Made by a program: the position numbers and the translations under genes. Positions 1 through 64,000 of a stretch of DNA of 64,000 nucleotides are shown one piece after another. Location: assembly GCF_000143415.4 (NCBI RefSeq), contig NW_003314279.1, positions 1,627,987 through 1,691,986 on the forward strand, given 5' to 3'. Source of the stretch: Selaginella moellendorffii. Lineage: Eukaryota > Plantae > Lycopodiophyta. The notes under the pieces were generated by a model. The model was not told the DNA's origin. It saw only the letters and a list, made by a program, of their open reading frames with translations, and made no database searches. Each line of letters starts with the position of its first letter. Position 1 is the stretch's first letter.

Positions 1-1
1 G

Positions 2-610
2 CTACCTGGTCGCAGACTCGTCTGGGACAAGGCAACTGGGCTTGTGAAGCAGGCCGGGTCCCAACTTGCTCACACAACTGATGGTATTGTGTTTGATGGT
101 GCAACATACATTTTCATGGGCACCACGCCCTCTCTCTCTGGGCAGACTGATTTTGCTGTTCATGCTTGGGTGAAGGTCCCACCCCGCATGAAGCAGGAAC
201 TGTGCATCATCCAGCAACGCTCTGATCAAATCTATGGTGAGTGGTGGCTATGGATCCTCAATGGCAATCTATGGTTTACGGTGTACAATGGTGAATACCA
301 GTTCAGCATTAAGGGAACAGTGCCAGTCACTGATGGAACTTGGCACCATGTTGCTGCAGTCCGAAATGGCACTGTTGGGTCTATCTACGTTGATTCTAAA
401 CTTGATAAGTCACAGAACGGCTCCAAGATAGTCAACCTCAATTCCAACCTACCTGTCTTCATTGGCTATGACCCCCGTGACAACAAACGCTACTTTCATG
501 GTGAACTCTCAGATCTTCAGTGCTGCTGTTGTGCCTGTGGGCTTCAACCCAATGTCTATCTATGGAATCATGTAAGCTTATGCTCCTCTGACATCGATTC
601 ACATACGTAA
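2..610 (+). CDS. LamG-like (ConA-like lectin/glucanase, Laminin_G_3-type) jelly-roll domain protein; 5' end lies outside the window; possibly frameshifted near nt 27
   Basis: Intronless ORF with typical LamG motifs: GIVFDGATYI, FAVHAWVK, VTDGTWHHVAAVRNG, IYVDSKL, PVFIG...YFHGELSDLQ. The usual upstream DSSG motif (YLVADSSG) is in a different frame at nt 3-26. Confidence 0.7.
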   Translation, partial: LPGRRLVWDKATGLVKQAGSQLAHTTDGIVFDGATYIFMGTTPSLSGQTDFAVHAWVKVPPRMKQELCIIQQRSDQIYGEWWLWILNGNLWFTVYNGEYQFSIKGTVPVTDGTWHHVAAVRNGTVGSIYVDSKLDKSQNGSKIVNLNSNLPVFIGYDPRDNKRYFHGELSDLQCCCCACGLQPNVYLWNHVSLCSSDIDSHT

Positions 611-2276
611 ATAAAGAGGAGCTGGTTTGTTATATTCTATGAAGTATGGCGTGCTTCTTATGAATTGAATGTAGAATATTCATTTGTCTAGTGTCCATAG
701 TTCCACAATCCAACAAAGATGTATGGACAGAGTGGCAGCATTCAACATGCGTGGCAGTGCTTCGCCAGAATTCAGCAGCTGAGTGTTGTTTCAGGGAATG
801 GCATGCTCGTACCGCTTGCTTGGGAATTTGCAGCCTGGACAACAGTATATCGATCTACTCGCTGAATAGGTACTTTGAGGGGCGTTTTAGACTCCATATA
901 GAACAGTTTCAGAAGATGCATGTGAGAAATGTGTATCTTGGAATGCCATCATCTGACAGAGCGACATTTTCATGGCTAAGGTGGTCTTAAATTTTAATTC
1001 TTGTATTTGTTGTTTGAAAATAAATTTTTGTTATATCATGTCAATACTGAATTTAAACCTCTGGTCACTCTTGGACCTTATTACCCTTGGAGGGCCTCCG
1101 CGCTAACATTGTATCGATATAATTTTTCAAGTTTATGTACTAAGCAGCTTTATTTTATTCTAAAAATGAAAAATAAAATAAAAAACAGAGAAAAAAAACT
1201 TTATCATCTCTTGCTGGGTTGCTTGTTGTCGTTGTTGATCTGGAGGAGGTTCTGGTCCATGGATTTTGGTAGCAATGATATTGAGAGGTGACAGTGTTTG
1301 ATGCAAGAGATTCATAATGTTCTTACCAGACTTTGCCTATATTGTCGCCCCCACCAGTACTGCTCAAACAATTCTTGCTCAGTGTGCTGATACGCCAAGG
1401 ATCTGCAGAGGAGAAAACGGGTCAAAAGCAGTGATGAACTAGTCAAATCGTTTGTTCTCACGCACCTGTTGAAGCACCAATTTGATCTGATCTTCTTTGT
1501 AGACCAAAAAAATCCTGATAAAACCGGCACATCCCCTGATTTGTCTTGCACATTGATTTAAACTTGCATTTTCTAACAAGACAATGAGAATCCAACATAA
1601 GGAAGGTTGGAATGCTCCAGATTGCATGTTCTGGAACGGGTTGCAGATCAGAAGTGAGGACATTCCAGAAATTCATGATGGAACTGTCTCTGCTACCCTT
1701 GCCCTCGGCAGCGGCTTCATGGATGAGAAATACAGACACGTTCTACTGGAACTAGTTAGAAAATTTCAATCGCATGCCCTTTGCAGAAACGAAATAATCT
1801 TGAAAACTGTAAGAATTTCCTTAAAGCAAAATTTTATACTTGACCACATGGTAAAATCCTTTCCTTTTAATTTGTATTCTCCTAATCTATGGGCTCTAGA
1901 GCTATATTTCCAGTATGATAGAGTTTTTGCCAAATGGCCGTGCAGGATTGTGTTGAGATTTCTCGAGGTGGACCACATGCTCACACTCTCTCTCTCTCTC
2001 TCTCTCTCTTAAATGGGGAAATANNNNNNNNNNNNNNNNNNNNNNNNNNNNNNNNNNNNNNNNNNNNNNNNNNNNNNNNNNNNNNNNNNNNNNNNNNNNN
2101 NNNNNNNNNNNNNNNNNNNNNNNNNNNNNNNNNNNNNNNNNNGACCACTTTACTTTTGTATATAAACTAGGGTTTTTGGGTTACATTCTCTTTTCCTCAC
2201 AAACATAGTTTTTAAAATTTTATTTCCCCATTTATAATTATGTTTTACATTAATGTGTTATTGAAGTAAACTCCAT

Positions 2277-3182
2277 TTAGACATAGGAAGCCCAAATTGC
2301 TTTTACATGATCCATTCCATCAAAAGGCGTGTACTTGTAGATCACAAAGTTGCCATCGTCCTGAAGGGATGCTGCATAGCTTGCTGTAGCATCGTCAGCA
2401 ATTTCTGACTCCCATGCTGGATTCTCATTCTCTCGCTCGTACACAGCTAAGACACCATTCTTGTGAAGGACGGCATAACAGTTGCTGCCTTTGCCCTGAG
2501 AATCGCTTGCCCATCTAGCCACATTCTGGCCATCATAGAGGACAAGGTTGCAATCATTCTGCATGACCAGCGTGTAGCATGCATTTGCTGACCTGAGATA
2601 GTGATTGGTGTATATGTACGTCCCATCCTCGTACTTGTCCGTATAATCGACCTTGCTGAACAGCGTATTCAATTTGGGATCACAGTCCCCTTGCACATTA
2701 GGTCTGGCAAGTTCAGGTGCAAGCACTCCTGGCTGTGCAGCAGCACGGGCACCAGTACTGGTATCACCAGTTTCCTGACACCGAATCTGCAAGATGTGCT
2801 CGGTACCTACAATGCTAGCAAATCCACCTCTGATGGCTTGTTCCCCCAAGTGTAGCAGGAGCTCCACAGCATACTTATTCAGCCGCTTCCATGGTACCAA
2901 GTTTGACCACTGTGGGTCAGATGAACACGACTCTTGGTTCAACAACCAAGCCTCAACCCAGACACTTCTTCCCTCGACATTGATAATTTTATCTACAAGT
3001 ATTTGGCCAGCATAGTAAGCGTCCCGAGAAGGAACAATTCGTAAGAAATTCACGACTTCATTCATGAGCACACCGGCCCCTTGCTGAGTTAGTCTACCAG
3101 GTGACCCTGTAGGGTTTATCGACACCCCATGAGAAACAACCAAACACAGGCAAAGCATGGATGCCACAAGAAGGAGAGACAT
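2277..3182 (-). CDS. Secreted 301-aa protein with an unknown N-terminal domain and a C-terminal bulb-type (GNA-like) mannose-binding lectin domain
   Basis: ATG at 3182 begins a signal-peptide-like MSLLLVASMLCLCLVVSHG. The C-terminus has LVMQNDCNLVLY, WAS, LHKNGVLAVY and LQDDGNFVIY (QxDxNxVxY repeats). Single exon. Confidence 0.85.
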   Translation of the reverse strand: MSLLLVASMLCLCLVVSHGVSINPTGSPGRLTQQGAGVLMNEVVNFLRIVPSRDAYYAGQILVDKIINVEGRSVWVEAWLLNQESCSSDPQWSNLVPWKRLNKYAVELLLHLGEQAIRGGFASIVGTEHILQIRCQETGDTSTGARAAAQPGVLAPELARPNVQGDCDPKLNTLFSKVDYTDKYEDGTYIYTNHYLRSANACYTLVMQNDCNLVLYDGQNVARWASDSQGKGSNCYAVLHKNGVLAVYERENENPAWESEIADDATASYAASLQDDGNFVIYKYTPFDGMDHVKAIWASYV

Positions 3183-3259
3183 GGTTTCTCTATTATGGAA
3201 ATGCATGCTCACAGAATTTGCTGACAGACTTTCACAACACGAATGCATCATACACTTCC

Positions 3260-3267
3260 TATTTATA
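3260..3267 (-). promoter_or_regulatory. Candidate TATA box of the lectin gene
   Basis: TATAAATA on the minus strand about 80 nt upstream of the ATG at 3182. Confidence 0.5.
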
Positions 3268-5272
3268 TGGAAGAGGAGGTGGAGGACAAACATGGATGAC
3301 AATATTTTGCTTTGCTGCAATGCCGTGGCAAAAATGGTCGTCATAACATGGTTATTCATAGTACGCAAGTGCACGTGCCTTTGCCTTGTAGCTGTTCTTT
3401 ACCTTGTAGCTCTGAATTGAGGTGTCGAGGTGTTTACCTTGTCCATGAGCCCCACAGAGTCGACCAGAGGGACAAAGAACAGCCTGAACACCTCTGGCAG
3501 TGGAATTCCAACGAACACAAACATTACAAGACAAAAACATGTGTATTATATAGTAATATTATTATTTTATTATATTATTTCTTACTTTATGTTTCCTTTT
3601 CTTTTTTGCTTTTCTATCCGACAGTACCCTTGGCGATTTTGTGTCTATCATGGTCCGACTCCAGTTCAAATCAGGGGGATTTGTGAGAGATTCGTCTGGG
3701 AAAGCGCATGCTGCAACTTGTGCAAACGATCGGAACCACTAGTTGTGCCACTGGATGAGAGAGGAGCAAAGTAGGGTGAGGAAGTGGAGAGCGCTCTGAA
3801 AGGAAGTTGATGATCTGATCCACATTCAAATAGGTCGCAGCAATTACAAAGAATTTGTTTGGATTGTGACAATGGTTGATTCTGATCTTTGCACTGCCTT
3901 TCATGGGAGTTGTCTTCTGAATAGACAACTTCAATAGCTTGTGAGGTGCACTTGCAGTGTGTCAATTTTTATGAAAATCGCCAGGATTCTGCTAGGCTGG
4001 TGCACAAACAAGAGCTGTGAACCCCATTCCTTCATACAAGCAGTTGCAATCCATCCAATTCTTCACAGGCATTGATCTGGATGATCCAGAGATGGAGATG
4101 AGTCCCTCATTTAAAATATAAAATTGGAAATTTCAAAATAAATAATAAAATAATGTAATATTTTTATTCAGATTACTTGCTCTTGAAATTTCTTCAAGAT
4201 GGCTTATGCACAGACATCAGCTCACCAGCTTCAAATGGAAAGATTGGCTGAGTGTAAGTTAAAAGGCCCTAGGTTTACATATCATAGCTATGACCAGAAT
4301 GTTGATTAGGGACCACCACAATCACAAAGCCAGCCTAATAATTCATCACAAAAATCCAAACTTAAAACAGTTGAAAGGAAAAAAGCAAATATAAAAAGAA
4401 AAAAGAGAACAAAACAAAACAGACACAAAACAGCAAACCTTGTGGAACACAGCTTTACAGCAAGAAACAAGCAAAAGAAGAGCTCAAAGCACATGTTGTA
4501 TAGTACTAGAGAAAGTATGTGGTGAAGAGGGCTCTTTTGTGGTGGCACCACTTTATTTGTTTGCAGCATAGAACACAGCACTTGACCTATGGCTTTGAGA
4601 ACACTGTCAGCTCACATTCATAGACAAGCATTGTGGGGTATGTGGTCACACCCCACAATTGGCTTAGCTTCACTAGAATCAGCTGGCCCTTAAAATTGTT
4701 CATAGATATTTTCAGGAGAACATAACATCGTCTTGTTCTCAAGACCATTTTGCTCTCAAGCCATGGATACGCCTACAATGATTGAGGGCGAAGAACTACT
4801 GGCCACGAGCAAAGCATCCCATGGAAAGGCAGTTATTTTGAAGAATGATGAGCAAGTGGAGGAACTTTTTCCAGTGGAAACACTCAAGCATATAAGCTTG
4901 CTAAATTTCATGAGATCAAGTTGGTTGTTCTTTGTGAAGTTGGTAGCACCAGCTCATCACTAAGTTGTTTGGCTAAATTTTAAAACTTTAAAAGATTACA
5001 TCATTTCCAATTAATAGTATGGAAGAGATATTTCAAAGGAAGGCTTAAGAAGAAATGAGAAAACAAAATTTGGAGACATTAAATAATAGCATATCAGTCT
5101 GAAATCCAAAACTCATGCATAACACTGCTTTAAAAAGTATCAATGATAGAGGTCAATTTTTTTTGTTTTGTGTTATGTACTAAATTTTATAAAATTGCCC
5201 TTAAAATATTTTTAATATTATAACTTTGCACTTACTTGGCTCTTTAACACACTTGATTTAGAAATTTTTTAT

Positions 5273-5627
5273 TAGGGTAAATTATTTAATTTGAGTCAAT
5301 TATTAATTAGAAAAAATCATAATAAACTCAACAAATCAAATCTGTTGTCTATATGTACATGAATTATGAACAAATTTATTACATTGGCCACAAGTTGGCT
5401 CAAATTATTTAATTTAGCCTTACATTAATTAATTTAGAAAATATTATATATTAATATGTTAATTTTAATATTTTATTTAAGATTAAATTTATTAATTTGA
5501 GCCAATTTGTGGCCAATGTAATGAACTTGGCCATAATTCATGTACTTGTAGACAATCCATTTGATTATGTTGAATTTATCATGTTTTATTTAATTAATAA
5601 GTTAACTCAATTATTTCATTTACCCTA
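5273..5627. repeat. Long imperfect inverted repeat (foldback/MITE-like)
   Basis: The arm TAGGGTAAA...GTACATGAATTATG...TTACATTGGCCACAAGTTGGCTCAAATT is mirrored by AATTTGAGCCAATTTGTGGCCAATGTAA...CATAATTCATGTAC...TTTACCCTA. Arms are about 150 bp around a short AT-rich loop. No clear TSD. Confidence 0.8.
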
Positions 5628-8199
5628 AATTAAATAATTTTCCCTAATTATCAATTTAAAAAAATATTTGAAATATAATGGGATTCTGATCCACCTCTTC
5701 TTCTATATAACCTAGGGTTTTGAACTAATATAAATATACATATTATACATAGGAGATGAAAGGCAATATTAAGAGTAATTGAATTTATGTTTTTTTTTTA
5801 ATTTAACTTTTACATTATTTAGATTTATCTTGTTCTCGTAAATTTTTCCATTTCTTTTTTATTGCTCTCTTTCATCAAGAGGTTCATTCAATACCTATTT
5901 AATCATATGTTTACTTTCCAATTTTTTTATAATAAGAGGTCTATCCTTTTTTGTGTTTCCTGATATGAATTTAAATTTATCTTGTATTGCTCTGTCTGTT
6001 ACTATATATTATTATCTACATTTGCATCATATGGTAAAGTTAGTCTTCATTCTCTATAGCAACAGTTATATGTATATGTGTAGCATAAGACAAATTTAAT
6101 TGTGTGATCATGAATTTGAGTTTAAATTATTATTGATAGTGTTAAGTCAAAATTTTATTATATGATTGTTTGATTTGAATAATACTTTTGCAACTTTCCA
6201 GTGGATAATAGATAAGTTTCTCCACAATATACTAGAAATGACTACTAACATTATTGTTCATGCTTTAATCCATGTATGTTTATAATATCTAAAAGGTTTT
6301 AAATTAATTATGTCAAATTGATTTGAAACTAAAGTAGTCTAATTTCTTGTTTATATCCCAAGATTTATCTTGGGTATTGCATTTCTCACAAAAACATACA
6401 AGTTGATCCTGACAAATTTATAATTATTTTAAATTTTGATAGTAGAATCAATTATAGTTTCCCATTTATTTGTGTTGATAGTGTTTGATTTAATAAGGTT
6501 TTTTTGTGGTTGAATACTGCTAATCCAACTATTCAACCCATTAATAGAAGTTTTATTTGCAATTGTTGTTTGATATTTTTTGTCAAATGATGTTCCAAAG
6601 ACAATGGATCAAATAATGATTCCACACATATGGTTGAAGTATTTTATATTTTAATATCTCAATTAGGGATACACCCACGTTATTTATTAATAAATAATAT
6701 TTTTAATGGAATAATTCATTATGAGCTTCAAAGGGATGATTTCAAAGTATATAGAATTTTAATATACAAAATTGTGATGCTTATATATTATCTTTCTAGC
6801 TCACATATATTATAGGGGTGTAAGTTTTGTTGATGTTTCATTATAAAAACTCATATATAGTCATAATTTTATATTACTAATGTAGTTAGTTTATATTTAT
6901 GATAGTGGATAATGTTAGGTTTTGGGATTAGTATTTAACAAGCATTTTTCCATAGGTCCAAGTAAATTTTTTTAAACACTTAAACATATAAATTTATACT
7001 TCCCAATCTTATAGTGCTTAGTTTGTTTAAAAGGTTTTCTGCCCAATAGAAGGGATTATCAAGTATTATAGCAAGTTGAATTATGTTTATAAGATTTAAC
7101 ATGACATTTAGGAAATCAATCTTTTAGAAATTATATATATGTAACAATTAAACCACTTTACAAAAGGATCATGAATAACTTATACTATCTATGGATGCAC
7201 TAGTGCCTCCTCTTGATATTTTTTTAGCATTGACTATCATTCTAAAAGGAGTTATATTATTGTATATTATTAATAATGTAGTGAAACTTTAATAGATACT
7301 GGATTGAATTCAATTTAAACCACTTGCTATTCTAAAACAATTAGCTAAATAATTTAATTATGAATTTCCCACACGATTTCAAAACTAAAATTTCAAATCC
7401 CCAACTGTAGTGTGGCAATAGAGAGATTGCATTAGATCTCTTCTCTGCAATAAAGTGCTAAGGATTAGTTAAATAAATATTTAGAATAAACCAATATCTT
7501 ATGTTAAGGTGGGTTCCATACATCCTTCACTTGGAAATTTCTCCACCATGGAAAAAAAACTCCCCCCTTTTAAAATTTTGAGGTTACATGTAACTCTGTT
7601 TTACTAATATGAATGTATGATTAAAAAATCAAAACATGGCAAGGTGAAGTTTCCAATTCAATTTTATACCATAATTTTTCAAAAATATATTAATAAACTA
7701 GCAAAGAATCCAGCTCTTCTGGCCTATAAAAATAAATTTGTAATGATGTCTTACTAAGATAGAAACATTGTTAAAAATAATCTTGTAAATCTTTTTAAAG
7801 TACATAAATAACATATGAAATAAATTACATGTTGATTTTCATGATCTGCTCAAAATCTTCATTTGGTAAAATAAAAAATAATAATGAAGTTTTTATAAGT
7901 GAAATTTAATAATAAATCTATGTCCAAATAAACTAAATTGCTGACTTTTAAAATTAACTCAGAGATATTTATATCACTTTTTAGTAAAAATAAATCAATA
8001 TATACAAAATATTATATATACAGCTTAACAAACTCCCATGTATACTTTAAAAATTAAAGATGTGCATATTCATAAAAGTCTAGATAATTATATTAGTTTC
8101 TTATAAACATTATTATCTAGTTATTATAAACATTTAAAAGCTTGAATTTAATTAGTTTAACTTCACATAAAATATTTTGAAGTAATATATGTTTTCAAA

Positions 8200-11100
8200 C
8201 TCTTGAACTTTTAAATTTGAGTTGTTAGAGTCAATTTCCTAAGTGTCTCCGACACCTTGCATTGCACATATTGCATAACTCCACTTCCCATCTTTGGAAA
8301 TTCTCTATTTTAAGGGCACCATCATCTTCTTTCCCATTTTGTATGACTTTTGGCCCCAAGTTCTAGTTATCCTAAGGCTGTTCACATCCCTATCATTTGG
8401 CTACTTTACCGCTCCCTGCCTTTGGAGCTTCCACTTTCGCCAAATTGGAGCAATTGGGAATTTATTCATCGAAATACATATTGCCTTTCCCATAATTCGT
8501 TAGCACTCAACACATTAGTGTTCTTGGCCTAACTTTGCGTTTTGGATTCTTTCCCATGATTCCTATAGCTCTTTTCTTAGCCACTAGTCTTTTGCTCCTA
8601 TCCTTGATTGTTGCACCTAACAACATTGGATCGTTACCTCCATTTTTGAGATATCCTTTTGGTTCCATAGCAAAGACTTTGCTTTACTAAATTCAGAGGG
8701 TGTTTACCCCTAATATGTCTCTTTATCATTTTTTTTGCTATGGCTTTATTCATAACCTAATTTAGTGACCCTCCCATAGGTCTTTTATAGAGACTACTTT
8801 CTTCTAACTCACTATACCATCGCATGGATATAGCTTATTTCCCTTAGGTGTTTTTCCCATTTGGTTATCTTGACCAAGTGCTACCCTCATAAACAGTTCA
8901 AATCAACACTTTGAACCAGGAACTTCATTCCTTAGCCAACCAAAGACCTTGTCCTTATTTAGTCAGAAGATCACCTAGTGATCTCACCTTGGCACCTTAA
9001 TAGAGTTGCCAAGAGGTATTTGGTTTTCTAGACCTTCAAGTTGTTGACCATGACCCCGGGGGCATCCCCCACACTTGGCAGTGCACCCAAGCCAACCCTT
9101 ACGGCTAATGGTCCATAGCAACTAAGACTAGATGTCCCCATCTCATTCACCACGCCCTTGGTGCCACTCGCACCAAGGTGTTCAAGTTAGATATGCCGAG
9201 CCCAACTAAGCAATCTAACCGTGCATCATGACTTTAAGGCATCCCTCGTTTGGCGGTGTGCCCAAACCAGTCTCCTCACTAAGAGTCCATGACCACCGAA
9301 AAATGAGTGTCCTCATATTCCAAACCATCACCACGCTTTAGTGATTTGGGACTCGAACCCAAGCACTAGAGGGTCGAGACTCGAACCCAACCTCCGTATA
9401 TGCATCTACAGATGGCATTGCACAGTATGCCTGGTGTGACTCCTTACGTCGGTGCACCAACATGTACTTAAAGCGTGTTATAGATCACAGCTTAGGAACC
9501 TAGTTCCTCCGCACTACCAAGTCTTCTCACTTGACAAGTCTATGATCATGCATGGACTCCTCCATGCTTGGCCCAATGGGCCACCCCTTTTGAAGTTAGC
9601 ACCTTTAACTAGGGGATTTGTCCCCCTGACTTGCCAATCTCGCTTCGCAAGTCATCCGGCCACTGTAACATGGTTCATGCATAAGCGTGAAAATCTTTAA
9701 CCATCGACTTTCGTTCAAAGCCCTCTCTTTGAACACTCGGGAACTACTTCCCCAACCTTGATAGCCTCGCTTCATGACCAGCTTCAAGACCATGCTTCTG
9801 CTATGCCACTCTGATTTCGCGCGCTCTAGGAACCATTTACGCTTGGCTTTCTAAGTACTTACCTACCTAGAATTGTCTTTGGGAACCTTCAAGGAACTCT
9901 GTTTCTTAGCTTGCTAAGGCTTCTCCTTTGCAAGCTCCCTACTCACCATATGGTCTAATATGGACGATTCCACATTTTAAACTTTCTATGGCATTGCAGT
10001 TGCTAGTAACAACATCCTCGAGCACCCTCTTGATTCTCCACTCCCATCTTGTATAACCACCGTTGGTTATGCCCTTCGATTTCTATGGTTCAATTCCATC
10101 CCAATACTACTTGCCTTTTGGCCTCATATGTTTCCTTTGGTTATTCTTCTCCAAACTAGGAGGATAGCTTTGCACATTCTACTATGCCTTAGTAAGTATT
10201 CATAAGGATGAACTTACCCAATAACTTAGGGAGTGGTTCCTCAATCTAGGCATACTCACCTTATAATCCCACACACCGGGGTTACCGTTGTTACTTATGC
10301 GCCTCCATATACCCATCACTAGCCTTGCCAAAATCTCATTTCTGGCTTTGTCGAAATTGGGTAGACGGATTCCTCCCATCTCCACAACCTTGGACGTTTG
10401 GATGGCACATCTTATCCATCATTTGCTAAGGACTTAGTCCTTTAGGCTTTATCTAATGCCCTTGCGACATCAAACACCACTTCCTGGTGTTTTAAAGTGT
10501 TTGGGTGTCCCAATGATGGTCTTCTTTGGCAATGAGCATTCCCTTTATGACATTAACTTACTATATTGCAACATAAACAGCTTCTCCCCCATAAGGGTAT
10601 ATTTAACTTCCTTATCCCAATAAGAAGTCTTAGGTAGCTACCTTCTACTAGTTTAACTAATTATTTTGCACTTTTTGCTTAGTTGCCTCATAGTTGTCAA
10701 GTCCTACAACTCATTGCTTAGTGCTTCCACATCTCCATCATTATCTGGGTCACCACACTCTAATCGCATGCCTTCCAGCTTAAGCCATGCCATTCCCATT
10801 TCCATTATGATTCCTCTGGGAAGGGGTTCTTATAAACCCACCAACTTGACCTCAATGCAACATGCCTTGGCACATTCGGTGTCTCCACACCCTCGGCTCT
10901 ACAAGACTACCTTTATGACACTCCCCACTTGTGTCAGGGTCTTTGCCAAGACCAAAGTAGTCTTTTTTTATGCCAACTATCAGTTAGCACTGCACCATAG
11001 TGTTCACACACAACTCTATACCAAAATTGCTTTCTTTTTGGGGAACACCTTTCCCACAACTTTAGCATGGCACATTTTGCCATCGATGAGATACCCTTTT

Positions 11101-13451
11101 GTTCTCATACTTGGATCCTATGATCCCTCCTCATCCTTCGTGGGGTACAACACATCTCAGTCCAAATGCTTCCATTAATACTTTAAGATTATTTCTTGAT
11201 TCTATTTGAGTCATCTAGCTTTTTGGACTTTGTCATCCGACAACCCGTGAAGTCCTACCTTTGAGGTGCTAGCTCACTGGAATATAACTTCTTGTATTCA
11301 TGTCCTGCTCACAAGGACCATCTTTGCAAGTGTTATTCTGACACTTGATTTTTTCTCTTGGGGCAACCTTTTGCCCCTTAGGACCACTTGTCCATGTGAT
11401 GAGAATACCAACTCATCCTCTAAATACACCCCCAACTCCTTGGGTTGTTCCAGCATTTATTAAAGGTAGCCCTGGCTACCATTTCAAGGACTTGTGTCCT
11501 TTTCTATATTTGACCTCCCATAGTCATCAATTCAGGTCTAAAAGTTATGAGCACCAGCTTCAACTATATGAGGGTAATTTTGTGACTCCTTTATTATTTT
11601 GGAGTCTCTATCTTCCCCGTGATCCCAACTATAGTTGTTTACCACAACTACCTTAGCCAGTTTGCTAAGTCAAACACTCATCTGAATCACATCCTCAACT
11701 CTCTAAGGAAACCCTTATATTGTTCCTAAGATCCCAAAGTTGTTCTATTATTGGCCCTTTTCTATCAACCATCTCACCTACAAGTTCACACATGAACTAT
11801 AGTGGAGAGCCATGTCTTCCCGACCTGCTACTCCTCACAGATAAGCCCACTCCTAGGACCTTCTGATGCTAACACCAATGGTGATATACTTGAGCACCAA
11901 TAACAGTCGAACTAAGGAACAACTTCGATACTAAGTTGTAAGTGACTAAATTTTCCATTTTACTTTAGTCATTTAACCACACCTCCGACCACTTGGAGGA
12001 GTCTCACTCACAACCTCCATAGGTCTTATTTTGGGCTTAGGGACTTATTAGCCCCCAAGAATGGCATCCATGCCACTCAACCATTGCACTTGGTCCAAGT
12101 GCCCTATGTGTCCGATCCCATGATCGACACCCCAAGGTACCATCGACATATCAACCCGTTATGCTAAGGCCATGCCTATTCACCTTGGTCATATCAGTGG
12201 TCTGACACCACCTACATTACAGTCCTATCTCTCAAAGACTGAGTCATCCATCCATGAGTGATCATCCCAAATCCACTCCTTAGCATCCTTAGGATGCCCA
12301 CAGACATAGGGAATAGCCTTCCCCAACATCCCTTTTCCGGTCTCCACTAAGTCCCTTTCCGCCCATGGCCGTGTTTGCCAACATTGCCACTGGATTGAGG
12401 CCCACAGGCCCAACCACTAAGTCCCATGGTCCTTTAGGACTTCCTCACCACCTGATTGTATCCTTGGTCACTACACCAGAGGACTACTCCTCTTCCTTTC
12501 CACAGTCTGGGCCTTTGGGACAACATTTCAGAACACCGTGGCCCTACGCGGGCCTTAGGTACTCTCCCCACCTTCCGCTTTTGGGTGCTCTAGCCATGGG
12601 CTTAGAGTGAGGTTCCGTTAAGCCATGCTAGGTATCCAAGTAGGTAGTGCCACCCACACTTGGACTGGGAACATCGGCCAGTCGATCTCCCGGGGGAACT
12701 AGAGCCGGCTCTTGAACACTTCACCAAGCTACCCCGCTTGTCGGTCCGTGTTCACTCTAGTGTTGGACTTCCCAGTGGGCAGCTTATCACCCAACACTGG
12801 GTACAACCTTCCTGGGCCAAACTGGCCTTTCCTGGCCAAACTGGCTCTACTGCAGTCCTCCCCCTTACTATACTTTTGGAGCTCACCAAACCCCCCAGGG
12901 TCTGGGAGACGAACGCTTTGGGCTTTCACCCTCTTAGACTCGGACTTGGACTCGGACTCAGACTCAGACTCGGTCTCGGTCTCGGTCTCGGTCCCGGTCC
13001 CGGTCCTGGTCTCGGTCTTGGTCCCAGTCTCTGTCTCGGTCTCGGTCCCGGTCTCGGTCTCGGTCTCGACTTCGGACTCCGTCTCGGGTCCTTCTCGGAC
13101 TCCATCTTGGATTCCATCTCGGGTCCATCTCAGACTCCATCTCGGGTCCATTTCAGACTCCATCTTGGGTTTATCTCGAACTCCATCTCGGACTCCACCT
13201 CTAACTCCATCTCGGACACTTCCACGTGTCATGTTTTGGTCCTCTTGTGTCCCCTTTTCTAGAGACTCACTCATGGCTCGCCTCGTGCTTGTTCCTCGAG
13301 CACTTCATTGGGAGTTCCACTCCCACTCTCAACCTTTTCAAGTCAGAGTTTTTAGTCCAAATGTGTTACGCTCGTTTGGCTTTTGCTTTGGCCACTACCA
13401 CGTGGCACCCTTTTGGCTCCACTTTGGGGCCTAGAGATTTTGTGTCTCACA
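8200..13451 (-). mobile_element. Family A LTR element, copy A1 (non-coding, LARD-like): 5' LTR plus internal region, 3'-truncated
   Basis: LTR at 11937-13451 followed on the minus strand by a degenerate tRNA-Met PBS. The internal sequence matches 39130-40440 and, in reverse, 62874-64000. No gag/pol ORF recognised. Confidence 0.85.
11937..13451 (-). repeat. Family A LTR (A1 5' LTR) with internal GAGTCC/GAGACC/GAGATGGAGTCC tandem arrays
   Basis: Termini TGTGAGAC...CTTACA on the minus strand; aligns by eye with 37100-38815 and 61189-62873. Confidence 0.9.
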
Positions 13452-15100
13452 TGGCAATTAGAGAAGTTAGCAATTCCATCTTTAAGAGAAAGAGGGTAAT
13501 CCATGAGTTGCATTCCATTGCTTTCAAGAACAATATTAGCAAAGATCATTACATGTCTAGGGTGGAAGCTATGGAGTACATGTTGAGCTATGCCCAAGTA
13601 GAAAAAGAGGATGCATGACATTAAGGATGCAAAAGTAGATCCTATGAAGCTTTTGAAACTTTAGATTTGTTTAAATAGAGAACAAAAGAATTCACCCATC
13701 TATACAAAATAGAAGCACTTACAAAGAACATAAGCAATTGGAGTTTATGTAAATGCTGTGGAGGCATTTGCATAGTAGCTACATATGGATGTCAACATAT
13801 TTAAATATGGATCAAACTCCAAATTTTATGTATTTTTGCTCTCAACTAATGTGAATAAACAACCTTACTCCTCAATAGTGTTCACCTTTGTATAAAACAG
13901 GGGTGTATTTCCATATTTAGAGCCTACACATCGCTTTATTAAGTAGTCAATCTATATATTTGTTCTACAGATAAAATTGAGATGTAAAATGAAAACTGAA
14001 TCTAATGAGTGGTGCTCATAATATTAATTCATGCTTATAAACAAAATAAATTACCCCATTAAAATTACCTTTTCTTCTTCTTCTTTTTAGTATTGTAGCC
14101 TATATGCTATGCATGCTTGTCTAGTCATTTGCAAATTTGATGATGTGTGTAGCAGCCAGAAGTAAAAGCCACAATCACATAGTCAACTTGCAAGAGTTTA
14201 TAAATGAAAAATACTTTTAAAACTATAGGGAAAACCATTACATTTTGGCAATACTCGTTTGTTTATTGCATTATTCTAGATTCTCAAGAACTACCTATAT
14301 TGTCAAGCCTTGTGTGAAAGGGATGGAGTGTATTCCTATACTTGATGCTAATCACATATACTTTCAACAACCTTGAGTGTAAAAAGCATCTCTTCCTTGT
14401 AAAGCTCTCTTGCCTGATTAGTAAAGATATATCATCAAGTTCTCTATAAAGTGTAAACACTACATTGCCATAAATAATAATCATCTATATCAATGCTTGG
14501 TTCACACTTGTATTTCTCTAGGTCCTATAACAAGTTCACCTAGGTAAAAAAAGGTTATATGAGTTAATAGGACTGTAATCTTGATTTTGTGTCTAAATGA
14601 AAAGCTCCTCGACCTTTCCAAATGAGCTATATAATCATTTATCAAGATGTTGAAAGTTTCCTAGTTCAGAATGTAAAAAGCCTCTTACATCTAGTTCTTA
14701 GCATCTTTTATATTCAAGTTTTTCTTATAAACATCAATCAAAAGATTGTAATAGCCATGATTTATCTGGAAAGTCATGCTTTACATCACCCACAACACAA
14801 ATAATTATAAAAAAGAAAGATTCATAAAAGTTGCAATGGAAGAACACTACAACCTATGTAACAAGAGACTAGACTTATGCATTTATGTAACAAGAACGTT
14901 AATGTGACCTTTAGGTAGGTGTCCAAATAGCTAAGGCATCTTCTTTCAATATAGAACTTGTGCCAGAAAACCTGTTGCTATCTATACAAGAAAGATCAAA
15001 GTTCAAGAGAAGAGAAGAAAAATAAGAGAAAAGAAGAAGAGAAAAAAAAAAAAAGAAAAGCAAGGTGTTTATACATAAGTGGATGTTCTCTAAGTAGCTG

Positions 15101-16441
15101 TCTGGATTCGGAACCACCACATGCCGATCGAACCGACCAGGACGGACAAGCGCCTTGTCGTGAGATTCGGGGAAGTTCGTAGCGGCGATCACTATGATGC
15201 CTTCGTTTTGCTTGAAACCGTCCAGCTCCACCAACAGCTGGTTCAGTGCGCTTCTTCGCAGCTGCGAATAAGTCCCGCACTCGCCAAGCACCAACTCCGA
15301 CGAACATTTCCTCGAACTCGCTCCAGCTGCAATAGAAAAACGGTACCACTGCTTCACCAGCAATTGCCAGAGCCAGCATCTCTTTCCTGTTCCAGGAGGC
15401 CCAACCAGAAGGACGCCTTTCGGTAGCTTGCCACCTAGACGGGTAAATTTCTGCAAAGAAGCAACCGAGACTGGAGTTACAAACCGGAGAAACACGAAAG
15501 AAAAATAGATAAAGCAATGACCTTTGGATCCCAAAGATGGTGAACAATCTCCTCCAACTCCGCTTTGGCTTCGTCGACTCTTTTCACGTCACTGAACTTG
15601 GTATTAGACTCCAAGCTTGGCTGTACCTCCTCATTGAGACCCAGCCCTGCCAGGAACCAGGGGCGTGAGTAAGACCTCCTTTCCTATACAGACAAGGATG
15701 CCAGTTCAACACGTAGGCAAGACCTTAAAACAAACGCATCCATGCATTGCAAGCCATCCTCTACGATGCTTACCTTTGCTGAGGCCCTTGTCCTTGACAA
15801 TGGCCCCAACGCCAGAGAGAAGTAGAAAGCCCAGAGCCAAGGTTCGAACAGTCCGCCACACTTGAACTCTAAAACGTCCTTCGGACGTGACCATGTGGAT
15901 TGGCGCACTGGGAGAGCCCAAAATTCCGTCTTTCGTGGCTGTTCCTACTGCCGGAAACGCCGAAGACATGATCGGTCGCGCCTCAGCTTGAAAACTTCCT
16001 AGCGATGCAGTTGCTCCTACACGGTTTAAAAGAAAATAGGAGGATCAGATCCGATAAAGAAAGAGTTACAGCGTTTACCTCTTTGCAGCGTTTTCAACAA
16101 GGCACTGTCATCGAGCCTATCGACCTTGACGAGAGCTTTGAGATACTCGGCCAAAGCACTGGCGCTGCGCTGCGGAAGTGGTCTACCCTCGGGATCCACC
16201 TCGTTAAGATCTCTTAGAAACTTCACTTGTTTCTCCTGAGCATCGGGCCCTCCTTCTCTCTCCAGCTGCTCCAGCCTTCTCGAGAAATTGCTTGTGTAGC
16301 TGGACATGCAGCGTCTCTTGAAATTCAAGCATCATTAGCAACGGGAAGAGGACGAGGGAAATCGGATAGAAAAATGCCTGCATCCAGCTGCTTCAACACA
16401 ATCGCGCGTCCCAGCCCATACAAGGATGCCGCCGACACCAT
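15101..16441 (-). pseudogene. FTSH4: FtsH4/YME1-like mitochondrial i-AAA metalloprotease pseudogene
   Basis: Spliced exons give [96 protein letters not shown] and [15 protein letters not shown]. There is a frameshift after Walker A, the Walker B segment between AKKR and LNQ is deleted, and the M41 peptidase domain is absent. Confidence 0.9.
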
Positions 16442-16863
16442 CTGCTTGGCGGAGGAGTCTTCCTGTGGTCGAAATCCGCGGGCAATCAGCGCGGGCGCTA
16501 AGCCCTAATGGGAGAGAGGAAAGAGAGCGCCATTTCTCCCGCTCCGAGCTCCCAAAATTGATCCTTCACGTGCTAGGACGCCCTGGCAGCCACCGCCTCC
16601 GCCAGAAGTCCCCAAACTATCACGCGTTTCAATTCCCCCTTAATTTCGTGGCATATTCTCCCGCGTGAGACGGAAGATTCTAAAAGTACACATTAAAAAA
16701 AAAAAAAAAAAACCCAGCCTTTTGGCTGGTTATATAATACAAAGAAAACTGTACATTCTCTTCATTGTAAAAAATGTGGTGATGCCCCTGGAGCTATCGT
16801 TATGGGGGCAGCACTGAGTTTCTTCGTTCTTTAGAATTTCTTCCACGAAAACCAGTTGATCGA

Positions 16864-19800
16864 TCATCGATTCTGGAAGTTGAAAACTTTGATGCAGATG
16901 GCAAAGCACACCGCGAAGACGACGACGAGGCCGACGTGAACTCCGGCCACGACGCCCAAGAAGTCGTGCCTGAACCCAAAGTAGGACCTCAAGAAGCCCT
17001 CCACGGTCGTCTCTTCGCCGTCGGCCCGGAACAACGGCGTGGTGACATCTCCAAGCTGAGACGTGAGGAGGCCGTAGAGAGACCACGCCGCTGGCGAGGC
17101 CCAGTAGTACCACCTCCACCACACTGGAATCGCCTGAGAGACAAACCAAAGTGTTAGGGAATCGCAAAAGAAATGTGTGGAATTCATGAACTTACGGGTC
17201 GAGGGATGATGAAGCCAGAGAACAGGTTCCAGATTCCGTAGAATGCCGTGGATACGATGGTTGCAATCTGGTCGTTGGGTGTCAGCGCCACCGTCACCAT
17301 GCCGTAGAGCGTGTAGTAGAGGAACGTCATGTACAAGAAGAAGAGGAACCACAAGAACTTGGCTGCTGTCCATTCCAGCTGCATCGTCGCGTACACAATG
17401 AGTCCATACGCGAAGGCTTGCACGAACACGTAGGGAATCTCGATCAGGACCTGGACGCACGGAGTTTTCCTTGATGAGTCAAACGAAATCTGAAGAGTCG
17501 GATGTATGCTTTACCTGAGCAAAAGCATATGGAAGGGGAGAGTACATTCCAGCGGCTCTTTCTCGATAGTAGACCGTTCGCTCGATAGCAACGACTGGCT
17601 GCACTCCTGACGAATTGCTGAACCCAATGAAGAGCACAGCAGCGTATATAGATCCCATCAGATTAAAGAGGTCTTGTTCTCGTGATCTGCTCACGAGAGA
17701 AAGGCAGGAGTCAGAACCAACGCTCGATTGAACTACACAACGTTTACCTTTTCGAGCCGATGTCCCAAAACATTGTGCCAAATATTATCGCGACAACCAA
17801 GGTGAAGAACATGCGAACCAGAACGTAGTATGGATTTTTCCAGTATGACTGATGTTGTTTCCACAAGCATCCCATGACCTGTCCGAGGAACGACAGAGGG
17901 TATTGCGTTGGAAACCATATGTCCTCCGTGCCGGGAACCGGAGTGCTCAGCTGAGTAATAATAGCTTCATTGTGCCTAGACACACCAGTGGTTTAGCCAA
18001 GAAAGAGATAATGGTCAAGTGTGCTTACTGGTAGACTGGAGAAGTTTTATAGATGTCCGCAAAATCTACTCCCAGACGATTCTCCACGTCTGCAGCGGTA
18101 ACCTCTAACATCCATGTAGCTGGATTGTATCCTTCTCTTATGTTAGGAACACCGCTGATACCCTGGGGAAATTAATCCATATAAATCATCTCAAGTCTGC
18201 AAGAACAAAGCAAGCGACTTACCTGGAAGTATTCAACAAGTTTGTGCGAGTTCTTTCCCAAGGAACCTGCGTAGATAACGCGCCCTCCGCGTTTCATCAA
18301 CAGAAGCTGGAGAAAGCAGGCAGGTTTTCAAGAGAGTTTGCAAGGTAATAATCCCGTACCTCATCGAAGGCCTCAAAAATGTCAATGCTAGGCTGATGAA
18401 TGGTGCAGACGACAGTGCGACCGGTGTCGACAGTGTTGCGGACCGTTCTCATGACAATTGCTGCCGCTCGTGCATCCAGTCCGGAAGTTGGCTCGTCCAT
18501 GAAAATAATTGAAGGATTTGCAACGAGCTCCACGGCAATTGTCAGTCGTTTCCGCTGCTCGGTCGAAAGTCCATCAACTCCAGGGAGACCAACCAACGCA
18601 TCCCGGAGAGGGTTAAGCTCTACAAGCTCCATAACTTCTTCCACAAACATCTGTTCCAAAACTCACCTTAGCAAACTTGACTACGAAAAACATCTCTCTC
18701 CTTACCTTTTTCGTCCCCTTATCAATGTCATCCGATAGTCGGAGCCAAGCAGAATAAACCAGTGACTCGTACACTGTAACGTTGGGTGAATGAATGTCAG
18801 TTTGTTCGCAATAACCCGAAATCCTAGCAAAAGTAGCCTGGTTTTTGGGATAGCCGGAGATGCGAATGTCGCCTTCAATGTAGCCACCAGTTTTACGCCC
18901 GGCTAAAACATCCATGAGAGTTGTCTTTCCAGCACCGCTTACACCGACAAGAGCCGTGAGGACTCCAGGCCTGAAGCTACTGCTTACGTCGTGCAGCAAC
19001 TGTAATCTATTTTCTGTCACGCCTTGTTGCTTCATTTCCTGTTACAAGTGCATTAGAACTCAATATCCTACAAAGGAAATGCGTAAAAGCATACCGCGGG
19101 CATGTCAACGTAGTAGTTAACATGATTGAATGACATTGCTAAAGGTTGAAACGGGAGTATCATTCCCCTTTTAGAATCGGCACCCATTCGACCAGACGTA
19201 AGCTCCAAATCTCCTGGCATTCGATGTTAGACCATATAATGAAATTTGTGATGGCACCATTACCTGCATTAGAAGATCTGCCCGATCGCTTTGATTTTGC
19301 ACGCACTGATCTTTCTGAGACTTCGCCGGTACGGTTCACGTTCTGCTCTTCTAGTATTTCCTCAGACACTACGGCCTGCGGTTTTCCAGGAGCTGTTTAA
19401 ATAGAAAAAATGAGTACCTACATGGAGAAAAGAAATAGATTCCTACGTACCGCTGAAGTAAGCGAGTGCCAAAGTGAAAACAACGTTGAAGAGAATGGCA
19501 TAAGCCAACTGAGCACCAGTTCCAAGCCAATACCAGTTTTTATTGGGGAACAGGCCTCGAGACTCTAGAACTTGGTTGCCAACGGTGGTGGTCTGATTGG
19601 CATTTTCGAGAATCTGCCATCTTGATGCACTGAACTCGTTCACGGCAAGCGCATTCTGTGCGTACATCATGGGCGACGACCAATATCCCCAAATCCACCA
19701 AGGTTCAACGTCCTCTGGAAATTAAAGACCATTATAAGTTGTGCTACCTGAGTATAGTCAATGGATTACCTCTAGAAAGAAGAAAACCACCGAGGACAAG

Positions 19801-22422
19801 AACTATCAGCAGCGTGAAAGAGCCGAAGGTGTTTGCTACAACCATAGTCCGAGAAAGTGAAGCAATGAATCGGAAAAGACCTCCCGACATTTGATGAATT
19901 AGGAACATGAGAAGGAACTGCTGGAAGAACCTGAAACACTCAAACATAAAATATCAACACTATTTCTCATTAAACATCAATATAACAAACCTGGCGGCAC
20001 TAGAAGCAAATCCAACCACGTAGTACGTCATGCACACCCAAAGTGCTGATTCGAGCAGGGACACTGGAATTCGAGTGATCACGTTAGGAAGAGAAAATGC
20101 CCACGCAGGAAATAGCATCTGGTCCCGCTGCTTGTAAAATACTGGAAGGCGCGCAATGGTCATTGACAACTCCGCAAATCCATTAAACATGATGATGATC
20201 AGGCCGAAGAACAAGGCTCCCATGTAGAGACTGCCATCACCAACAGTTCTGTGATGCATTTCGGTCCGGAGAAACACAGTCATCGTGATAAAGGCCAGAA
20301 GAATCAGCTGCATTGGAAATTTTAGTATCAGATATATGGATTTTAGTCTTCGATAACATACCTGAGAACCTTTGAACACGTAGACGAATGAGTCCTCTTC
20401 ATCAAAAGTATCTCCCGCGCCAAGAGAGCCTTGAANNNNNNNNNNNNNNNNNNNNNNNNNNNNNNNNNNNNNNNNNNNNNNNNNNNNNNNNNNNNNNNNN
20501 NNNNNNNNNNNNNNNNNNNNNNNNNNNNNNNNNNNGACCGACATGGAACTTTTGAAAGGCATCCGCGAACTCCTGGACAGGTATAAATCTGTATGGCATC
20601 CTCTTGTCAGCCCAATACTATTCCTGGTCTTTCCTTGACGTAACTTCTTGCAAAAAGTCCGCGACACCTTTCCTCGGAGGACATTTAAATCCCTGCGTCT
20701 CGAAGAAATCCAACACGAGTTCCCGGGGGCCCTGATATACAATCTGCCCCTCCGATAGAAGAATCAAGTCGTCGAAAAGCTCAAACGTCTCGGGAGCAGG
20801 CTGGAGCAAGGAGATGACCATGGTAGCATCGAGCACATGGACAAACTGCCTTAAGCTCTTCACTATCTGAAATGTGGTCGAGCTGTCAAGACCGGTTGAA
20901 ATCTCGTCCATGAAAAGAGACTTTGCAGGCCCAACGAGCATCTCTCCTGCAAAATAAACATTTGTCATAAACAAATCGTGACCAAAAAGCTTCCAGGCTT
21001 GCAAGTCTTACCTGTAGTGACACGCTTCTTTTGTCCTCCAGAAATACCCCTGCGCATGGCGTCTCCGACAAGTATATCAGAACAAATGTCCAAACCCAAA
21101 ATCTGGAAGCGAAAAAATGCATGAGAACCGCGAATCCTCTTTGATCACGATCCAAAACACGCTAACCTTCAGCACATAGTCCGTTACAATGGAGGTCTCC
21201 TGACCCTCTATAGCCGACGCCTGTAAGAAGCTCGTAAGAACGCTGCCAACCACAAAGTGCTTATTACCTTCATGAACGCATCAACATCGGGATCCGGTTT
21301 GATCTTGGCGTTTTTCTCCCGTCTTGAAAGCTCCGTTATCATCTCTGACACAAGTTATAAGAAAGTCAATTCCACGTGCACGCCAACCCAGGACGTTGTT
21401 TACCATATCTGCTTCCCACGCCTTGACACCTAGAAGCAAAATCAAACGTCTCTCTCACCGTCAACTCCCCGCTATGCAAGTCGTGTTGGCTTATGTAAGC
21501 AGAAGTCCTTTGAGGCACAAATTCAGTCAATGTGTGGCCATTGTAGGTGACTCTCCCAGAAACCTGTAAAGTGAAATCTAAGATGAGAACCATCTCCTAA
21601 AAGCTGGAGGACTTCCTTACCTTGAGGCTTTGGTCCAACTTTCCAGAAAGCGCAAGAAGCAGCGTAGTTTTCCCTGCGTTAGGAGGGCCCAGCAGAAGTG
21701 TCATCCTGTAGAGAAGTATGAGTACAAGATTTTCGCCGAAAGATGCAGCAATTTCATTACCTGGAAGGCTTCACGATACCACTAACGTTGCGCAAAATCG
21801 TGAGGACGTGTTTCTTAGAAGGGAGCAAGTGTAGCTTTCCCAAGATTTGCTGGAAAAACAAATCACAACAAAAAAGTAAGAGCCAGAGAGCGATGAAAAG
21901 ATTTTTTTGTTAATAGTACGAACCTGGGACATGTTGATGACAAAGTTAAACAGCGTCGGTAGAGCTCGCTTGCCGACACGTACAGCAGCTTCGATTTGAA
22001 GTCCTTCGTACCTCACCTCGATTTTGGGAAGGTCTATCCCGACTCTGAGACAATTGTTCCAAGAGTGAGAAGAAACTCGAATCAAAACAGTTCTACTACC
22101 TGTCGATCCTTTCCCGGAGCTTGCGGATGAACATCTCGTTCTCCGTGTCCGTTGTTGCCAAGAGCTTCTCCACAAGATTCCTCCTCTCCGTGAGGCCCAA
22201 GGACTTGACATCAATGTGCTCATGGCGAGTGCTCCCATGCTCGCCCACATTCTTGATTATGGCCGTCCGGAGGCGATCGTATGTGGGAAGCTTCTCCAGC
22301 GCGGCCCATTTCAGCGCCTCCTCATCGTCCACCTCCCTGACCGAGCTGCGCGAGAAGACATTTTCCGTCCACGATCGCGAGCTCGCCGCTCTCATCAGCT
22401 CCACGTCGGTCGGAAGCGCCAT
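16864..22422 (-). CDS. Full-size ABCG (PDR) transporter, multi-exon; two apparent lesions beside the assembly gap
   Basis: [116 protein letters not shown], ending FNFQNR*. Short GT-AG introns. TAG at 20618-20620 and a 1-nt deletion near 20393. Confidence 0.95.
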
Positions 22423-22626
22423 CGCTCCCCCCTTGTCCCCTCAATATTTTCGGCAATATCTGGAATTCCGGGGCGAGGCGACCTACAAAATTCCACCCCC
22501 GATTCGACGAGCTACCACTAGAAGTCGATTCGATCGAGATCCAGATCCCAGATCCTGGCGCTACATCCCTGGATCGATCGAGCCGGAAGAAATGAGGAGA
22601 ATGGAAAATAGTTTGGGAGCTAGGGC

Positions 22627-22634
22627 TTTATATA
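22627..22634 (-). promoter_or_regulatory. Candidate TATA box of the ABCG gene
   Basis: TATATAAA on the minus strand about 205 nt upstream of the ATG. An adjacent TTGACC (W-box core) and a CACGTG at 22762 lie nearby. Confidence 0.45.
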
Positions 22635-23411
22635 ATTGACCTCTTTGGACCATGGCCGAAAACTTCCACAAACAAGCCCATGCTACTCCATGGAAGCTTC
22701 TCATTTATACGCTTCTGGGCTGGGATTTGATCCGACGGTCCAGACGCTTAACTAGAAAGCGCACGTGATGCTGTGATTTCGTGACCCTCTTCTATGGGAC
22801 ATATGGAGAGTCCTCGCCAATAAAAACCTGTTCTAGACAAAGTAGGAGTGCTCTTCTCGACGCCGCCGCACACGCTTTGGCGTGGATGCAAAGTTTTCTT
22901 CCCGGGTTTTTGAGCGAAATTTCGAAATAGAAGCGTTGACAGGGTGAATATGCTGCGTACACTAGTTGTTTCAGCAATGGTGTTTGAACACCACCAATAG
23001 GATTGGAAAAAAAAATGGTGGTTGTTTCCTCGAATTCGACCGGAATCGTTCGGCTATTCAATGTGACCTGATCAAAGGTCTTTACAAATTGTAGTAACTT
23101 TTGATTACTGAAGAAATTTTATGTTTACTGGAGTTATTTTATTCAATATAATTCAACTAGTTTGGAGTCAACTTTGATTTGCGATCTTTGAGCAGCATTC
23201 AAGATAGTTTTGCTCGGTGGAAGGAGGTCCCGTGCTAATGTAAAACACTTCGGTTTACTAGCAGTTTTTTAAGTACAACTTGTGGTAGAGTTTGATCTCA
23301 TTACTAGCAGCTTTTAAATACAATATGTGCTGTCATAAGATCTCGCTGCGCTATATGCTAAACATTCGCGTTTGCAAATCAAAAAGCGATTGAGATTCTC
23401 ATCTTGTAAAC

Positions 23412-24609
<1,198 letters not shown>

Positions 24610-27600
24610 TTGCCGCTAAAACCCTAACCCAAGAACCCTAAAAGAAAAAGTTGAAATATATTTTTGACCAGCCATCGCTCCATTCTAGCCCTAAATTCAA
24701 ACCTGTTAATTATTTCTTTTTTTTTTCCTTTAAAAATTAAGTTATTTTGAATTTAAAAATTAAGTTAAAAATCAGTTTTAACAAGTCTATTGCTATTTAA
24801 ATTTTTGGTTTGCTTAAGTAAACGTTATAGCGGTCAAACCGGGACCCATTTTCATTCATGGACAGCAACAAAGCCTCAAAGAAAACACACCTTTCTAGTC
24901 GTAATGTCTGCCAAACACGCCACACGCTCAGACTCTGCTCCCCACCTCTGAGGTATCAATCTCCTTTCTCCCCAACCTCGCAAAACCCCTCCCTCAAGAT
25001 GTCCCACCACGTCAGCCTGTTCGCCATGTGAACTATTCGCCAAGAAGCGCGATACAACCAAAAAATAGAAAAAGTTAGGGTTAGGGTTCGACAGAGGATT
25101 CAGTTAAGGCTTTGCTAACTAGTCACCGATTCGAACGGCGTTTACTTGTGTGTCCTCAACTCCTAGACTAATGTCACATGCATAACATTGTGTAGTCATT
25201 TCCTCTTTTTCGAAGGAGAGACTTGAAAAAACATGGGTCTGATTGAGCGCTCTCTAGGACTTCTAACATTGCTGTCGAATATCAAATTAGAGAATCGTAA
25301 TTCTGTGGCTAACACTGTCCATGGCATTGCACTCTCTGTTTGCTGAGCCAAAATTGTCATCTTAGCTTGAGTTGGCTGATCTATTACCAAATAGGGCCCA
25401 TCGTACCGTGAAGAACACTTCCTTCCTAGGATGCCTTGCACCACAACTTTGGCCATGACAGAATCTCCAACACCAAAGGGATGATCATTGATTCTTTTTC
25501 TTGTAGTTCCTTGAATAACGAGCTTGTGCCTGTTCAATGTTTGCTCTTGCTCTTTCTTCCAAGATTGGCCTGTGATTCGAGCTTTCTCCAATGTAGTTCT
25601 GGGATTCAATACCATCATTGGTTGCGGTGAGATCTCGCTCAAAAGGTGAAAAACCTGTGGACTCGTGTCTTGTTGTTCTGTAAGCAAAGAGTACTTCCGG
25701 CAAAACATTGTCCCACTCCCCTTTCTTGAGCAAAATATTTACTGAGACCATCTTTTCTAGTGTCTTGTTTAAGCGCTCTACCATGCCATTAGTTGAAGGT
25801 TTGAATCGTCCTGTCAGGGTGTGCTTCACACCCATTCTGCAGCACAGTAGGGAGAATGCCTCACTGCAAAACTCTTTTCCCCTGTCAGTAAGGATCTCCT
25901 CTGGGACTCCATGTCTTAAGATAACATCCTCGTAGATAAACTCCACGGCAGTCTGAGTAGATTTGTCTTTTACTGCTCGTGCCTCAACCTACTTAGAGAA
26001 GTAGTCCATGCAAACAACAATATATTTGTTGCCATGTCTGGAGGGGAAGTTGAAAGGTCCAACAAAATCAAGTCCCACCCTTGCAAAGGCCCTCCAATTG
26101 GCAACGGCTGTAATTCTGAGGTTATAGATGACCGCATAGGAGCATTAGAGATCTTGCAAGCCGTACATGAGGCTATCACCCGATCAACATCATTCCTCAT
26201 ACCAATCCACCAGTAATGCTGCTGTAAATCATCTAGGATCCTGTTCCGTGATAAATGTCCCGATAAAGAGGAAGCATGGTATCTAGCACGAGCTCATCGA
26301 CCTCATCCCACTGAACTACCAACAGGTATTGATTCAGCTCTCTTGAAGCGATGTACATTAGCTTGCCATCTAGCACACCAAACTTATCTCTTCCTCGATT
26401 GAGTTTTCTCCTCACTGACTTGTCAATGCCAGGAACAATCTCTCCTGATTCAGCAAAGGCCAAGCGCAGTTTGTATTCTTCGCGATCCATCTGAAGTCCA
26501 AAGCAGGGATAACTACCTCAACCAACCCACACACTTAAATAATCAAGTCCAAATGGGGATGCTCACGCGGATGGAACTACAACCCAGAACAGGAATGATA
26601 AATATTGCCACGATAGCAAGGAAATTCAACAAGTTTGTGAGACAGTCTAGCTGTGAAAGGCTCTGGATAACCCATCTGCGTTCGAGTTTTGTGAGCCTCT
26701 TTTGTAAACAATTTCATAGTCATATCCCATTAAGTAAATCGACCATCGCTGGAGACGACCTGAGAGTGATCCTGAGCCTTGAAGAGCCTTGAGCGCTTGG
26801 TGATCAGTTTCGATTTTGACTCGGGTGCTATGGACATAAGCACGGAAGTGTTTGAGTCCCTGTACTACAGCAAGACATTCCTTTTCCGAAATGGAGTAAT
26901 TTTGCTCAGCTTTCTGCTATAATAAGCAATGGGATGTTCTGCATTGCCAATCTGTGCCAATATTGCTGATATGGCAAGTCTTGACGCATCGCACTGCAAA
27001 AGCTGCACAAGATGGATTAATACATTACCAGGCAACCACAATACCTGCAATCAGGATAAGATAATATAGGCTACTTGCACAGCTCCCGCTTTAGTTCTTC
27101 AAAGGCGTTCTGCTGCTTGGCACCCCAAGCCATCCGCTCCGACTACTTTAGAAGCTTTGTCAGTGGCAAGGCCCTTTCTGCGATTTGTTGATAAATCTTC
27201 GATAATAGCCAGCCAGACCAAGAAAGGCTTTAATCTGCATCGAGACATTAGAGTTCCAAACACACGAAGGAGAACTCGTGTACCTACTTCTTTCCCTCAG
27301 GAATAGGAAACTCCTTCACTGCTGATATTTTCTCAGGATCCGGAGCAATTCCTTTGCCAGATACCACATGTCCAAGAAACTTAATTTCGCGCATGAAGAA
27401 GTGACATTTTTTTGGCTTAATCTTCAGACCTGCTGCTTTCAATCTATAAAATACCTTTCTGAGGTCTGTGATGTGGCTACATACTCCCCGAGAATAGACA
27501 TTAACGTCGTCTATATAGACAAGTGACGATTCCCATCTGAGCGTACCGAGGACACGGTCAATAAGTCTTTGAAAAGTAGCACTCGTGTTACATAGCCCAA

Positions 27601-29259
27601 AAGGCATGCTTTTGAACTGGTACAAACCATCCTGGCATGTAAAAGCTGTCTTTTCCTTATCCTCTTCTCTCATAGGCACTTGCCAGAATCCAGAGGCTAG
27701 ATCAATTGAGGAAAACACCTGCGTTACAACACATAAGTACCAGCATACCTCTCTCTCAGACATCTACCTGTGCACCAGCAAGCTGGTCGAGTGTATCATC
27801 TATTTGTGGTAGTGGATAAACATCACGCTTAGAAATGGAGTTCAACTTGCGATAATCAATGCAGAATCTGGTTGTGCCATCCTTCTTCTTGACGAGAACC
27901 ACTGGCGATGCCCAGGGTGATGATGAAGGCTCAATTACGTCAGCATCTAACATTTTCTTAATCTCCTCGGAAACAATCTTCCGCTGTTTGGGAGTTTCAC
28001 GGTATGCATGCTGCTTGATAGGCTTGCTTGAGGAAGTATGGATCTCATGATGAAGCATATCAGTTTTGCCCAGGTCAAGAGTTCCAGTACTAAAAATCTC
28101 CTGATACTGCCACAGCAACTCATCAAATTCAGAAACGAGATCCGTACCTGAGAGCATATCTCCAACTTTTAGTTCTCCTTTTATCCTCCCAAGGAATTTT
28201 AGAGCCTCCTCATCTAGTGGCAGCTTTTCTGACGACATACAGCTCACTCCCCCAACATAATTTTTGAATGGTTCTGGCAATCCAAGAGCATCCAGACCAT
28301 AAGCAGCTGTATAGCACACAATGTCTGAGATATCTTCACATGCTGCCTCGGCTATAGGATCACCCGACTTGACGTTCACCGTGGAGGTTGTCAAGTTTGC
28401 CATAAGGATGTCAGGCTTGTCCTTATATGCAGAACTAATTATTCCATTAGCTACTGACATGCCTCTCTAGAGTGCCTGATATGAGGACCACAAGTGAACG
28501 TTCCCTTGCAGCAACAAATAAAGAATTGTGTTGGGACAAATGCCTACATGTACTGGGCATGAATACATGCAGCATGGAACAAAACAAATTAAATCACAAC
28601 CTGTGACATAGGAGGAATCGTAATGTCTGCGTCCGCTTTTAGTAGCACCACCTTTCGATCAACCAAAAATACTTTGTTTGCAATTGCCTCTGCAAAGAGC
28701 AACCACAGCTTGTGAGGCAACATCAATCTGGATGCCATGTTACCTTTGCATGGCTCCTTCCACAGATACATCCCTTGCTTGATTGGAGCAAATGTTTTAA
28801 ACTCGGAAGTGCAACAAAAGGCTTTGTGTGAAGATTCAGGTTTAAGCAGACCCCCCAACTTCACAGGTCTGTGACCATTGGAGAAAGTGAGTTGCCTCTC
28901 CCTTATTTCAATCTTTGCACCTATAGCATCCATCCAATCAAGTCCCAATAGTGCTGCATTTGCACACGTGACTATACATGTCATCCTCACTGCTGTGTTC
29001 CCAACCTTCAAATCAAGGTTGACTAGACCTCAAGGTGTATATAGCTCATCATTGATCATGTGTATAAGTATGTGATGACAAGGGCATACCACCTTGGAGG
29101 CCTCGGTTACCCACTTTTCTAGCACTATTGTCACTTCATAGCTTGTGTCCACCATGGCCACCACTCTCTCAGAGAAATCTGAGTTCAACCATAAAGATAA
29201 CAAATTGATCTTCTTTTGGTCCACCATATCATGACCATTACAAAATTTTATGACTGTAG

Positions 29260-29812
29260 TGTAAGCAATCAAAGAGAACAACTTAAGAGACAGTCCATAG
29301 GGTTCAAATATAGAGGGAAAGGGCCCATGAATAAAAGTGCATCCCCCTTTCTAATGGGTCTTAGGATAATTGGGTTAAGCGTTCTAGGGTTTGAATAGTA
29401 CTGGGTTGGGTGACCTCCTGGGAAGTCCAAATTCAAGAGCTTACATTTGGTATCAGAGAAGTCTCGAGTTTGATTCTGTTAGTTAGTTTAGGGGAATCAC
29501 ATTTGAGATTAACATTTGGCAAGTTTAGTTTGCTTCTGGCTGGGCTAGACCCGAGGGGTAGGGTATTAAGAGAGCAAGGCTCTCGGGAGAGATGCGGCTC
29601 TTAACTTACATTCACGAAGGCGTGAATTTGCAGAGAAGCATGATGGATTGTAAATAACCAAAGAGAACGGCTTGAGAGATGGTCTATAGGGTTTAAATAT
29701 AAAGGGAAAGAGCCCATGAATAAAAGTGCAACCCCTTTTCCAATTGGTTAATTAAATGTCCTTAGGTTTAAATAATACTGGGTCCCAAAAAGTCCAAATT
29801 CAAAAGCTTATA
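29260..29812 (+). mobile_element. Cassandra-type TRIM with 5S rRNA-like LTRs, complete
   Basis: LTR1 29260-29445 (TGTAAGC...GCTTACA), PBS TGGTATCAGAG at 29448, ~200-bp internal region, LTR2 29649-29812, and a 5-bp TSD TGTAG on both sides. LTR1 contains GGTTAAGCGTTCTAGGGTTTGAATAGTACTGGGTTGGGTGACCTCCTGGGAAGTCC, which resembles the 5S internal control region. Confidence 0.93.
29373..29428 (+). promoter_or_regulatory. 5S rDNA-like Pol III internal promoter (A box, IE, C box) within the Cassandra LTR
   Basis: Matches the plant 5S segment AGTTAAGCGTGC...AGTAGTACTAGGATGGGTGACCTCCTGGGAAGTCC, as recalled. The C box is partly deleted in LTR2. Confidence 0.85.
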
Positions 29813-32104
29813 TGTAGAAAGAAGGGTAAGGTATCCATTATTTGCGTCTGACCCTTGCACAAGCGCAAACTCTAGTTTAAATTCTCTTCCGAAGACTTTG
29901 CTTTAAGGGCCTCAACTTACCAGTTCAGGTCATTGTATCACTTCTCTAGGTCAGCAATGTAGGTACAATCATGTTGAATGTGGCCCTCTTTCCCAGAAGT
30001 GTAACAACCAATCCTTTTGCTAGGTCCCTTGTCCCTTTCCCCATCAGTAGGTGCCAACTGCTTGACACCACTACCTACCATGGAACCATTGGTATATCTG
30101 TTTTTTTGAGACCAGCTACCTCTCGAGAAAGTCTCACCTCTTTTGGCATCATAGTGGTAGTCCTCTGGCTCTCCTGAGTCATCACTCTCTTGTATCTATG
30201 GCTGAGCAACACGTGTTGTAATTGCTTTGGGTTTCCACTTTTTTAATGCTTTTGCTGCCGCAGAAAGCAATTTGTCCATAGATCTCGTTTTTGCAGTGAT
30301 CAGATAAGGCTGCAAATCCTCACGAAAGCCTCAATAAAAAGCTTGCTTCGCCATCCTTTCTACCTTTTCAATGTCATTAGAGATATATGTGGCAGCCCGT
30401 TATAGAACAGCCCAATATTGCTGCACAATTTTGCCCTTTTGATAATTTCTTGTATTGATAAGTTCAAAGGCTCTATCCTCTAGATCCCCAATGATGAAGA
30501 GCCTCCTGGCCAAAGCTATGGCCTCATTCCATAATGTATGATAAACATTCTTTGTGCCTCTCTTGAGAAAGCTATAGAGTGAATGCCTTGCATAGTGAGG
30601 GTATGTGTGGAAAAAGATAAAAATTGTGGCCCAAGAAATGATGGAATGGATGGAATGGAGGCCATATTATGGTGGATGATACAGAAGAGGACTATGTGTG
30701 ATCTGATGTTGCAATTGGAAGTAGTAGCTAATATTGGGATTTGATGTAGTGTAAGATGAAATGGCCAAATGCAGCTGGAAGCATGTGGAGTGAGAAAATT
30801 TGTTTGCTCCACTGATGAGTGGCTGGATGCTTGTTCTATGTAGGCCCAATTGACTGAAGAAAAGAGCTAGAATGTCTCTAGATTTACTGCAAGTCTCATA
30901 CTGTGATGGTTTAAATTGTATCTTTTGTCTCCAACGTCCAAAAAATTTGATTTTTGTTGCATTATATTGTTGAAAGTCTTCTCAATAGAGTGATGTTGGA
31001 AGATCCTAAGTACCATGTATATATGGTGTGGAAATAATGAAAAACAGAGAGTCGGTATTTGTGATGATGGAATGCAATAATTATAAAAGTGAATAGAGTA
31101 ATGATTTGTGAATATAAATGAATGGGAATGAAGAGGAGAATGTGTTCCCAAAAGTGATAGAGACAAGAACCTGGGAACCAAGAGGAAAGGCCGGAAGATG
31201 AACAAGCTCCTAGACAAGTGGAGTTAAGGCCACCTTGAGGCTAGAATCTAAGCTTGAGCTTGTGTTGGCAAGAGGATATGGCATAGAAGGACATGAGAAA
31301 CAAGTGAAAACAAAGAAGAAAAAAAAAGAAAGTTAAAAGCCCAAAGAGAGGAGAAAATTCACTGCTAGTGAAGAAGGTAAGTCAAGCTTTTCTTAAGTGT
31401 TGTTGTGAAGGAGCTCCCCTTTGGAGGGCAAAAGAAATCCTAGAGAAGGCCTTGGATTCCATAGAAAGTTAAGCTGAAGTTAGGCATGATGATCTAAAGC
31501 TTGTGGTGTCGAGAGAATTCGAGACCACAAGAGATATTGATATAAGACTTGGAGTATGGTGTCTAGTTGTGCTGGCTGCTCCTGGATGGAGAATGTTGAT
31601 GCTGTTGAAGAGGAGAAACTCACATTGAGTGTTTGTAGAAGTCTAGTGGGCAAAAAAAGTGTTGATGCTTGGGAAAACTACCACAAAATCGAATGAATTT
31701 TGTGGCTATAGTCGGGTTGGACCATTAGAATGAAAGAAATATAAAGAAGTATGAGATAAGAGGGAGAAGCTTTAAAATCACACTTGGTATTATTGCATTG
31801 CAACTAATTTATACCAAGGATGAAGTCAAAAGCTTGACTTAGCACCAATTTGAATTTCAAGCTTGAGATCTCCCACACCCACAGTTAAGTCAGCCTCATG
31901 CTATGTATATGCATGTGTATAGCTGTTGCCATAAAAATAAAAATTGGCTCTATAGCAAAATTGAACTATAGTTGACAATGTGTGGCAATAGGTTGAGCAA
32001 TAGAAGATAAACTTAAGCCTATATTAATCAATATGAAGAGAATAATAAAAAACCTTTTGTTATAAAAATGAGTTCGGAAAGTAAACATTGGATGAATTAG
32101 TGCT

Positions 32105-32320
32105 TGTAAGACATAAATCCCTAAGCTCTAAAGTGGGGCCGAAAGAATGCCACATGATAGTGGCCAAAATGGAATTTCAACGAGTGTAACATGTTTGGAC
32201 TAAAAGCTCTGACTCAAAAAGTTAAGAGCAGGAGTGGAACTCCTAACGAATTGCTTAAAGAACGAGTATAAAGTAATCAATAAGTGAGTCTCTAGAAAGG
32301 GATACAAGATGGACACACAA
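32105..32320 (+). repeat. Fragment of the family A LTR 5' end
   Basis: TGTAAGACATAAATCCCTAAG...GGAGTGGAACTCC matches 61189 onward, diverged. Confidence 0.7.
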
Positions 32321-33061
32321 TTGAATAATCAAACTCAGTTGATGGTAGTATTCATAGCTTGTGATATAGCTCCTCTTGCTTTTGTTACAAATCTTTATAT
32401 TGAATAGAGTTTTTTCATGGGAATCTTAGGGATGATATATATCATTGGTTTAATCACTATATAGTGATTACCACTTATCATTCTTAAAATGGTGCTTGCC
32501 ATTTATGTGAGTTTCCCATGTGTTTTTAAGGGATAGCATTGCAATGGGACAATAGTTTAAGTGTAACCACTCATGCAAATTGGAGTTTTCTCTTGAATTT
32601 TTTCAAATGTGCATTTATGTATGCTAATGATTATGATGATACCTTCCAACAATTATATTGTCTTTATCAATGGCTGCCTAAATTAATAATACAATTTAGC
32701 ATTCGCTTCCAGAGTTTCTTGTTTTGTGTGGAGCCAAATATGTTAGGAGGGAGCAAGTTAGGAGTGTTGTGGCTGGAGCAAGTGCATGCAAAAGTCCCAC
32801 AAAATTTTGACAAAGTGTTGTGTTGATGATACTCTTTATTTGGTACAATATTGTGAAATATCATCTCTTCCACTTCTCATTACATGTTCTTTAGCTCCAC
32901 TTTCTATTGATTGTAGCCATGATGTCCACTATTGGGCATATGATGAGGTTGGTCACACATATCAACATTGTTAGCATTTTCTAGATTAACATCCTCCATT
33001 TCCTAACTGGAGGCTTTGGCATCAACAACATCCTATTAGTGTTGTTACAATAAAAGGTTTA

Positions 33062-33567
33062 TGTAAGTAACTAAAGAGAACGACTTGAGATACCATCAAA
33101 TATACAAGGAAAGGGCCTATAAAAAAGAGTACACCTGTTTTTCCCATCGGTTAAGGGTTTTGGGATACTTAAGGTTAAACATCCTTGCATTTGAGTAGTA
33201 TTAGGTTGGGTGACTTCTCGAAAAGTCCAAATTCAAAATTTTATATTTAGTATCAGAGAGGTCTTGAGTCCAACTTTATTGGTTGGCTAAGGGAATTATA
33301 CCACATGTTGAGATTGATATCTGGCAGGTTCAATTTGCCTTCGGCTGGGGTCGACCCGAGGGGTAGGGTGTTAAAAGAGCAGGGTTCTCAAGAGACCTAT
33401 AGCTTTATCTTCTGTTCACGAGAGAATGAACTTGTAGGAAAGCGTAATGGATTATAAGCAACCAAAAAGAATGATTAAAGAGACAATCCATAATGATTTA
33501 AATATAGAGGGAAAAGGCCTATAAAAAAGAGTGCACCCCTTTTTCAAGGTTTTGAGATCAAGGGGTT
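33062..33567 (+). mobile_element. Second, older Cassandra-type TRIM with LTR2 truncated
   Basis: LTR1 33062-33245 has AGTAGTATTAGGTTGGGTGACTTCTCGAAAAGTCC, followed by a degenerate PBS TAGTATCAGAG. The internal region is collinear with 29446-29648, and LTR2 starts at 33453. Confidence 0.85.
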
Positions 33568-33577
33568 CACTTAACAC

Positions 33578-33700
33578 TACAAGCAATTAAATTTTTCATT
33601 CTATTTTAATCACTTAATTATGCCTTTAACCAGTTGGAGGAGTCTCATGTATAACCTCCATAAATCCTCATCCTAACTTAGGGCACTTGCTAACCCCATG
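33578..33700 (-). repeat. Fragment of the family A LTR 3' end
   Basis: Resembles 37100-37220 (ATTTTTC-ATTCTA...GGAGGAGTCTCA...AACCTCCATA). Confidence 0.6.
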
Positions 33701-35589
33701 CGTGTTCTTATAATTACACCACCACCTAGTACTCTTTTTATCTTTTGCCACTAAATTGCCTTATTGAAAATTCCCACTCCCACTTTTACTCATACTCTTA
33801 CTCCTCTTCCTACTCCCACTCCTACTCCCTTATTGCAGCTATGGGCATCTTGAGAGAGGGAGAGGGAATATTTTAATTCTCAAAATATTCATATAAAAAC
33901 CACAAATATCAAAGGTTTTGCATTTTGTGTCTTAAGCTAAAGTATGGAGAGAGAGAGAGCTTAAGACATGAACAGAGCCATAGAGAGGAGGAGGATCAAG
34001 GTGTCATACCTTAACATGGTGAACCCAGTATAACACATATCTTCTTTCTTTTTGGAGCATTTCTTGATTGATGGAGAGGATCTATGGGATTTGGAGTGGC
34101 AATCTTGGAGAGGGTAGGCTAGGAGTGGTAGGATTACCCCTATAGAGAGATTTTTGAGTGTTGGAGTGAGATTTCATCTTCTTGAAGCTATGGCATGCAA
34201 TGCCAGTTTTTAGTGGGGTTTTTTCCTTCGTCTTTGACCCATTTGAGGGGCTCTTTTTTTGGGTATGTAGATCTCAAGCTTTTCCTTCCATCGAGTATAA
34301 GCACTTGTGATCTAGTGGAGAAATGGAGTTTTAATGATTTTTCTTTCAATTTTTATTCCTCTTCCTACATCCATATTTTTTCAATCTAAGCTTGAATCCT
34401 AGGAAGAGATTGTACCAATTTGTTTGATGGGCTCCTAAATCTTTCTAATAGCTATCCAAAGAGTGGTTTGTTGGAGGCCAATTCGTTGAGAGCTATGACA
34501 TATATGCATTTTTCTTTTAGCGTGCGAACACAACTCACTATGGAAGCTTTGCAAAGTGAGAATTCTCTCCATTTTGTGCATCTTTGTAAAATCTTGTTTC
34601 TAAGTGGTCTTAAGACATGGATAGAGCTATCCATCATCCAAATTTGTGCATTTCCATCATTTTTTTTTAATCACACTTTAGTTTCTTTCTTCCCCACACT
34701 ATAACAATTTTTGAGTGCCAATTTCTTGAGTGTCTAAATCTTATTTTCACTGTCGTTTGTTGTATTGTGTGTGCTTTGCTCTGCTCTTCCTTTTGAGTCA
34801 TCACTTCAATATTTTCATGGAGTTTTGAGCCAAATTCAAGTCATTTTCTCTAGCATCGTATGATAAACGAAGTTGCATACCTCTCTAACACATAAAGTTC
34901 TTACCTTTCTTGCAATTTCTTACATCAGGATAGTAAATCCCTTTGTGATATCTTATTTTTGTGTTGCATCATCTAATTTGATGTCTAATTTCATGAGATC
35001 TTATTGTTCTTCACTAACTTTCATCCTTGTTTGAGTGTGATTATTATTCTTAAGATTTTTTCTCCCATCTTGCACTTTGCTTTTGCAAATCTTTGTGTGA
35101 GGATGATCTAGCTTTTTAGGGTGACATTAAGCCACTTTCCAAGTGATTCCAAGAGTTTTTAATAGAAAAGCACAACACTTGTTTCTTTTAGAGATACCTT
35201 AACATTTTCATGCCTCTTGGAATTTTATTTTGGAATTTGCAACATTCATGACCATTTATTTTGGTTATAAGCTTTGCTTAGGTGTTTGAGGACGATTCAA
35301 CTTGCTAGATTGGGTGCATCACTTCATAGCATTTACCATATTTAGGCATTTGCAGTGATTCAAACATTTTATGCTGGTGATAACACGTTCATAATCACCT
35401 AGAGGATCAATTTGGAAGGCACTAGTCTCCATTCTTAAAGGCAAGTTTTCACATTTAAGGCAAGAGTTTGATTTCCATAGATTCATATCGAATGAGGAGG
35501 ATTTACTAAATCCAACAGATGCTTTGACTAGGGATTTGCAGCAACCAGTAGAGACAGTTAATCCAATTTATATCCTATAGCAGGGTGTG

Positions 35590-37099
35590 GATTTACCTTC
35601 ACACTAGGAGCTTCACCAATACGGATTCATATAGTAAAATTTGAGGTTTTTTATGACTTAAATGGAATCACGATGGATGCAGGCAAGTGCAACCACTTTC
35701 TTCGATTGATGCATAGATAAGCTCAAGTTTGGGTAGAGTCATTCTTGGATATAGAGTGGGAATGATATATAGAGGTGAAGAGACTCTTCCTCAAGATGTT
35801 TAGATAGGAGAAGGATCTTCAACAACTTCACACCGAGTTCTTTTCTTTCCTGCAAACACAACATGAGTTTGTTATTGAGTATATTTGGCAGTTCAAGAAG
35901 CACTGGAAGCTATGCCTCACTTAGATCCCAGACCTAACAGAGATAATCGTGGTTACCACCTTTGTCTAAGGGCTAAAGCCACTCATCTAATGCAAACTTC
36001 TCAAGTATAAGCATATTGAGTGTTGTTCAAATTTTGAGCATGCCAAGAAGGTTGAGAAGGAGCTTTGCCTCATTCTAGGTGTCTCCTAAGTTGCCCAATC
36101 TCCATCCAGCCACCTCCTCAAGCATCTGATTGCAACAGTTTCTCACCAATCTACACCCAAAGTTGTGAAAGAGAAATAGCCACTAGCATTGGAATTTGCT
36201 ATTACTGAATTTCGCTAGTACAAAAACCTCCTTGAGTGTCAATAACAAGCTCTCTTGCAACAGCAACAACAATAGACTACCATTCTTGAGGAACTTAAGG
36301 CATTGAGATTTTAGCAAATAGAAATAGCATTGAGATGACCTTATCATTGGTGTACCCATTGTGAGGCTAGTACACACTCAACAAAATAGTGCTATCACCT
36401 CCATCTAGAGCTTTAACTTCCAAAGAGCCAATGTGTCCAGGAGCATCCATTTGTTGGTAACTTTGCACTTTAACCACCTCAATAAAGAGCACGACTTAGC
36501 TGTTAACAAGTACTAGATCCAACCATCACATACAAGTTGCCTTTTAAGTTTGCATTTGTTGGCTCCCCTATAGTTGATGTTGGACCTTCTTAGCTTGACA
36601 GCACATCTTCTCCGGGCTTGGCTAATACATCTTCCATGACTCCTACCACATCTTCATCTCTTCTGACATACATCATGCAATAGCTATTATGTAGCTCAGT
36701 CACCCTTTTACTCGGACAACTTTTACGATCAGTCCCAAGAGTTGGATAGCAGTTAGAAACTCTTGCATGGTCCAACAAACCTTTTCCTCATGCTAGAGAG
36801 GAGATCCACATCATGGATACCACAACAACATAAGATCTAGGAGCTTTTATAGCATTAGTCACATTGGGAGATATTGTCATAGCAGAAGCACTCTTGGATT
36901 TAGGATCAGGGAGTAATGCCATCTCTTTGGCATTGGCAAAGTCTGCTAGGTTCCAGATCAAGAACAACACAAGCATCATCCTCAAAACCTTTGCAAACCA
37001 TACTGTGATCCCTATGGGTATATGTTGCAAAGTGCCTATATCAATCCTAGGGATCTCATCATTGGTGGATTTTGTGGTGGTGCATTTCCAGTATGTAAA
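35590..37099 (+). mobile_element. Decayed Ty3/gypsy gag-protease relic (element D), interrupted by A2
   Basis: Aspartic protease-like ALLDLGSGSNAIS...PMGICCKVPISILG...DFVVV ends at the A2 LTR. Stop-riddled gag-like sequence lies upstream. Confidence 0.65.
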
Positions 37100-38217
37100 T
37101 GTAAGCAACTACATTTTTCCATTCTACTTTAATCACTTAACCACACCTCCAACCACTTAAAGGAGTCTTATTCACAACCTCCATAAGTCCCACTCAGGAC
37201 TTGGGGCTTGCTAGCCCCGAGAATGGCATCCATGCCACTCAACTTTTGCACTTAGTCCTAGTGCTCCACATGACCGGTCCCATGACCAACACCCCAAGGC
37301 ACCACCAACATACCAGCCTGTTACGCTAGGCTATGCCCAATCACCTTGGTCACATCGGTGGTCTCACACCTCTTGCATTGCAATCCCGTCTCTCCAAGAC
37401 TGGGCCATCCGTCCATGAGTGGTCATCCCAGATCCACTCTTTAGCATCCTTAGGATGCCCGCAGACATGGGGAATAACCTTCCCCAATATCTCCTTTCTG
37501 GTCCCCACCAAGTCCCTTTCTGTCCTTGGCCGTGTTCGCTAACATTGCCACTGGATCAGGGCCCACAGGCCCGACCACTAAGTCCCACGGTCCTCTGGGA
37601 CTTCCTCACTACACGACTGTATCCTTGGTCACTACACCAGAGGACTACTCCTCTTCCTTTCCACAGTCTGGGCCTTTGGGACAACATTTCGGAACACCGT
37701 GGCCTTACGCAAGCCTCATGGGTACTCTCCCTGCCTTCCGCCTTTGGGTGCTCTAGCCATGGGCTTAGAACGAGGTTCCGTTAAGCCACACCAGGTATCC
37801 AAGTAGGTAGTGCCACCCACACTTAGACTGGGAGCATCGGCCAGTCGATCTCCCGAGGGAACTAGAGCCGGCTCTTGAACACTTCACCAAGCTACCCCGC
37901 TTGTCGGTCCGTATTCACTCTAGTCTTGGACTTCCCAGTGGTCAGTTCATCACCCAACACTGGGTCTAGCCTTCCTGGGCCAAACTGGCCTTTCTTGGCC
38001 AAACTGGCTCTACTATAGTCCTCCCCCTTACTATACTTTTGGAGCTCACCAAACCCCCTAGGGTCTGGGAGATGAACGCTTTGGGCATTCACCCTCTCAG
38101 ACTCAAACTCAAACTCGGACTCAGACTCGGACTTGGACTCGGACTTGGACTCGGACTTAGACTCGGACTCGGACTCGAGCTTGCTCTCAGCCTCGGCCTC
38201 GGTTGCGGCCTCGGTCC

Positions 38218-38266
<49 letters not shown>

Positions 38267-40440
38267 AGTCCCGGTCCCGGTCTCAGTCCCGGTCTCGGTC
38301 TCGACCTCGGACTCCATCTCTGGTCCTTCTCGGACTCCATCTCGGATTCCATCTTGGGTCCATCTCAGACTCCATCTCGGACTCCGTCTCGGACTCCATC
38401 TCGGACTCCATCTTGGGTCCATCTCGGACTCCATCTTGGATTCCATCTCGGGTCCATCTCAGACTCCATCTCGGACTCCGTCACGGACTCGATCTCGGAC
38501 TCCATCTTAGGTCCATCTCGGACTCCATCTCGGACTCCACCTTTGACTCCAACCCGGGTCCATCTTGGACTTCTTTCTTGGACACTTCCACATGTCATGT
38601 GTTGGTCCTTTTGGGTCCCTTTTTGGAGCTTCGCTTATTGCTCGCTTCATGCTCGTTCTTTGAGCACTCCGTTGGGAGTTCCACTCCCGCTCTCAACCTT
38701 TCAAGTTGGAGCCTTTTAGTCCAAACGTGTTACGCTCGTTTGGCTTTTGCTTTGGCCACTACCACGTGGCACCCTTTCAGCTCCACTTTTGGGGCTTAGG
38801 GATTTGTGTCTCACAACTCAAATGAAGTTCGATGTCCTCATTGAATGGTAAACCCTTTTATAAAGTAACACCCGCAAGTATTATCATTTCCATCCTTGGC
38901 ACCCAGCCAATACTTGTCTATGGTTTGACCCCGAAAGCTCACCATGCCTTGTCCATCTTCTAAGGGGCATAGTCTCTCCAACATAGAGACTCATTCGGCC
39001 ACCTGGGGTGGTTTGCTCCCTTTTATTGGTTCAGTTCTCGCTAAACCCGTTAGAGACACCTTCTCTAACTCAATTCTACTACTCATTCTCGAGTAGTCCC
39101 AACTTCTATTGACATAACCAATTCACCTTGGAACTTTTAATTTTGACTTCTCGAAGTCAATTTCTTTGGTGTCTTTGACACCTTTCACTGCACATATTGT
39201 GCAACTTCACTTCCCATCCTAGGAAGCTCCCCACTTGAGGGCGCCATCGTCCTCCTTTCTATTTTAAGACACTTTTGGCACCAAGTTCCAACCATCGTAA
39301 GTTGTGCTAGAGCTATCCACGGCCCTATCCTTTGGTTACTTCGCCGCTCCTTCCCTTGGAGCTTTCACCTTTGCCAACTTGGAGCATTTGGGAATCCATC
39401 CTTGGAAGCACACTTCCTTTCTCACAATCCGTTAGCATCTAACACACTAGTGTTCCATGCCTAACTTTGCCATTTAGATTCCTTTCAATGAACTCTATGG
39501 CCCACACTTTGTGCACTAGTCTTTTGGTTTTATCCATTGATTGTTGCACTGAGCAACANNNNNNNNNNNNNNNNNNNNNNNNNNNNNNNNNNNNNNNNNN
39601 NNNNNNNNNNNNNNNNNNNNNNNNNNNNNNNNNNNNNNNNNNNNNNNNNNNNNNNNNNNNNNNNNNNNNNNNNNNNNNNNNNNNNNNNNNNNNNNNNNNN
39701 NNNNNNNNNNNNNNNNNNNNNNNNNNNNNNNNNNNNNNNNNNNNNNNNNNNNNNNNNNNNNNNNNNNNNNNNNNNNNNNNNNNNNNNNNNNNNNNNNNNN
39801 NNNNNNNGTCACACCATTATCAATAGTTTAAATCAACACTTTGAACTAGGAATTATATTCCTTAACCCAAACAAAGACCTTGTCTTTGTTTAGCCACAAG
39901 ATCATCTGGTGATCTCCTCTTGACCCCTTAACAGATACACTAATAAGAACAAGGTCTTCCAGACCCTTTTAAATTGTTGACTATGACCCCGGGGGCATCC
40001 CCCACACTTGGGCGGTGCGCCCAAGCTAGCCCTTCCAACCAAGGATCCATAGCAACTGAGACTAAGTGTCCCCATCTCATTCACCACGTCTTTAGTGCCT
40101 TTTGCACCAAAGTGTTCAAGTTAGATATGCCGAGCTTTCACTCTAAGCAATCTAACCGTGCATCACGACTCCGAGGCATCCCTCGCTTGGCGGTGTGCCC
40201 AAACCAGTCTCCTCACTAAGAGTCCATGACCACCGAAAAATGAGTGTCCTCATATTCCAAACCATCACCACGCCCTAGTGATTTGGGACTCGAACCCAAG
40301 CACTAGAGGGTTGGGACTCGAACCCAACCTTCGTATATGCATCTACAGATGGCATCGCATAGGATGCCTGGCGTGACTCCCCATGCCGATGCACCAACAT
40401 GTACTTAAAGCGCACTATAGATCACAGCTTAGGAACCTAG
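37100..40440 (-). mobile_element. Family A element, copy A2: 3' LTR (37100-38815) plus internal 3' part, interrupted by element B at 40441
   Basis: LTR termini and arrays as in A1. The internal region is collinear with A1 8200-9503 and breaks at GGAACCTAG|TGTAAGCC, where A1 continues TTCCTCC. Confidence 0.9.
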
Positions 40441-41944
40441 TGTAAGCCATAAATTTTTCCTTTCCACTTTGCCAGCTTACCTCGTCTATCCGTCCAACAT
40501 TGCCTTGGCTTTTGCTAAGTTCCTTTGCCAAGGTTCTCGCCTATGGTACCAGCTCCTACTTGGTTTCAGCTACTCACTGCATGAGCAACGGAGTGTTAGC
40601 CATCCATCCACAGATTCCCAAATCACTCCCAATCCCCCTCCCCGGGTTAGACTGGACTTAAGGTTCCACTACACTCCCCGCAAGCATAAGCAGCCAAGCA
40701 CACCAAGCTTCCAAGTTCTTAACATCCCTTGGTACCACAAGACTTGATCATGGGACCCTCTAAATCCCAAGTCTTGAGTGCAACACTTGTTTCGGGACGC
40801 CGGGGCGAAACACCATGGCCTAGCGGCTCGGTATGGGTACCTCTCGCCCCCCACTTCCNNNNNNNNNNNNNNNNNNNNNNNNNNNNNNNNNNNNNNNNNN
40901 NNNNNNNNNNNNNNNNNNNNNNNNNNNNNNNNNNNNNNNNNNNNNNNNNNNNNNNNNNNNNNNNNNNNNNNNNNNNNNNNNNNNNNNNNNNNNNNNNNNN
41001 NNNNNNNNNNNNNNNNNNNNNNNNNNNNNNNNNNNNNNNNNNNNNNNNNNNNNNNNNNNNNNNNNNNNNNNNNNNNNNNNNNNNNNNNNNNNNNNNNNNN
41101 NNNNNNNNNNNNNNNNNNNNNNNNNNNNNNNNNNNNNNNNNNNNNNNNNNNNNNNNNNNNNNNNNNNNNNNNNNNNNNNNNNNNNNNNNNNNNNNNNNNN
41201 NNNNNNNNNNNNNNNNNNNNNNNNNNNNNNNNNNNNNNNNNNNNNNNNNNNNNNNNNNNNNNNNNNNNNNNNNNNNNNNNNNNNNNNNNNNNNNNNNNNN
41301 NNNNNNNNNNNNNNNNNNNNNNNNNNNNNNNNNNNNNNNNNNNNNNNNNNNNNNNNNNNNNNNNNNNNNNNNNNNNNNNNNNNNNNNNNNNNNNNNNNNN
41401 NNNNNNNNNNNNNNNNNNNNNNNNNNNNNNNNNNNNNNNNNNNNNNNNNNNNNNNNNNNNNNNNNNNNNNNNNNNNNNNNNNNNNNNNNNNNNNNNNNNN
41501 NNNNNNNNNNNNNNNNNNNNNNNNNNNNNNNNNNNNNNNNNNNNNNNNNNNNNNNNNNAGAAGTTCGATGCCCACATCGAATGTCTCTTTTTTATCCTAC
41601 GACTTGTTGACCATGTCTCCGGGGGCATCCCCCCACTTAGCGGTGTGCCTAAGTTAGCCTCCCCGGCCAAGAGCCCATGACAACGGAATATAGGTGTCCC
41701 TATACTCCTCACCTCACCACGCCCTAGTATGGGGTCGGGACTTGAACCCAGCCTTGCTTTACTAGGGGGTTGGGACTCGAACCCAACCTCCGTAGAATAC
41801 GTCTACGGATTCGACATCCCCGCAGAGAGTCGGGCGTAATGCCCTACGCCTGGTCGACCTACCTAACCCATGCTAATTAGTTTACCTTCGGCGCACCTTT
41901 GGGTCCCAACATATGCCATTGCTCAACTTCACCAATTGATACTT

Positions 41945-43495
41945 TTAATTGAACTTTGCATAAGTACATAGAGTTCTGCCTTGCAGAAATTCCTCCACTA
42001 GATCTCGCGTGTTCGCTAGGTTCTCCTCCGGTTCCCATATCGCTTCGTAGTGTGGAAATCCTTTCCACTTCACATAGAACTCTCTCACCTCGTGTCCTTG
42101 TCGCTTGCTCTTGCGCGCATTGAGGATGGCCTTGACTTCGTATTCCTCTTCCCCTTGGATAACCTCAGGTAAAGGCCTTACTTGGTCTTTGCGAAGTGGA
42201 TCCTCAAAGTACGGCTTGAGTAAGTTCACGTGGAACACGGGGTGCATCTTCCCCATCTCTCAAGGAAGTCGGAGACGGTAAGCCACTTTACCGATTCGTG
42301 CCTCAATCTCATAAGGCCCTGCGAACCTGCTTAAGGAACTCAAGATCAATTCATTTATGAAATACATGCATTTTTACCTTTGGGTCAACTTCCGGCTGAT
42401 CCCACTTGGTAGCCTGAGGTTCTTGGTGTTCAACCACACCTTCTCCCCAGCTTGGAACTCTACGTCCCGGCACTTCTGGTTTGTGTACTTGGTTTGCCTT
42501 TGTTGAGCCCGTTCCAAGGAATCCCTCACTAGATTCCAAATGTTAAGTCTTTCCGCTGTGAATGCCTCCACTGCGGATAACTCTCCATGATACTCGGCCA
42601 CGCCGAGTTCCACAGGACCTTCAATAGCTCGCCCATTGATGACTTCCCATGGACTCACCCTGATGCTCGAATGTGGTGAGTTGTTATAACACATTTCCGC
42701 AAGTCCCAAATGACTTACCCAATCGGTCTGGTCTCCTGAGACATAGCATCGCAAATAATCCTCCAGCTGCCTATTCACCCTTTCCGTTTGTCTGTCTATC
42801 AAGAAGTGTTAGTGCCATCAACTTGACTTAATACCCCATACCTGTCTGTGGGTGATAGGCTTTGCTGAATTTCAACTTGGTGCAATACTATTCTAGGAGG
42901 GTTCTCCAGAACCTACTGGTGAAGATTTTATTTTGATCTGAGATAATCTCTTCTGGCCTTCCCCGCACTCGAACCACTTGTTCGAAGAACAGCTTCGCCA
43001 CACCTTCCGCATCCACTTCCGTTGTGGTGGGTATGAAATGTGCCATCTTCGAAAATCGATCCACCACCACGAATATCGCATCGAACCCCTCGCTTGGAAG
43101 GAGTCCCATGATGAAGTCCATCGTAAGACATTTCCACGGACGATCTGGAATTGGGATGCTTTGTAATAAGCCCCCACTAGCCTTAGTCATGGCTTTGACC
43201 TGCTGACATGTTGGACATGTCCTTACATAGTCTTGGACGTCCTTAACCATATCTAGCCAGTGGTACTTCCTCTTGAGTAAGCCCATTGTCTTGGGCACTC
43301 CGCCATGTCCCGCAAAAGGTCCGTCATGACACTCTTCTAAGGCTACCTTCCTTAGTTCCCCTTCCAGAACATACACCCTCGTTTGCTTATAATATATGAG
43401 TCTGTTGCGTTCCGCATAGCCCGTTTTCTCTTCTGTTAGCAACTCACCTCTCTGGTGAGCTTCCCGTGCCTCTAGATTCCTCAGAAACACTTCTT
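41945..43495 (-). pseudogene. Element B integrase plus chromodomain, containing two introns (42796-42841 and 42327-42377)
   Basis: HHCC (ECHD...GH...CPTC), MDF, VVVDRFSK, ISDQ, HPQT|D.QTERVN, KLTQR|FAGPY and a group I-type chromodomain. Contains in-frame stops. Confidence 0.9.
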
Positions 43496-43937
43496 AAGCT
43501 CTATTTCGTTAAAGTGGGAATTGTCATTATCCCACTTGTAAAATAAGGTTTCCAAACCTTTATATAGTATATAAATATAACAAAATTCAACTGCATTGAG
43601 GCACATGCCATTTTATTTTAAACAAGGAAATGTCTACTCAATCACTTCTCCTCCCCCTGCCACTGCTTCACCTCTCTCTTCTCCTTGTCATCGTCGTCCA
43701 ATTTCTTTCCATCCTTTTAATATTGGCTCAGTTGCTCCAAGTCTAGGTGGAGCCCAAGTCCTCATTCAATCTTTACTTTCCCCTTATTAATAAAATAACT
43801 TCGTAGACTTCCAATAACATGCTGTAACACTTCTAGTATAATGCAAATCCTCTTAAAGAATTGTCTTTTAATATTAATACAATGGCATGGAACCCCATGC
43901 CATAATAAGTTACATTTTTAAATAAATACATGCCATC

Positions 43938-46900
43938 TCAGACTGTTATTTTTTGCCTCCAACGCCTATACAATAATCTTGGAATTTCATCACTCTCCAC
44001 ACTATCAGGATTTAAACCCAATAGTAATGCCATCTCTTCTCTAATACGTCCACGCTCATGTTCAGTGGTCGAAGAACCCATCCGGTTGAGCAGATTATGG
44101 AGATGTGGATAGTGCTTGGCTAGACAATATACATGCCATAAATGATGACTGGTGTCTGTCCAATCAAATGGCTTCTGATATACCATTCCATCTGCCATTT
44201 GGTTGATTTCTGCAGCCACCTCCTGGACTGGCTGGTTCTCTATCACCATCGCTTCAAGCCGTTTTGCAAGGTCCCCCAGAACATACGGTTTCTTCTCCCT
44301 AGTTTCCATACTGCAAGAGATGGGATGCACTGCATATGTGTGCGTGTTTGCTGCAGTTTTAATCGGCGAGTCATCGATGATGAGGATTTCACTTGACCTA
44401 GCAGTCCAGTTCATCACTACAGCCTCTGGCTTGACGAAGATGGGCTTGCTACCCCTCACATGGACCATAGTCAAGCAATCCTCCTGCGTTAGGAGAAAGT
44501 CAAATAGTAATATTACTCGCGTCTGATCGTGCATCATCTGTAGCAACGTTAATGCATTGTGGCGCATCATGGATGTCCAAACTCCCAATTGCAAATTGAA
44601 CCCGGCCCTCTGTTTTAAGTGTCGCATGGTCATTATTAGATCCCATAGTTTCTCCCGTGTGATTAATGTGAATCTGTCTCTTTTGACCAACTTGCGGCCG
44701 CAGGCTTTGGAGGGTGCAGTGACATTCGAGGACGAGCCACGCTCATGGGAGAAAAGGACACCGTTCAGATAAAAAACGATACAGTACCTTCGCCGTGACT
44801 CTGAAATGAAATGCGTCAGCATAAAAAATAGTACAAGTCAATTTTACCATCTACAATATTAGCGAATGGTGCTCCCGATGGTCGTTGAGAGGGTTTTGGT
44901 CGAGGAAACGAGGGCGGAAATACTCTCCTCTGCAATGTGGGGTCAATCACATCCGATGACGTGTGGGCACATGCCATTTCAGCTGTAGACTTTGGTACAA
45001 CTGGCTCAACAGTGGCATGTGGTGGTTTCGATGGCGTGTGATCACATGCCATTTCAGCTGGTGCCTCCGTTGGCAAAGTGGACATGACTGAACAGGCAGC
45101 AGGGGCGGTGTAGGGAGGTTCCAACGGCGTGTAGTCAGACGATTGGGCACACGTTGGAAATGAGGATACGACCGGCTCGGCGGCTGGGGCGGCCTCATGC
45201 GGGTCCAATGGCGCCTGGTCACCGTCAATTGGATACGTGGACAAGATTGACTCAGTGGTATGGGCAGCATCAAGTGGAGCGTGGTCAGCTTGCTTGGCGT
45301 TGATATGGATAGTAGCCTCCACCAGCTCTGATGACTCTTGCAGGCAAGTAGAGTCCACTAGCGGATCCATATGCATGTCCAAATATCTCCCTTCGATTGA
45401 GATGGTATCCTCCCTACTGGCTACTAAAAACAAACTCATTAGCACATTGAATCGACTATACTGTATTTACCATCAACTGCTATTGAGGAACTAGGACCGA
45501 TATCACTTGGGTGCACTGCTGATTCTGAAGGATTGGACATACGTTTCGACCCTTGCTTGGCACTATCCTTCCTCGACACTAAAGGCTAGAGTTTGTATCT
45601 TAATTCAACTGAATAATCTCTACTTACCATTTCTTCTGCGAAATGTTAGAAATGGTAAAAGGTTAGGAATGGATGTACTATTATTTACCTGATGGTTTGT
45701 CTTGTATGACCTTCCTCCGCTGCTCTTTGGCCACCTCAGGCTGGCCATCGTTGTCATCATCGTCATCGTCGTTATTGTGATCGTCACCATTGTGAGGACC
45801 ATCCAAGTCCTCTTCGTCCTCCTCTTCTTCGTCCTCCTCTTCTTCGTCCTCCTCTTCTTTGTCCTTCTCTTCATCCTTCTGCTCTTCCTGCTCATTATCT
45901 TTCTCTGGCTCCTCATCCCCCTCCTGCATTTCTTCCATAGGCTGCTCAGGCTGGATGGCTTGTTCTTCCAGGACCATCTTGGGAAAATCATCTGGCCGAG
46001 TCTCCATCTCAAAATACAAGACATCCATAGCCTGTTTTAGTGCTTGACCTAGGACCGTATCCTCACCCGACTGTCTTAACATGGTTTCTGCACGTTCTTG
46101 CACCCTTCGAAGATGACGAGATAAGAAAAACGTGGCCCTAACTTGAAAAGCATCCCTCATCCATTGTACCTCTCCATTGAGATTGGGGAAGGGGAGTCCG
46201 CCATAGGAATCTGAGTCAGGAGGTGGTGACTGGCTCCTTTCACTCAGCCCTTGATCTGCAATGAATGGCATGAGCACACACGCCATAACCGCGAGGCATT
46301 ACCTATCATCTTTTCGTTGCCCTTCTTCCTTTTCGAATCAAACGCCTCTGATCCCGACGACTGTCCAACGTGCTTTCGCTTTTTATGACCACTGTCAGTT
46401 TGAGCTTGGCTGGTGCTTGCCTGTTTTGCCTTTGAAGAAGTGTCTCCTGCAAGGAATGGCATGAGACCACACGCCATTGCAAATATAATTTGTACCTCCT
46501 TTTTTCCTATTGCTTGTCTGTTTGTCCTTCTTCGACGCGCCACCAGTGCGCTTTTCAGTCCTCATGTCTGAATATTCACAACGATCTATAATCAAAATGG
46601 CGTGAGGCCTCACATGACCTTACCTTGTGCAGGTTGTGAGCTCGGCCTAACATCAGTAGCTGTTAACGCCGTTTCAGCATCTGGGGATGGCCACGCTCCT
46701 GCATACAGAGCTTGTGAGATAACATTTAAACTTAAAGTGCGTACTCACCAGGTTCGTAGAGAAGATACTGTTTTTCTTTGGCAACTGTAATTATATGCTC
46801 CATTGAAGTCACCTCTTCAATGGAGTTTGTCACCGCAACACACGGGACACCCTTGAGTAGTGCGGCTCGAAAGAATAGTCCGCCGCAGTTGTACTCGACA

Positions 46901-49544
46901 ACGCATTTGCCCTTGGAGTCACCCGCTATTGCATTGAAGACCCAGCTGAGCATTTTCCATGCTGCACCTGGAGCTTTCTTTGGATTCGAAAGCTCCATAG
47001 CTGTCTTCAGTTCCTCAGGCATGGGTAAATTGACCTCCCTCAGATCAATTCAATCGGCCTTGTTGAACGAAGCTGGGAAGTCACTCCAGTCCCACTCTGC
47101 TGCAGGACCAATAACAAGAGCGAGTGTGAAGATGCGGACATTCGTCGGTATCTTCTTCTTAGCCATTATCCCATGGATCTCCTGCATCTCCTTGCCTTTC
47201 AACCGAGCCTTCACCTCGTTCAAGGCCTTCCAGAACTTGTGATAGGATTCGGAGTCGTAGATCATATAGTGGACTGAAGATTCCACCTCCGCAAGTCCCA
47301 CCATTAAGTCAATGATGGAGCTGACTTCGTCTGCATGAGTGATCTCCTTGTTTGTGAAGTCCATCACACAAAAGATGTTCTTGACCTGCTCATCTCCGCG
47401 GGAAACGATGCTCCTCCACCTTTGATCCTCATCCGAATTCACGTATACCCGGTAAGGTTCTCGATAGGCCTCTGCTGCGGGGTCGAACTGTTTCTGAAGC
47501 TGGCGGTCGACATCCCTCTTAATGAAATTTGGATACTGATCCAACTTCTCAGCTTTACTTTTCGTGGCATCCCGCAGCAGATCGATGAACTTGGGGGCCC
47601 CCTTCACGTCCTCGTCGATGTCTTCATTTGACAACTCCAGCTCTTCCATCATCTCTTGCGTGGTGTCGATGCTCACCCTCTCCATGGCCACTTGCTCGAA
47701 GATCCAATCCTTCAATAGCGCACGAGCTCTCAGAGTCGTGCACAAGTCCTCGTATGTCACAATATGGCCGGGAGTCATTTTGGTCTTGTTGAAGACTACC
47801 TCACCACGTAGAAGAGCATTAGCCACTGTCAGAAGGTCGTCGTCGTCTAGAGACCGCGAGAAACGCAAGGCGTTGAGCTTCAAATCATTGGGCTTCCGGC
47901 CGTCCTCCACACCCATTGAGTTTAGCAACTCCCCGTCATGGTACCTCCTCAGCACATCTACCCATTTGTCAAAAACAACTTTTGTCGCGAGTAGAATGTT
48001 ATGGATGCTGAGTGTGTCATTGACCCCCAATGTTTTCGAGAGAAGACTCGAGAATTCCTGCAATGGAAATGGCGTGAGGCCACATGCTATGCCACATGCT
48101 ATGCCACATGCAACAAGGCTTACCTGCCAGGCGCTAGTTGCTAGTGCACGTCCTTGTCCTGGTTTTTGTGGCTTCTTCAGTTGAACCCAGAGCTTCCATG
48201 TTCGTGCCAATGTCTCGTGCAGACCCGATTTGTAGCACGTTTCTTGCTTGACATTCTGCGCGTGGGAGATGTATATGATAGATTGGAGGGGCGAGTTGCC
48301 TTTTATCAGGCGGACAACTCTTGTCTTGAAGACTTTCTTCACCTCCTCGCCCACCATAATATCCACAACTATCTGTTGCATTGCCAAGCTAGAATGCTGC
48401 CTGGAGACGGCATAGAACCGGATGTTCTGATCGTCCAACACCTTCCTACTGATCAAGTCTGGAAACCTCGTCTCGCCCTTCATTGTTCAGTAGTAGGGGA
48501 TCACGTCTGCGATGTCGGGTGTTACTGGACTTGCCAGCATCTTTTGCTTCAGTTTCTCCACCCACTCATCAGATACTAGCCTGTGGTTGTATTTGCTTTG
48601 GATGTCGATACGGCTCACGTCGATTGTATATACTTTGTTGGAATAGTAACAAGTACTATTATCTGCGACGATTTTTGGTGCCTCTTCTTGCTCTTTCTGC
48701 TCTTTGCGGCTCTTCTTTTTGGTGGGTGTAGTGTTCGAACCCGAGGCAATGGCATCACCGAGTAGCTTCTTTTTTGGAGCAGCAGAGTCGGACGTCGGCT
48801 TGAGCTTGACCACCCTTTTCTGCTTCGGGGTAGTTTCTAGATCGACCCCCTTCCCCTTCGCTTCGCAAACTGGAGGCACTCTCAACGGCTTAATGTTGGA
48901 ATATAGTTTTTGAACATCGCCGTAGGTGAGGTCCGTGGATTCCATGTGATCTTCATAGACCCGCAGCGTCTTTGAAATTGTGGGCCTCCTGGACAACCTC
49001 TCCCTAGCTCCCTCTAGGAATTCCTCATAGCCGCTGCCCCCCTCCGGGAAGCCGCTAGGATGTGCAAGGTGGATCTTGAAGGCGGACGCTGTCTCTACCA
49101 CAAGTGCCAGTCCATATTCTTGCATGGAACTGCATGGAGTGTCTGTCACTTGGATGAGGATCCCCATGCATTCTTTTCTCCCACCATCTGTGTTGTACAG
49201 CATCAGATCCTCGCCTTCCATCCCGAAAGTCTAACTGGTGAGCTCCTCCCCCTTCTCTGCATCCACATTGACAGTGGCTGGAAGAAGAACGCAATTCCTC
49301 GCCTGTTCAGAAATGCACAACAATTAGAGCTGACAGATGAAAAGCTAGCAGCTGGAAATAACGTGAGGCCACACGCCATTCACCACTGCATCAGATGTCT
49401 TGAGGCTGCATCCTAAGATGGCGTGAGGCTACACGCCATCTGTAACCAGATTGCACTCGAGAGCCCAATCGGTGCATGCCAATGTTGCTACTGAATGGCA
49501 TGTGGCCTCATGCCATTTTCTACTTGGCCTAAAAGACTTACCAT
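43938..49544 (-). pseudogene. Transposon cargo gene, 11 exons, ~1,640 aa: ParB/Srx-like domain, degenerate Rossmann methyltransferase-like region, acidic linker, FCP1/NIF HAD phosphatase-like domain
   Basis: Introns at 49303-49541, 48058-48123, 46699-46748, 46586-46623, 46447-46495, 46256-46302, 45636-45688, 45586-45627, ~45421-45470 and 44801-44847 all join in phase. Motifs are YNHRLVSDEWVEKLKQKM...FYAVSRQHSSLA, KCVVEYNCGGLFFRAALLKGVPCVAV, and IVFYLNGVL...LGVWTS...TQEDC...KPIFVK...IIDDSPIK. Three in-frame stops. Confidence 0.75.
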
Positions 49545-49774
49545 TTGAAGCCGAATGGAGGCCGTGACAATCGAGGCCGGACTCGCTGGCGAATGTGCAC
49601 TGTGTGTGTAGCGGATCGTAGCAGCAAGGCTACTCTGCCACTTACAGTTGGAGAGTGGCGCTGAAATCTCCCGGGACGCCAAGTGGGCTGCGTGTGGGTG
49701 GCGGAGTGGGCGGCAAAGTTGGCGGCGAAGTTACAAACTGGGTGTGTCTTGAAGTGGACGCAGATGCACACGAG

Positions 49775-50000
49775 CACGATGCGAGCGCGAGTGTGATGCA
49801 AGCGCGAGTGGACGCCGATGCATACGAGCGCGATGCGAGCGCGAGTGTGATGCAAGCGCGAGTGGACGCCGATGCACACAAGAAACCTGTAGAAAAGGTA
49901 GATGAGCGCGAATGTGAGCGTGATCGTGAGTGGGAGCGCGATGCGAGCGCAAGCGCGAGTGTGATGTGAGCGCGAGCGCGAGTGTGCGAGCGCGAGTACA
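49775..50000. repeat. CpG-rich tandem repeats upstream of the cargo gene
   Basis: The unit GATGCGAGCGCGAGTGTGATGCAAGCGCGAGTGGACGCCGATGCA occurs twice, followed by GAGCGC variants. Confidence 0.85.
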
Positions 50001-51215
50001 AAGCAAAATGCAAAACCTAACCTCACACGCGCGAAATGTCACAACGGTTGGTAATCCCGCCACATCATCATTCCTCGGACTTGGGTGCCACCATTAATTT
50101 CTGGATTGCCACACGCATGCAAGCACGTAAAATCCAAAAGAAATCCGCAACGTCATCATTCCTCGGACTGCATGCACGCGAAATCCAAAAGAAAGATCAT
50201 GATTGGGATATCATTTAATACCCTCGCTATATTTATACCATGCATGATTGGATATTCTAAAGCATCTTGTATTTCCAAAAATGCCAGATGTTCAGCTAAA
50301 TAAAGAAATTCTATCTGTTTCTATTTTTCTCTTAAATCAATATTATAGCGTGTGGGCTCATGCAATTTTGAACCAAAGAAACCCAAAAAACGTTGGACCC
50401 AAAATATTTTGAAAAAACCCAAAAAACCCTAAACATTTTAAACCAAAAAATCCAGGCATCCTGTGGCATTATTCCTTGAATGGCGTGTGGGCGCATGCCA
50501 TTTTCAGGGCCAAATGCTGAATGGAGAAAAATTCCCTTTCAGTGCAAATGCTGCAAGAGGCAGATGCCGAGCACAAAGGACTGTAACTACCTCATATGAC
50601 ACAAATAAACTTTTCTCTATTTGGCAAAGATAAACTTTATAGCGTGTGGGCTCATGCAATTTTGAACCCAAAAAATGCACCAAAAAATTCTCGGCGTCAT
50701 CTGGCGTTATCTCTTGAATGGCGTGGGGCCGCATGCCATTTTCAGGGGCACATAGGAGTATATTTCTAAAATATTCTGATATGCCCGAGATTTTTTTGAG
50801 TTTTCTGGAGATCCAACCGTTAGATCGCAACTAGATTTTACAGAATGGTATACAATGTCTTTCTTGATGACCCTGCAAAGAAGCATCTCGATCAGACACC
50901 ACATGAGACCACACGAGCCTTACAATGTTTCAGGGGCATTTGCCATAGATCCGACCGTTATTTTGCTCCAAGATTTTACAGTTTGGTGTGCATTGACCTT
51001 TCCATCGACACTGCAAAGGAACATCACAATCAGATGTGGGATCACAAAAAACTAACTTCACTAACTCTGGTTTCACCAAGATCTACGTAATGAGTTATGA
51101 AATGAAAGGACCCTCTCTATTGAAATGTGTTTATGGTCCTAGGGGCATTATGACATATCAAAGGATTTTGCATCAAGTTCTGTATTTGCATGTTTATCAA
51201 GCTACTGAATTGCTA

Positions 51216-51239
51216 AACCCTAAACCCTAAACCCTAAAC
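51216..51239. repeat. Telo-box-like (AAACCCT)3 inside the transposon intergenic region
   Basis: AAACCCTAAACCCTAAACCCTAAA. Confidence 0.7.
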
Positions 51240-52036
51240 ATGTGGCAAATGCTGCGTGAAGAAAGATGCCCTTTCTGGGCAAATGCTGTAAGAGGCAGAT
51301 GCCGAGCAGATGTATCTCAGGCTAGCGAAGGGGACAAACAAAAGCTAGCTATAAACATGACAGGATGCAAATAGATTACTAGGCTGGTCCTACGAAAATC
51401 AAAAACCATAATTAAAAACATTGAAAATGCAAAAAGAAAGGTTTATAATATTTTTGAATTTTAAGCAACCAAAGGAATGTAAGTAGGGCATGTGTTTGTA
51501 AGTTTAAAAATGCCTCAACCACTTAAATTCCCAAGTAAATAAAGCTGTTTCTATTTTTGGTACAGGTAAACTTTATAGCGTGTGGGCTCATGCAATTTTG
51601 AACCCAAAAATGCACCAAAAAATGCTCGACTAGCATTATTCTTTGAATGGCGTGTGGCCTTATATTGCCATAAATGGACGTACACACACAGCATAATTAT
51701 TCCTTTACACGGCAAATAATCTTGGCGCGGATCGTTGACATGGCATAGCAAAGTTCGAATCACTGACATGGCACAGCTGGATTGAGGCAAGGACATGATG
51801 TGACAAAGTTCAACCTCTGACAGCAAAGTCTAGAAGCTACTCAGTTTGAAATTTGTCAGAGGAATCATAAAATCTGGTTTGTCAGAGGATTTGATGTGAC
51901 GTTCAAGCGTGTGTTATTTTTGAATTCTCGAACTCATTCCTAGGTCTATCATTTTTGTGCGCCGTGTTCTTGGTTCCGCTGAGCGCAGTGAGCGCTGCTT
52001 GTGTAAGCGGCGTTGTGGGCTGTGGTTTATGCGTCT

Positions 52037-52170
52037 ACGAGCGGTTGCGGCATTGCGAGCGCCATTGCGAGCGGCAGTTTATGCGAGTGGCAGTTTGTGC
52101 GAGTGGCGCTACGAGCAGTTGCGGTGTTGCGAGCGGCGCTACTAGTAGTTGCGGTGTTGCGAGCGGCACT
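52037..52170. repeat. CpG-rich GCGAGCGGC repeats upstream of the transposase
   Basis: Repeated TGCGAGCGGC/TGCGAGTGGC units. Confidence 0.75.
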
Positions 52171-52533
52171 GTCTTTGGTGTGGCTACCGCTTCCTCTTGA
52201 TATTCGGCACTTGTGCTTCCTGGTATGTTCACCATGGAATGGCTTAGGACCACATTTAGAAATGGCATGAGGCCACATGCCATCTTGGGCCCTTGCAATT
52301 TCATGGCTAGCATATTGTCATGTATGTTTTTACTTGCCTACAGCTGTGTGTATATCAAGATGGCATGAGGCCTCATGCCAATTTTGTGAATGCGAAATTT
52401 CACGTGGGTGTCAATAGCATGTTTGAATAATGGCATGTGGCCTCATGCTATTGAGGTTGTTTGGTATGTTATGATTTAGGCCATTCTCCAATCATTTTTT
52501 GTATGGTCTTAACTTCTTTTCTGCACTTTCAGA

Positions 52534-55500
52534 ATGGCCTTCAGGGTTGGGGAAAAGGTTTACATTTTGAATGGTGGGAAGAGAGTTGCAAAAGGGACCC
52601 TTGTGTCTATGGATCGGAACTTTGTTATACACTGTCAAAGGCTTGGGGAAGGCAATGCTGCTGTATCAGTAGAGACTGTCTTCGATGGGAATGTGGTCGC
52701 TATTGAACGAGGAGAGATGGTTGTCGGGGTAAATGTTGTTGTTGCCTTGAAAAATCTTCAGAAGAAAGCAGATGTTGGGGACAGCGCAAGTGCGACGCAT
52801 GTTCCCTCCGTGGATCTTAAGAACCGTGCTACATGGATTCAGGCGAAGGTGTTTCTAAACAACCCCGAGGGGGAGGTGGTAGCTGAGGGCTTAGCCACAG
52901 TTGTCAATCCAAGAGATGCGGTTGCTAATCAAGAATTGGGCTGGGATGATATTGGAGTTGCGATTTTAGAGGTTGTTGACACAGAAAAAAACAGTCTGAC
53001 CATTGGAAGCATTGTGCGGTGGAAATTGAGGCACTTAGTGTTTGAGAATGTGAAAGATTCAAAATCAAACACCACTACAACTGATGACAGAACATCTCTT
53101 CATGGGAAAAGAAAGTACACCTTCCTAAAGCGCAGCCAAAGGGATCTGAGCAACGAACCGAAAAGGCAGAAAATGGCGATGGAGGTTCGAATGGTCTCGA
53201 CAGTTGCTTGTTGCAAGAGGAGGTGCTGTCAACATGCTGATTGGGATGCTATTGAAGAGGAGAGAGCAAGATACAAGACATTGTCCTGGAAGGCAGCTCG
53301 CAATTTTGTGTATGAGGCATTACGGTCATCTGTTGATGCTTCAGAACATCAGGTGGGGGGCATGGTCTTCCAGAGGGGTTTGGTCTGCATGAAGGGATGG
53401 AGAATCATTTATGGAGTCCCTCGAACCACATTCTACAGAATCAAAACTGAGTTTGAGGAACAAAGGGTTCAACAGGCAGTCCATGGGAATGACGGTACGC
53501 ACAAAACCAGGGGTCATGTTGTATATGGAGAAGCAATCTTCAAGAGGTTTGTTGAGACATGTAGCGAGCAGCAACCACATAAAACCCGCCTCTTGGAAGA
53601 TGGAACACGAGACACCCAACGAGTTCTCCCTTCTATGTATACCAAGGGGGCCATATTGGAAGATGTGAATCGGGAACTCCAGAGTAATGGCTACAGGAAG
53701 CTGAGCCAATCTAGATTTAGTAGATTGTGGAGCAACAGGTTCAGGGATGTGAGTATAGGAAAGTACTCCAGCTTTTCAAAGTGTGACGAGTGCACTACTA
53801 TCAAAGAATCGAAGAACTACTATCGAAGAATTCTTGCAGCGCTCAAGAGCGAGAGACGTTGGTTAGAAGGCGGCTCGACCACAACATCGAGTAGAGAAGC
53901 TGCAGGACTGCATATTATCATAACAGGATTCTCTCCATGGAGAGACCTGACTCTTACCTCTGCATCATCCACGACAAAATGGACCAGAAAAAGACATGCT
54001 TACCTCGACTCAATCCTGCCCCCAAGGCAATCTCTTCATCCATGCAGCTGCCTGTGTCTCTGTTTGGCATAATCGCTCATGGGCATGGTGCCCAGAACTA
54101 TGGGAACTTCTTTGTACCTCTATGGGGTGGCGGGGGTGCAAACATGATGATTGCGTCCCTAGCAAAACACTTAAGGTCTTTGCAAAGTGCGCAGACTGAG
54201 CTGAACGGCCAACCCTTGCATAAGGCCCTTGTCGATCGAACCCCATACAGGGTTCAGCTGGAGGAGGAGCAAAGGCTTGCAGTATCACGTGGGGCCCCAT
54301 GCCATCCCAGTGAATATGTTGGCCGTCAGATTGTAGGGTTATCACGTGAGGCCTCATGCCATTCCGACGAGGCTGGTCGCCCGGTGAATGCACAGCCTCA
54401 TCCAAACGAAGCAGAATCTCAAGGAAGTTCTTGCGGCCGATGTGGCCTTCCACCCCATCTTCTGCTCCAAACAGACAATGCTGGCAGTGAGAACAAAAAC
54501 ATGTACGTCTTCGCGTACTTGGCGATGCTTGTTGCCAAAGGCATATTTGAAACGGTTACACTTGGCTTTCTCATGGTTGGGCACACTCATGAAGACGTCG
54601 ATGCCATGTTCAGTCACCTGGCAGAGTCCCTCCGGCGATCCAATGTCCTCACCCTCCCACAACTCTACGATGAATTCCAAAATTGCATCAAAGGCACTGT
54701 TGAAGCTGCACTTTTGACAGAGGTTCCAGACTTTAAGGGGTTTGTAAGAGGCTATATCAGGGACGGATCCGAAACGCTGATTGGCCACTCCAAGCCTCTT
54801 CAGTTTCATTTCAGCATGTGTGACGGTGCTCCAGTGATGAGGTACAAGATGAGAGAATAGGACACAGTGTGGCTGCCAGTGGACGGCATTGAACTCTTCA
54901 AGAGAGATCCCATAACTGAGGAATCTATGATTCCTCAGGGTTCCCCACGGCCGATGCACCCGGATGGACTCAAAGACCAGGAAAGTATAGTGGCCGGGAT
55001 TAGACAGCATATTGCCTTCTGGAAGAGGGGGTTGGTGTTTGGTGGAGAATCCTATTTTCAGAGGTCCAAGCCTTTGCTCGAATACTGGGAGAAGATTATA
55101 TCTGCTATCCAAAATGGGCCGGTTGTATATGAAGAATTGGAAGAGTCCTTTTGGCCAGAACCCAGAGCACCAGATAGTAGCGGAACAATGTCCTCTGGAA
55201 ATGCAGTGACAGATAACGATGTTGAGGATCACTATTGTGGGCCGAGGAACAAGAAGCCGGATTCAGCATTCAATCCAGTACAGGTCTGCAAAGGAATGGT
55301 CGTGCTTGTCAGACCCAGTAATAAAAAACAAATGATATGGGTGGGGCGCTACATCACTGATGCAGAGGAGGATGCGGAAACTAACTCCTTCAATGTAACT
55401 GTGGAGTGGTTCAAGCCAAGTTCCAGATATACGAAGGATTGCCTAGAAAAGAGATGGGTGCTGAATCCAAGGGATCCCAGCATGAGCATATCGGTGGATA

Positions 55501-55610
55501 ATGTTGTGCATGGTTGGATGCGGAAGCAGAGTGCCACCATCACCTTGCCAGACCATGCAAGAGATGCAGCAAGAGCATTCATAACCCGGGTTCAAGGTGA
55601 GATTCATTAA
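52534..55610 (+). pseudogene. DDE/DDD transposase (Sola-like), inactivated
   Basis: CCKRRCC, VCMKGWRIIYG, FSKCDEC, IIHDKMDQ, LLLQTDNAGSENKN, GFLMVGHTHEDVDAMFS. Frameshift near 53810-53850, TAG near 53892 and TAG at 54858-54860. Confidence 0.85.
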
Positions 55611-57241
55611 TATTCCTTTACTAAGTTTCTAATGTATTTTATTTCAAGGTGAACAATCCGAATCTGAATCAGAGGAGGCGTGATGGCATGTGGCCTTACG
55701 CCATTCCTAGGTGAGATGATACAAATAACAAGTATAAATTCTTAGTTGTTCTAGCAAATCTTACTTAAAGTTCAAGGTGAACAAGCCGAATATGAATTCA
55801 TCGGATTGTTATAACAAATTGCGAGGTGATGGTATGAGGCGATACGCCATTTGAGAGTGGTAGCCATTCCTATATGAGGTGAGTGAAATATTTATTAGAA
55901 ATACCTCATTCAATTGTGCACTTCTAAGTCTTGGTCCACTCAATACTGTTTGCATGTTTCTATTTTAATTCTTTCTCTAAAATGTTATTTAGCATGTGGC
56001 TTCATGCCATTGCTCTCCACAATCATGCATTGAATTTTTCTATCCTTGCATAATACTTCTCCATATATATAGCATGTGCGCACATGTGATATGGTTCATT
56101 AGGCCTGATATAGTGTGTGAGGTAAAACAAAGATGATGTGACATATGCATTTACCAATCACACGTGCATAAATCTAATAATATGGCATGTGGCCCATATT
56201 AATGGCACATAAACCCATATTGTGGGCTTACGTGCTTTATGTACCATCATTCCCTTGCAGCGTGTGTGTTGGTTTCCTTGTATAACACAACGAACTCCAT
56301 ATTTTAGGGTGAAGAGCGTTCTCATGGCAAGCACAAAATCTGTAAGTGAGGCAGAAAAGGAGACAGAGAAGGAGATAGGTGAAGATGTAGAATATATAAG
56401 TCTTCCAAACTCCCCGTACTATACTCCAGGTGATCATTTTTCTGAACAAATGGCAACATTAACAACTATCGAGAACGCCCTAGTAACGTCAAAGACAACA
56501 ATCCAAAGCAAAACAACTGACCCAGAGAAGGATGATAGTACCGCTGAGAGTACCAAAAAGGAGGTGTCCACTAGCGCTTAGGCTTATAATAGCGTGTGCC
56601 CTCATGCCATTTACTTGATCACCAAATACCTTTTTCCCTTTGCATTAGTATATCTTAATACCGGTCTGAGAAATAGAATGGCATGTGCCCTCAGGCCTTT
56701 TACTAAATCACCTTTGAAAGAAATGCAAGCCTTTATGTCGTAAAAAAAAGGTACTAGAGAAATTCCTTAATAATATGAATGTTATTTAGTTTCATGAAAA
56801 TACACTAAGGGTCAAATGAGTTAAATGACTTCTCCAGACTAGCAATGCCTCTTGCTACACCTTCACAATTAGATTCGTTAGAAAAAGATAACATTGAATA
56901 ATATCTAAATGTTCTCACCATTAAGTTATATGTCTGGCTAATAGGAATAACGTTCATCTTGGAAAGCTCACCATACGCTCAATGAACAAACAAATAGTGT
57001 GTGCGCACATGCCATCGCTCTTCTTTAGCTTCAGATTCGGCTTGTTCACCTTGACAATGAGATTTATTATACAACCAGATGGACACAGTCTGGACATAAA
57101 GTCACCGCGCTAGTCACCATGCCCCAGATATGTCTAGCCCCTGGACAAAAAACATATAATTTCACGTCATTTTCAAATACTTGAAAATTTGTACCTAGTC
57201 CCATTTTACTGAATAAATCCCACTTTAACGAAATAGAGCTT

Positions 57242-60200
57242 TCTTGTGCTAGACCATCGTTCTCATATGCAGTCCACACATCATCCCAAAAGGTAGCTGT
57301 CGCGTTGGATATTGCCAACCTCAAGCTCACTTTTCGACTTAGCGCATCTGCCATGATGTTGCTCTTCCCAGGCTTGTACAGAATCTCGCAATCAAACTCG
57401 GCCAAAGCATTGGCCCACCGACCTTGTTTTCCCCTCAGGTCGGGCTGTGACAAGAAGTGTTTCGTTGCCACATTGTCCGTGTAAACCTTGAAGTGTCTTC
57501 CAAGGTAGTGTCGCCACTCCTTGAGTGCCTTGACCACCACAAACAATTCCTTCTCATGGGCAAGCCACTTCCTTTGAGCCTTGTCCAACTTCTTCCAGAA
57601 GAACGCTACTGGATGGTTGTCTTGCTTCAAAACTGCGCCTAACGCAAAGTCTAAAGCATCCGTTTCTACCTCAAAGTCCTTACCAAAGTCTGGTAACGCC
57701 AACACGGGAGCCTTCTTCAACTTCCCCTTGAGGTGGACGAATGCTGACTCGCATTTTGCTGTCCATACCATCTTCCCTTTTCCCGTTTGGTCCGTTAAGG
57801 GCAAGGTTACTCTCGAATAGTGTCTGATAAACTTTCGATAGTAATTGCATAGCCCCAAGAATGCCCTTCACTCGTGTACATTCGATGGTCGCTCCCAATC
57901 CTGGATCGCTTGGACCTTCTCAGGGTCCACCTTGAGCCCGTCCTTGCCCACCACGTGCCCGAGAAACTTTACCTCTTGCTGAGCAAAGTCACATTTGCTC
58001 TCTTTAGCATACAGCTGGTGTTCCCTTAATTTCTCAAACACCTTCATCAAGTGTTTGGCATGCTCTTCTAGTGTTTCGCTATAGATTAGGATGTCATCAA
58101 TATAGACGACCACAAAGTGTTCTAGATAGGGTACAAAGATATGGTTCATCAACGCCGAAAATGTTGCCGGCGCATTGCATAGCCCGAAGGGCATCACCAA
58201 AAACTCGAAGCTCCCATACCTCGTTCGACAGGTTGTCTTCTCGACATCTTCCTCTGCTACTCTGATCTGGTAGTATCCTGACCTTAGGTCAATCCTCGAG
58301 AAGTATTTTGCCTTTCCCAACCTATCAAACAGGTCCTCAATCCTTGGCAAAGGGTACTTGTTCTTCTTTGTATATTTGTTGAACAACCGGTAGTCTATGC
58401 ACATACGCATAGATCCATCTTTCTTTTTCACAAATAGCACCGGCGCCCCATACGGCAATTTGCTCAACCTAACATACCCTTTGTCCACCAACTCCTCTAG
58501 TTGGCGCTTGAGCTTCGCGAGTTCTTTTTTGTTCAAACGATAGGGTGGACGAACCACTGCCTCAGCACCCTCGACTAGCACAATCTTATGTTCTATTGGT
58601 CGTGCGGGGGGCAACCCCGCCGGTAGCTCCTCCGGCATGGTATCCCGGAATTGGTCCAACACCCGCTGGATCACTAAAGGTACTTCTTCCGTTCCTGTCT
58701 TTTTGTCACTTCTCACCGAGAGTAAGCACAAAAATGCAGCCTTTGTCCCTTTAGTGAGTTGTCCTCTCGTGGACACAAGGTTTAGGCACGAATCTTTGGC
58801 TTTGCATTGCCCTAACTTTAGATCCTGGGCCTCCACCCTGGATCTTCTTCCTTGGGCATTTGCTAGTACCACAAGGTTCCTACCTTGTTCATGCAGGGCT
58901 ACCACGAACCGATTGAACCAATCCATCCCGAAGATCATGTCAAATCCCGCCATGTCCAACACAGTGAAATCCATGTCTACTTTCCAAGTCCCTACTTCGA
59001 CTCTCGCTTGTCAAAGTAACTCATTGGTGCTTTGGCTACCTTGAACAAACTCTATAGTCCTTGGTTCGCCCAACCGCTGCACCGTTAGTCCGGCTTGCTG
59101 GACTATGTCTGCAGCCACAAAATTATCCGAAGCACCCGTGTCAATAAGGATCTTAACAAAGCTACCTTCGAGCTTCCCTCAGAGGGCTAGTAGATGTCGC
59201 AAACGACTCTCTACCAAAGTTGCTCATGTAATAAGTAGCTTTGATCTAGGGACTGGATCACATACCTCATTTTGGACTTCACCCGACTTGATGGCCATAT
59301 TGGCTCTGGCCTTCTTCGGGTAGGGACATTCCCTCGAAAAGTGTCCGCTTCACTGCAGTTGTAGCATATGTTGTTTCCTACGCTGCTAAACGACTTGACC
59401 TTTTTATCCGTGGGTTTGTCTCTTTTTGCTTGACTCCCCCATGTACTTGCTCGCTGGCCACCGGATTTGCCTTTCCGGAACCCCGAGGACTCATTCTTAG
59501 ATAAACTCTTCTTGAATTTCCCCTTGCTATATGTTCCCCTCGGTTTGGCCCCTTTGTGAAACGTGGACCCCGACCCCGTGGCGTTCCCTTTTCGCAGGTT
59601 ATCGTTGAAATGCATCACCTCACCGCGAGCCCAGGTTTGCAAACCTGATATGAAGGCATGGAACGCATCCATATCCCCCATGTCCGTGACAAGTATCCTC
59701 TTTGCCATGAACCCATTCACATACTCCTAGATGGTTCCAGTCTACTTTAGCCTACTCAGCTCATCTCTTAGATGCAGAGTGGCATTCGGAGGAACGTATG
59801 TTGTGCGGATCCTCGCCTTCATCATGTCCCAAGTGGCCACCGATCCTTCGTTGGCCTTCGTTGTTCTCCACCAAGACTTGGCATTATCTGCCAAGTATGG
59901 TTTTGCACATGGGACCTTCTCCGAGCTCGGTAATCGCAACGCTCGGAAGTAGTCCTTCATATCGTAAAACCAATCCTCCACCACCTTATAGTCATTCACT
60001 CCCTTGAAGACCGGTGGGGGCTTTGGTTTGTACTTAGGAACTGCCTGAGGGACTGATTCTACTTCGGTCTGTTCGACCTTGTTTGGTTCTGCCTCAGTCC
60101 CTACTGAAGGGTCTGCACCTTTTGCGCTGCCAGCATCCGCAGTCTTTCGCTTTTTCTTCCGCTTCTCGTCACGCTTTAGTTTGCGTACTAGAGTCTCTAG

Positions 60201-60413
60201 CAGGGCATTGGTCTGTGCCAACTGTCCTTCTAGAACATTCAATCGAGCCTTGGACAACCGAACCTCGCCACCAGACTCCTGCTTGGAAGTTTCCTCACTG
60301 GAGTCATCCTCATGCAAGGATTCCTCATCCATAGCCTCTTGTTTGACCGGAGGCTCCAGCTCTGGCGGAGGTTTCGTCTCCGCCTTGGTTCGTTTGTGCC
60401 CCACCTTTGCCAT
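57242..60413 (-). pseudogene. Element B gag-PR-RT-RNase H
   Basis: KPPPVFKG...EDWFYDM gag, CYNC knuckle, [73 protein letters not shown]. Contains stops and frameshifts. Confidence 0.93.
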
Positions 60414-61188
60414 CTCCCAGCAATCCGCCTCTATCCTTCGCTAGAACTGAGGAAAAGGCTTCGATACCAAATTGTAAGCCACAAATTTTTCCTTTCCACT
60501 TTGCCAGCTTACCTCGTCTATCCGTCCAACACTGCTTTGGCTTTTGCTAAGTTCCCTTGCCAAGGTTCTTGCCTATGGTACCAGCTCCTACTTGGTTTCA
60601 GCTACTCACTGCACGAGCAACGGAGTGTTAGCCATCCATCCACGGATTCCCAAATCACTCCCAATCCCCCTCCCCGGGTTAGACTGAACTTAAGGTTCGG
60701 CTACACTCCCCGCAAGCACAAGCAGCCAAGCACACCAAGCTTCCAGGTTCCTAACATCTTGGTACCACAAGACTTGATCATGGGACCCTCTAAATCCCAA
60801 GTCTTGAGTGCAACACTTGCTTCGAGACGCCGGGGTGAAACACCGTGGCCTAGTGGCCCGGTATGGGTACCTCTACCCCCCCACTTCCATCCCGAAGGAA
60901 GGCCCAAGCCCCTAGGAAGGGCAAGGACCAATGAGCCGCATGGTACTCAAGTGGGGCACCACTCCACATGAGCCGGGAGCACCGCAATTGGTTTCCCTTT
61001 CGGGAGTGGGAGCTGCTCTTGAGCACTTCCTTGGATGGCCCCTCCGGCACCAACCAAGTCCATGCTCACTCCCACCCAAGGCCCCTCGGTCCCAGTCTCA
61101 ACCTCAAGTCGGTTTGGAAGCCCCATTGGAGAGTCCCTTCAAAACTGGTTCCTGGACCTCACTATCCCTACTATACTTTTGGAACCCC

Positions 61189-64000
61189 TGTGAGACACAA
61201 AATCCCTAGGCCCCAAAGTGGAGCCGGAAGGGCACCACGTGGTAGTGGCCGAAGCGAAATCCAAATGAGCGTAACACGTTTGGACCGAAAGCTCCGACTT
61301 GAAAAGTCAAGAGCGGGAGTGGAACTCCCAACGAAGGGCTCAAGGAATGAGCATGAAGCGAGCCATAGGCGAGGCTCCAAAAAGGGACCCGAAAGGACCA
61401 ACACATGACACGTGGAAGTGTCTGAGATGGAGTCCGAGGCGGACCCGAGATGGAGTCCGAGATGGACACGAAGTGAAGTCCGATATGGAGTCCGAGATGG
61501 GACCCGAAGTGGAGTCCGATATGGAGTCCGAGATGGAGTCCGAGATGGACCCGAGATGGAGTCCGAGATGGAGTCCGAGATGGACCGAGATGGAGTCCGA
61601 GATGGACCCGAGATGGAGTCCGAGATGGACCCGAGATGGAGGCCGAGATGGAGTCCGAGATGGACCCGAGATGGAGTCTGAGATGGAGTCCGAGATGGAG
61701 TCCGAGATGGACCCGAGATGGAGTCCGAGATGGACCCGAGACCGAGGCCGAAGCCGAGACCGAGACCGAGTCTGAGTCCGAAACCCGGACTGAGACCGAG
61801 TCCGAGTCCGAGTTCGAGCCCGAGTCCGAGTCTGAATACTAATACAGGCAGTTGGGTGAAAGCCCAAAGCGATCGTCCCCCAGGGGGGGGGCTGTGGGGG
61901 GTTCCAAAAGTATAGTAGGGAGAGTGTGGGGGTTGGAGCCCAGTGGAGCCAATTTGGCCAGGAAAGGCTAGTTTGGCCCAGGAAGGGCCAGTTGGGCCTA
62001 GGAAGGCCAGACCCAGTGTTGGGTGATGAGCTGACCACTGGGAAGTCCAAGACTAGAGTGAACATGGACCGACAAGCGGGGTAGCTTGGTGAAGTGTTCA
62101 AGAGCCGGCTCTAGTTCTTCTGGGAGATCGACTGGCCGATGCTCCCAGTCCAAGTGTGGGTGGCACTACCTACTTGGATACCAGGCGTGGCTCAACGGAA
62201 CCTCGCTCTAAGCCCATGGCTAGAGCACCCAAGGGCAGAAGGCGATGAGAGTACCCAGGTGGCTCGCGTAAGGCCACGGTGTTCCGAAATGTTGCCCCAA
62301 AGGCCCAGACTGTGGAAAGGAAGAGGAGCAGTCCTCTGGGGTAGTGACCAAGGACACAGTCGTGTGGTGAGGAAGTCCCAGAGGACCGTGGGACTTAGTG
62401 GTCGGGCCTGTGGGTCTCGATCAAGTGGCAGTGTTGGCAAACACGGCCAGGGGCAGAAAGGGACTTAGTGGGGACTGACAGAGGGATATTGGGGAAGGCT
62501 ATTCCCCTTGTCGGTGGGCATCCTAAGGATGCTAAGGAGTGGATCTCAGATGACCACTCACGGATGGTTTGCCTAGTCTTGGAGAGCCAAGACTGTGATG
62601 CAAGTGGTAGACTACCAGTGTGGCAAAGGTGATTGGGCATGGCCTTAGCATAACGGGCTGCCATGTCGGTGGTACCTTTGAGTGTCGGTCATGGGATCGG
62701 ACACGTGGAGCACTTGGACCAAGTGCAAATGTTGAGTGGCATGGATGCCATTCTCGGGGCTAGCAAGTCCCAAGTCCTGGATTGGACTTATGGAGGTTGT
62801 GAATGAGACTCCTCCAAGTGGTCGGAGGTGTGGTTAAGTGACTAAAGTAGAATGGAAAATTTAGTCGCTTACAACTTGGTATCAGAGCTGTTCCTTAGTC
62901 TGACTTTTATTGGTGCTCAAGTATATCACCATTGATGTTGGCATCAGAAGGTCCTAGGAGTGGGCCTATCCTTGAGGAGTAGCATGTCGAGAGGACATGG
63001 CTCTCCACTCAAGTTCATGCGTGAACTTGGGCACAATGTGGTGGATAGAAAAGGGGCCAATAATGGAACGACTTTGGGATCTTGGGAATAGTGCAACGTT
63101 TTCCTCATTGAGTTGAGGAGGTGATCCAGATGAGCGTTTGACTCAGCAAACGGGCTAATGTAGTTGGGGTAAACAACTATAGTTGGGATCACGGGGAAGA
63201 TAGAGACTCCAAAAACAATAAAGGAGTCACAAGTTTATCCTCGCATGGTGGAGGCTGGTGCTCATGAAGGTGAGACCGGAATGGATGACCGTGAGAGGTC
63301 AAGTATGGATGAGGACACGAGTCCTCGAAATGGTAGCCAGGGCTACCTCTAATAAATGCTGGAACAACCCAAGGAGTTGGGGGTGTATTAAGTGGATGAG
63401 TTGGTATTCTCATCACATGGACAAGTAGTCCTAAGGGGCAAAGGTTGCCCCCAGAGAACAAAATCAAGTGTCGGAGTAACACTTGTGAAAATAGTCCTTT
63501 TGAGTAGGACAGGAATGCAGGAAGTGTATTCCAGTGAGCTAGTGCCTCACAAATAGGACCTTACGAGTCTGTGGATTAACCAAGTCCAAAACTACTGGAT
63601 GACTCAAGTAAAGTCAAGAGATGGTCCTAAAAGGACTGATGGAAGCATTTGGACTGAAGTGTGTTGTACCCCACAAAGGATGGGGGGGGGATCATAGGAT
63701 CCAAGGATGAGAACAGAGGGTATCTCATCGATGGCAAAATGGGCCATGCTAAAGTCGTGGGAAAGGTGTTCCCAAAAAGAAAATAACTTTGACACAAAGT
63801 TGTGTGTGACCTCTATGATGCAGTGCTAACGAATGGTTGGCATGAGAAAGAGTGGTATTGGTCTTGGCAAAGACTTAGACACAAAGAAGAAGTGTCATAG
63901 AGGTAGGCTCGTGGAGCCGATGGTGTGGAGACACCAAATGTGCCAAGATGTGATACCTTGGGGCTATGTTGGTGGGTTCATGAGAACCCCTTGCCAAAGG
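61189..64000 (+). mobile_element. Family A element, copy A3: 5' LTR (61189-62873), PBS (62877-62888) and internal region running out of the window
   Basis: TGTGAGAC...GCTTACA followed by TGGTATCAGAGC. It interrupts the 5' LTR of B after ACCCC. Confidence 0.92.

Follow-up and report, generated by a model that had tools for sequence, protein, structure and literature searches.

Exact mini-introns, probably of host type, in the pol region of a dead Ty3/gypsy retrotransposon from Selaginella moellendorffii

The pol region of a decayed Ty3/gypsy retrotransposon copy of Selaginella moellendorffii contains short inserts that have the form of host-type spliceosomal introns. The copy lies on the minus strand, at approximately 30666-25199, of a 64,000-nucleotide stretch of scaffold GL377583.1 (the window, to which all positions refer). 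Three of its inserts (I2, I3 and I4) are certain as exact insertions, one (I1) is a plausible intron and the last (I5) is unclear. We give a probability of roughly 55% to the reading that these are mini-introns of the host type and that they belonged to a family in which splicing gated the production of Pol. Since the copying of LTR retrotransposons goes via RNA, introns in their genes should be lost unless the template is unspliced. Several introns in such an element are therefore odd, and Ogre, the known plant case, has one, located in a spacer.

On the minus strand, the order of the genes is gag remnant, protease, dUTPase-like domain, reverse transcriptase (RT), RNase H and integrase (Table 1). 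The Pfam matches follow each other in pol order on this strand, and tblastn searches showed the copy to be collinear with full-length gypsy pol proteins. The gag remnant, which had no Pfam match at E<0.01, comprises a knuckle-like motif at 29941-30195, with its second cysteine changed to serine, and a capsid-like tail that extends up to 30666. The foreign repeat behind it is 71-72% alike to a copy at 33062-33547 and has an internal period of 389 nt, as judged from repeat families and self-BLAST. The protease had no Pfam match in this copy, and its local alignment to the proteases of the homologs P0087 and P0018 was weak.

The assignment of the dUTPase-like domain comes from homologs. The exon between I1 and I2 aligns to residues 290-305 of P0087 and 98-116 of P0078, both within the Pfam dUTPase matches of these proteins (PF00692, cut-off 22 bits), which score 24.3 bits in P0087 and 46.4 bits in P0078 over the part that matches the exons around I2. 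The copy's own pieces gave no match to PF00692. At the other end of pol, the integrase has no intron-sized insert, and residues 879-1089 of P0067 cover 26278-25641 without added length (tblastn). Its C-terminal piece (25199-25738) matched no Pfam family at E<0.01 and there is no chromodomain.

The copy is truncated. Repeat searches and self-BLAST found no direct repeat flanking 25199-30666 and thus no LTRs, as the preliminary description had noted, and neither a target site duplication (TSD) nor a primer binding site nor a polypurine tract was found for this copy. A fragment resembling ELP3 lies within about 600 nt of its 3' end. Frame breaks and in-frame stops are scattered over the coding region; six of the seven stops that were checked are TAG, as would be expected if a silenced element decayed by transitions. 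The copy is thus a dead, LTR-less, non-chromoviral Ty3/gypsy retrotransposon with a dUTPase-derived domain between protease and RT. The lack of a chromodomain and the presence of this domain bear out the earlier suggestion that its lineage differs from that of element B, a further gypsy element located in the window.

Table 1. Parts of the gypsy copy and its inserts, in minus-strand order
Feature	Positions	Strand	Basis
gag remnant: C-terminal part of capsid and decayed CCHC zinc knuckle	29941-30666	-	frame translations
Unrelated repeat of ~560 nt, foreign to the element, between gag and protease	29250-29813	.	repeat families and self-BLAST
Protease, DTS replacing DTG/DSG; TGA break at 29032-29030	28744-29215	-	translations
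I1, 54-nt intron candidate, phase 1, AAG|GTAACA...TTTGCAG|AG	28690-28743	-	splice sites and JGI model
Exon, N-terminal strand of dUTPase-like domain, ending ...IPPMSQ	28601-28689	-	homolog alignment
I2, 57-nt intron, phase 0, CAG|GTTGTG...CATGTAG|GC	28544-28600	-	exact against P0078
Exon, remainder of dUTPase-like domain and RT fingers; frame break near 28494, TAG at 28469-28467	27768-28543	-	translations, homolog alignments
I3, 49-nt intron, phase 0, CAG|GTAGAT...AACGCAG|GT	27719-27767	-	exact against four homologs
Exon, RT palm (YIDD) and start of thumb; terminal TAG at 27286-27284	27284-27718	-	Pfam RVT_1 5.8e-30
I4, 49-nt intron, phase 0, TAG|GTACAC...GATGCAG|AT	27235-27283	-	exact against P0067, P0085
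Exon, RT thumb/connection; frame break near 27182-27185, TAG at 27145-27143 and 27073-27071	27045-27234	-	translations, homolog alignment
I5?, 42-nt GT..AG stretch, phase 2, CAG|GTATTG...TGTGCAG	27003-27044	-	fails exactness
RNase H; frame break near 26905-26917, TAG at 26649-26647	26650-27002	-	Pfam RT_RNaseH 2.1e-20
Integrase: H2C2 finger, DDE core, C-terminal GPY part; frame breaks, TAG at 25991-25989	25199-26293	-	Pfam Integrase_H2C2 5.6e-15, rve 1.1e-7

All five inserts have the form AG|GT...AG, with an exonic AG in front of each GT, and lengths of 42-57 nt; their coordinates, minus-strand orientation and GT-AG ends are as first described. We compared the copy with its homologs exon by exon. 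Judged from these alignments of sequence, it is certain that I2, I3 and I4 are exact insertions relative to four or five intronless homologs, with no residue gained or lost. Residues 116 and 117 of P0078 are contiguous over the joint at I2. The I3 joint, five codons ahead of the first catalytic aspartate motif of the RT (...IDLASGFWQ), is contiguous in four homologs, including P0087 (565 to 566), P0067 (438 to 439) and P0085 (759 to 760); in tblastn searches, the HSPs meet here at 27768 and at 27724-27715, varying by homolog (27724 for P0087). I4 is located three codons ahead of FLGLAGYYRRFI, and the alignment over its joint runs from residue 582 over a stop codon to 584 in P0067 and from 903 over the stop to 905 in P0085. 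The insertion at the joint originally read as KKx|IKAF is thus exact, and the x is the TAG stop that ends the preceding exon. Alignment to intronless gypsy pol, which the preliminary description had proposed as a check, therefore leaves I2-I4 collinear across their joints.

If retained, I2, I3 and I4 each introduce an in-frame stop, which in I2 is a TAA three codons in. The T content is 35% in four inserts and 27% in the exons. Introns of S. moellendorffii are reported to have a short, fungus-like length distribution that is sharply unlike that of other land plants (PMC6157073), and the sizes of 49-57 nt fit these lengths.

The two remaining inserts are less clear, such that the four to five introns proposed originally come down to three exact ones, one plausible one and one that is not clean in this copy. 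I1 contains no stop and keeps the frame when it is retained, and it sits in a poorly conserved linker whose variability precludes a frame test. It is a plausible intron on account of its splice signals and of JGI EFJ27085.1, the gene model of the annotators, in which both of its splice sites and the I2 donor are used. I5 had been regarded as the weaker insert from the outset, with a frame that is not cleanly restored, and this proved right: the frame stays broken when I5 is removed, and a hole of four residues opens relative to P0067 and P0085. In X16, a public contig from a run that is only guessed to be RNA, 10 other letters replace the 42 nt of I5, whereas the X1 DNA retains them. I5 may be an intron with a short deletion in the adjoining exon; otherwise, it is the scar of a 42-for-10 replacement.

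We considered a possible sixth intron in the linker between RNase H and integrase (26662-26278), which exceeds that of three homologs by 9-26 codons; a 50-nt GT..AG stretch occurs there, but it had no support from any homolog alignment. We rejected the idea that the inserts arose like introners or from a local template, by local duplication or from a single inserted repeat family, because they resemble neither each other nor the rest of the window.

The nearest relatives that we found lack the inserts. One of them (L003) is uninterrupted at the position of I3 and another (L002) at that of I4, with identical spacing. Element B also lacks these inserts, and its RT-RNase H region (58722-57331) aligns in one frame without interruption. 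The insert positions differ from those of the integrase introns of element B, as noted previously, which fits separate gains. A phmmer search with a 233-residue exon against 1.84 billion representatives returned 64,883 matches, of which only the model of the locus itself had high identity; the best full-length ones were 36-59% identical. Word-based searches yielded nothing above 60% for the RT exon and 49% for the integrase core, and none of the relatives that the RT exon detected in a metagenome scan exceeded 59%. The protein cluster of EFJ27085.1 has one member, and in the protein searches the model of this locus was the sole gene model or predicted protein of its family. In two RNA runs of ~1.4 billion letters each, 0 and 1 read fell on 25150-29200, too few to test splicing.

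We infer that the inserts are spliced, that they belong to a family and not to a single locus, and that unspliced RNA served as the template of reverse transcription. In working members, the unspliced primary transcript would be reverse-transcribed, such that new copies would keep the introns. As an mRNA, this transcript would yield no more than Gag-protease, since translation would meet its first in-frame stop three codons into I2. Production of the remaining domains, from the dUTPase-like domain through RT and RNase H to integrase, would require prior removal by the host spliceosome of I2, I3 and I4, as well as of I5 should that be an intron. The ratio of Gag to Pol would thus be set by splicing instead of by frameshift or readthrough, following the same logic as for the single intron of Ogre. 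More broadly, a Selaginella gypsy family may replicate while keeping three to five spliceosomal mini-introns in the catalytic domains of pol, with Pol made exclusively from fully spliced and new copies exclusively from unspliced RNA; separate gypsy lineages of this genome may have gained introns independently, and a host with very short introns may readily permit their acquisition. We hold this wider proposal tentatively, at slightly less than even odds.

Three other explanations have to be weighed against this reading. That the inserts are chance indels of a decaying pseudogene, intron-like by accident, is very improbable. The copy does have other indels and frame breaks, and I5 behaves like a replacement scar, but three inserts are codon-exact, four have the form AG|GT...AG with sizes that all fall within 49-57 nt, and in a simulation a random insert of like composition was exactly removable as GT..AG with a probability of 0.8% per insert (about 0.008), or 0.15% (0.0015) if an exonic AG must also precede the GT. 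The inserts are thus intron-like far beyond chance, which leaves little room for the random indels without conserved splice sites that the preliminary description had named as a possible refutation. We also think it unlikely that the introns were gained after insertion at this single locus, as a once-domesticated pol gene or a transcribed relic, which then decayed without ever having passed through retrotransposition. The missing LTRs and TSD, the failure of protein searches to retrieve a second copy, and the position of the locus, which adjoins host-gene models and is partly incorporated into two of them, would agree with such a history, as would the DNA depth over I3 in another sample of the species, which is that of a single locus. 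Several other parts of the element, however, including the bins of I1, I2 and I4, reach 2-4x single-locus depth in the same DNA contigs. Domesticated gypsy genes usually retain only part of the element, whereas this copy has kept, upstream, remains of gag that include a zinc knuckle and, downstream, a full integrase; both make domestication, raised from the start as the alternative, less likely.

Similarly doubtful is the possibility that the introns are real and belong to a family, but that the copies bearing them multiplied as DNA instead of by reverse transcription, through segmental or haplotype duplication in an assembly that holds two haplotypes, and that an RNA-copied relative would have lost them. 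Positions 1-12670 of the window recur at 96-99.8% identity elsewhere on the scaffold, at a distance of 88.6 kb, and variant contigs at about half depth resemble a second haplotype; the extra DNA depth may itself partly reflect a second haplotype. Against this, 28494 occurs in three different forms in the DNA run, more than two haplotypes yield, and depth rises in places to ~4x that of a single locus. The DNA contigs of the other sample differ from the window at several of its break places, and none among them skips an insert. On balance, we favor introns that belong to a family copied from unspliced RNA.

The closest published parallel is the single intron of Ogre, a Ty3/gypsy element of the Tat lineage in legumes. 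It lies between the gag-protease and RT-RH-INT ORFs and is spliced in part of the transcripts (Neumann 2003, Steinbauerova 2008, in PMC6317226 and PMC4408406). In these accounts, Ogre, likewise a Ty3/gypsy element from a plant, keeps in its genomic copies a spliceosomal intron that follows the protease, as our element probably does. Its intron must be removed for RT-IN to be made, unspliced RNA giving only Gag-protease, and the same is predicted for the element described here. As summarized there, however, the one intron of Ogre occupies a non-coding spacer a few hundred nt long, whereas our element has three to five mini-introns of 42-57 nt within catalytic domains, namely in the dUTPase-like domain, at the joint of RT fingers and palm, in the RT thumb and perhaps in RNase H.

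Other systems share single features with this element. BARE and Arabidopsis Ty1/copia elements splice a subgenomic RNA for Gag (PMC3735527, PMC5580714), so that there, too, host splicing divides transcripts between translation and replication; yet their splicing cuts out pol and raises Gag, whereas our element would need splicing for any Pol. Basidiomycete Ty3/gypsy elements such as PosPlaTy3-5 also carry a dUTPase-derived domain between protease and RT (PMC2864245), but they are fungal and have no reported introns, and the domain here differs in having no Pfam match of its own and an altered motif 3. Selgy, a non-chromovirus clade specific to S. moellendorffii (Neumann et al. 2019, PMC6317226), is similar by description, being a gypsy group of the same host with a compact coding region, but the paper mentions neither introns nor a dUTPase domain. 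Penelope-like elements are known to retain spliceosomal introns in their copies (PMC4209133), but they belong to another class, without LTRs and with a GIY-YIG endonuclease, a telomerase-like RT and a different replication mechanism. A literature search found no paper on a multi-intron pol in Selaginella or in other LTR elements.

If our reading is correct, splicing can stand in for frameshifting as a gate to Pol, and a retroelement can separate its spliced and unspliced RNA in much the way of retroviruses. Lineage-specific, dated gains of introns in a genome whose intron sizes resemble those of fungi would then also offer a system for studying intron origin. For annotation, the consequence is that such lycophyte elements will be missed or split by retroelement finders that rely on ORFs.

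As a separate observation, the lectin ORF at the start of the window has no database record, and a twin with 98% identity is located 88.6 kb downstream.

The Ty3/gypsy element with the proposed introns lies on the minus strand of the window, where translations and Pfam searches trace it to an end near 25199. The Pfam search gave no chromodomain, and neither the repeat search nor self-BLAST of the window yielded LTRs on its flanks, as the preliminary description had stated. The copy at 30666-25199 is dead, with in-frame stops at 29032, 28469, 27286, 27145, 27073, 26649 and 25991 (TAG in six of the seven) and frame breaks near 28494, 27182-27185, 26905-26917, 26290, 26100 and 25730. EFJ27085.1 (SELMODRAFT_412707) is the annotated protein of this locus. 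Record sequence retrieved for it matches window 18090-39155 at 100% identity, so the window corresponds to bases 1627987-1691986 of scaffold GL377583.1 in S. moellendorffii v1.0.

Layout of the minus-strand Ty3/gypsy element, parts in order
Feature	Coordinates	Strand	Remarks
Gag remnant	30666-29941	minus	zinc knuckle decayed
Unrelated repeat, about 560 nt	29250-29813		between gag and protease; 71% relative at 33062-33547
Protease		minus	between the repeat and the dUTPase-aligning domain
dUTPase-derived domain	28601-28350	minus	between protease and RT; aligns to dUTPase part of two relatives
Reverse transcriptase (RT)		minus	Pfam RVT_1, 5.8e-30
RNase H		minus	Pfam match, 2.1e-20
Integrase	to near 25199	minus	H2C2, 5.6e-15; rve, 1.1e-7

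The two copies of the unrelated repeat (about 490-560 nt, internal 389-nt period) lie 3.8 kb apart; a solo LTR or a short non-autonomous element are candidate kinds for the one inside the retroelement. A dUTPase between protease and RT, the place of the dUTPase-derived domain here, is known in basidiomycete elements (PMC2864245). Two relatives from a metagenome and an ENA assembly, P0078 and P0087, exceed the Pfam dUTPase cut-off, and the motif-3 Asp position is altered in the window copy.

All five inserts named in the preliminary description were found at their places, with AG|GT on the 5' side and AG on the 3' side. We translated the exons separately and aligned each alone, without ever joining them, to intronless relatives from phmmer (P0087, P0078, P0067, P0085 and P0018). 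P0087 is a single uninterrupted ORF of 673 residues on a metagenome contig; P0067 is an intact pol of 1282 residues, assigned to an animal genome because a 7TM receptor gene adjoins it. Against these homologs, three of the five inserts are exact insertions. The residues flanking I3 (27767-27719) match consecutive residues in four of four proteins, and so do the flanks of I4 (27283-27235), where a TAG at 27286-27284 fills one homolog position; at I2 (28600-28544), the upstream exon stops at residue 116 of P0078 and the downstream exon begins at 117. Each of these three, if retained, brings an in-frame stop, in I2 after three codons. I1 (28743-28690) stays in frame and stop-free if retained, and sits in a linker of varying length among relatives, with a spacing of 15 residues without and 33 with the insert, compared to 21 in P0078. 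Splice signals and the model EFJ27085.1, which uses both I1 splice sites and the I2 donor, make I1 a plausible intron. At I5 (27044-27003), removal of the 42 nt fails to join the frames and leaves four P0067/P0085 residues without counterpart. The observation is thus real for three inserts, plausible for I1 and unclear for I5.

The relatives lack these inserts. The ORF of P0087 runs unbroken where I1-I3 would lie; on its contig L002 the frame also continues through the sites of I4 and I5, and the spacing around the FLG motif is identical. The relative L003 has no interruption at the I3 site. It is very unlikely that the inserts are chance indels; among simulated random inserts of the same composition and size, exact removability as GT..AG occurred in 0.8% of trials, and in 0.15% when an AG was required before the insert. 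T content is 35% in the inserts versus 27% in the exons, and their sizes of 49-57 nt are consistent with the intron lengths of S. moellendorffii, whose distribution is reported to be fungus-like and sharply unlike that of other land plants (PMC6157073). We found no likeness among the inserts or to anything else in the window, which rules out copies of one inserted repeat family and local duplications as their source.

The window's other Ty3/gypsy element, element B, is one chromovirus; a 13.7 kb DNA transposon separates its parts at 57331-58722 and 42083-43370. Its RT-RNase H gives single-frame alignments of 428-471 residues, and the homolog alignment of the element with the five inserts shows no intron-sized insert in the integrase; intron places therefore differ between the two lineages, as previously proposed. 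The integrase of element B has a frame change near 42808-42843.

Judged from its sequence, the element appears to be a variant of the known intron-bearing LTR retrotransposons. In one of these, Ogre of legumes, the splicing logic has been shown for a single intron (PMC6317226, PMC4408406). By analogy, the unspliced transcript of working members would yield Gag-protease only and serve as template for reverse transcription, and Pol would be made from spliced RNA; the unspliced template is proposed because new copies would have no other way to keep the inserts. We found no paper, on Selaginella or any other host, that reports several introns within the pol gene of LTR elements, and the description of Selgy, a Selaginella-specific non-chromovirus clade, does not mention introns (PMC6317226). 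The window copy adds anatomy to this picture, in which splicing and inheritance through RNA are predictions.

Alternatively, the inserts could have been gained at this single locus, or insert-bearing copies could have multiplied as DNA. The DNA sequencing run X1 spans the whole stretch, and none of its contigs skips any insert. Its summed depth is at single-locus level over I3 and 2-4x that level in several parts, among them the bins that hold I1, I2 and I4. X1 contigs differ from the window at the break places 29032, 28469, 28494, 27182 and 27145, and the three forms at 28494 indicate that some less decayed sister sequence exists. The extra depth and variant forms may partly reflect a second haplotype, since the scaffold holds a collinear duplicate of window 1-12670, 96-99.8% identical and 88.6 kb downstream (within GL377583.1:1709221-1729956); this duplicate arose either by recent segmental duplication or by tandem assembly of the second haplotype. 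From two raw RNA-seq runs of S. moellendorffii, 0 and 1 read fell on 4 kb, too few to test splicing.

For I5, a 448-nt contig from X16, a small run whose RNA nature is guessed, is 95-99% alike and flanks the insert, with 10 other letters replacing the 42; together with two leftover bases of the upstream exon, these make four codons, matching the size of the homolog hole. Since X16 has this form whereas the X1 DNA keeps the 42 nt and lacks it, I5 may be either an intron beside an exon from which 10 nt have been deleted here, or the scar of a 42-for-10 replacement with chance GT..AG ends.

X1, a 2024 run labelled as the same species, differs from the assembly at full depth within the dead element (for example at 26674, 26941 and 27145), by several substitutions as well as indels of 17 nt and 6 nt, and thus comes from a clearly different genotype. 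The lectin-like ORF of the 1-12670 region is annotated in the duplicate only (EFJ model SELMODRAFT_412709). A 50-nt GT..AG stretch at 26546-26595 (minus strand), in an RNase H-integrase linker longer by 9-26 codons than in three homologs, may be a further intron; homolog alignments give no support for it. At 24168-24609, also on the minus strand, an N-terminal fragment of ELP3, the radical-SAM elongator subunit, has a frame break and resembles a pseudogene remnant; in the annotation, the 385-residue 'ELP3_N' model begins at 25835, within the retroelement integrase.

Follow-up and report, generated by a model that had tools for sequence, protein, structure and literature searches.

Reverse transcription is a textbook route of intron loss, and LTR elements are copied from packaged RNA. 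In the spliced LTR elements that have been described, introns lie at domain boundaries or in leaders and set the Gag:Pol ratio, as far as the accessible portions of this literature go. The initial annotation of the locus studied here had noted splicing in Ogre and in Copia-type elements, and the available parts of four papers bear this out (PMC6317226, PMC4408406, PMC5580714 and PMC3735527). According to the accessible sections of PMC3735527, BARE produces a capped, polyadenylated RNA that is translated, is partly spliced and cannot be copied. A second, uncapped and non-polyadenylated pool from another start site is unspliced and packaged, and these sections report that DNA copied from the spliced transcripts was not found.

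The host considered here, Selaginella moellendorffii, carries SM1-Galahad, described by Novikov et al. 2012 (PMC3350952). In the accessible text of that paper, SM1-Galahad is an element of approximately 7.5 kb with LTRs of more than 1 kb (1076/1146) that contain poly-G tracts of 11–25 bp, a 13-bp tRNA-Met primer binding site (PBS) and a position beside Galadriel in the reverse transcriptase (RT) tree. The family, defined by more than 80% nucleotide identity to a consensus, has hundreds of copies that are 95% alike on average, none of them intact. A 3885-bp gag-pol ORF stops in the integrase core without reaching a chromodomain; the authors treated as separate two ORFs that follow, one of 316 bp and a final one of 309 bp that encodes a group I chromodomain. 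No target-site duplication is given there, and a word search of the text returned neither 'intron' nor 'splic'. The same source describes a closely related, intact and abundant sister, SM2-Galahad, with one unbroken 4731-bp ORF that continues through the chromodomain, and SM-Tcn1, whose LTRs are 440 bp long, whose gag and pol occupy separate ORFs and which lacks a tRNA PBS. We found no other paper naming SM1-Galahad in the open literature searched.

A chromovirus with a split integrase gene

The window, by which we mean the whole stretch of 64,000 nucleotides that was analysed, contains a Ty3/gypsy chromovirus on the minus strand, as defined by its gag–protease–RT–RNase H–integrase order, C-terminal chromodomain, paired LTRs and PBS. 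Pfam matches run in the order gag, protease, RT and RNase H, followed 13.7 kb on by the integrase zinc finger, core and chromodomain. The gag (CCHC)–protease–RT–RNase H part (57242..60413) is damaged in this copy by one frameshift and a number of stops. The PBS (60457..60469) is 13 nt long, lies 3 nt past the 5′ LTR and is of a type that we take to be tRNA-Met, with 11 of 13 letters fitting the reference motif. The 3′ LTR (40441..41911) has TG..CA ends and an N gap at 40859–41558, giving a length of at least approximately 1,060 nt, and the stretch upstream of it, where a polypurine tract would lie, is only weakly purine-rich in this copy. The 5′ LTR is a remnant (60473..61188) that ends in CA; another repeat family cuts off its upstream part, which makes the target-site duplication unreadable in this copy. 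Paired, near-identical LTRs with a PBS had been claimed initially; the pair and the PBS stand, whereas near-identity does not, as the LTRs are 94.5% alike over the comparable 418 nt. A nested DNA transposon (43496..57241; 13.7 kb, 24-bp terminal inverted repeats, 4-bp target duplication) splits the element between RNase H and integrase. Its plus strand bears an ORF that matches DUF7869; several other long ORFs in it lack Pfam matches. Because 21 DNA contigs pass from 43495 directly into sequence beyond the far end of this transposon, it is private to the copy studied. This copy is dead: gag, pol and integrase all carry stops, the reading frame shifts at the CCHC knuckle of gag, and the transposon interrupts the element. 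It is of middling age and no near-identical recent insertion.

The integrase is encoded in three exons on the minus strand. Exon 1 (42842..43495) specifies the HHCC zinc finger and two catalytic Asp residues (Pfam Integrase_H2C2 and rve; E=3.3e-27 to Ty3 integrase 7q5b_A). The catalytic Glu, the remaining core and the start of the C-terminal domain are in exon 2 (42378..42795), which includes a 318-nt ATG-to-stop stretch. Exon 3 (41945..42326) carries the GPY/F motif and the chromodomain (Pfam Chromo PF00385, E=6e-15), and from its ATG at 42256 it runs for 309 nt plus stop. In this copy, exons 1 and 3 each have one premature stop, near 42890 and 42262, respectively. Between the exons lie intron 1 (42796..42841; 46 nt, phase 1, with CTAAC 14 nt upstream of the acceptor) and intron 2 (42327..42377; 51 nt in this copy, phase 2), both with GT..AG ends. 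The initial annotation had placed two GT-AG inserts of 46 and 51 nt on this strand, and their coordinates, ends and lengths are as it gave them.

Both introns interrupt conserved parts of the protein, as had been proposed. Intron 1 falls within HPQT-D-x-QTER and parts the second Asp from the catalytic Glu, and intron 2 lies immediately upstream of the GPY/F motif, separating this motif and the chromodomain from the core. Retention would disrupt reading in each case, again as first suggested, with an in-frame stop four codons into intron 1 and a stop right at the start of intron 2. Removing intron 1 leaves exactly 35 residues from the second Asp to the Glu of QTER; D,D(35)E is the catalytic spacing of retroviral integrases. 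This Glu aligns with QSER of Ty3 integrase, although the match is weak (E=0.006), and of the homologues with HP[QE][TS] in two sets, 94 of 100 and 94 of 109 have the motif unbroken as far as the Glu. Close protein relatives were absent from our searches: the best was 55% alike, another search gave at most 47% among 150, and a third gave none. As read from the sequence, an integrase made with intron 1 retained would lack the third catalytic residue. A complete integrase would thus require removal of intron 1, and the GPY/F motif and chromodomain would require removal of intron 2 as well; the earlier proposal that integrase is made only from spliced RNA agrees with this prediction.

We aligned 16 reference Ty3/gypsy polyproteins with a spliced protein-to-DNA aligner, supplying no coordinates. 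Intron 1 was chosen exactly in 13 of the 16 alignments and intron 2 in 10, and the alternative choices mostly had one end in common with the predicted intron. Permitting introns raised the score for all 16 homologues (+125–168), which are intronless references hand-picked from 120 relatives as single-pol. Splice sites were scored with a matrix built from the 20 introns of a host gene in the window. Among the 261 GT sites of the element's coding sequence, the donor of intron 1 comes first and that of intron 2 third; among its 421 AG sites, their acceptors come 29th and 8th, respectively. The GC content of the introns is 0.39 and 0.29, versus 0.48–0.50 in exons. The host-like size proposed initially applies to intron 2, which falls within the 47–74 nt of the 20 host introns, whereas intron 1 is 1 nt under the shortest. 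Both fit the U2 spliceosomal type in having GT-AG ends, a host-like size, splice signals like those of the host and a high AT content. A test for Introners, introns made by transposons, showed that introns 1 and 2 are unrelated to each other and that neither has a second copy in the window; their boundary repeats are 2 and 4 nt, compared with 1–6 nt for host introns. Neither a target duplication nor nearby DNA was supported as their source within the window.

No recurring intron was found in the gag–RNase H region among the 16 spliced alignments, where the best count was 2 of 16. We rejected a candidate third intron at the gag/protease junction (59265–59211, 55 nt), which was chosen by no homologue and whose removal leaves the frames unjoined; the true frame change is upstream, at the CCHC knuckle. 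Its donor is strong (rank 6), and this look-alike indicates that a strong donor alone is insufficient.

The gene that supplied the scoring matrix encodes a PDR-type ABC transporter (16867–22422, minus strand) with 20 introns of 47–74 nt. Its best match is a S. moellendorffii protein (91% over the query and 95–99% in clean exons), which places the host among the spikemosses. The gene is probably a pseudogene, as it contains a stop and a frameshift. Another repeat occurs three times in the window (10813–13454, 37100–38815 and 61186–64000) in copies that are approximately 82% alike and contain 12-nt tandem arrays; one of them abuts and cuts off the 5′ LTR described above. Pieces that are 72–86% like the chromoviral LTR (8883–9504, 39813–40441 and 41604–41810) adjoin the 3′ LTR and recur 31 kb away, which suggests older related LTRs and nesting. 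The window also contains ELP3-like fragments (23400–24615, minus strand) with N-terminal and GNAT domains, apparently missing most of the middle and with telomere-like boxes upstream, a Laminin-G-like ORF (2–607, plus strand) and an ORF with a B-lectin domain (2280–3398, minus strand).

Spliced RNA and intron-bearing DNA

We examined sequencing data for RNA joints at the predicted introns. One run (X15), whose kind, 'RNA?', is a tool guess, looks like a transcriptome: it gives 4 records of depth 3–11 where DNA gives 17,271, and on a second stretch it covers 2 of 30 bins. In record 11, 42795 abuts 42842, so that exactly intron 1 (42796–42841) is missing. In record 9, 42324 is joined to 42376; the 51 nt left out correspond to intron 2, offset by the two letters common to its borders. 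These are the only X15 records that bridge a junction, and both are spliced. The integrase region offers 279 possible GT..AG segments of 40–75 nt, and the RNA joints match both predicted introns exactly. In a raw RNA run from another study (X21), the bin depths in one orientation are 18, 54, 32, 30 and 16; these sum to 150 nt and fit one read, covering 42692–42795 and 42842–42887 with intron 1 skipped. Raw RNA reads on the integrase numbered five in X21 and one in X22, in runs sampled at approximately 12%. One X21 and one X22 read enter intron 2 by 17 nt and then differ from the copy studied, at the point where the family's introns diverge; these could reflect retained intron 2, in which case unspliced molecules also occur, or contaminating DNA. 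The occurrence of splicing at both introns, as distinct from its rate, is therefore shown, on thin RNA support: two contigs of one run and, for intron 1, also one raw read. The RNA joints that the initial annotation had proposed looking for are present at the lengths it gave, 46 and 51 nt, and the possibility it had raised that the inserts are never spliced does not hold for either intron.

A second, unrelated gypsy-like pol lies 13 kb away on the minus strand (25100–29350), with protease, RT, RNase H and integrase, no chromodomain match and no LTR pair seen. In its RT and RNase H, three or more introns are predicted, and another is spliced, giving four or more in total. The predicted introns, which have GT-AG ends, are 27767–27719 (49 nt, in RT, 14 of 16 alignments), 27283–27235 (49 nt, 15 of 16) and 27044–27003 (42 nt, 6 of 16), with a less certain one at 26630–26517 (6 of 16); the intron spliced in an X15 contig is 28600–28544 (57 nt, GT-AG). 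All of these are on the minus strand. The element is low-copy (171 DNA contigs) and is known here as intron-bearing, which does not imply mobility with introns. Two further runs, X16 and X18, gave nothing on this element, which counts neither way. A further LTR pair, approximately 71% alike and with a PBS-like stretch (29250–33550), is inserted at its upstream end.

To compare copies of the chromovirus, we used a DNA run (X1), in which 17,271 contigs map to 41900–43500, mostly 90–99% alike (3,689 contigs at 99% or more, 6,013 at 95–99%, 6,086 at 90–95% and 1,483 below 90%). Summed depth, which is no true copy number, is 6.1e5 and 7.2e5 in the intron bins and 5.2e5–1.26e6 in exon bins away from the ends. 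The introns make up 97 of 1,601 nt, and all four indels listed in X1 fall inside them (42358, 42360, 42819 and 42821); loose contig ends are concentrated around the centre of intron 2. This confinement indicates that the intron interiors vary in length and sequence while the exons keep theirs. The base behind the odd residue after HPQTD differs in most family contigs, so this residue is private to the copy studied. Both introns, in contrast to the private inserts that the initial annotation had considered as an alternative, are family-wide: X1 DNA covers both, and the consensus of SM1-Galahad breaks alike.

Intronless copies, which had also been proposed as something to look for, left no trace among the X1 joints listed: none of these 15, out of 22, skips an intron (depths 109–208). 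Long unique X1 contigs have depths of 105–156, the low-copy second element has approximately 500, and three of the eight long DNA contigs listed lie under the lowest listed joint (109). At such depths about one intronless copy could escape detection, compared with a family of hundreds or more, and contigs tend to drop rare variants. We also looked for the same intron position elsewhere. A related-locus search of metagenome contigs, which hold no known Selaginella DNA, gave no match. A search for A-(Y/F)-H-P-Q-T with G|GTA after it matched 67 loci in metagenomes and one viral locus; eight of these 68 are retroelement integrases, and all eight have 1-nt deletions, not introns. These collections, too, hold no known Selaginella DNA and therefore say little about conservation of the intron position.

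The anatomy of the family resembles that of SM1-Galahad closely. From the ATG to the stop in intron 1 we measured 3836 nt, compared with an ORF of 3885 bp in SM1-Galahad, and two stretches of 318 and 309 nt without stops correspond to its ORFs of 316 and 309 bp. The LTR, at least approximately 1,060 nt, compares with 1076/1146, the PBS is 13 nt in both, and the 17,271 X1 contigs at mostly 90–99% identity compare with its copy number. Poly-G tracts of 11–25 bp were not found in the readable parts of the LTR, part of which is in the N gap. The studied family is thus likely to be SM1-Galahad, matched by anatomy and not by sequence. Because the SM1-Galahad consensus was drawn from many copies, it is an independent sign that the breaks are family-wide. 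An initial lead to a lycophyte Tcn1-like element did not hold, as LTR size, ORF layout and PBS all differ from SM-Tcn1 and fit SM1-Galahad, and we rejected membership of the Tcn1 clade. Since the ORF of SM2-Galahad is unbroken, the simpler reading is that the introns were gained in SM1-Galahad after its split from an intronless SM2-Galahad; intron loss in SM2-Galahad via spliced RNA is a possible alternative.

Two probable RNA pools and competing explanations

Considering that the introns are kept across a high-copy LTR family, the unspliced RNA is what gets reverse-transcribed, and the initial proposal that the element moved through RNA yet kept its introns is supported by this retention. We think it probable that this chromovirus family, likely SM1-Galahad, whose host-type introns are spliced from RNA and kept in DNA, maintains two RNA pools. 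The unspliced RNA would be the form that is copied; it would encode Gag through RNase H and an integrase cut short ahead of the third catalytic residue, so that integrase with all its catalytic residues would come from spliced RNA only. The two forms may be held apart as in barley BARE, with an unspliced pool packaged and a capped pool translated. If a spliced RNA were packaged, an intronless, self-sufficient copy would result, and such loss would be one-way. The near absence of intronless copies suggests that the RNAs are sorted. By analogy with BARE, the unspliced RNA may be packaged selectively. Splicing may act as a regulated 'switch' on integration, as suggested initially.

Several other explanations compete with that of two RNA pools. 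Sorting might not exist at all, if short introns are rarely spliced where the element moves, so that nearly all the RNA in particles would be unspliced anyway, and if a burst from a few masters gave rise to the family, leaving too little time for intronless copies to accumulate. This idea is consistent with the size of intron 1, which at 46 nt is shorter than any of the 20 host introns, with the rank of its acceptor (29 of 421) and with the two of three informative raw reads that retain an intron. However, both junction-bridging contigs and the sole raw read over intron 1 are spliced, and the two donors come first and third within the element. Moreover, the diversity of the family (90–99% bands, and a mean of 95% in the accessible text of PMC3350952) suggests many rounds of copying, and we consider this explanation unlikely. 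An equally unlikely account, or one very slightly more so, is that the family is effectively non-autonomous: the inserts crippled the integrase, SM2-Galahad integrase acts in trans and splicing is incidental. A helper of this kind is plausible in that SM2-Galahad is closely related, intact and abundant while no intact SM1-Galahad copy was found, according to the accessible text of PMC3350952, and BARE2 parasitises BARE1, according to that of PMC3735527. Against it stand the two separate inserts, both removed precisely and in frame, the preserved D,D(35)E spacing, GPY/F and chromodomain, and the confinement of the indels listed in X1 to introns; the genome RNA must be unspliced under this account too.

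Copying at the DNA level, by segmental duplication, gene conversion or carriage on a DNA transposon, would let introns bypass reverse transcription. The target-site duplication is unreadable in this copy and none is given in the available text of PMC3350952, and a DNA transposon is indeed present in this copy. That transposon does not enclose the element but is nested in it, and other copies lack it, and hundreds of copies have LTRs, a PBS and full gag-pol; we regard DNA-level copying as very improbable. Private inserts in a decayed copy, with GT-AG ends by chance, would fit the other lesions of this copy, but are refuted by the family-wide presence of the inserts in DNA, by their exact splicing in RNA and by the same breaks in the published consensus.

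A more far-reaching form of the two-pool explanation is tentative, and we doubt it more than we favour it. Here, host splicing would be a three-way switch on integration: unspliced RNA would give a catalytically dead integrase, removal of intron 1 alone an active core that lacks GPY/F and the chromodomain, and removal of both introns a chromatin-targeting enzyme. The particle would separate RNAs that differ by approximately 100 nt in their 3′ half, and more than one Selaginella gypsy lineage would gain and keep introns in pol. If this is true, Selaginella gypsy elements are a live setting for intron gain in reverse-transcribed genes.

Apart from this switch, with two introns kept in a catalytic enzyme by hundreds of copies, message and genome differ only by two tiny internal segments. 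The long-standing question of which RNA an LTR element translates and which it packages can thus be addressed in a very simple setting, where a sister family without introns, present in the same genome, serves as the control. The family would also offer two datable intron gains. ORF-based tools would call such families dead or non-autonomous, as with SM1-Galahad.

Comparison with known spliced retroelements

Our open-literature search found no report of introns inside the integrase core of an LTR element; Repbase, REXdb, theses and subscription papers were outside the search. The family itself is probably known, and its gene structure is unusual and probably unrecognised. The following comparisons draw on the accessible portions of the papers cited. 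Two described retroelement groups resemble this one at a greater distance. Foamy viruses make an integrase-containing Pol from spliced RNA and keep their genome RNA unspliced; their splice, however, removes gag to give a subgenomic RNA, and pol has no intron (PMC7828637). Penelope-like elements retain their spliceosomal introns when they retrotranspose, and one such intron has been inferred in a Selaginella element, but they are non-LTR elements that lack a DDE integrase and replicate in another mode (PMC8557442).

Evade and other Arabidopsis Ty1/copia elements likewise keep major-spliceosome introns with host-like signals, although these centre on protease and yield a short Gag mRNA; no conserved splicing was found in Arabidopsis gypsy elements (PMC5580714). 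Barley BARE1, also Ty1/copia, shares a single ORF, a short host-like intron and, probably, translation of spliced RNA with the element studied here. In BARE1, splicing turns pol off for Gag, whereas here splicing would complete an enzyme and the unspliced RNA would be a defective message (PMC3735527). Ogre, of the Ty3/gypsy Tat lineage, also needs partial splicing for its whole polyprotein and keeps its intron, a single one of approximately 274 bp on average at the domain boundary between the gag–protease and RT ORFs (PMC6317226 and PMC4408406). An intron of that type was not found in the studied element, where at best two of 16 spliced alignments agreed on one; instead, this chromovirus has two introns of 46–51 nt within one enzyme, one of them between catalytic residues. 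The element works like Ogre and BARE, and belongs to neither.
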